Assembly: GCA_043779265.1 (NCBI GenBank)
Contig: JAYWEM010000089.1
Coordinates: 1 to 22,631 of the forward strand
DNA: 22,631 nucleotides
Direction of reading: 5' to 3'
From: a bacterium
GTDB taxonomy: Bacteria > Eisenbacteria > RBG-16-71-46
The position numbers and the translations under genes are program-made. The notes below the pieces were generated by a model that saw nothing but the letters and a program-made list of their open reading frames with translations, was not told where the DNA came from and ran no database searches. This document shows, piece after piece, positions 1 to 22,631 of the stretch; position 1 is the first letter of the stretch, and every line of letters begins with the position of its first letter.

Positions 1-552
1 GCTGTCCGAGGGGCGTCCGAGCACGCGGCGGCGCACGCGCTCCATGCCGACGTAGGGGTCGCCCACCATCTTGCCGTCGGCATCGAATCCGGTCATGTCC
101 TCGTCGTCGTCCCGATCGCGTTCGTCATCGTCGTAGCCGACGCTCTCGGCCTGCGGGTCGTACGGCCGCAGGTACCAAGGCAGATCGCGGAACGATTCGC
201 GCGATGCGATGGCGACGAGGAAGCCCTGACCGGTCGAGCGCTCCACCACCAACTCGGTGCGCGAGCCCTCGGGCGGAAGCCGCAGCGTGTGTCGGCCCTC
301 GACGAATCCACTGCCGCGCCTCCAGGGGTGGAGCACCTGGATGCGGCCCTCGGTGTCGATCTCGTACACGAGCAGATGCGCATCGTCGCTCGAGCGCACC
401 TTGATGGTCATCCGCTCACCCGGCTGGTAGACCGCGTCGTCGCCGCGATCCGTCCAGACCTCGACTCCGAGTGGTCCGGCGAGCGCCTCGGCCGGCATGG
501 CGAAGGCCCCCACGAGGAGGGCGAGTGCCGGGACGATGGATCGGAAGTTCAT
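1..552 (-). CDS. Secreted DUF4384-like domain protein (3' end runs off the window; not in the ORF track)
   Basis: Hand translation: GAGGAG SD then ATG at 552, MNFRSIVPALALLVGAFAMPAEALAGPLGVEVWTDRGDDAVYQPGERMTIKVRSSDDAHLLVYEIDTEGRIQVLHP... It has a signal peptide and the VWTD..Y.PGE....ID..G..L.P pattern I associate with DUF4384. The frame is open to base 1. Confidence 0.8.
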   Translation of the reverse strand, partial: MNFRSIVPALALLVGAFAMPAEALAGPLGVEVWTDRGDDAVYQPGERMTIKVRSSDDAHLLVYEIDTEGRIQVLHPWRRGSGFVEGRHTLRLPPEGSRTELVVERSTGQGFLVAIASRESFRDLPWYLRPYDPQAESVGYDDDERDRDDDEDMTGFDADGKMVGDPYVGMERVRRRVLGRPSDS

Positions 553-606
553 GACGTGCTCCTCACTGGCGGGACTCCGCGGAACCGGGCGCCGGTCGGC
601 TCCGAT

Positions 607-646
607 GCCCCGCCCTCTCGGGGATGATACCCCGGGAGGGCGGGGC
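607..646. repeat. GC-rich intergenic inverted repeat (about 17-bp stem, no U-tract)
   Basis: GCCCCGCCCTC-TCGGGG (607-623) / CCCCGG-GAGGGCGGGGC (630-646), lying between two co-oriented genes. Confidence 0.7.
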
Positions 647-660
647 GCTCTCCTGGAACG

Positions 661-1485
661 CTAGCGGATCCAAGCCACTGCTCGGCGCTGACCCGTGGTC
701 TCGTCGCGGACGCGCCGTGCGGCGAGTTCGGGATTGCCGGGGTCGGTCTGGTAAGCCCAGTCGAACACGACCTGGCCCGAGGTGAGGCTGGTGACCCTGA
801 ACTTCGCGTAGTGGTCATCCCGGGTCCAAACGACGTAGCAGTGACCGGGGATCAGCTCGACCGTCCCACTGGGCGACCAGCCCGAACTCGGGGCCCAGTC
901 CACCGCATCGAGGGTCGTGGCGTAGCCGGCGTCCTGGATATCGGTGAGCCCGTCGGCCGCGAACATCTGCGCGATGCTGCCGTTGTAGCCGTAAAAGACG
1001 TCGGTCGAGGAGTGATCGAAGGCCCGCGTCGCGCCCGATGAGAAGTCGTAGCCGGCGCTCGAGGGGTTGCTGACGAAGTTCGACAGCGTGCGGCCGAACC
1101 CGGCCGGTCGTGGGGTGTCGAACACGCTCTCGTAGGTCAGATCGCTCTCGTTGCCCTCGTGGTCGACCGCGGCGACGGCGAAGTAGCGGGTCGAGCCATT
1201 CGAGAGGCCCGAGACGACGAAGCTCGTGCCGCTCGTGGTGCCGACCCGATCGTAGGGACAACTGGACCCGGTGGCGCACTGCGCCATGTAGACGCGGTAG
1301 CCGGCGACGTCGTGCTCGGTGTTGCGAAGCCAGCGGAGCGTGGCCTGCTGATCGCCGGTGACGCTGATGAGGCCGCGTGGGGCGGCCGGGGGCGTGATGT
1401 CGCGCGGCGAGACGACCTTGTCGTCATCGCAACTGGTCAGCAGCGTCACGGACGCCAGTGCGATCGCGATAGTGGCAAGACGCAT
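661..1485 (-). CDS. Lipoprotein with fibronectin type III domain plus beta-rich C-terminal domain
   Basis: AGGAGG SD; lipobox-like LLTSC; FN3 pattern PAAPRGL...LRW...VAGYRVY...GLSNGSTRYFAVAAVD.EGNES. Confidence 0.85.
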   Translation of the reverse strand: MRLATIAIALASVTLLTSCDDDKVVSPRDITPPAAPRGLISVTGDQQATLRWLRNTEHDVAGYRVYMAQCATGSSCPYDRVGTTSGTSFVVSGLSNGSTRYFAVAAVDHEGNESDLTYESVFDTPRPAGFGRTLSNFVSNPSSAGYDFSSGATRAFDHSSTDVFYGYNGSIAQMFAADGLTDIQDAGYATTLDAVDWAPSSGWSPSGTVELIPGHCYVVWTRDDHYAKFRVTSLTSGQVVFDWAYQTDPGNPELAARRVRDETTGQRRAVAWIR

Positions 1486-1544
1486 GGGGTCCCTCCTGAT
1501 CGGATCGGGTCGGGTCGGGGAGTCGCTGTGGCGCTTATGTGCAG

Positions 1545-1560
1545 CGCAACGGACATGCCA
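1545..1560 (-). promoter_or_regulatory. Sigma54 (-24/-12) promoter for the lipoprotein gene
   Basis: Minus strand TGGCAT-GTCCG-TTGCG versus consensus TGGCAC-N5-TTGCW, about 60 nt upstream of ATG 1485. Confidence 0.7.
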
Positions 1561-1644
1561 CGCGCGAGGGCCGCGATCGAGAGTGGGGCGGGTCGCAGGC
1601 GCGAGGAGGTTTCCTCAAGCGCCGCAACACGTTGCGCCGGACGC

Positions 1645-1676
1645 AAGACCGCCGCCGGGTCTCGGCCCGGCGGCGG
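1645..1676 (-). terminator. Terminator-like hairpin closing the candidate ncRNA
   Basis: Perfect 11-bp stem CCGCCGCCGGG (1649-1659) / CCCGGCGGCGG (1666-1676), followed on the minus strand by a weak UCUU tract. Confidence 0.5.
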
Positions 1677-2082
1677 CGTGGTGTGCGCGCCTGTCTCAGG
1701 TGTGCGAACGGCGCGACACCGGATACTGGGGGACACCGGCCGGTGCTTCTCACAGCGTCCGCCTGGACATCCCCCAATGTAGGCGAGCGATATGACGTGG
1801 CCGGTGTCCGACCCCAGAGCTTCTGGAACCTCAGGTGGTTCACCGCGAACCGGGTTCCAGTGCGGTGAGGTCCGAGGCCGTCCCTCCGTCTGCTCCAGGG
1901 GTGCAACTCGAAGATGTCGTGAGATCCCGATTGGTAATCTCCAAGCTAGCCGGTAGCAGAGGCCGATGCGTTGTCCGTCAGACGGGGCTCGTACCCTCGA
2001 CCGACCCCTGCGGAACCGGCTAGCTCAGATTTCGAGGCCGGTGATCGCTCACCGGTTCTCTTTGGAGGTCCCCCCCTCCGAC
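1645..2082 (-). ncRNA. Candidate large structured non-coding RNA (~440 nt), family not recognised
   Basis: No credible ORF. Sigma54-type promoter immediately upstream. Seven consecutive stem-loop or multibranch domains, with G-U pairs and a GCGA tetraloop that favour the minus strand. Terminal hairpin at the 3' end. Confidence 0.55.
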
Positions 2083-2092
2083 GAAGTACACG

Positions 2093-2108
2093 AGCACCCC
2101 GCGTGCCA
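2093..2108 (-). promoter_or_regulatory. Sigma54 (-24/-12) promoter, predicted +1 near 2082
   Basis: Minus strand (T)TGGCAC-GCGGG-GTGCT: GG and GC at the correct spacing, one mismatch in TTGC. It lies just downstream of a sigma54 activator gene. Confidence 0.65.
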
Positions 2109-2236
2109 ACGCGGCCAACAGCTGTTCGGAAATCGACAAGAAGTGCGTTCACTTGATGTTACGGACCAGCGCACGAGAGCGGTGGTGAGCCCTCTCGGTG
2201 GCACGGACCACCCCGGATAGGAAGAGAAGTTCATGG

Positions 2237-2273
2237 AAAACGCCCCGCGCACGGAACTCGTTGCGCGGGGCGT
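2237..2273 (-). terminator. Rho-independent terminator downstream of the activator gene
   Basis: 12-bp perfect IR ACGCCCCGCGCA (2240-2251) / TGCGCGGGGCGT (2262-2273), followed by TTTT on the minus strand. Confidence 0.7.
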
Positions 2274-2392
2274 AGATGGATGGAAAGGAATTTGATAGCG
2301 CAATTCAGAAGAAAGTCTTCAGGTCGGGCTGCGATGGCAGGGGCGCCTGTGAGACACCTTCATGCCCGACTCTCGAAGTCAGGCAGAGATGT

Positions 2393-5300
2393 TCAGCGCT
2401 GCTCGAGCCCGAACGCCCGGATGCGCTGAAGAAGCGTGGGGTAGCTGAGCCCCAACTCCCGCGCCACGCGCGTCTTGTTACCGCGATTGCGCTCGAGCGC
2501 CTCGCCGATCAGCTGCCGTTCCATCTCGGTGACCGCGCTCTTGAGTGAGCGATCCCCGCGCGGCGGGGCACCCACCGCCACCGTGTCGCGCTGCAACACG
2601 GGAACGCGCGCCGACGACGCGGTGCTCTCGGCCACATCGGCCGGCAGCAGGTCGAGGCCGAGCGTGTCGCCCTCGTCGGCGAGCACGATCATCCGCTTCA
2701 CGGTTTTCTCGAGTTCGCGGACGTTCCCCCGCCACTCGTGATCCAGGAGCGCCTTGAGCACTTCCGGGGCGAAGCCGCGCACGGCCTTCTCCATCTGCCG
2801 CGAGTACACGGCGAGGAAGTGCTGCGCGAGCACCGGGATGTCCTCGCGCCGCTCGCGAAGCGAGGGCACTCGGACCGTGATGTCATTGAGTCGGTAGTAG
2901 AGATCCTCGAGGAAACGTCCGTCGCGGATCCGCTCGCGCAGATCGCTGCTCGTGGCGCAGACGACTCGCGCATCGACTCGCTTGGCGCGGGTCGCGCCGA
3001 CGGGGCGGATCTCGCCTCGGTCGAGCACATGCAGCAGCTTCGCCTGCACCGCCTCGGGAATCTTCTCGATCTCATCGAGGAAGATCGTGCCGCCGGCAGC
3101 CTCCTCGAACAGGCCCGACTTGTCGCGCGTCGCGCCGGTGAAGGCGCCTTGCACATAACCGAAGAGTTCGGATTCGAGCAGCGCCTCGGGCAGCGCGGCG
3201 CAATTGACCTGGACGAACGGCCGGTCGCGGCGCTTGGACTGCTCGTGCACGACCTGCGCGAACAGCCCCTTGCCCGTGCCGGTCTCGCCCATGAACAGCA
3301 GCGTCGCGTCGCTATCGCTCACCTTGCGCAGCAGGGTCAGGATGTCCGCCACTTCACGGGACTGGCTGACCACGCGCTCGGTCGAGGAACTCGGACGCAG
3401 CTGGTCTCGCAGTTGGCGATTCTCGACGAGGAGCAGCGAGCGCTGTGCCTCGACGATGCCGACCGCGGCGCTGTTGGCGAGGACCGCGAGCAGATTGAGG
3501 TCGCGCTGCTTGAACGCGCCCAGCAGGTTGTCGTTGAGGCGATCGACGAACACCATGCCGACCGACTGCGACGGGAAGTTGAGCGGCACGCAGACCAGCG
3601 AGCCCACGCCTTCGAGCGCCTCGGTCATCGCACGACTGAATCGAGGATCCGCGGCGACGCGGCTGGAGAACACCGGGCCATTCTCGGCGAAGCGCGCTCC
3701 GACCACATCCTCGAGCACGCGCAGCACCCGACGGGCGCGATCGCGACCCAATCCATGCTGGGCGACGACCTCGAGTCGGCCGGGGCTCGACGTGAAGGCG
3801 ACGAAGCCACGATCCCCGCCGGCGTGCTCGACCGCCAGCTTCACGACCTGGGACAACAGTCCGTCCATGTCCGAGGTCTCGCGGAAGAGCCGGTTGGCCT
3901 CCTCGAGCGCCCGGAACTCATTGCAGGTGGAGAGCGAGACGGCGACGTACTGACGCTCGATCTCACGGCGCAGCTGCGCCGCACGACCCTCGGCCTCGGG
4001 ATCGGCGTTCTCCGAAAGCCATGCCTCGGCCTGCTCGAGCAGCGTCAGCGCGTGATCGTACTGCTCGCGCTCGGCTTCGAGACGGGCCAGTGCCAACAGT
4101 GCCTCGGCTGCGAGTGCGACCACGCCGAGTTGACGGAAGATCGCGGCGGCACGGCGCGCGGCTTCGGCCACCGGCTCCAGCGGCAGGCGCAGACGAGCGC
4201 TCGTCGGCAGCAACGGCAGGTACTCGCCGAACGCGGCGAGCGTGCGTGCCAGCTCGAACGTCTCACCCAGTTGCTCGAAGTGCTCGGCGGCCTCACGCAG
4301 TCTCGACTCCATGGATGACACCTGGCCGCGCACCGCGTCGAGGCGCGCGAGCGCGCGCAGTGCGATGCCCTGCTCGATGCGATCTCCGAGTCGTTCGGCC
4401 AGCGCCAGGCCGCGAACGAGCAGCGTGTTCGCCTCCTCGACCCGACCGGTCAACTGGAGCGCCATGCCGATCCGGATCTCGAGTTCCATGACGAGGTCGC
4501 CGCGAGGGGCGATCGCCTTGGCGTCCTCGAGCGCAGGCTCGAGCCACGCGAGTGCTGCGGGGCCGTGGTCGCGGTCGATCTCGAGTTCGCCGAGGAATTC
4601 GCGGGCCAATAGCGCCTCGCGTCGCGCCGAACCCTTCTGAGCCAGTTCGAGGGCGAGCTGGAAGTGCTCCTCAGCCTGCTCCGCATTGCGGCGGCGGCGA
4701 GCGAGCATCCCGAGCGCAAGCCACGCAGCGGCCTCGCCCTGAGGGTGACTGAGTTCGCGGGCGATGCGGAGCGACTGGCGGAAGTGCTCATCCGCCATCT
4801 CCCACTGCCCGAGGCGGTAGCGGATCAGTCCGAGGTTCTGATGATGGATACGCATGCGGGCGTAGTAGCCCTTGCGCTCGTCGATCTGCAGCGCCTGCTC
4901 GAGCAGTCGGGTCGCCTCGCGCCACTCACGCAGATTCTTGTAAACGAGACCCAGCGAGTTGAGCGCCGAGACCAGACCTTCGGAGTCGTCGATGCGGCGG
5001 AACGTCGCGACCGAGTTCTGCAGCCAGTCGATCGCCTCCTGCGGCCGACCCAGCCGGGCCAGGCCATTGCCGAGCACGAGGGCCATGCGCGCGACCGTGC
5101 GATGGTCATCACTGTCGCGGAGGATGGCATACGCATAGCGCGCGTAGCGCTGGGAGCGACGATACTCGCCGGATTCGCCGTGGGTCGCGGCAAGCGACGC
5201 GGCGACCAGCGCACGTTCCCTGGGATCCTCGAGCACGCGACCGACTCGGCGCGCTTCGAGCGCGCGGGCCCGCGCCGCCGTGAACTCGCCGCGCAGATAC

Positions 5301-5503
5301 TCGGCGCGAGCGAGGCACAACAGAAGGCGAACACGATCGAGAACGGCGTCCGGGCGCGTCTCCGCCAGCGCCGCCCGGTAGGAATCCCGGGCGCCGACGA
5401 AGTTATCCGCTGCCAGATGAAGATCGCCGACCGATTCGTGCTGACTGGCGCCGGGGGGCGCTTGATTCGCACGCAATGGATCGGGGGGGATCGCTCGGTG
5501 CAC
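2393..5503 (-). CDS. Sigma54-dependent enhancer-binding protein: N-terminal TPR-like repeats + GAF + AAA+ + Fis-type HTH
   Basis: About 520 aa of TPR-like helices (e.g. ALNSLGLVYKNLREWREATRLLEQALQID); GAF-like segment (SLVCVPL...VGMVFVD...F...DLNLL); Walker A GETGTGKG; ESELFGYVQGAFTGA; Walker B IFLDE; RFLEDLYYRL; C-terminal GNKTRVARELGLSYPTL. GTG start with GAGGG SD. Confidence 0.93.
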   Translation of the reverse strand: MHRAIPPDPLRANQAPPGASQHESVGDLHLAADNFVGARDSYRAALAETRPDAVLDRVRLLLCLARAEYLRGEFTAARARALEARRVGRVLEDPRERALVAASLAATHGESGEYRRSQRYARYAYAILRDSDDHRTVARMALVLGNGLARLGRPQEAIDWLQNSVATFRRIDDSEGLVSALNSLGLVYKNLREWREATRLLEQALQIDERKGYYARMRIHHQNLGLIRYRLGQWEMADEHFRQSLRIARELSHPQGEAAAWLALGMLARRRRNAEQAEEHFQLALELAQKGSARREALLAREFLGELEIDRDHGPAALAWLEPALEDAKAIAPRGDLVMELEIRIGMALQLTGRVEEANTLLVRGLALAERLGDRIEQGIALRALARLDAVRGQVSSMESRLREAAEHFEQLGETFELARTLAAFGEYLPLLPTSARLRLPLEPVAEAARRAAAIFRQLGVVALAAEALLALARLEAEREQYDHALTLLEQAEAWLSENADPEAEGRAAQLRREIERQYVAVSLSTCNEFRALEEANRLFRETSDMDGLLSQVVKLAVEHAGGDRGFVAFTSSPGRLEVVAQHGLGRDRARRVLRVLEDVVGARFAENGPVFSSRVAADPRFSRAMTEALEGVGSLVCVPLNFPSQSVGMVFVDRLNDNLLGAFKQRDLNLLAVLANSAAVGIVEAQRSLLLVENRQLRDQLRPSSSTERVVSQSREVADILTLLRKVSDSDATLLFMGETGTGKGLFAQVVHEQSKRRDRPFVQVNCAALPEALLESELFGYVQGAFTGATRDKSGLFEEAAGGTIFLDEIEKIPEAVQAKLLHVLDRGEIRPVGATRAKRVDARVVCATSSDLRERIRDGRFLEDLYYRLNDITVRVPSLRERREDIPVLAQHFLAVYSRQMEKAVRGFAPEVLKALLDHEWRGNVRELEKTVKRMIVLADEGDTLGLDLLPADVAESTASSARVPVLQRDTVAVGAPPRGDRSLKSAVTEMERQLIGEALERNRGNKTRVARELGLSYPTLLQRIRAFGLEQR

Positions 5504-5595
5504 GGCTTGAACCCTCGATTTGACTCACAGATCCCGGTAGTAGTCCGGCGGTTCGGTCCGAACTACCTGCGACGGATCGAGACGGCTTTCGCCGA

Positions 5596-5895
5596 CTAGA
5601 TCCGTCGCTTCAGGAACTGCGAGAGCCAGAGTCTCGTCCACGCATGGAAGCTCGTGTCGCCTGCCTCTTCGCCAGCCGGCCGCATCGACGCCCGATCGAT
5701 CTTCGGGGGCGATGGAACGGTTTGACCGGTGAGGTCAGGCTCACCCGCACTGGGCGCGGCGACTGGTCGGGGCGGCGTGATCGAAGCGGTGCCGCGTCCG
5801 AGACGCTTGGCAGCTTCGGCCGTCGTCCCGAGCATCGTCAGGCTCAGGGTGGCGAGCAGCAGTGTGTGGAGGATCCTGTTACGGAGCTTCTCCAT
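5596..5895 (-). CDS. Small secreted protein or pre-pro-peptide (99 aa; alternative GTG start at 5907)
   Basis: GGAGGGAG SD; Sec signal MEKLRNRILHTLLLATLSLTMLGTTAEA; Pro-rich low-complexity middle containing AGEPD; Trp/aromatic basic C-terminus FHAWTRLWLSQFLKRRI. Confidence 0.75.
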   Translation of the reverse strand: MEKLRNRILHTLLLATLSLTMLGTTAEAAKRLGRGTASITPPRPVAAPSAGEPDLTGQTVPSPPKIDRASMRPAGEEAGDTSFHAWTRLWLSQFLKRRI

Positions 5896-6014
5896 CGCGT
5901 TGTCCACTCCCTCCGTCGACGGACGTCAGGGTAGTCAGGAATGTTCCCCGCAGAACTCTAGATGAGCCCGACGGGACGGCACTGGTGAGGGGACCTTCGG
6001 TTGAGCGCGCCCTC

Positions 6015-6044
6015 AGTGTCCGCCTCCTGCGAAACCTCCGTCAA
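6015..6044 (-). promoter_or_regulatory. Possible sigma70 promoter for the peptide-activator unit
   Basis: TTGACG-N18-GACACT on the minus strand in the intergenic region upstream of the small gene. Confidence 0.4.
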
Positions 6045-6076
6045 TGGGAATCTTCGGGCGGCTCAGGAGGAGGGCT

Positions 6077-7042
6077 TCACTCCAGCCCGAGACGGTCGTC
6101 GGCCGCCCAGCGAGCCAGACCGTATCGAAGGCCCTGGGTCGAGCACACGAGACCAGGTGCATCGAAGCGCCTGAGCAGCGCCTCGACCACTAGTGCACCG
6201 GCACCGATGATGTCAGCTCTCCCCTCACCCATCACGGGCAGCTTGCGTCGCGCCTCGGGGCTCGCCTCGACCAGATCGACGATCATCTTCTCGGCACGCT
6301 CGCGCGATACGAACCAGCCCTCGAGGAGGGCCGGGTCGTACTCGGTGAGCCCGCGATCCATGGACGCGAGGACGGTGACGGTCCCGCCGACGCCTGCGAG
6401 GACGGTCGCCCGATTGGGGAGGTATGCACAGCCATGCATGATTTCATGTGCGATCACCTCGCGGGCATTCGCGATCTCGGCCGCGCTGGGTGGACTTCCG
6501 GGCAGCAGACGCTCGGTCAGACTCACGGCCCCCGAAGGGATGCTCTGCCAGCGGCCCGGGCGTGACCCCACACCGCTCACGACCTCGGTGCTCCCGCCTC
6601 CCAGATCGAAGACCACATTCTGGCTGTTGCGCGCCTGTTGTCCGAGCCCGAGCACGACCGAGGCGTAGCCGAGCCTGGCCTCCTCATCGCCGGTCAGGAT
6701 GCGAATGGGCACACCCGCACGGGCTCCGATCGCCTCGGCGACCGCTGGCCCGTTGGTCGCAGTCCGGATCGCAGCGGTCGCCGCAGCCAGCAACCGCTCG
6801 GCGCCGAGGCCCCGGGCGCGACGGATGAACTCGTGCGCGATGTTGCCCGCGCGAGCCGCCGTGTCCTCGGCGATCAGGCCGGACTCATGCAGACCGCGCC
6901 CCAATCGGCAGGACTCGCCGGCTCTCGCCACCGAGAGGATCGGGCCGGTCCAGGCCCCGCCCTCGGGGATGTCCGCCACCAGGAGTCGGACGCTGTTCGA
7001 TCCGATATCGATTGCACCGACACGCATATGTCCTGGGGTCAC
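6077..7042 (-). CDS. ppx: Ppx/GppA family phosphatase, short form without HD domain (alternative ATG at 7027)
   Basis: GAIDIGSNSVRLLV, ATAAIR.A.N, ILTGDEEARL, DLGGGSTE, GVGGT, RADII, GLRYG motifs of the ASKHA Ppx/GppA family. Confidence 0.9.
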   Translation of the reverse strand: MTPGHMRVGAIDIGSNSVRLLVADIPEGGAWTGPILSVARAGESCRLGRGLHESGLIAEDTAARAGNIAHEFIRRARGLGAERLLAAATAAIRTATNGPAVAEAIGARAGVPIRILTGDEEARLGYASVVLGLGQQARNSQNVVFDLGGGSTEVVSGVGSRPGRWQSIPSGAVSLTERLLPGSPPSAAEIANAREVIAHEIMHGCAYLPNRATVLAGVGGTVTVLASMDRGLTEYDPALLEGWFVSRERAEKMIVDLVEASPEARRKLPVMGEGRADIIGAGALVVEALLRRFDAPGLVCSTQGLRYGLARWAADDRLGLE

Positions 7043-7533
7043 AGGAGGTAATCCTCCAGCTCGGAACGGACGGGTGGGCGAACAGTCGGTGCCTCGGCAG
7101 CGGCTTCGGGCGAGGGAGAAGTATCAGACGGCGGGGTGTTTGCGCGAGCAGCGCTCGGAGCGGGTGCTCGCCGGGAGCGCGAAAGCTCCTGCTTTCGGTC
7201 GGCAGGTGGCTTCGAGCCGACAGACGCCCCATCCTGATCCGAGTGGCTGTCCGCGCCTGTGGCGGGCTCCTGACCGAGCAGGGCCGCCAGCATGTTCCGG
7301 GCGATGGCCGTGAGCGAGACCTCGACCTGCCGCCCCTGCGGGGACCGGCGCACGAGGCCGGCGCGCTGGAGCGTCTGGAGATGACGCGTCGTGCAGGACT
7401 GCGAGAGCTCGACCTCCTCGGCGACCGCACCGACGCACCGTCCACCCTGCTCGAGCAACCGCAGGATCCGGAAGCGAGACGGATCGGCGAGGGTGCGCAG
7501 CCGAGTCTGGAGGAGTTCGTCCGAGGATTTCAT
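7039..7533 (-). CDS. ArsR/SmtB family regulator with long disordered C-terminal tail (start 7533 or 7548)
   Basis: LADPSRFRILRLL...CVGAVAEEVELSQSCTTRHLQTLQRAGLV winged-helix pattern. The track's start at 7632 would overlap the divergent rlmN. Confidence 0.85.
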   Translation of the reverse strand: MKSSDELLQTRLRTLADPSRFRILRLLEQGGRCVGAVAEEVELSQSCTTRHLQTLQRAGLVRRSPQGRQVEVSLTAIARNMLAALLGQEPATGADSHSDQDGASVGSKPPADRKQELSRSRRAPAPSAARANTPPSDTSPSPEAAAEAPTVRPPVRSELEDYLL

Positions 7534-7563
7534 TGCATGGCGGTGCATATCACGTTCGCGGCT

Positions 7564-7592
7564 TTGACCGCAAGGCACACTGCTCGTAGCAT
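7564..7592 (+). promoter_or_regulatory. Sigma70 promoter for the rlmN operon
   Basis: TTGACC-N17-TAGCAT, 21 nt before ATG 7614. Confidence 0.6.
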
Positions 7593-7613
7593 CCCCCGCA
7601 GCTGGAACCTCCC

Positions 7614-8684
7614 ATGACACAAGCGCTTCCATTCCCGACCCCTGCCTCGAGCCCGAACTTCTTCGGGTTCAGTCGCCCGCGTCTCGCCGCTCACCTGCGG
7701 GACCGCGGGCTGCCCGGCTATCGCGCGGACCAGCTCTACACATGGGTCTATCAGAAGCACGAGCGCGACATGGGGCGCATGAGCAATCTGCCGCGCGCGC
7801 TGCGCGCGGATCTCGGGGAGTGGCTCGACCTTCGCCTGCCCGCTGCTGCACAGGTGCTCTCGAGTCCCGACGGCAACACGCACAAGTTCGTGTTCGAGCT
7901 GGCCGACGGCAAGCGAGTCGAGAGCGTCTCGATGAGAACCGCGCGTCGCGTCACGTTCTGCATCTCGAGTCAGGTCGGCTGTGCACTCAAGTGCGCGTTC
8001 TGCGCCACCGGCATGATGGGACTGCTGCGCAATCTGCGCGCCGAGGAGATCGTGGCGCAGGTGGTCGCGATGGGCGAGTTCCACAAATGGCGGGACGATC
8101 GCTTCAACATCGTGTACATGGGCATGGGCGAGCCGCTCGCCAATCTCCCCGCTGTCGCCGAGTCCATCCACATCCTCAACGACGAGCTCGGTCTTCACCT
8201 CGGCGCGAGGCGCCTCACGGTGTCGACGTCCGGACTCGTGCCGCAGATCCGCCAACTGGCGAAGCTCGACATGCAGATCGGCCTGGCGCTCTCACTGCAC
8301 GCCACCACCGATGCACTGCGCGATGAGTTGGTGCCCGTCAACAAGCGCTGGCCGATCGCCGAGGTACTCGACGCGGTGCGTGAGTACGGCCGCACGGTGA
8401 ATCGGCGCGTGACGCTCGAGTACACGCTCCTCGGCGGCGTCAATGACAGCATCGAAGAGGCCGATCGCCTCGCCGCGATCGCTCGCTCACTGCCGAGCAA
8501 GGTGAACCTGATCCCCTACAACCCGGTGCCCGGCCTGCCCTGGAAGCGTCCGAGCCCCGAGGCGATCGACGCGTTCGCACAGAGGCTCTATCCGCACGCG
8601 CCCTCCGTCACCGTGCGCGATACCAAGGGAGGCGAGATCTGGGCGGCCTGCGGGCAGCTCGGGGGACTCTCGTCGCAAGCGTGA
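7614..8684 (+). CDS. rlmN: 23S rRNA (A2503-C2)/tRNA radical-SAM methyltransferase
   Basis: CISSQVGCALKCAFCATG (CxxxCxxC), MGMGEP, SLHA, VNLIPYNP, C-terminal AACGQL. Confidence 0.96.
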   Translation: MTQALPFPTPASSPNFFGFSRPRLAAHLRDRGLPGYRADQLYTWVYQKHERDMGRMSNLPRALRADLGEWLDLRLPAAAQVLSSPDGNTHKFVFELADGKRVESVSMRTARRVTFCISSQVGCALKCAFCATGMMGLLRNLRAEEIVAQVVAMGEFHKWRDDRFNIVYMGMGEPLANLPAVAESIHILNDELGLHLGARRLTVSTSGLVPQIRQLAKLDMQIGLALSLHATTDALRDELVPVNKRWPIAEVLDAVREYGRTVNRRVTLEYTLLGGVNDSIEEADRLAAIARSLPSKVNLIPYNPVPGLPWKRPSPEAIDAFAQRLYPHAPSVTVRDTKGGEIWAACGQLGGLSSQA

Positions 8685-8712
8685 GCCGCATCTGCCACAA
8701 TCGAGTGTGCAC

Positions 8713-10206
8713 ATGAAACTGCGCACCCGTCTGCTGGCTGCGTTGCTCGCATTCGCCTTCCTGCCGACGTTGGTGATGACGGTGTTCACGCTCGAGCTGT
8801 TCGGCCGTGCGACGGACCGTTGGTTCCTGCCCGGCGTCGATCGCGCGCTGGGCGCCGCGGTCGGAGTGAGCCGTGCGCCACTCGCGCGACTCGAGGCCAC
8901 CGTGCTCGATCGCGCCGATGACTGGGCCGGCGGACTTCGGGACCTTCCACTCGACGCGCGCGGGCGCAGCGCGCTGCGCGACGCCGTACACGACGCCGGG
9001 CTCGACTTCGCCCAGGGGTATGCGCGCGTGGGAGAACGTTGGCAGCTGCTGGAGACGGTCACCGCCGCCGGCCCACCGGACACGCTCGACCTCTCGAACG
9101 CCATCGGCAATGCACTCGCCGGTGGCCGCATCGTGCGTGACGACCGAGGCGCGCTGGCTGGTGTGTCGCAGGCCGGCGAGGAGATGGCGCTGGTCGCCGG
9201 CGTTCGCCTGCCGCAGGGCTACTTCGAGCGTCTCGATGATGTCGTCCGCGCGCGCGAGTACTACCCGCGCCTCGCCGTGCTCGTCGATGTGCAGCGCCGC
9301 TATGTGTGGTTGCTCGTGCTCGGCCTCGGCCTCGTGCTCACGCTACTGGCGCTCGGGACGGCACAGGCCCTCGCACGGAGTCTCTCGAGACCGCTGGGAG
9401 CACTCGCTCACGGCTTCGAACGAGTCGCCGAGGGCGACCTCACGGCGCGTGTCCCCGAGACCGGGCCGCAGGAACTGCGAATGCTGGCCGCCTCGTTCAA
9501 CGGCATGACCGCCCGCCTCGCCGATGCGCGCACGCAGTTGGCCGTCGCCGAACGCGAGGCGGCTTGGCGGGATGTGGCACGCAAACTCGCGCACGAGATC
9601 AAGAATCCGCTGACGCCCATGCGGCTCTCGTTGCATCGCCTGCAACGGCGTGCCGGTCTGGTGCCCGAGGACCAGCGGTCGGCCGTCGCCGACAGTCTCG
9701 AGGCGATGCTCAACGAGGTCGAGCACCTGACACGCCTCGCCGAACAATTCTCGCAATACGCGCGCCTTCCCGAGCCACGACGCGAGCACGTCGATCTGGC
9801 GAAACTGGCGCGCGACGCGGTCTCGCTGCACGAGCCCGAGCACCTCGTCCTGCGCTCGAACGCGCTCGATCCCTCGCCGGTCATCGGGGACCCCCTGCTT
9901 CTGTCACGCGCGCTCCACAATCTCCTGCTCAATGCCTGCGAGGCGAGTTCCGAAGGCGCCGAGGTCGAGGTCCGTACCGGCGTCACCGAGAGCCGGGCGT
10001 GGGCCGAGGTCCTCGATCGCGGCCCGGGCGTGCCGACGACTCTCGCCGAACAGATCTTCGAGCCGTATGTCAGCACCAAGAACCGCGGCAGCGGACTCGG
10101 GCTCTCGCTCGTCCGCGATGTCGCCAACCAGCATGAGGGTTCGATCACCCTGTCACCCCGCGAGGGCGGTGGCATGGTGGCTCGCTTCGAGATGCCGTCG
10201 GCCTGA
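8713..10206 (+). CDS. Membrane sensor histidine kinase, NtrY-like (2 TM, HAMP, HisKA, HATPase; no obvious PAS)
   Basis: AAWRDVARKLAHEIKNPLTP H-box of NtrY type; NLLLNA, DRGPG, IFEPY.STK..GSGLGL boxes. Confidence 0.9.
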   Translation: MKLRTRLLAALLAFAFLPTLVMTVFTLELFGRATDRWFLPGVDRALGAAVGVSRAPLARLEATVLDRADDWAGGLRDLPLDARGRSALRDAVHDAGLDFAQGYARVGERWQLLETVTAAGPPDTLDLSNAIGNALAGGRIVRDDRGALAGVSQAGEEMALVAGVRLPQGYFERLDDVVRAREYYPRLAVLVDVQRRYVWLLVLGLGLVLTLLALGTAQALARSLSRPLGALAHGFERVAEGDLTARVPETGPQELRMLAASFNGMTARLADARTQLAVAEREAAWRDVARKLAHEIKNPLTPMRLSLHRLQRRAGLVPEDQRSAVADSLEAMLNEVEHLTRLAEQFSQYARLPEPRREHVDLAKLARDAVSLHEPEHLVLRSNALDPSPVIGDPLLLSRALHNLLLNACEASSEGAEVEVRTGVTESRAWAEVLDRGPGVPTTLAEQIFEPYVSTKNRGSGLGLSLVRDVANQHEGSITLSPREGGGMVARFEMPSA

Positions 10207-10217
10207 CGCCGAGGAGG

Positions 10218-11603
10218 ATGAAGATGTCCGAACGCTTCACCGTGCTCACCGTGGATGACGATCTCGCGGTCCGTCGCAGCCTGAGGGGACTCCTCGAGGA
10301 CGTCGGTCACGAGGTGCTCGAGTCGCCGAACGCCGAGCATGGGTACGCCACACTCGGCCGCCAGCGAGTCGACGCCGTTCTGCTCGACCTCCGCATGCCG
10401 GGCGAGCATGGGCTCGATGCACTCATCCGGATCCGCGAACAGGCGCCCGACACGGCCGTCATCATCGTCTCGGGTGAGGGAACCGTGGAACACGCGCTCA
10501 AGGCCGGTCAGCGCGGCGCGTTCGACTTCATCATGAAGCCCGTGAACGATCCGCAGCACCTCCTCGAGACGCTGGATGAGGCCGTGCGCATCACACGTCT
10601 GCGTCGCGCGACCGAGGCAGCCGCACGGGCGGCTTCAGCGCCCCGCCCTTCCTCCCCCGCACTCGCGGACGACCTCGGGATGATCGGCACCAGCGCCGCC
10701 ATCGAACGTCTGCGCGAGCAGCTGAGGAAGGTGGCACCCTCGAACGGGCGCGTCTTGATCCTGGGCGAGAACGGTGCCGGCAAGGAACTCGTGGCGCACG
10801 CGATCCACGCGCTGTCCAAGCGGTCCGAGGGCGCGTTCGTGAAGCTCAATTGCGCCGCGATCCCGAAGGACCTGCTCGAGTCCGAGTTGTTCGGCTTCGA
10901 GAAGGGCGCGTTCACCGGCGCGGTTCAGAGCAAGAAGGGCCGCCTCGAGATGGCCGATGGCGGCACGTTGTTCCTCGACGAGATCGGCGATCTCGCGCTC
11001 GAGGCGCAGGCCAAGCTGCTGCGTGCACTCGAGACCGGGGAGATCGAACGGCTCGGCGGCACCAAGAGCGCCAAAGTGGACGTACGACTGCTCGCGGCCA
11101 CCAACAAGGACCTCGCCGACGCCGTGCAGCAGGGCGAGTTCCGCGAGGACCTCTACTTCCGGCTCAACGTGCTACCGCTTCAGGTGCCGGCGCTGCGAGA
11201 GCGGCGGGGCGACGTGCTGCGGCTCGCCGAGCACTTCCTGGCGCAGTTCGCCGGGTCCGAGGGACGCATCGTTCAAACGTTCGAATCGGATGCCATCGCC
11301 CTGCTCGAGGACTACCACTGGCCCGGGAATGTGCGGGAACTCCGGAATCTCATGGAGCGAGCGGTCGTACTGGTGGCGGGCCCGGCGATCACCGTCGCGG
11401 ACCTGCTGCCGTGGCTCGAGGCGCGGCCGGAGGAGGGCGAGGACAGTGGTCTCAAGGGCAAGGTGGCCCGCAGCGAGATCGACTCGATCCGACGGGCGCT
11501 GGAGTCCGCCGACTGGAACGTCACGCAGGCCGCTGCCGGCCTCGGGATCGACCGCACCAACCTCCATCGCAAGATGCGCAAGTACAGCATCGCCCGACGG
11601 TGA
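10218..11603 (+). CDS. Sigma54-dependent response regulator, NtrX/NtrC family
   Basis: GAGGAGG SD; receiver (VDDD, LLDLRMPG, KP); GENGAGKE; ESELFGFEKGAFTGA; FLDEIG; Fis HTH. Confidence 0.93.
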   Translation: MKMSERFTVLTVDDDLAVRRSLRGLLEDVGHEVLESPNAEHGYATLGRQRVDAVLLDLRMPGEHGLDALIRIREQAPDTAVIIVSGEGTVEHALKAGQRGAFDFIMKPVNDPQHLLETLDEAVRITRLRRATEAAARAASAPRPSSPALADDLGMIGTSAAIERLREQLRKVAPSNGRVLILGENGAGKELVAHAIHALSKRSEGAFVKLNCAAIPKDLLESELFGFEKGAFTGAVQSKKGRLEMADGGTLFLDEIGDLALEAQAKLLRALETGEIERLGGTKSAKVDVRLLAATNKDLADAVQQGEFREDLYFRLNVLPLQVPALRERRGDVLRLAEHFLAQFAGSEGRIVQTFESDAIALLEDYHWPGNVRELRNLMERAVVLVAGPAITVADLLPWLEARPEEGEDSGLKGKVARSEIDSIRRALESADWNVTQAAAGLGIDRTNLHRKMRKYSIARR

Positions 11604-11720
11604 GGCCCATGCGCCACAACATGAGTGGCGAAGCGGCCACATCCGCCGAGAGCGACGTCGGGGACGGGTCACAAACTCAAGCCCCACATGTGGTTGCGCT
11701 GGGAGTCCGTGGCGATTTCC

Positions 11721-11736
11721 CGGCACGGGGATTGCC
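11721..11736 (+). promoter_or_regulatory. Sigma54 (-24/-12) promoter for the OM barrel/DUF4390 genes
   Basis: CGGCAC-GGGGA-TTGCC matches YGGCAC-N5-TTGC, 42 nt before ATG 11779. Confidence 0.72.
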
Positions 11737-11778
11737 CATCATCTCCACCGCACCCATGGTCACAGCGCGGAGGTCCTG

Positions 11779-13080
11779 ATGCGACGTCTCACCACCTGGA
11801 TGCTGCTCCTCATCGCCCTGGTCGCCCCGGAGATCGCTCGGGCGGACCTGGCGCGCGGCGACACCATGGTGTTCCAGCCGACCGAGCAGCAGCGCACGGA
11901 CGACGACTCGCCGAAGAGCCGCCATCGCATCGGAGTCGGTCTCCCCGATGACGATTGGCTCCAGGCGCCCTTCGGCGATCGACTGCTGACCCATCCCGAT
12001 CCTTGGTGGGGAGGCGATCGCAGACGGGCTCGCCAGCTCGATGTCGCGCTCGACTACAACCGGGTCGACCTGCTGCGCTACGGCCTCGCCTTCCAGGCGC
12101 AGGCGCCCGAGACCATGCAGCCGCGCGTCGGCGCGAGACTCGAATACTCGACCGGTCGGCGCCGTGTGCTCTACGGCATCCAACTCGAACAGCCCCTCGC
12201 CCCTCCCGCACGTCTGGTGCTGGGTGCCAGCCTCGTGCGGCGGACCGACCACAGCGATCTCCAGCAGGTCGATGACGCCGAGAACTCGCTCGCGCTGCTG
12301 CTCGCACGTCAGGACTATCGCGACTACTTCGAGCGTGAGGGAGCCGGGCTCTACGTCTCCTGGCGAGTTCCCGACTTCTCGACCGTGAGCGCCCATCTGC
12401 GCGGAGATGACTTCCGCTCGCTCGCTCGAGCGCGCCACGTGACGTCGTGGTTCGAGAAGGACCGGCCGCTGCGCGACAACCCGGCGATCGACGAGGGCCG
12501 GGCGCGCCGGGCCCTGCTGCGATTCGAGCGCCTGGCGCACCAGACGAAACGCACCCGCGCCGGCTTCTACCACTGGGTCGAACTCGAGCGCGCAGGAGGC
12601 CAACTGGGCGGCGACTTCGACTACACGCGTGCGCTCGCCGATCTGCGCAGCGTGCTCCGCCTCTCACCCGCAGCGACCATGTCTTTGCGCGGCGTCGCCG
12701 GCTCGATGCTCGATGGCGTACTGCCACGGCAGATGGAGTTCTCGGTCGGCGGCGTCGACGGCCTTCGCGGGCATCCGCTCGGCGCCTTCCGTGGCGACCA
12801 GATGGTGTTGATGCAAGCCGAGTACACCTTCGGTCTGTGGACCCTCGACTCCAACGGCCAGGGCTCGGGCTCGGGCCTCAATGTCATCGCGTTCGTGGAC
12901 GCCGGCACCGCGTGGCATCAGCCTGCCGCTCGATGGGATGCGGGCCGCCAGAAACTCGGCGTCGATGCCGGAGTAGGGCTCGCCACGGGCGAGAACGACA
13001 TCCGGATCACGTTCGCCCGGAACCTGCAGGAACCCGACGCCGACTTCGTCGTCCAGGTTCGGCTGCAGCGGCCCTTCTAG
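11779..13080 (+). CDS. Outer-membrane beta-barrel protein (Omp85/BamA-like C-terminal barrel, no POTRA evident)
   Basis: GGAGG SD; signal peptide MRRLTTWMLLLIALVAPEIARA; VGGVDGLRGH (VRGF-like loop); FVDAGTAW; amphipathic last strand ending in Phe. The N-terminal 274 aa of the track ORF is spurious overlap. Confidence 0.8.
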   Translation: MRRLTTWMLLLIALVAPEIARADLARGDTMVFQPTEQQRTDDDSPKSRHRIGVGLPDDDWLQAPFGDRLLTHPDPWWGGDRRRARQLDVALDYNRVDLLRYGLAFQAQAPETMQPRVGARLEYSTGRRRVLYGIQLEQPLAPPARLVLGASLVRRTDHSDLQQVDDAENSLALLLARQDYRDYFEREGAGLYVSWRVPDFSTVSAHLRGDDFRSLARARHVTSWFEKDRPLRDNPAIDEGRARRALLRFERLAHQTKRTRAGFYHWVELERAGGQLGGDFDYTRALADLRSVLRLSPAATMSLRGVAGSMLDGVLPRQMEFSVGGVDGLRGHPLGAFRGDQMVLMQAEYTFGLWTLDSNGQGSGSGLNVIAFVDAGTAWHQPAARWDAGRQKLGVDAGVGLATGENDIRITFARNLQEPDADFVVQVRLQRPF

Positions 13081-13095
13081 AGGAATCGACGACCC

Positions 13096-13767
13096 GTGCC
13101 CCCCATGCTCCCCACTCGGTTGCTTCGCATCGGGTTCCTCGTCAGCGTGCTCGCGCTCGTCGCGGGCTCGGCTGTGGCGCTCCGACTATCGCCCGTCAGC
13201 CTGAGCGAGGACGCACGCGGCTCGCTGTGGGCCGACCTGTCGATCGAGGACCCACTCGATGCGCGCGTGCGAAGCAGCCTGTCGCGCGGCATGCCGGCGA
13301 CACTCGAGCTCCACGCCGAGTTGTGGCGGCGGCGCGGGGGCTGGTTCGATCGTCTGGAGCGCGCCTTCGATGCCGAGGTTCGGCTGAGCTACGACGTCTG
13401 GCGCGACGCCTGGCGGCTCGAGCGAGCCGGAGTCGCGCCGGTGATCGCGGGCTCGCTGGACTCACTCGAGGCGGCGCTCACCCGGCCGATTGCACTACCG
13501 GTCGGAGCACTCGATCGCATCTCGGAGGACGCCCGCTGCTACGTCGTCATCACCGTCACGCTGCGTCCGCTCGATGTCGAGGACGCGGCGCAGGTGGAGG
13601 GCTGGATCTCGGGCGAGGTGAAGCAACCCGGAAGCGGCGGGCTCGGCGTGATCACGGCGCTTCCGCGCTCGGTGTTCGACGCGGTGCGCAACTTCGCCGG
13701 CTTCGGCGACGTTCGCGCGCGCATGCGCAGCGACGAGTTCACGCCCCGGGGCCTGCGGGCGCGCTGA
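13096..13767 (+). CDS. DUF4390-like exported protein
   Basis: Signal peptide; SLSRGMPATL...LWRRRGGWFD...LSYDVW pattern recalled from DUF4390, a family often linked to ntrYX. Confidence 0.7.
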   Translation: MPPMLPTRLLRIGFLVSVLALVAGSAVALRLSPVSLSEDARGSLWADLSIEDPLDARVRSSLSRGMPATLELHAELWRRRGGWFDRLERAFDAEVRLSYDVWRDAWRLERAGVAPVIAGSLDSLEAALTRPIALPVGALDRISEDARCYVVITVTLRPLDVEDAAQVEGWISGEVKQPGSGGLGVITALPRSVFDAVRNFAGFGDVRARMRSDEFTPRGLRAR

Positions 13768-13836
13768 GCAGGCGACGCGCGCGAGGACTCATCGTGCTCG
13801 CCCGCGTGCTCCATGATCGGAAGCCGCCGGCAGCTT

Positions 13837-14823
13837 CTAGAGCCGCGTGACCTTCGCGGCTCCGCCTGCACCATCACGAGCACGGGCGAACGTCACGCCG
13901 CGGACTCTCTGGCCCTGGGGGTCGCGGCCATCCCACGTCCAGCTGACCGAGCCCATCTGGGTGGTCGGCATGACCGTCGCCAACCGACGCCCGGTCACAT
14001 CGAACACATCGAGCGGCGCCAACTCGTAGCCGAGGCGCGAGTAGACGACCGCGCCGCGTGACACCGACGGAGCGGACAACTTCATCGCCATCTCACCCGA
14101 CTCCGTGGCCAGCGAAAGGAAGAACTCCTCGAGCCCGGCGACCGATCCCGGGTGCTCCAGCGTCGCGTTCTCGATGGTGCCCTCGACATTCGACAGAACG
14201 CCGCCGAACAGTGCGCGGAAGTCCTCGGCGAAGATCTCGTGCGGGCGATCGGCGTGCGCCGAGCCCGAGCGATTCGTGGCCTCATCGAGGCCGCGCAGGG
14301 AGCTGTAGCGCTGCCAGCGATCGCCATCGCTGTCGGGCATGCGAACGTACTGCACGACATGCCCCAGCTCGTGCGTGAACTCGGAATGCTGGTGGGCGGC
14401 GCTCAGCGCGCGCACCCCCGGCGACAGCAGGATCAACCCGGGGCCGGCAGCCGACTCGAGGCCGCTGCGGCGCGGGTAGGGCAGGATGAAGATCTCGGCG
14501 GCGATGCCGGTGAGCGGGAATCGGACCGCGCTAAGCGCGCGCGTCACCTCGGCTGCGTCGTAGGGATGGAACCGGCCGTCACCGGGATTCGTGATCACAG
14601 GGTCGCTGGTCGAGGTCACCAGCTCCCAGCGGGCTCCGCTCGAGATCTCGAACCACAGGCGACCATCCTCCCAACGGCAGAATCGCTCGAGCGTCTCGCG
14701 GGCATCGTGGATCACGAAGCCGCGCGTGTGCGCCGAGGAAGCCAGGTCCGCTGCTCCCGCCGAGGAGACGGTGAGCAGGGCGGTCACGAGGCCGAGCGAG
14801 AGAGTGCGAAGGAGGCGGTCCAT
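13837..14823 (-). CDS. Secreted zinc metallopeptidase-like protein with C-terminal FlgD/Ig-like domain
   Basis: Signal peptide; THELGH (HExxH) plus downstream HEIFAEDF glutamate; tail LDVFDVTGRRLATV...WTWDGRD. Confidence 0.75.
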   Translation of the reverse strand: MDRLLRTLSLGLVTALLTVSSAGAADLASSAHTRGFVIHDARETLERFCRWEDGRLWFEISSGARWELVTSTSDPVITNPGDGRFHPYDAAEVTRALSAVRFPLTGIAAEIFILPYPRRSGLESAAGPGLILLSPGVRALSAAHQHSEFTHELGHVVQYVRMPDSDGDRWQRYSSLRGLDEATNRSGSAHADRPHEIFAEDFRALFGGVLSNVEGTIENATLEHPGSVAGLEEFFLSLATESGEMAMKLSAPSVSRGAVVYSRLGYELAPLDVFDVTGRRLATVMPTTQMGSVSWTWDGRDPQGQRVRGVTFARARDGAGGAAKVTRL

Positions 14824-14836
14824 GGCATCTTAGTAA

Positions 14837-14852
14837 GGCGAGTTCCGTGCCA
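14837..14852 (-). promoter_or_regulatory. Sigma54-like promoter for the metallopeptidase
   Basis: Minus strand TGGCAC-GGAAC-TCGCC. Predicted +1 is only about 3 nt before ATG 14823 and no SD is present. Confidence 0.55.
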
Positions 14853-15061
14853 CCCCGCGCGAACCCACCCACCGACTCGTGCAGCTCGCACGACCTGTGG
14901 AGGTGGTTGCGAGAACGGTACTTGCCGCCTGTCCTCGCGCCCGCCGAAGGGCCCGCGCACAGCGCCAGGAGGCGCTCGGACCGCGATCGGGGCCTCCGGC
15001 CCCATAGGCCGAGCGCCTGCTGGGGGATCCCCCCCAATGGGCGCTCGATGGATCCGTCGAC

Positions 15062-16174
15062 TCAGGCGGGCGTGGCGGAGTCCTGAATCGGCGGCGCGGG
15101 GGCCGCTGGAGCCGGGCCCTCGGGCGCTGCGCCACGCTCCGGACTGCCGATCCGGCTCAACAGGGCGGCGCCCGTGCCGATCGTCATCAGGCCGAGGAAC
15201 TGCAGCATCCCGGCCAAGTGGAAGAACAGCGCCAGCGTGCGCAGCGAGCCCTCGCCGCTCCACAACACGGCACCGATCACACCGAAGATGGTGACGAGCA
15301 GCGAGCCCGCGGCGATGGGCGCCAGCTGACCGCCTTCGCCGAGCCGCCGCCTCGTCAACTTGCAGCCGAGCACGTAGGCGCCTGCGAGATACCCCGCGAA
15401 CGAGAGTCCGAAGTAGAGGAAGGGCATGAGCACCGCCACCGGGGCGCCCACCACCGTGACGAGCAGCAGAACGGCCGCCACCACCGCCAGCGGGCCCGAG
15501 AGGATGCCGAGTCCGAGCGAGACCGCGGTGCGCCGCGAGGCCATGCGCGCCACGCGCACCAGCCGGTCGGGGAAGATCGCCGCGAGCACCCAGCCGAAGA
15601 ACAGAGTCACGAGCCAGCCGAGCAGAAGCGTCGCGAGGACGACCGGGAGTGCAGGCAGCCCCAGTGTGAGCAGCGGAAGGAATCCGATCGAGACGCTCTC
15701 GCCACCGACACTCGCGCCACTTGGCGTCACCAACTGCCCGCCGACCGCGACGGCATCCTCGGTGACCCTCGCACCCGGGGACAGCGAGACCGATCCGAAC
15801 ACCGCGACGGCGGAACCATTCACATTGCCGTCCACGTGCACATCGCCGAACACCGCGACCACGTCACCGTCGATGCTGTCGCCGGAATTCACGCGAGCAT
15901 CCGAGAACAACCGGACGATACCCGCCCCGCTGTAGTCGACATCGCCGAGGTCGACATCGGCACGGAACCGGAGTCCGCTGTCGGCGGACCAGGTCGTGCT
16001 GTCGCCATGCTCGCGGGTGATCTCCACGCCACGGGAGTCGACGCGCACGCGCTCGACACGTTGGCCCTTGGCGTCCGTCACCTTCGCCCGAGCCTCGATC
16101 GTCTGAGCCGAGGCGGTCGGAGCCATCAAAGCCAAGCCGAGCATCGCGCCGACCCACATGCGGCTGTTAGCCAC
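15062..16174 (-). CDS. Membrane protein with bactofilin-like (polymer-forming) repeats and C-terminal TM helices
   Basis: GTG at 16174 after AAGGGG, overlapping the anti-sigma stop; signal peptide; IDGDVVAVFGDVHVDGNVNGSAVAVFGSV repeats; about 5 hydrophobic helices. Confidence 0.8.
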   Translation of the reverse strand: MANSRMWVGAMLGLALMAPTASAQTIEARAKVTDAKGQRVERVRVDSRGVEITREHGDSTTWSADSGLRFRADVDLGDVDYSGAGIVRLFSDARVNSGDSIDGDVVAVFGDVHVDGNVNGSAVAVFGSVSLSPGARVTEDAVAVGGQLVTPSGASVGGESVSIGFLPLLTLGLPALPVVLATLLLGWLVTLFFGWVLAAIFPDRLVRVARMASRRTAVSLGLGILSGPLAVVAAVLLLVTVVGAPVAVLMPFLYFGLSFAGYLAGAYVLGCKLTRRRLGEGGQLAPIAAGSLLVTIFGVIGAVLWSGEGSLRTLALFFHLAGMLQFLGLMTIGTGAALLSRIGSPERGAAPEGPAPAAPAPPIQDSATPA

Positions 16175-16766
16175 GGGAGACCCCCTTGCGGCTCTCACGA
16201 GGCCGCATCCACCACAACACCAAGGCACAGGCCAGAACGGCGGCCACGGAAACCGAGAGGATGACCGGCGACTGCAACGGGGCCAGCAGAGCACGTCCGA
16301 GCGGAGCGAGCCCTTCGAGCAGACTCCCCGCGGCCCCGAACAGATCGACGGTGCGAAGCACTGCACCATTGAGGCTGTGCATCACGAACACGAACAGATC
16401 GCCGATCGCGGCGACCGCGTCGCCTGCGAGTGCGCGCACCCAACTCCTCGGACCCGGCAGCAGGATCGCCGCGGCGAGCGTGCTTATGCTGACCGCGAGG
16501 CCGGTTCCGAATGCGACACCGAACGCCCGGCTCCACACGGGTGAGGGTTCGGGATGGGTGCGAGCGAGGACGCGATCGGCGAAGCCGCGCGAGGGCGACA
16601 GGAGTGGCATGGAATCAAGCGCGCCGAAGACGCGGCGCAGCAGCGCCAGCTCGCCCGCGCATGCGGCGCAGATGATGAGGTGCGCCTCCATCTGAAGGCG
16701 CTCCTCGGCGGGCAGCAGCCCCTCGAGGTGATCCTGCAGCTTGTTCCTCTCGTGACAGCGCGTCAT
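16167..16766 (-). CDS. Zinc-binding (ZAS, zf-HC2) transmembrane anti-sigma factor
   Basis: HLIICAAC (HxxxCxxC); TM segments; ATGA overlap with the ECF sigma gene. Confidence 0.88.
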   Translation of the reverse strand: MTRCHERNKLQDHLEGLLPAEERLQMEAHLIICAACAGELALLRRVFGALDSMPLLSPSRGFADRVLARTHPEPSPVWSRAFGVAFGTGLAVSISTLAAAILLPGPRSWVRALAGDAVAAIGDLFVFVMHSLNGAVLRTVDLFGAAGSLLEGLAPLGRALLAPLQSPVILSVSVAAVLACALVLWWMRPRESRKGVSRG

Positions 16767-17332
16767 GACTGCCTCTCCTCGATGCGTGCTTTCAGCAACG
16801 CTCGTGCGCGATGGATGCGCGCCTTGACCGTACCGAGCGGGAGCTGGAGCGCTTCCGCGATCTCCTCATAGGACAGGTCCTGCTGGTGCCGCAACACGAC
16901 GACGATCCGATAGTGCTCGGGCAGCGAGTCGATGAGCTCGTTCGCGCGCGACTGCTCCTCCCGATGCGACGTCACTTCATCCGGCTGGAGCCCGGGATCC
17001 GGGATCTCGATCGTCCGCTCCTCACTGGAGCCCGGCTCACTCTGACTGAGCGAGATCGTCGGGACCCGCTTGCGACGCAGATGGTCGATGGCGAGCCGCG
17101 ATGCGATCGTGAACAGCCAGGCGGTGAACGGACGCTCGGGATCGTAACGATCCAGGGCCCGGTAGACCCGGACGAACGTTTCCTGGGCCAGGTCCTCGGC
17201 ATCCTCGGGCCTGCGCACGACACGCATCAGGACCGAGAACACCGGCCGCTCGAAGCGGCGAACCAGCTCTCGGAACGCCCGCTGATCACCGGTCCGGCAC
17301 CGTCGGATGAGTTCGGCGTCGTCGCCGCTCAT
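16763..17332 (-). CDS. ECF sigma factor, SigW/RpoE-like
   Basis: DAEDLAQETF, FTAWLFTIA...IDHLR (region 2); LSYEEIAEALQLPLGTVKARIHRAR (region 4). Confidence 0.93.
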   Translation of the reverse strand: MSGDDAELIRRCRTGDQRAFRELVRRFERPVFSVLMRVVRRPEDAEDLAQETFVRVYRALDRYDPERPFTAWLFTIASRLAIDHLRRKRVPTISLSQSEPGSSEERTIEIPDPGLQPDEVTSHREEQSRANELIDSLPEHYRIVVVLRHQQDLSYEEIAEALQLPLGTVKARIHRARALLKARIEERQS

Positions 17333-17357
17333 ACCGCCACTACCGGATATCTCTCGA

Positions 17358-17384
17358 TACGGGGCGGACGTCGATGAGGTTTCA
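17358..17384 (-). promoter_or_regulatory. Autoregulatory ECF promoter (SigW-type)
   Basis: TGAAAC-N17-CGTA upstream of the sigma gene, similar to B. subtilis SigW TGAAAC-N16-CGTA. Confidence 0.7.
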
Positions 17385-17395
17385 TGAGGGGCCGG

Positions 17396-17425
17396 ACATT
17401 AGGAGTGCCGTCAGGCGAGGGTCAA
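17396..17425 (-). promoter_or_regulatory. Possible sigma70 promoter for the ECF operon
   Basis: TTGACC-N18-TAATGT on the minus strand. Confidence 0.45.
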
Positions 17426-17479
17426 GAATCATTGCTTCATGCGGGATTCCCGCCCCGAGCGCGGCCCCTCGCATCCCGG

Positions 17480-18809
<1,330 letters not shown>

Positions 18810-18937
18810 TGAGGAATAGCCGGGCGGCGTTCGCGCGAGCGAGCGACGTACCGGCACCGCCGACAGGATGTCGGCGGCCGAACGTGGCCGAGCGCCTCTC
18901 AAGGGGCGCTCGGCCGGTACCACACGGAGGTGGCATC

Positions 18938-19303
18938 ATGGGACCCCGCGACATCACCAAGCGCGTTCTCGCGCGCCCGCTGCGCTCGCCCTTCGCCCCG
19001 GGCGGCGGTAGCCCGACGAGAGGGCGTTGGATCTGGGCCGCACTGGGCGCCTGGCTGCTGTGGGTCACCGTGATCTCGGACCACAGCCTGTGGCGCATCG
19101 CCCAGTTGAAGCGCGAGCTCAAGCAGGCGGAGCGCGAGTTGGGACTCGTGACCGAGGAGTCGCGCGCGATCCAGGCCTCGCTCGAGGACCCCGTCACACG
19201 TCGCGAGCAGGCCGAGCGCGTGCTCCGCACGCAGCAGGGCTGGTCGAAGCCCGGCGAGATCATCTATCGCGTCGACGAGTCGGTGGAAGTCGCGAAGAAG
19301 TGA
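18938..19303 (+). CDS. ftsB: Septum formation initiator FtsB/DivIC family protein
   Basis: GGAGG SD before ATG 18938; single TM, coiled coil, E...R...G.SKPGEIIY motif; the common eno-ftsB gene order. Confidence 0.8.
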   Translation: MGPRDITKRVLARPLRSPFAPGGGSPTRGRWIWAALGAWLLWVTVISDHSLWRIAQLKRELKQAERELGLVTEESRAIQASLEDPVTRREQAERVLRTQQGWSKPGEIIYRVDESVEVAKK

Positions 19304-19336
19304 CCCGGGGCTGGCCGCACCTGCGGCCCTCGCTCG

Positions 19337-20146
19337 CTAGAACTGGATCACGGCTCCGAATCGGACGCCCAGTCCCCCGACATCCAACATGAACGGCTCA
19401 CCGGTCAGCGGGTTGGTGAACACATCCCCCGTCGCCACATTCTGGAGATTGCCGCCTCGGTAGAGTCCGATCTGGCGCGCGTCTCGCAGTTCGCCGCTTC
19501 GGTAGACGGCGCTCATCAGCACGCCGTAGCGGCTCGCGAACCACAGCTGGACGCCGCCTTCGGCATAGTAGCCAGGCCCTTCCTGCGACAGCACGATCTT
19601 CTGCGATCCGCCGAGGATCGCCGCGGTCACGGAGTCCGGCCGGGTCAGCACCTGCTGGAACGTGGAGCGGGTGTAGGCGTACTGGAGCAAGCCGCCGCCC
19701 ACGAACATGCGGGCCGAGAAGTCGCCGAGGTTGTAGGGCTGCAGGTAGTACGCGGTGCCGAGGTGGATGGGAACCGTCAGCACATCGAAGCGGACATCGA
19801 CCGCCTGTGCGAGCGCCGGCAGGTACTCGCGGTGGCTGCTGATGCGCAGGTGGGACACGCCCGCGCTGATCGCGAAGTTCGGGCGGACGAAGTAGCGCAG
19901 GTCCGCGCCGTAGAGCCACGCGAACGCGAGCTTGTCGAGCTCCTCGTAGCCACGCGGCCGGATCTGGAGAGCATTGTAGTAGTCGATGGCGTCATTGACG
20001 TCGCCGCCCTGGAACTGGGTGGGGACGCCGGAGAGCACCAGGCTCATCTTGCGGACATCCGCAGCGGCGCGGGCCTCACGGGGCGCCATGAGCGCCACAC
20101 AGGAGAAGGCAGCCGCCAGCACGAGCACGTGCCGGAAACGGATCAA
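19337..20146 (-). CDS. Outer-membrane beta-barrel protein
   Basis: GGAGG SD 6 nt before TTG 20146; signal peptide; alternating aromatic strands; C-terminal GLGVRFGAVIQF. Confidence 0.78.
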   Translation of the reverse strand: MIRFRHVLVLAAAFSCVALMAPREARAAADVRKMSLVLSGVPTQFQGGDVNDAIDYYNALQIRPRGYEELDKLAFAWLYGADLRYFVRPNFAISAGVSHLRISSHREYLPALAQAVDVRFDVLTVPIHLGTAYYLQPYNLGDFSARMFVGGGLLQYAYTRSTFQQVLTRPDSVTAAILGGSQKIVLSQEGPGYYAEGGVQLWFASRYGVLMSAVYRSGELRDARQIGLYRGGNLQNVATGDVFTNPLTGEPFMLDVGGLGVRFGAVIQF

Positions 20147-20268
20147 CGCGAACCTCCGGGAGATAGGGGCTGGGGTGCAGCGTGGACAGGCACCCGGTCG
20201 AGCGAGTGGCGCAGAATAGCCGCGGTGCGAGCCGGCAGGCAACCGCGAACCTATTTCACTGGGCGACC

Positions 20269-20297
20269 TTGACAGCCCGGGGGATGGCACCTAGATT
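20269..20297 (+). promoter_or_regulatory. Sigma70 promoter of the tRNA gene
   Basis: TTGACA-N17-TAGATT. Confidence 0.8.
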
Positions 20298-20300
20298 GCC
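20285..20300 (+). promoter_or_regulatory. Consensus sigma54 site overlapping the tRNA sigma70 -10 box
   Basis: TGGCAC-CTAGA-TTGCC. Confidence 0.5.
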
Positions 20301-20308
20301 TCTATCGA

Positions 20309-20385
<77 letters not shown>

Positions 20386-20391
20386 AACGGA

Positions 20392-20430
20392 GAGCCGAGG
20401 TGGGGGAACCTGCCTCGGCTCGACCCTTTT
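20392..20430 (+). terminator. Hairpin/terminator downstream of the tRNA
   Basis: GAGCCGAGG-TGGG-GGAA-CCTG-CCTCGGCTC (GNRA loop), followed by GACCCTTTT. Confidence 0.6.
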
Positions 20431-20476
20431 CGGGCCGCGCTGGCGACCGACGGCAATCGGTGCCTGACTGCTGCGT

Positions 20477-21334
20477 CTACACCCTGTCGATGAGGTGCGT
20501 CGGCTCTGGCGTCTGCCAGTCCGACATCGCCCCGTGTACCCGCTCCGCCTCGCGACGGATGCATTCGTCGCTGAGCTTCGCGTAGAGCTGAGTGGTCACA
20601 ACCGAAGCGTGACCGAGGATCTGCTGCAACGACGGCAGGCTACCCCCGCCCTCGATCCAACGGCAAGCGAAAGTATGGCGGAGCTGATGGACGTGGAACC
20701 GGGCGAGCCCCGAGTTGCGCTGGACGAACCGGTTGAACGAGCCCGCCGCCCCCTCGGAGTAGGGCACGAGCCGTGCTGGCCTCGAGAGGATCTCGCGGAC
20801 GATACCCGGGCTGAGCGGTACGCGCCGAACCCGAGTCGACTTGGTGTGGCTCACAACCAACATCCCGCCTTCGACATGGGAGGCCTCGGCGCGGACGAGC
20901 TCACCCCACCTGAGACCGGTCGCCAGCGCCAGCCGGACGATGAAGGCGTGGGGCTCGGGGATGGCCTTGACGACGTCGACCTCCGGGTCGAGCAGGCGAT
21001 CCGGCGGCTCCTCCTGGATCCGGGGCATGACGCGGCGCGGCCACGGTGACTTCGCCAGGCGCTCGGTCTCGACCGCCCAGCGGAGCATGCACCTGGCGTC
21101 CGTGAGCACGTGGCGGACGCTGCGGGGCGCGAGCCCGGTCGACTCGAGGTGCAGGCGATACTCGCGGATGTCGTCAGCACCGAGCGACACGAGGGCCCGC
21201 GCGCCCATGAACGGGTCGAGGTAGTCGCGCACGCGTTGAGCCGCCATGCCCATGTTCTTCGCGCTCCGCTGTGTTCTCACGTAGATGGCGAGCCACCGGT
21301 TGGCGGCCGCTGATACCGTGAGGTCATCGCCCAT
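20477..21334 (-). CDS. Tyrosine recombinase/integrase, Xer-sized (alternative GTG at 21346)
   Basis: Catalytic set intact: TGLRWGE (R), HTKS (K), HQLRH (HxxR), LGH, TTQLY (Y). Core-binding domain begins LTVSAAANRWL. No arm-binding domain. Confidence 0.93.
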   Translation of the reverse strand: MGDDLTVSAAANRWLAIYVRTQRSAKNMGMAAQRVRDYLDPFMGARALVSLGADDIREYRLHLESTGLAPRSVRHVLTDARCMLRWAVETERLAKSPWPRRVMPRIQEEPPDRLLDPEVDVVKAIPEPHAFIVRLALATGLRWGELVRAEASHVEGGMLVVSHTKSTRVRRVPLSPGIVREILSRPARLVPYSEGAAGSFNRFVQRNSGLARFHVHQLRHTFACRWIEGGGSLPSLQQILGHASVVTTQLYAKLSDECIRREAERVHGAMSDWQTPEPTHLIDRV

Positions 21335-21411
21335 GGATTCGGACACCCTTCGGGGGCTTCCGTTCCATCACTCCACCCCGTTAGTACCGTCACCCTGGCA
21401 CCGTGGCGCCC

Positions 21412-21440
21412 AAGGTATCGACGGGGGCAGGAGGCGTCAA
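21412..21440 (-). promoter_or_regulatory. Sigma70 promoter of the recombinase
   Basis: TTGACG-N17-TACCTT; the -35 box lies inside the 28-bp palindrome. Confidence 0.55.
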
Positions 21441-21461
21441 TAGCAAAAATGCTATTGACGC
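21434..21461. repeat. 28-bp palindrome (recombination core site or operator)
   Basis: GCGTCAATAGC-AAAAAT-GCTATTGACGC: perfect 11-bp arms around a 6-bp spacer (12-bp arms around AAAA). Confidence 0.85.
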
Positions 21462-21470
21462 GGAGCGAGC

Positions 21471-21749
21471 CTAGGCTACGCTTCTACAGTCGAAAGGGCC
21501 TTGGGCTCGCTGGCGCATCCGCAGCGTCCGCCGATGGGCCTCTCGGACGGCTTCGACGGGTTGACCGATGATCTCGGCGTAGAGCTCCTCGAACAGAGGA
21601 TCCACCTCGACGATCTGGGCTCGCTCGAAGGCGGTGACCGTGGTCAATGCACGCTTCAGGCCACGACGGCCTAGCAGCTTCACGATCTTCGCCGCGGTGA
21701 GGGAGCCGGGCGCTTCCTTGCGCAGCTTCTGGAGCGGCGTGTTCAGCAT
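21471..21749 (-). CDS. Small XRE/Cro-like helix-turn-helix protein
   Basis: TPLQKLRKE....LTAAKIVKLLG.......TVTAFERA...LYAEIIGQPVE follows the XRE helix pattern; located next to the integrase. Confidence 0.6.
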   Translation of the reverse strand: MLNTPLQKLRKEAPGSLTAAKIVKLLGRRGLKRALTTVTAFERAQIVEVDPLFEELYAEIIGQPVEAVREAHRRTLRMRQRAQGPFDCRSVA

Positions 21750-21817
21750 GGAGACTTGGTAGCACCCGAGCTAGACTCGTGCAATGGCAAAGATGCGACT
21801 TGGGGAGGGGCAAGCCA

Positions 21818-22441
21818 ATGTCTCGACACCTTCACGCACGTGTGCGCGTCGTAGCGTGCTGGGCTTCGTTTTCGGCGATAGTTCTTCTCGTTGTGGGATG
21901 CGGAGGCCCAGTCGGCTCCCCTGACCACTCGAAGAAGAGTCGCCTTGTGCATCAGTCCGTGGGAATAGGCATCGACTCCACCTGGGACAGGTTCTACTCG
22001 AGAACTGACTACACGGCCGGACGTGGAGTGAGAACCGACCTGCAGCACTCAGATGACCGCGAAGACGCCCTATGGCTTGCGTTGATGACATGTCGGAGTG
22101 ACTCGCTTGGAATCTGGACGACGCTCCTGGTGAAGTACATCGGGCGCGGAATCGCAGGACTGGATGGGTCAGCTGTGCTCCTGGTCGACGGTGCAACGCC
22201 GGTCTCGGTGAAGACCGACGTGTTCAGAGTCGATCGAACGGTCGGAGACTGCAGTTCACCCAGAGGCTGCTGGGTTGAAGAGACCTTTGCGATTGAGCTC
22301 GATGAAGACCAGCTCCTCACTTTAGCCAACGCGACAACTCTCGAGGTCACGGCAAGGGCAAGCGAGAAACGCTTCGAGGGCGGCGTGCCGAAGGCCCTTA
22401 TCAACCAAGCGAGGCGACTGTGCGAGTTGCTCGCGCTATGA
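21818..22441 (+). CDS. Hypothetical lipoprotein (mobile-element cargo)
   Basis: GGGAGGGG SD before ATG 21818; basic N-region, hydrophobic core and LVVGC lipobox. Confidence 0.65.
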   Translation: MSRHLHARVRVVACWASFSAIVLLVVGCGGPVGSPDHSKKSRLVHQSVGIGIDSTWDRFYSRTDYTAGRGVRTDLQHSDDREDALWLALMTCRSDSLGIWTTLLVKYIGRGIAGLDGSAVLLVDGATPVSVKTDVFRVDRTVGDCSSPRGCWVEETFAIELDEDQLLTLANATTLEVTARASEKRFEGGVPKALINQARRLCELLAL

Positions 22442-22472
22442 GCCAAGGGTTCAATGGCACAGGGAGAAACCG

Positions 22473-22631
22473 ATGATCGGGCTTCTGTTGCTGCCGTTCT
22501 TCGCCCTTTTCTACTTCGTCCCGGCATTCGTTGCGCATCGACGACGGCACGCTCAGTTCATCCCGATTCTGGCACTGAACTTCTTCCTCGGGTGGACTGT
22601 CCTGGGCTGGGTCGCCGCACTCGTATGGGCG
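22473..22631 (+). CDS. Superinfection immunity protein (T4 Imm-like, Imm_superinfect), 3' partial; not in the ORF track
   Basis: GGAGA SD; MIGLLLLPFFALFYFVPAFVAHRRRHAQFIPILALNFFLGWTVLGWVAALVWA matches the YFxP...R.H...LN..LGWT..GW..AL.WA signature. Confidence 0.9.
   Translation, partial: MIGLLLLPFFALFYFVPAFVAHRRRHAQFIPILALNFFLGWTVLGWVAALVWA

What the first reader, a model, noticed from the sequence alone, without database searches (positions are those of the whole stretch)
1645..2108. Candidate ~440-nt sigma54-transcribed, multi-domain structured ncRNA
Seen: this interval has no credible ORF. It starts about 12 nt after a -24/-12 motif (TGGCAC-N5-GTGCT, 2093-2108, minus) and ends at an 11-bp hairpin (1649-1676). 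It is tiled almost without gaps by paired domains. These are 2075-2079/2064-2068; CCGGUGA-GCGA-UCACCGG with a GNRA loop (2038-2055); a perfect 11-bp helix 2015-2025/1944-1954 stacked on a 12-bp helix 2000-2011/1956-1967 with three G-U pairs (A-C mismatches on the plus strand, so the strand is informative); 1921-1941; 1892-1902/1811-1820 enclosing 1853-1860/1823-1830; a perfect 11-bp 1799-1809/1731-1741 enclosing 1781-1785/1760-1764; and 1710-1720/1680-1691. Known: sigma54-driven regulatory RNAs exist (Qrr, CrcZ, GlmY, Myxococcus Pxr). I do not see hallmarks of RNase P (GAGGAAAGUCC), tmRNA, SRP or 6S. Inference: an undescribed large RNA that is the output of the neighbouring activator.
Basis: partly seen in the sequence, partly recalled or inferred. 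Interest (0 to 1): 0.85.

Follow-up and report, generated by a model that had tools for sequence, protein, structure and literature searches.

The report
Phylum-wide sigma-54 regulatory RNA
This gap between genes holds a folded non-coding RNA gene with its own sigma-54 promoter; it sits behind the same activator gene across an uncultured bacterial phylum, is missing from the RNA family catalogue, and probably regulates messenger RNAs, including its own activator's, through G-rich loops.

Summary
The feature is real. The window is from Ca. Eisenbacteria. A sigma-54 promoter (2094-2108, minus) fronts a structured RNA starting near 2082. Its conserved core ends at 1731; a terminator-like hairpin follows at 1649-1676. 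There is no Rfam hit and no conserved ORF, and three domains covary. The 16-18-nt 5' hairpin occurs in 169 of 206 phylum genomes, nearly always once; with variants, all 18 families have the unit behind the TPR-GAF activator.

Best reading (0.55): a base-pairing regulator with G-rich seed loops that feeds back on its activator. Transcription is not shown. This scan noted the RNA three times before in other genomes.

The parts
2393..5503 (-). Sigma-54 activator gene (TPR-GAF-AAA+-HTH, 1036 aa); probable activator of the RNA and probable target of it
   Evidence: Pfam Sigma54_activat E 1.8e-64, TPR, GAF, HTH_8; same synteny at 55 of 55 loci with flank
5479..5492 (-). Hairpin with a six-C loop in codons 4-9 of the activator mRNA; candidate kissing partner of the G-rich loops
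   Evidence: Pro6 CCC in 42 of 43, Pro7 CCC in 35 of 43, Asp8 GAT in 39 of 40 orthologues; Pro is CCC in 35% of codons genome-wide; predicted in most orthologues; no covariation in its stem
5531..5538 (-). Leader motif of the activator mRNA complementary to the P4 apex; lead only
   Evidence: Co-occurs 30/6/4/2, Fisher p 9e-4; not significant on the tree
2280..2298 (.). Conserved palindrome, probable upstream activator site
   Evidence: Present in all 13 families tested, quartiles 218-231 nt upstream of P1; top hit of a profile scan of this genome, 21.5 versus next 15.9 (the window site was 1 of 91 training sites)
2094..2108 (-). Sigma-54 -24/-12 promoter of the RNA
   Evidence: conserved spacing; a sigma-54 gene is in the genome
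1645..2082 (-). Inferred RNA transcript; conserved core 1731-2082 (about 350 nt), up to about 440 nt if it runs to the terminator
   Evidence: both ends are inferred
2064..2079 (-). P1: 5' hairpin with a G-rich loop (2069-2074); the phylum-wide invariant element and candidate seed
   Evidence: 169 of 206 genomes, reversed-pattern control 1 match; variants with stem changes in other families
2038..2055 (-). P2: hairpin with covarying stem and variable loop
   Evidence: 4 of 5 pairs change on both sides
1941..2028 (-). P3: long helix with a junction and an invariant small hairpin (1985-1996)
   Evidence: 13-bp base helix 100% paired in 62 sequences, G-U pairs kept; upper helices covary
1811..1902 (-). 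P4: variable long hairpin with a conserved apex (1849-1855) in part of the family
   Evidence: 16 of 18 pairs with a two-sided change in 20 hand-picked alignable sequences
1731..1809 (-). P5: long hairpin ending in a second G-rich loop (1768-1776)
   Evidence: 15 of 22 pairs with a two-sided change, 95 cells versus 30 shuffled; the model also finds it in families f3, f5, f6, f10, f18; its loop motif is seen in f7, f9, f16
1680..1720 (.). Tandem palindromic motif; probably the DNA enhancer of the downstream sigma-54 promoter, not an RNA domain
   Evidence: 123-158 nt upstream of the second promoter and, by my reading of the sequences, past the RNA's terminator in f11, f14, f6, f2; spacers show no covariation, 2.21 versus 2.18
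1649..1676 (-). Terminator-like 11-bp hairpin; weak U tract here
   Evidence: hairpin plus U tract in 36 of 60 family homologues; not called by the terminator scan
1546..1560 (-). Second sigma-54 promoter, for the downstream operon
661..1485 (-). Conserved downstream gene: probable lipoprotein with an fn3-like domain, function unknown
   Evidence: Weak fn3 match below cut-off; Atlas look-alikes are unnamed or fn3-like; synteny

Best explanation
A trans-acting regulatory RNA that is the main output of the adjacent TPR-GAF sigma-54 activator. The activator binds the palindrome at 2280-2298 and opens the promoter at 2094-2108 (inferred). The transcript is a string of independent hairpins. P1 and P5 display G-rich loops that act as seeds: they start pairing on C-runs at or near translation starts and can extend over the ribosome-binding site through the 3' arm of P1 (inferred). 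One target is the activator's own mRNA, which here shows a six-C hairpin loop in its first codons. The likely result is translational damping, a negative feedback. Shown by sequence comparison: the gene, promoter, structure, synteny and modularity. Inferred: transcription, the activator's identity, pairing, and the sign of regulation. Other targets must exist, because P1 stays invariant in families whose activator has no such site.
For: P1 is nearly invariant in sequence, not only in shape: 169 of 206 genomes, while the rest of the RNA is unrecognisable between families. The P1 loop and the C6 loop are open (opening cost 0.0 and 0.2 kcal/mol). Activator codons 5-8 are fixed at the base level. 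In 14 of 50 loci P1 pairs better with its own activator start region than with all 20 internal windows of that gene (2.4 expected); by family, Wilcoxon p 0.005. Family-specific P1 variants fit their own activator better than other families' (double-centred permutation p 0.002 over 18 families; clearest in f13, f5, f6, f8, f1, f9). The site moves between leader and coding region among families. In 7 of 9 f10/f18 loci a gene of about 490 aa separates the 5' module from P5, so the modules do not need a shared compact fold. Precedents: RNAIII, a 514-nt activator-driven RNA with three redundant C-rich loops that form kissing complexes (PMC8383071, passages); NfeR1, Hfq-independent, three redundant seeds, feedback on ntrBC (PMC10746234, passages).
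Against: No expression or binding data. About half of the families show no match to the activator start (f4, f7, f10, f12, f14, f15, f17, f18 near zero). Against 150 other start regions of this genome only 4 of 18 families fall in the best tenth (p 0.10). The permutation test is somewhat liberal: 2 of 10 control windows gave p under 0.05 and one gave 0.055. The idea was formed after seeing some of these sequences, families are related, and several start codons were assigned automatically and look wrong. In this genome the P1 duplex ranks 74 of 2579 and the P5 duplex only 705 of 2579. C-runs are common near starts, 11% of genes. Two other Pro columns reach 0.81-0.88 CCC. No second conserved target emerged.
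Confidence: 0.55

Rival explanations
1. Protein-titrating RNA (CrcZ/CsrB/GlmY logic): the P1 and P5 loops are binding sites for CsrA or for an unknown G-loop-binding protein, and the RNA frees that protein's target mRNAs.
For: CsrA is in 179 of 206 phylum genomes; Hfq and FliW were not found in this genome, so CsrA may need an RNA antagonist. Both loops contain GGA. Same gene order as cbrB-crcZ (PMC8871633, passages). Invariant loops fit a conserved protein partner, and this would cover families with no site on the activator mRNA.
Against: f10 keeps P1 in 6 of 8 genomes but has CsrA in 0 of 8. GGA is not clearly enriched (13 versus 8.8 expected) and only 2 of 13 are more than half unpaired; 14 homologues have 0-4 unpaired GGA, against about 18 sites in CsrB (PMC8383071). 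No A-rich repeats (motif recalled). It does not explain the family-specific complementarity.
Confidence: 0.2
2. Structural or catalytic RNA whose domains pack into one ribonucleoprotein fold, with the G-rich loops making tertiary contacts.
For: Long covarying helices with invariant junction and apex sequences in P3, P4 and P5; many invariant bases in P3 have no identified partner.
Against: Length and content differ widely between families, from about 110-140 nt to over 500 nt. P5 can be absent (f11, f14, f15) or 1.7-2.0 kb away behind a gene. The unit was not found in five free-standing genomes that also lack the activator orthologue.
Confidence: 0.12
3. Cis-acting leader and trailer: the hairpins are untranslated regions that control an mRNA (the AAA-ATPase gene in f10/f18, or the lipoprotein operon by read-through), and the ORF-free form is a remnant.
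For: In f10 and f18 P1-P3 is a leader and P5 a trailer of a real gene. The U tract after 1649 is weak here. No second sigma-54 promoter was matched in f15 or f16.
Against: The downstream gene has its own sigma-54 promoter and probable enhancer in this family. The ORF-free form dominates the phylum and is under strong structural selection. The ATPase gene has no match in this genome. The lipoprotein gene persists where the RNA is missing.
Confidence: 0.1
4. Not transcribed: conserved DNA sites plus chance hairpins in GC-rich sequence.
Against: Two-sided changes far exceed shuffles and slid controls (110 versus 28 cells; 95 versus 30); strand-specific G-U pairs are kept; fixed promoter spacing.
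Confidence: 0.03

Closest known systems
LuxO-Qrr (Vibrio)
   Same: A sigma-54 enhancer-binding protein with upstream sites drives a small regulatory RNA (PMC11407668, PMC10162802; passages). Qrr feedback on luxO is recalled; I saw only reference titles on feedback loops.
   Different: Qrr RNAs are short and Hfq-dependent (recalled; Hfq named in a reference title). This RNA is about 350 nt, Hfq was not found in this genome, and the activator has TPR-GAF input, not a receiver domain.
CbrB-CrcZ (Pseudomonas)
   Same: Large RNA in its own sigma-54 unit directly downstream of its activator gene, with conserved synteny (PMC8871633, passages).
   Different: CrcZ binds Crc/Hfq. This RNA is A-poor (18%), helix-rich, and has no Rfam match.
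PxrR-Pxr (Myxococcus)
   Same: RNA gene immediately downstream of an NtrC-like activator with a sigma-54 promoter and enhancer; the loop of the first hairpin is essential; the host lacks Hfq (PMC5684412, passages).
   Different: Pxr has three stem-loops; no Rfam match here; different phylum and activator architecture.
RNAIII (Staphylococcus aureus)
   Same: Large multi-hairpin output of one activator; redundant homopolymer-rich loops that form kissing complexes; can carry a coding sequence (PMC8383071, passages).
   Different: RNAIII loops are C-rich and hit ribosome-binding sites. These loops are G-rich and would hit C-runs. Sigma-54 control; no Rfam match.
NfeR1-NtrBC (Sinorhizobium)
   Same: Hfq-independent RNA with redundant seeds that silences its own regulator at the translation start (PMC10746234, passages).
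   Different: 123 nt, anti-Shine-Dalgarno seeds, repressed rather than activated by NtrC.

Membership tests
Any Rfam 15 family (includes Qrr, CrcZ, GlmY/Z, Pxr, CsrB; that these are in Rfam is recalled) | Covariance-model score above the family cut-off | tested here: not met
   Window scan to E 10: only a 20-bit ASpks match, cut-off 52; 12 homologous loci from 11 families: 0 matches
RNase P RNA | RF00010 match; the housekeeping copy | tested here: not met
   True copy on another contig, 269 bits
tmRNA | RF00023 or ARAGORN match | tested here: not met
   True copy on another contig, 164 bits; none in the window
6S RNA | RF00013 match | tested here: not met
   A 45-bit 6S-like gene lies on another contig, just under the cut-off; none here
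SRP RNA | RF00169 or RF01854 match | tested here: not met
   None found in this 92%-complete genome, but 4 of 5 relatives that carry this RNA have a normal SRP RNA elsewhere
CsrB/RsmY/RsmZ-type CsrA sponge | Many unpaired GGA motifs | tested here: not met
   13 GGA, 2 more than half unpaired; 0-4 unpaired in 14 homologues
CsrB/RsmY/RsmZ-type CsrA sponge | Host encodes CsrA | tested here: inconclusive
   Yes here and in 179 of 206 genomes; 0 of 8 in f10 and 0 of 5 in f13, which keep the RNA
CrcZ-type Hfq sponge | A-rich repeats and an Hfq host | tested here: not met
   No repeat (motif recalled); Hfq not found in this genome
Sigma-54 activator-driven regulatory RNA (functional class) | Conserved -24/-12 promoter at fixed distance | tested here: met
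   101 of 103 loci, 98 at 28-30 nt
Sigma-54 activator-driven regulatory RNA (functional class) | Conserved upstream palindromic activator site | tested here: met
   which protein binds it is inferred
Sigma-54 activator-driven regulatory RNA (functional class) | Transcript detected and activator-dependent | not testable with these tools
   Needs stranded reads or an experiment
Base-pairing trans sRNA (functional class) | Conserved accessible seed with a conserved complementary mRNA site | tested here: inconclusive
   Supported in about half of 18 families; background tests mixed

The most novel reading that the evidence does not exclude
A phylum-defining, Hfq-independent class of modular regulators that mirrors RNAIII: G-rich seed loops read C-runs at translation starts, seed and target site have changed together across families of an entire phylum, and the same transcript exists both as a pure RNA and, in two families, as an mRNA with an AAA-ATPase gene sandwiched between the modules. 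It would be a natural record of how a regulatory RNA and an mRNA turn into each other.
Probability: 0.35. Interest if true: 0.85.

Novelty: new variant of a known kind. Interest (0 to 1): 0.68.

Why it matters
A 16-nt RNA hairpin kept almost unchanged across a whole phylum, outside Rfam, marks a core regulatory circuit of bacteria that are known here only from assembled metagenomes. If the pairing model holds, it adds G-rich loops as a seed type, gives natural compensatory variants that can be tested in a laboratory host, and shows coding and non-coding forms of one transcript. It also yields the probable DNA site of an uncharacterised TPR-GAF activator family and a sequence marker for the phylum.

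Tried and rejected
Expression: no RNA holder listed, so no reads were laid; this says nothing either way.

P4 apex pairing with the activator leader: Fisher p 9e-4 on strict motifs, 0.067 on looser ones, cognate-versus-other permutation p 0.29, tree-based pairs p 0.5; kept as a lead only.

The C-run folding back on the activator's own ribosome-binding site: weak consensus, -1.4 kcal/mol, no covariation; blocking the C-run raised accessibility in only some orthologues.

A phylum-wide target fully complementary to P1 across the ribosome-binding site: scattered hits in 95 of 206 genomes, many being P1 itself, with similar control counts in several families; I did not annotate those loci. Seventeen top candidates in this genome share no function.

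The 1680-1720 hairpin as an RNA domain: spacers do not covary, p 0.44. A small conserved ORF: none. Extra copies in this genome: none.

Outside the phylum: 0 of 301 genomes of the class around an Ignavibacteriae record, 0 of 5 other genomes. Eleven and four viral-contig matches looked like chance; no viral relative of the lipoprotein. The metagenome scan stopped at 120 matches; of the 80 with fetched flanks, 61 of 61 with enough upstream DNA had the activator. The LSM search was uninformative for Hfq because its control missed E. coli.

Full report
Setting. The window is contig C89 of a 3.4-Mb, 92%-complete genome. Close relatives of the neighbouring activator are mostly titled Candidatus Eisenbacteria. 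On the minus strand the order is: a 1036-aa TPR-GAF-AAA-HTH sigma-54 activator (2393-5503), the interval in question, a probable lipoprotein gene (661-1485) and a DUF4384 gene. The genome has sigma-54. Family labels f1-f18 are the tool's codes; f1 is the window's family.

The promoter and nearly all helices are as described. The minus strand folds at z -5.2, or -3.5 without the last two hairpins; the lowest z among 16 of 164 control intergenic regions was -2.5. Rfam gives nothing real. RNase P, tmRNA and a 6S-like gene lie elsewhere in the genome. SRP RNA was not found in this assembly but is a separate gene in 4 of 5 relatives. There is no conserved reading frame in 42 homologues.

Conservation. 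BLAST finds the interval in 35 of 36 genomes of the family and in 1 of 2 of the genus. It follows the activator at 55 of 55 activator loci that have downstream DNA; 3 of the 58 loci had none. The 5' hairpin P1 occurs in 169 of 206 phylum genomes, nearly always once; the reversed pattern matched once. Families missed by the exact pattern carry variants in the same place, behind the same promoter and activator: f4 and f5, and f7, f8, f12, f13, f17. So all 18 families have the unit in at least one genome. In f12 the inner stem pair has changed on both sides. Five f14 genomes lack the pattern and give only weak, partial matches, or none, to the activator's sensory region, which suggests joint loss. 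A -24 motif precedes P1 at 101 of 103 distinct loci, 98 of them at 28-30 nt. The pattern was not found in 301 genomes of an outside class.

Structure. For 62 family sequences of the 5' half, 97.7% of cells pair and 110 cells change on both sides, against 28 in shuffles and at most 21 in slid controls. For P5, 58 distinct sequences give 95 against 30 and at most 45; one of 60 loci was left out of that alignment because its end was mis-cut. For P4, 16 of 18 pairs show a two-sided change in 20 sequences that I picked because they align. Related sequences inflate such counts, but the margins are wide. G-U pairs in P3 are kept in all 62, which fixes the strand. P2's loop and the 1921-1941 hairpin are not conserved.

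Two DNA elements. Just after the activator's stop codon a palindrome recurs in all 13 families tested, with quartiles 218-231 nt upstream of P1. A profile built from 91 sites finds its best genome hit at 2280-2298 (21.5; next 15.9), with the caveat that this site was in the training set. This is the probable activator site, and it suggests that the RNA is the activator's main output. It keeps a distance of 123-158 nt to a second sigma-54 promoter (1546-1560) and, by my reading, lies past the RNA's terminator in f2, f6, f11 and f14. Its spacers do not covary. I read it as the enhancer of the lipoprotein operon. The conserved RNA is therefore 1731-2082; read-through to the hairpin at 1649-1676 is plausible here (hairpin plus U tract in 36 of 60).

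Modularity. Across families the RNA runs from about 110-140 nt to over 500 nt. The second G-rich loop, P5, is seen in f1, f3, f5, f6, f7, f9, f10, f16 and f18 and was not found in f11, f14 or f15. In 7 of 9 f10/f18 loci it lies 1.7-2.0 kb downstream of P1, after a gene of about 490 aa and before a terminator-like hairpin, and my promoter pattern found nothing in between. That gene is a winged-helix AAA ATPase with no match in the window's genome. The modules thus work at very different spacings, which argues against one compact fold.

Mechanism. In 43 family orthologues codons 5-8 are fixed at the base level: Pro6 CCC in 42, Pro7 CCC in 35, Asp8 GAT in 39 of 40, while 35% of Pro codons are CCC genome-wide. 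They form a hairpin with an open six-C loop, although its stem shows no covariation. Across 50 loci of 18 families (2 of 52 dropped because P1 was not parsed), P1 pairs better with its own activator start region than with all 20 internal windows in 14 loci, 2.4 expected; by family Wilcoxon p is 0.005. Variant P1 sequences match variant targets: in f13, f5, f8 and part of f16 the changed 3' arm or loop is mirrored in the ribosome-binding region. A double-centred permutation over families gives p 0.002. Against this: the test is post hoc; 2 of 10 control windows gave p under 0.05; only 4 of 18 families are in the best tenth against other start regions (p 0.10); eight families show nothing; some starts were assigned automatically and look wrong; and in this genome P5's duplex is unremarkable (rank 705 of 2579, P1 rank 74). 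No second conserved target was found. I therefore hold feedback pairing as likely in part of the phylum, with the main targets unknown. Repression is inferred from the position of the site, over the ribosome-binding site or in the first codons.

Rivals. CsrA is common in the phylum (179 of 206) but was not found in f10 (0 of 8) or f13 (0 of 5), which keep the RNA, and exposed GGA motifs are few. An unknown loop-binding protein cannot be excluded. A compact structural RNA and a purely cis-acting leader are less likely for the reasons above.

Comparison. It is built like cbrB-crcZ (PMC8871633, passages), pxrR-pxr (PMC5684412, passages) and luxO-qrr (PMC11407668 and PMC10162802, passages). It may work like RNAIII (PMC8383071, passages) or NfeR1 (PMC10746234, passages), with the loop letters reversed. 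It is a member of none of these families by Rfam score. Nine paper searches (listings only, apart from the six papers above) showed no description of it; a search for four motif strings gave one unrelated plant paper. The library lacks most subscription papers, and I read no supplements, so a motif listed in a large comparative survey could have been missed.

Verdict. A real, phylum-wide, uncatalogued RNA gene (about 0.95). New variant of a known kind, the sigma-54 activator-driven regulatory RNA. Base-pairing through G-rich seeds with feedback on the activator is the best mechanism (0.55). The scan had already noted this RNA in three other genomes; the activator site, the enhancer reading of 1680-1720, the ATPase-bearing form and the cross-family seed-target test were not in the short notes that I saw.

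Noticed in passing
window 20309-22441: tRNA-Met (20309-20385) followed by a phage-type integrase gene (20477-21346, minus) and two unnamed ORFs: probably the edge of an integrated element.
   Followed up: no
L408 395-1861; also L409-L413, L415: Winged-helix AAA ATPase gene inside the RNA unit of families f10 and f18; weak similarity, far below cut-off, to the anti-phage ATPase IteA and to proteasome-type ATPases.
   Followed up: partly
L343 (G000 contig C18, 1500-7300): csrA sits just upstream of a small ORF, a histidine kinase and a sigma-54 response regulator, opposite a sigma-54-promoted receiver protein; FliW was not found in the genome. Its RNA antagonist is unidentified.
   Followed up: partly
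window 5504-5595, minus: The activator's leader has a GC hairpin with a recurring loop sequence in many family members, then the motif at 5531-5538.
   Followed up: partly
window 1985-2002 versus 5509-5520, minus: The invariant P3 junction sequence resembles the activator's own ribosome-binding region; possibly a decoy, possibly chance.
   Followed up: no
window 5596-5907, minus: 103-aa ORF with a signal-peptide-like start directly upstream of the activator; no Pfam or NCBIfam match.
   Followed up: no
L130-L135 (family f15): A second module with an internal C-run lies about 250 nt after P1 in 5 of 6 loci; it could pair with P1 within the same RNA.
   Followed up: no
L419, L420 (family f7), after the second promoter: A long, well-folding leader precedes the lipoprotein gene in both loci; possibly another structured RNA.
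   Followed up: no
window 8707-11603: A second sigma-54 system (HAMP histidine kinase and NtrC-like regulator) lies nearby; a candidate reader of the 1680-1720 enhancer.
   Followed up: no
L044 (G000 contig C103, 3050-3241): 6S-like RNA scoring 45.3 bits, just under the Rfam cut-off of 46.4.
   Followed up: no
L056, L076, L083: Record titles name other phyla, but the activator (69-72% identical) and the 5' hairpin are of the Eisenbacteria type, so the titles are probably loose labels.
   Followed up: no

Follow-up and report, generated by a model that had tools for sequence, protein, structure and literature searches.

The closest described relatives of the locus analysed here are peptide-sensing receptors and sigma-54 activators that drive small RNAs (sRNAs). 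In the RRNPP(A) systems of Bacillota (Rap/Phr, NprR/NprX, PlcR/PapR, AimR/AimP), the gene of a Sec-type propeptide lies beside the gene of a cytoplasmic TPR receptor (PMC10075063), and propeptides with several copies of the pheromone occur (PMC11343458); such intracellular peptide-receptor signalling is described for Bacillota in the account of PMC10075063. In the LuxO-Qrr system of Vibrio, both the activator and the mRNA of the signal synthase or receptor are under feedback from the sRNAs (PMC3730234). In the CbrB-CrcZ system of Pseudomonas, an RNA gene with its own sigma-54 promoter is found directly downstream of the activator gene in conserved synteny (PMC8871633). The sRNA gene of the PxrR-Pxr system of Myxococcus has a predicted sigma-54 promoter approximately 260 bp downstream of the NtrC-like activator, and the function of Pxr is carried by its first stem-loop (PMC5684412).

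The DNA analysed in this work (the window, 22,631 nucleotides in full) comes from a genome of Candidatus Eisenbacteria. This uncultured phylum of soil and sediment is, to our knowledge, a diderm phylum without a cultured member. The known sigma-54 activators of sRNA genes are regulators under the control of phosphorylation. A small signal-peptide gene, a sigma-54 activator gene and a folded non-coding RNA follow each other in constant order across the phylum. The original observation behind a three-part peptide, activator and RNA arrangement is real, and its extent is larger than first noted, with phylum-wide pairing of the two genes and a conserved RNA unit. We found circuits of such kind described in parts only, and in other bacteria.

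Results

The elements of the locus are listed below in the order of transcription; peptide gene, activator, RNA and flanking elements are on the minus strand throughout.

6077..7042, minus strand: ppx/gppA-family phosphatase gene (Pfam PF02541), the usual upstream neighbour
6015..6044, minus strand: predicted sigma-70-like promoter driving the peptide-activator operon, with the -35 element at 6044-6039 and the -10 element at 6020-6015
5987..5996, minus strand: conserved C-run AGGTCCCCTC close to the leader's 5' end; its sequence complements the 5' loop of the RNA
5907..5914, minus strand: ribosome-binding site of the small ORF, conserved GGAGGGAG ahead of the ATG
5596..5895, minus strand: ORF of the predicted exported precursor, 99 aa, made up of a signal peptide, a spacer, the G-E-P-D core, a Pro-rich linker and an amphipathic tail with Trp/Arg
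5745-5734, minus strand: G-E-P-D core, G51-D54
2393..5503, minus strand: sigma-54 activator of 1036 aa, TPR (about 12 repeats)-GAF-AAA+-HTH, GTG start, without receiver domain
2282..2298, minus strand: predicted candidate enhancer site 1, AT-rich, A-T-[AC]-A-A-N5-T-T-[TG]-A-T-like
2242..2271, minus strand: hairpin with a short T tail, noted earlier as a terminator
2220..2236, minus strand: predicted candidate enhancer site 2, whose sequence is degenerate in the source genome
2093..2108, minus strand: sigma-54 promoter of the RNA, GG-N10-GC
1731..2079, minus strand: structured non-coding RNA of about 350 nt (fold z, conservation, covariation)
2079-2064, minus strand: 5' hairpin of the RNA, with G-rich loop
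2028-1941, minus strand: long hairpin of the RNA, followed by a variable middle
1809-1731, minus strand: 3' hairpin of the RNA, with G-rich loop at 1776-1765
1699..1720, minus strand: GTGT-N12-ACAC palindrome, candidate enhancer of the second sigma-54 promoter, unlike sites 1 and 2
1545..1560, minus strand: second sigma-54 promoter, before the lipoprotein operon
661..1485, minus strand: predicted lipoprotein gene with a weak fn3 match, the usual downstream gene

The 99-aa ORF is a real gene. It has an ATG start, a basic N-region, a hydrophobic stretch, T-A-E-A-A, a Pro-rich body with A-G-E-P-D and a Trp/Arg tail, and its stop codon lies 92 nt from the activator GTG, in keeping with the Sec signal and the gap of about 90 nt read originally. 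In 78 homologs the precursor is 80-126 aa long (median 105; RRNPP propeptides are set at 10-100 aa). The signal anatomy, judged by rule and not by SignalP, comprises a hydrophobic region in 78/78, a positive N-region in 77/78 and [AV]-x-A in 65/78, with a lipobox in 0/78. The tail contains Trp in 71 of the 78 and is amphipathic in all clades, the median hydrophobic moment being 0.49 as against 0.33 in the middle; only four of the 78 tails are hydrophobic and long enough for a membrane span. The small protein matches no known family in Pfam and NCBIfam searches, and its atlas look-alikes are unnamed Eisenbacteria clusters. No dedicated protease or importer gene was found at the locus.

In the activator, Pfam detected TPR families, GAF (residues 545-683), Sigma54_activat (712-877; PF00158, E 2e-64) and HTH_8 (992-1031) and no receiver domain, and in the predicted structure residues 19-526 form about 12 helix pairs; both agree with the co-oriented 1036-aa protein with TPR-like and GAF input that had been recognised at the outset. 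The protein (1024-1080 aa among homologs) carries the features of sigma-54 enhancer-binding proteins: an AAA+ core that includes GAFTGA, the Walker A/B motifs and the arginine finger, and an HTH of Fis type; among 79 sequences GAFTGA and the Walker motifs are invariant, and the AAA+ motifs overall are invariant or nearly so. No named NCBIfam equivalog was reached at its cut-off. Conserved Asn, Lys and Arg residues (N182, K189, N223, R150, R270, R295, R344) are placed on alternate TPR helices, and the closest solved TPRs among the matches listed are those of peptide-binding LGN/Pins and of TONSOKU. The Foldseek matches listed for the TPR part were TONSOKU, LGN/Pins, OGT and APC/C, with no RRNPP receptor among them; one Rap structure was matched by sequence search only (E 0.004). 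Foldseek with the full-length model returned AAA+ domains only, and atlas look-alikes of the TPR-GAF part are generic TPR and GAF clusters. The GAF domain is a possible second, small-molecule input to the activator. Sigma-54 and three family-5 solute-binding proteins are encoded in the source genome.

A signal-peptide ORF with a Gly-Asp/Glu-x-Asp core precedes the TPR-GAF-AAA+ activator in 79/79 distinct complete loci (the L024 entry being taken from the unfiltered ORF list), in 67/68 metagenome loci selected by TPR alone, and in 28/28 and 7/7 loci having upstream DNA when unfiltered ORF lists were used; in distant families this ORF was found in 26/28 loci. The neighbourhood survey that had been suggested as a check on the prediction therefore came out in its favour. 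Such an ORF also accompanies all nine paralogous TPR genes examined, including a second pair in the source genome, and two of these nine pairs have a sigma-54 site ahead of the peptide gene. Peptide gene, activator and RNA remain linked where the ppx or the lipoprotein gene has been lost. A genome-wide scan of signal-peptide ORFs ahead of long genes detected the core in 2/51 candidates, one being the C118 pair and the other part of an unrelated membrane protein; the scan is a weak control, as its hydrophobicity filter missed the small ORF of the window itself. We regard functional coupling of the pair as very probable. In a quick tree, activators from records labelled as other phyla group with Eisenbacteria; 63 candidate stretches from a viral contig scan contained no confirmed relative.

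Alignment of the G[ED]PD core, also proposed at the outset, showed it to be near-invariant phylum-wide and common to paralogous pairs within one genome, with clade-specific residues at positions +4 to +8. The shuffle figure for the core (78 vs 4) is partly circular because the ORFs were chosen by the motif, and the unfiltered lists were relied on instead. The core directly follows the signal-cleavage site (0-1 residue) in L021, L116, L169, L185, L234, L274, L296, L304 and L305; where it is doubled, the residues after the Gly are repeated with it (two copies of GDPDQYA in L082 and also in L275, two of GDPDEIIE in L296). The position at the cleavage site in several lineages and the duplication elsewhere point to a Gly-initial 7-8-mer, and the chances are about even that the active form is such a peptide, re-imported via a peptide permease. 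When residues 19-530 of the TPR part were co-folded with residues 41-70 of the peptide, without folded controls, the scores were 0.43, 0.26 and 0.27 against a mark of 0.32, and this result is weighed on neither side. Independently of it, contact between core and TPR is reasonably likely. A comparison of TPR columns between sequences with a Glu core and those with an Asp core (38 and 7, respectively) yielded clade markers only; the tree used for it, a quick one, reflects kinship clustering and not co-evolution.

The RNA promoter (2108-2093) is the sole match of the sigma-54 pattern in the window; 0.23 matches are expected by chance and 22/100 shuffles had one, and by its pattern match alone the site would be a weak call. 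Promoter and fixed downstream 5' hairpin together were found in 173/206 genomes of the phylum with 0 control matches, which upholds the sigma-54 promoter predicted downstream of the activator. The unit is single copy in all but one of the 173 genomes, and the RNA is present in 32/33 TPR-picked loci. Its fold z is -4.2, and both stems tested for covariation scored above 500/500 shuffles and all slid controls, so that the non-coding RNA postulated earlier exists as a conserved structure with covarying stems. The RNA (2079-1731) falls beyond the stretch covered by the original prediction. In the window no Rfam model, including those of Qrr, CrcZ, Pxr, Csr/Rsm, 6S and SRP, reached its gathering score, and the weaker matches were at chance level only (E 0.4-2.2); 20 homolog stretches, each about 300 nt long, gave no match at E <= 1. 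An SRP- or 6S-like reading of the short RNAs was rejected for want of Rfam support; a 6S candidate sits elsewhere in the source genome. A coding role was also rejected, with an ATG after the hairpin in only 10/90 and lengths of approximately 130 to 600 nt across loci. This structured RNA is undescribed so far and represents a new RNA family. It is very probably a genuine sigma-54 transcript, and the adjacent activator probably drives its transcription. Site 1 represents the commonest palindrome and 7-mers ahead of the RNA promoter (131 distinct loci), and in homologs another AT-rich site lies at a distance of about 60-65 bp from it. The terminator call at 2271-2242 has become doubtful, since the hairpin has a short T tail, is absent in several homologs and is flanked by the two AT-rich palindromes.

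The promoter of the peptide-activator operon was derived from a TTGAC...GATACT consensus of 45 aligned leaders; a strict promoter scan of the window did not list it. Downstream, the C-run (GGTCCCY) is present in 38/45 leaders plus 5/5 closer loci (43/50), in 52/63 metagenome loci and in 3/28 distant loci, against a background of 0.021 per 200 nt, at a fixed position about 103 nt ahead of the ATG. The complementarity of the G-rich 5' loop to this C-run suggests feedback. The loop-leader duplex is better than the shuffle mean in 85/97 loci and reaches p <= 0.05 in 37/97, these loci being kin; the duplex of the window itself is equalled by 30% of shuffles. Matching changes in loop and C-run occur in L274, L304 and L302, and the pairing is absent in several distant families. 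Pairing of the RNA with the leader is slightly favoured. The C-run also pairs with the Shine-Dalgarno sequence in 26/44 leaders (not in that of the window), and an anti-Shine-Dalgarno role alone could account for its conservation; because it can fold onto the ribosome-binding site, RNA pairing could raise rather than lower translation. An activator operator was rejected as a reading of the C-run, the enhancer-like sites being AT-rich and unlike it.

The ppx/gppA-family gene is upstream in most close loci and absent from several distant ones, and it is not shown to be a circuit member. The Fn3 lipoprotein gene is downstream in 74 loci, and GTGT-N12-ACAC is the top palindrome in 30/76 loci. The window also contains an Omp85-family gene (Pfam), indicating an outer membrane.

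Discussion

Gene order, signal-peptide anatomy, core, activator motifs, promoter-RNA unit, covariation and complementarity are the observed basis for a tentative proposal, to which we give somewhat less than an even chance, that the three elements form one peptide-sensing circuit with RNA feedback. After export, the small protein would be cut down to a short acidic peptide starting at the core Gly (predicted here as G-E-P-D-L-T-G), which would re-enter the cytoplasm and bind the TPR groove of the activator. The peptide-bound activator would then switch the neighbouring RNA, transcribed with sigma-54. The G-rich 5' loop of this RNA may in turn pair with the leader of the mRNA that encodes peptide and activator, and so provide feedback. 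Processing, uptake, peptide-TPR contact, expression, the sign of control and cell-to-cell passage of the signal are points that we infer. Against the circuit stand the near-constant core, unlike rapidly diverging pheromones, and the conserved amphipathic Trp tail, which it leaves unexplained. In a diderm, the peptide must cross the periplasm or remain inside.

The near-constant core, so different from pheromone dialects, leaves room for a self-sensing or envelope-monitoring role. The small protein could report on export or the envelope, with an unexported precursor or a recycled periplasmic fragment showing the core to the TPR and no signal passing between cells. Vertical, single-copy inheritance, the exported proteins encoded in the following sigma-54 operon and an outer membrane that impedes exchange would all fit, but doubled cores and cores at the cleavage site suit a processed ligand better than a stalled precursor, and the sigma-54 sites ahead of two paralogous peptide genes resemble autoinduction; we consider this reading unlikely. 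Quite unlikely is a small protein tethered to the membrane by its N-terminal segment and tail, holding or releasing the activator as an anti-activator or co-activator. It would account for the amphipathic tail and its hydrophobic moment and for a length held at 80-126 aa despite freely variable spacers, but the [AV]-x-A site and the positive N-region would place the core outside the cytoplasm, and few tails could span the membrane. A shade less probable again is a coupled pair whose RNA is mainly a protein sponge (CsrA/Rsm- or CrcZ-like), the leader match being incidental. CsrA is present in 38/41 relatives and 26/32 distant genomes, FliW and Hfq were not found in the source genome (92% complete), and GGA occurs in both conserved loops. 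GGA is not enriched, however (9.9 observed vs 9.6 shuffled in 65 RNAs), minimal RNAs of about 133 nt carry 2-5 GGA, and the promoter-hairpin unit is kept where CsrA was not found (G086, G087, G095, G200, G040); the many loop GGA and constant CsrA of CsrB/RsmZ-type RNAs are thus not seen here. Mere synteny without functional coupling is very improbable: conservation does extend to the flanking ppx and lipoprotein genes, and the genomes are related to each other, but peptide and TPR genes are also paired at nine other loci, among different neighbours, and the trio persists after loss of the ppx or the lipoprotein gene.

The peptide-sensing circuit can be extended to cell-to-cell signalling throughout a diderm phylum, in which a Gly-initial acidic heptapeptide would gate the TPR-GAF activator, the G-loop RNA would set the threshold by pairing with the precursor-activator mRNA, and paralogous pairs with variant cores would be separate channels, the system reaching into Krumholzibacteria and Zixibacteria; in this full form it is rather doubtful. 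If the circuit is true, intracellular peptide sensing and sigma-54 activation of sRNAs would be united in one receptor, which takes a genetically encoded peptide as its signal and acts directly on sigma-54. The locus offers two new families, one of small proteins and one of RNAs, together with a precisely predicted ligand, and RRNPP-like peptide use in diderms becomes directly testable by rebuilding in E. coli with a short synthetic peptide.

Within the cited accounts, each known system shares part of this arrangement. PxrR-Pxr has an sRNA with a sigma-54 promoter downstream of an NtrC-like activator, but the partner of PxrR is a histidine kinase where a peptide gene is found here, and the RNAs share no Rfam match. 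CbrB-CrcZ has the same order of activator and sigma-54 RNA; CrcZ, however, sequesters Crc/Hfq and CbrB is a two-component regulator, whereas here no Hfq and no Rfam sequence match were found. In LuxO-Qrr, as here, a sigma-54 activator transcribes sRNA genes, and the feedback has its parallel in the one proposed for our locus. LuxO is a phosphorylated response regulator served by membrane kinases and small-molecule autoinducers, unlike the activator without receiver domain, and in contrast to Qrr the RNA has a G-rich seed and no Rfam match, with Hfq not found. The likeness to RRNPP lies in a small Sec-type propeptide gene directly adjoining a TPR receptor gene, and in duplicated cores that parallel the multiple pheromone copies. 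Here, however, the peptide gene is upstream, the precursor of 80-126 aa has an amphipathic tail foreign to RRNPP precursors, the core is near-invariant and the host is a diderm. The TPR, at the N-terminus, serves as input to a GAF-AAA+ sigma-54 module; it resembled LGN/TONSOKU in both searches, with no RRNPP receptor placed above other TPRs among the matches listed. Of the RRNPP-like signalling originally predicted, the adjacent Sec propeptide and the TPR stand, while membership fails because of receptor size (1036 aa vs 250-500 aa), with the LGN-like TPR and the diderm host also against it. By this comparison, the system is not an RRNPP member, although it likely functions in a similar manner, coupled to a LuxO-Qrr-style output.

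Organization of the locus

The signal-peptide protein, the TPR-containing sigma-54 activator and the structured RNA form a real, phylum-wide three-part module, and two of the component families are undescribed in the literature covered. The genes and sites are arranged as follows.

7042-6077, minus strand: ppx
5895-5596, minus strand: small ORF, 99 aa
5503-2393, minus strand: activator, 1036 aa
2108-2093, minus strand: sigma-54 site (RNA promoter)
2079-1731, minus strand: output RNA (fold z = -4.2)
1560-1545, minus strand: second sigma-54 site, 3' of the gap after the first site
within 1-1485, minus strand: Fn3 lipoprotein gene, then DUF4384 gene, downstream of the second sigma-54 site

By Pfam, the window's activator combines TPR families with a GAF domain, a sigma-54 AAA+ core and an HTH of the Fis type; a receiver domain is absent. 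Across 79 aligned homologs its GAFTGA and Walker motifs show little or no variation, and a sigma-54 gene is present in the genome. In the structure model (mean pLDDT 87.5 overall, 93.5 in the TPR part) residues 19-526 make approximately 12 helix pairs, and residues conserved in the alignment as Asn, Lys and Arg lie on the first helix of TPR repeats 4-9; the first helices of TPR repeats line the TPR groove. Sequence and fold searches ranked LGN/Pins, which is peptide-binding, and TONSOKU highest among natural proteins for the TPR part. Of 41 relatives, 39 have just one copy of the activator; its TPR part is matched in 201/206 phylum genomes, a count that takes in paralogs. The 92-nt precursor-activator gap (5504-5595) holds a hairpin motif partly conserved among closer loci. 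Elsewhere in the window, the plus strand at 8707-13080 encodes an Omp85-family protein, which fits a diderm host, together with a histidine kinase and a sigma-54 activator of the receiver type. A tRNA-Met gene adjoins a phage-integrase gene and small unknown ORFs at 20309-21346, which is probably the border of an integrated element.

The small ORF and its predicted peptide

The 99-aa ORF belongs to no Pfam or NCBIfam family; the original expectation that homologous activators adjoin a small ORF with a signal peptide was borne out. In unfiltered ORF lists, the ORF immediately 5' of the activator encodes a signal peptide and a G[DE]xD or SEPD core in 28/28 loci with usable upstream DNA (L022 and L030 have none) and in 7/7 further loci; variant cores account for all 16 loci scored at first as misses, one ORF being truncated. 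The ORF is upstream in 79/79 distinct loci drawn from 92 complete ones (24 partial loci dropped, L024 taken from the unfiltered lists), in 67 of the 68 metagenome loci having room for it (from 80 chosen on TPR only and not de-duplicated), and in 26 of 28 distant-family loci examined, the exceptions being one without upstream DNA and one with none in its ORF output; two further loci stand outside this count. Differences by codon position 1/2/3 (380/330/547 in 14 close pairs) give a modest coding signal, the protein being fast-changing. The precursor N-terminus has a hydrophobic region in 78/78, a positive N-region in 77/78, an [AV]-x-A motif in 65/78 and a lipobox in 0/78.

Precursor identity averages 16%, with at least 90% conservation only at the start Met, G51 and D54. 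The G[ED]PD-type core originally anticipated is conserved in the form G[DE]xD. In nine loci (L021, L116, L169, L185, L234, L274, L296, L304, L305) the core stands 0-1 residue after the predicted cleavage site, and the stretch separating signal from core is therefore dispensable. In loci with a doubled core, the repetition often extends to what follows the glycine: L082 and L275 each carry two copies of GDPDQYA, L296 carries two of GDPDEIIE, and the copies in L304, L305 and L274 are nearly alike. The doubled cores of L016, L045 and L092 show no such repetition. Positions +4 to +8 are clade-specific. From the core at the cleavage site, the repeats and the clade-specific positions we infer a mature peptide of 7-8 residues beginning at the core glycine. 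A [KR]P...P-x-S/A pattern ahead of this glycine in the window's family could be a second cut site.

The output RNA and its promoter

The predicted sigma-54 promoter very probably feeds a non-coding RNA. In 37/37 activator-selected loci with downstream DNA, a GGAGG-(G-rich loop)-CCTCC hairpin begins 13-14 nt 3' of the promoter GC; promoter plus hairpin occurs in 173/206 phylum genomes (one copy in all but one), with no match in controls, and families missing the strict pattern show variant hairpins. The unit is found in 32/33 TPR-picked metagenome loci; L224, from that set, has none 3' of its activator. In the long middle hairpin, aligned for 60/76 sequences, 97% of cells are paired and 7 pairs show two-sided changes; in the 3' stem (60/72 aligned) 9/9 pairs show them; both stems exceeded 500/500 shuffles and every slid control, in a test whose structures were derived from the same alignments of kindred sequences. 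The RNA has no Rfam family. Its 5' hairpin is the sole element common to all forms, including the minimal 129-136-nt RNA (5' hairpin, one long hairpin, U-tract) of the family that carries G-D-[GN]-D-G-x-V-x-K cores (L043, L062, L069, L073, L088 and kin); RNAs of other families reach 450-600 nt.

Two enriched AT-rich palindromes lie approximately 190 and 125 bp before the RNA promoter and differ from the second promoter's palindrome (GTGT-N12-ACAC, 1699-1720), which suggests that the adjoining activator drives the RNA and another activator drives the lipoprotein operon. The terminator first proposed 3' of the activator is doubtful: it has a short T tail, lies between the two AT-rich sites and is not conserved. 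The second promoter (1545-1560) drives the Fn3 lipoprotein and DUF4384 protein, and the receiver-type activator within 8707-13080 is a candidate for it. The -12 element of the RNA promoter (131 loci) usually lacks the T before TGC; that of the second promoter (76 loci) is canonical TTGC.

Possible pairing between the RNA and the operon leader

Peptide-gene leaders have a sigma-70-like promoter followed immediately by GGTCCC[CT], approximately 103 nt before the ATG. This C-run occurs in 38/45 and 5/5 closer loci, 52/63 metagenome loci and 3/28 distant loci (background 0.021 per 200 nt of genome), and is complementary to the RNA 5' loop, with 10 contiguous pairs in the window. Over 97 loci the duplex averages -23.9 kcal/mol, whereas shuffled leaders give -20.1 and coding controls -18.3; it is better than the shuffle mean in 85/97, with p <= 0.05 in only 37, the window not among them. 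A changed RNA loop is matched by a leader change in L274, L304 and L302 and is not matched in L276, L286 and L288. The complementarity may represent feedback on the peptide-activator operon. Since the C-run of 26/44 leaders is also able to base-pair with the ribosome-binding site, the RNA could release that site.

Paralogous pairs and wider distribution

Five near-complete genomes hold 12 paralogous TPR matches. All 8 examined loci have an upstream signal-peptide ORF, with cores GDPD, GEPD, ADPD, DDPD, GDPT or SSPD; five retain a GAFTGA-type motif, one has a split gene and two lack the motif. A ninth pair is on contig C118 of the window's genome (approximately 15400-18400, minus), where a G-D-P-D precursor overlaps the start of an 823-aa TPR sigma-54 activator; three weaker TPR matches in this genome had no signal-peptide/core ORF upstream. 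A sigma-54 site directly precedes two paralogous peptide genes (L267:6394, minus; L270:2386, plus), an arrangement resembling an autoinduction loop. Downstream of another paralogous pair (L271:2300-3172, minus) come, in order, a sigma-54 site, a stretch without coding sequence, tRNA-like genes and an elongation factor Tu-like gene; this may be a second activator-linked RNA. Full-length TPR-GAF-AAA relatives extend far past the clusters sampled, and the organism names on 3/20 relative clusters were Krumholzibacteria and Zixibacteria. Eisenbacteria-type loci also occur under other-phylum labels, which may be wrong (L051, L069, L078, L085, L088, L106, L119 and others).

Possible mechanism

Tentatively, and at somewhat under even probability for the whole chain, we favor the following. 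The small protein would be exported and trimmed to a Gly-initial acidic peptide, which would return via a peptide ABC permease (three candidate binding proteins are encoded in the window's genome) and bind the activator TPR; this binding would switch sigma-54 transcription of the RNA, which would pair with the leader of its own peptide-activator operon. Processing, uptake, TPR contact and the sign of control are deduced from genomic anatomy. The main points against cell-to-cell signalling are the constant core and the tail, the latter left unexplained by this model.

The module might instead monitor the cell's own export or envelope, which we consider unlikely. That it is a membrane-tethered regulator acting through the precursor tail is doubtful; the tail is amphipathic with Trp in 71/78 precursors and looks membrane-spanning in only 4/78. 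It is improbable that the RNA is a protein sponge: a CsrA-sponge role is less likely because GGA is not enriched in the RNA and the RNA start is kept in five genomes that yielded no CsrA. CsrA is widespread in the phylum (contig C18 3339-3566 in the window's genome); neither FliW nor Hfq turned up in the window's genome. Mere synteny is very improbable.

Comparison with known systems

No description of such a peptide, RNA or combination appeared among the titles and abstract openings covered; the original observation likewise knew of none for the combination. Five features define RRNPP systems, i.e., propeptide size, Sec signal, receptor length, TPRs and adjacency (PMC10075063). The pair shares the Sec signal, the TPRs and the adjacency, and its propeptide size is borderline; the 1036-aa activator exceeds the receptor length, so the pair is not a member of RRNPP, though it may work like one. 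Multi-pheromone propeptides are known for Rap-Phr (PMC11343458). On the output side, LuxO-Qrr (PMC3730234), CbrB-CrcZ (PMC8871633) and PxrR-Pxr (PMC5684412) are parallels, all of them phosphorylation-controlled.
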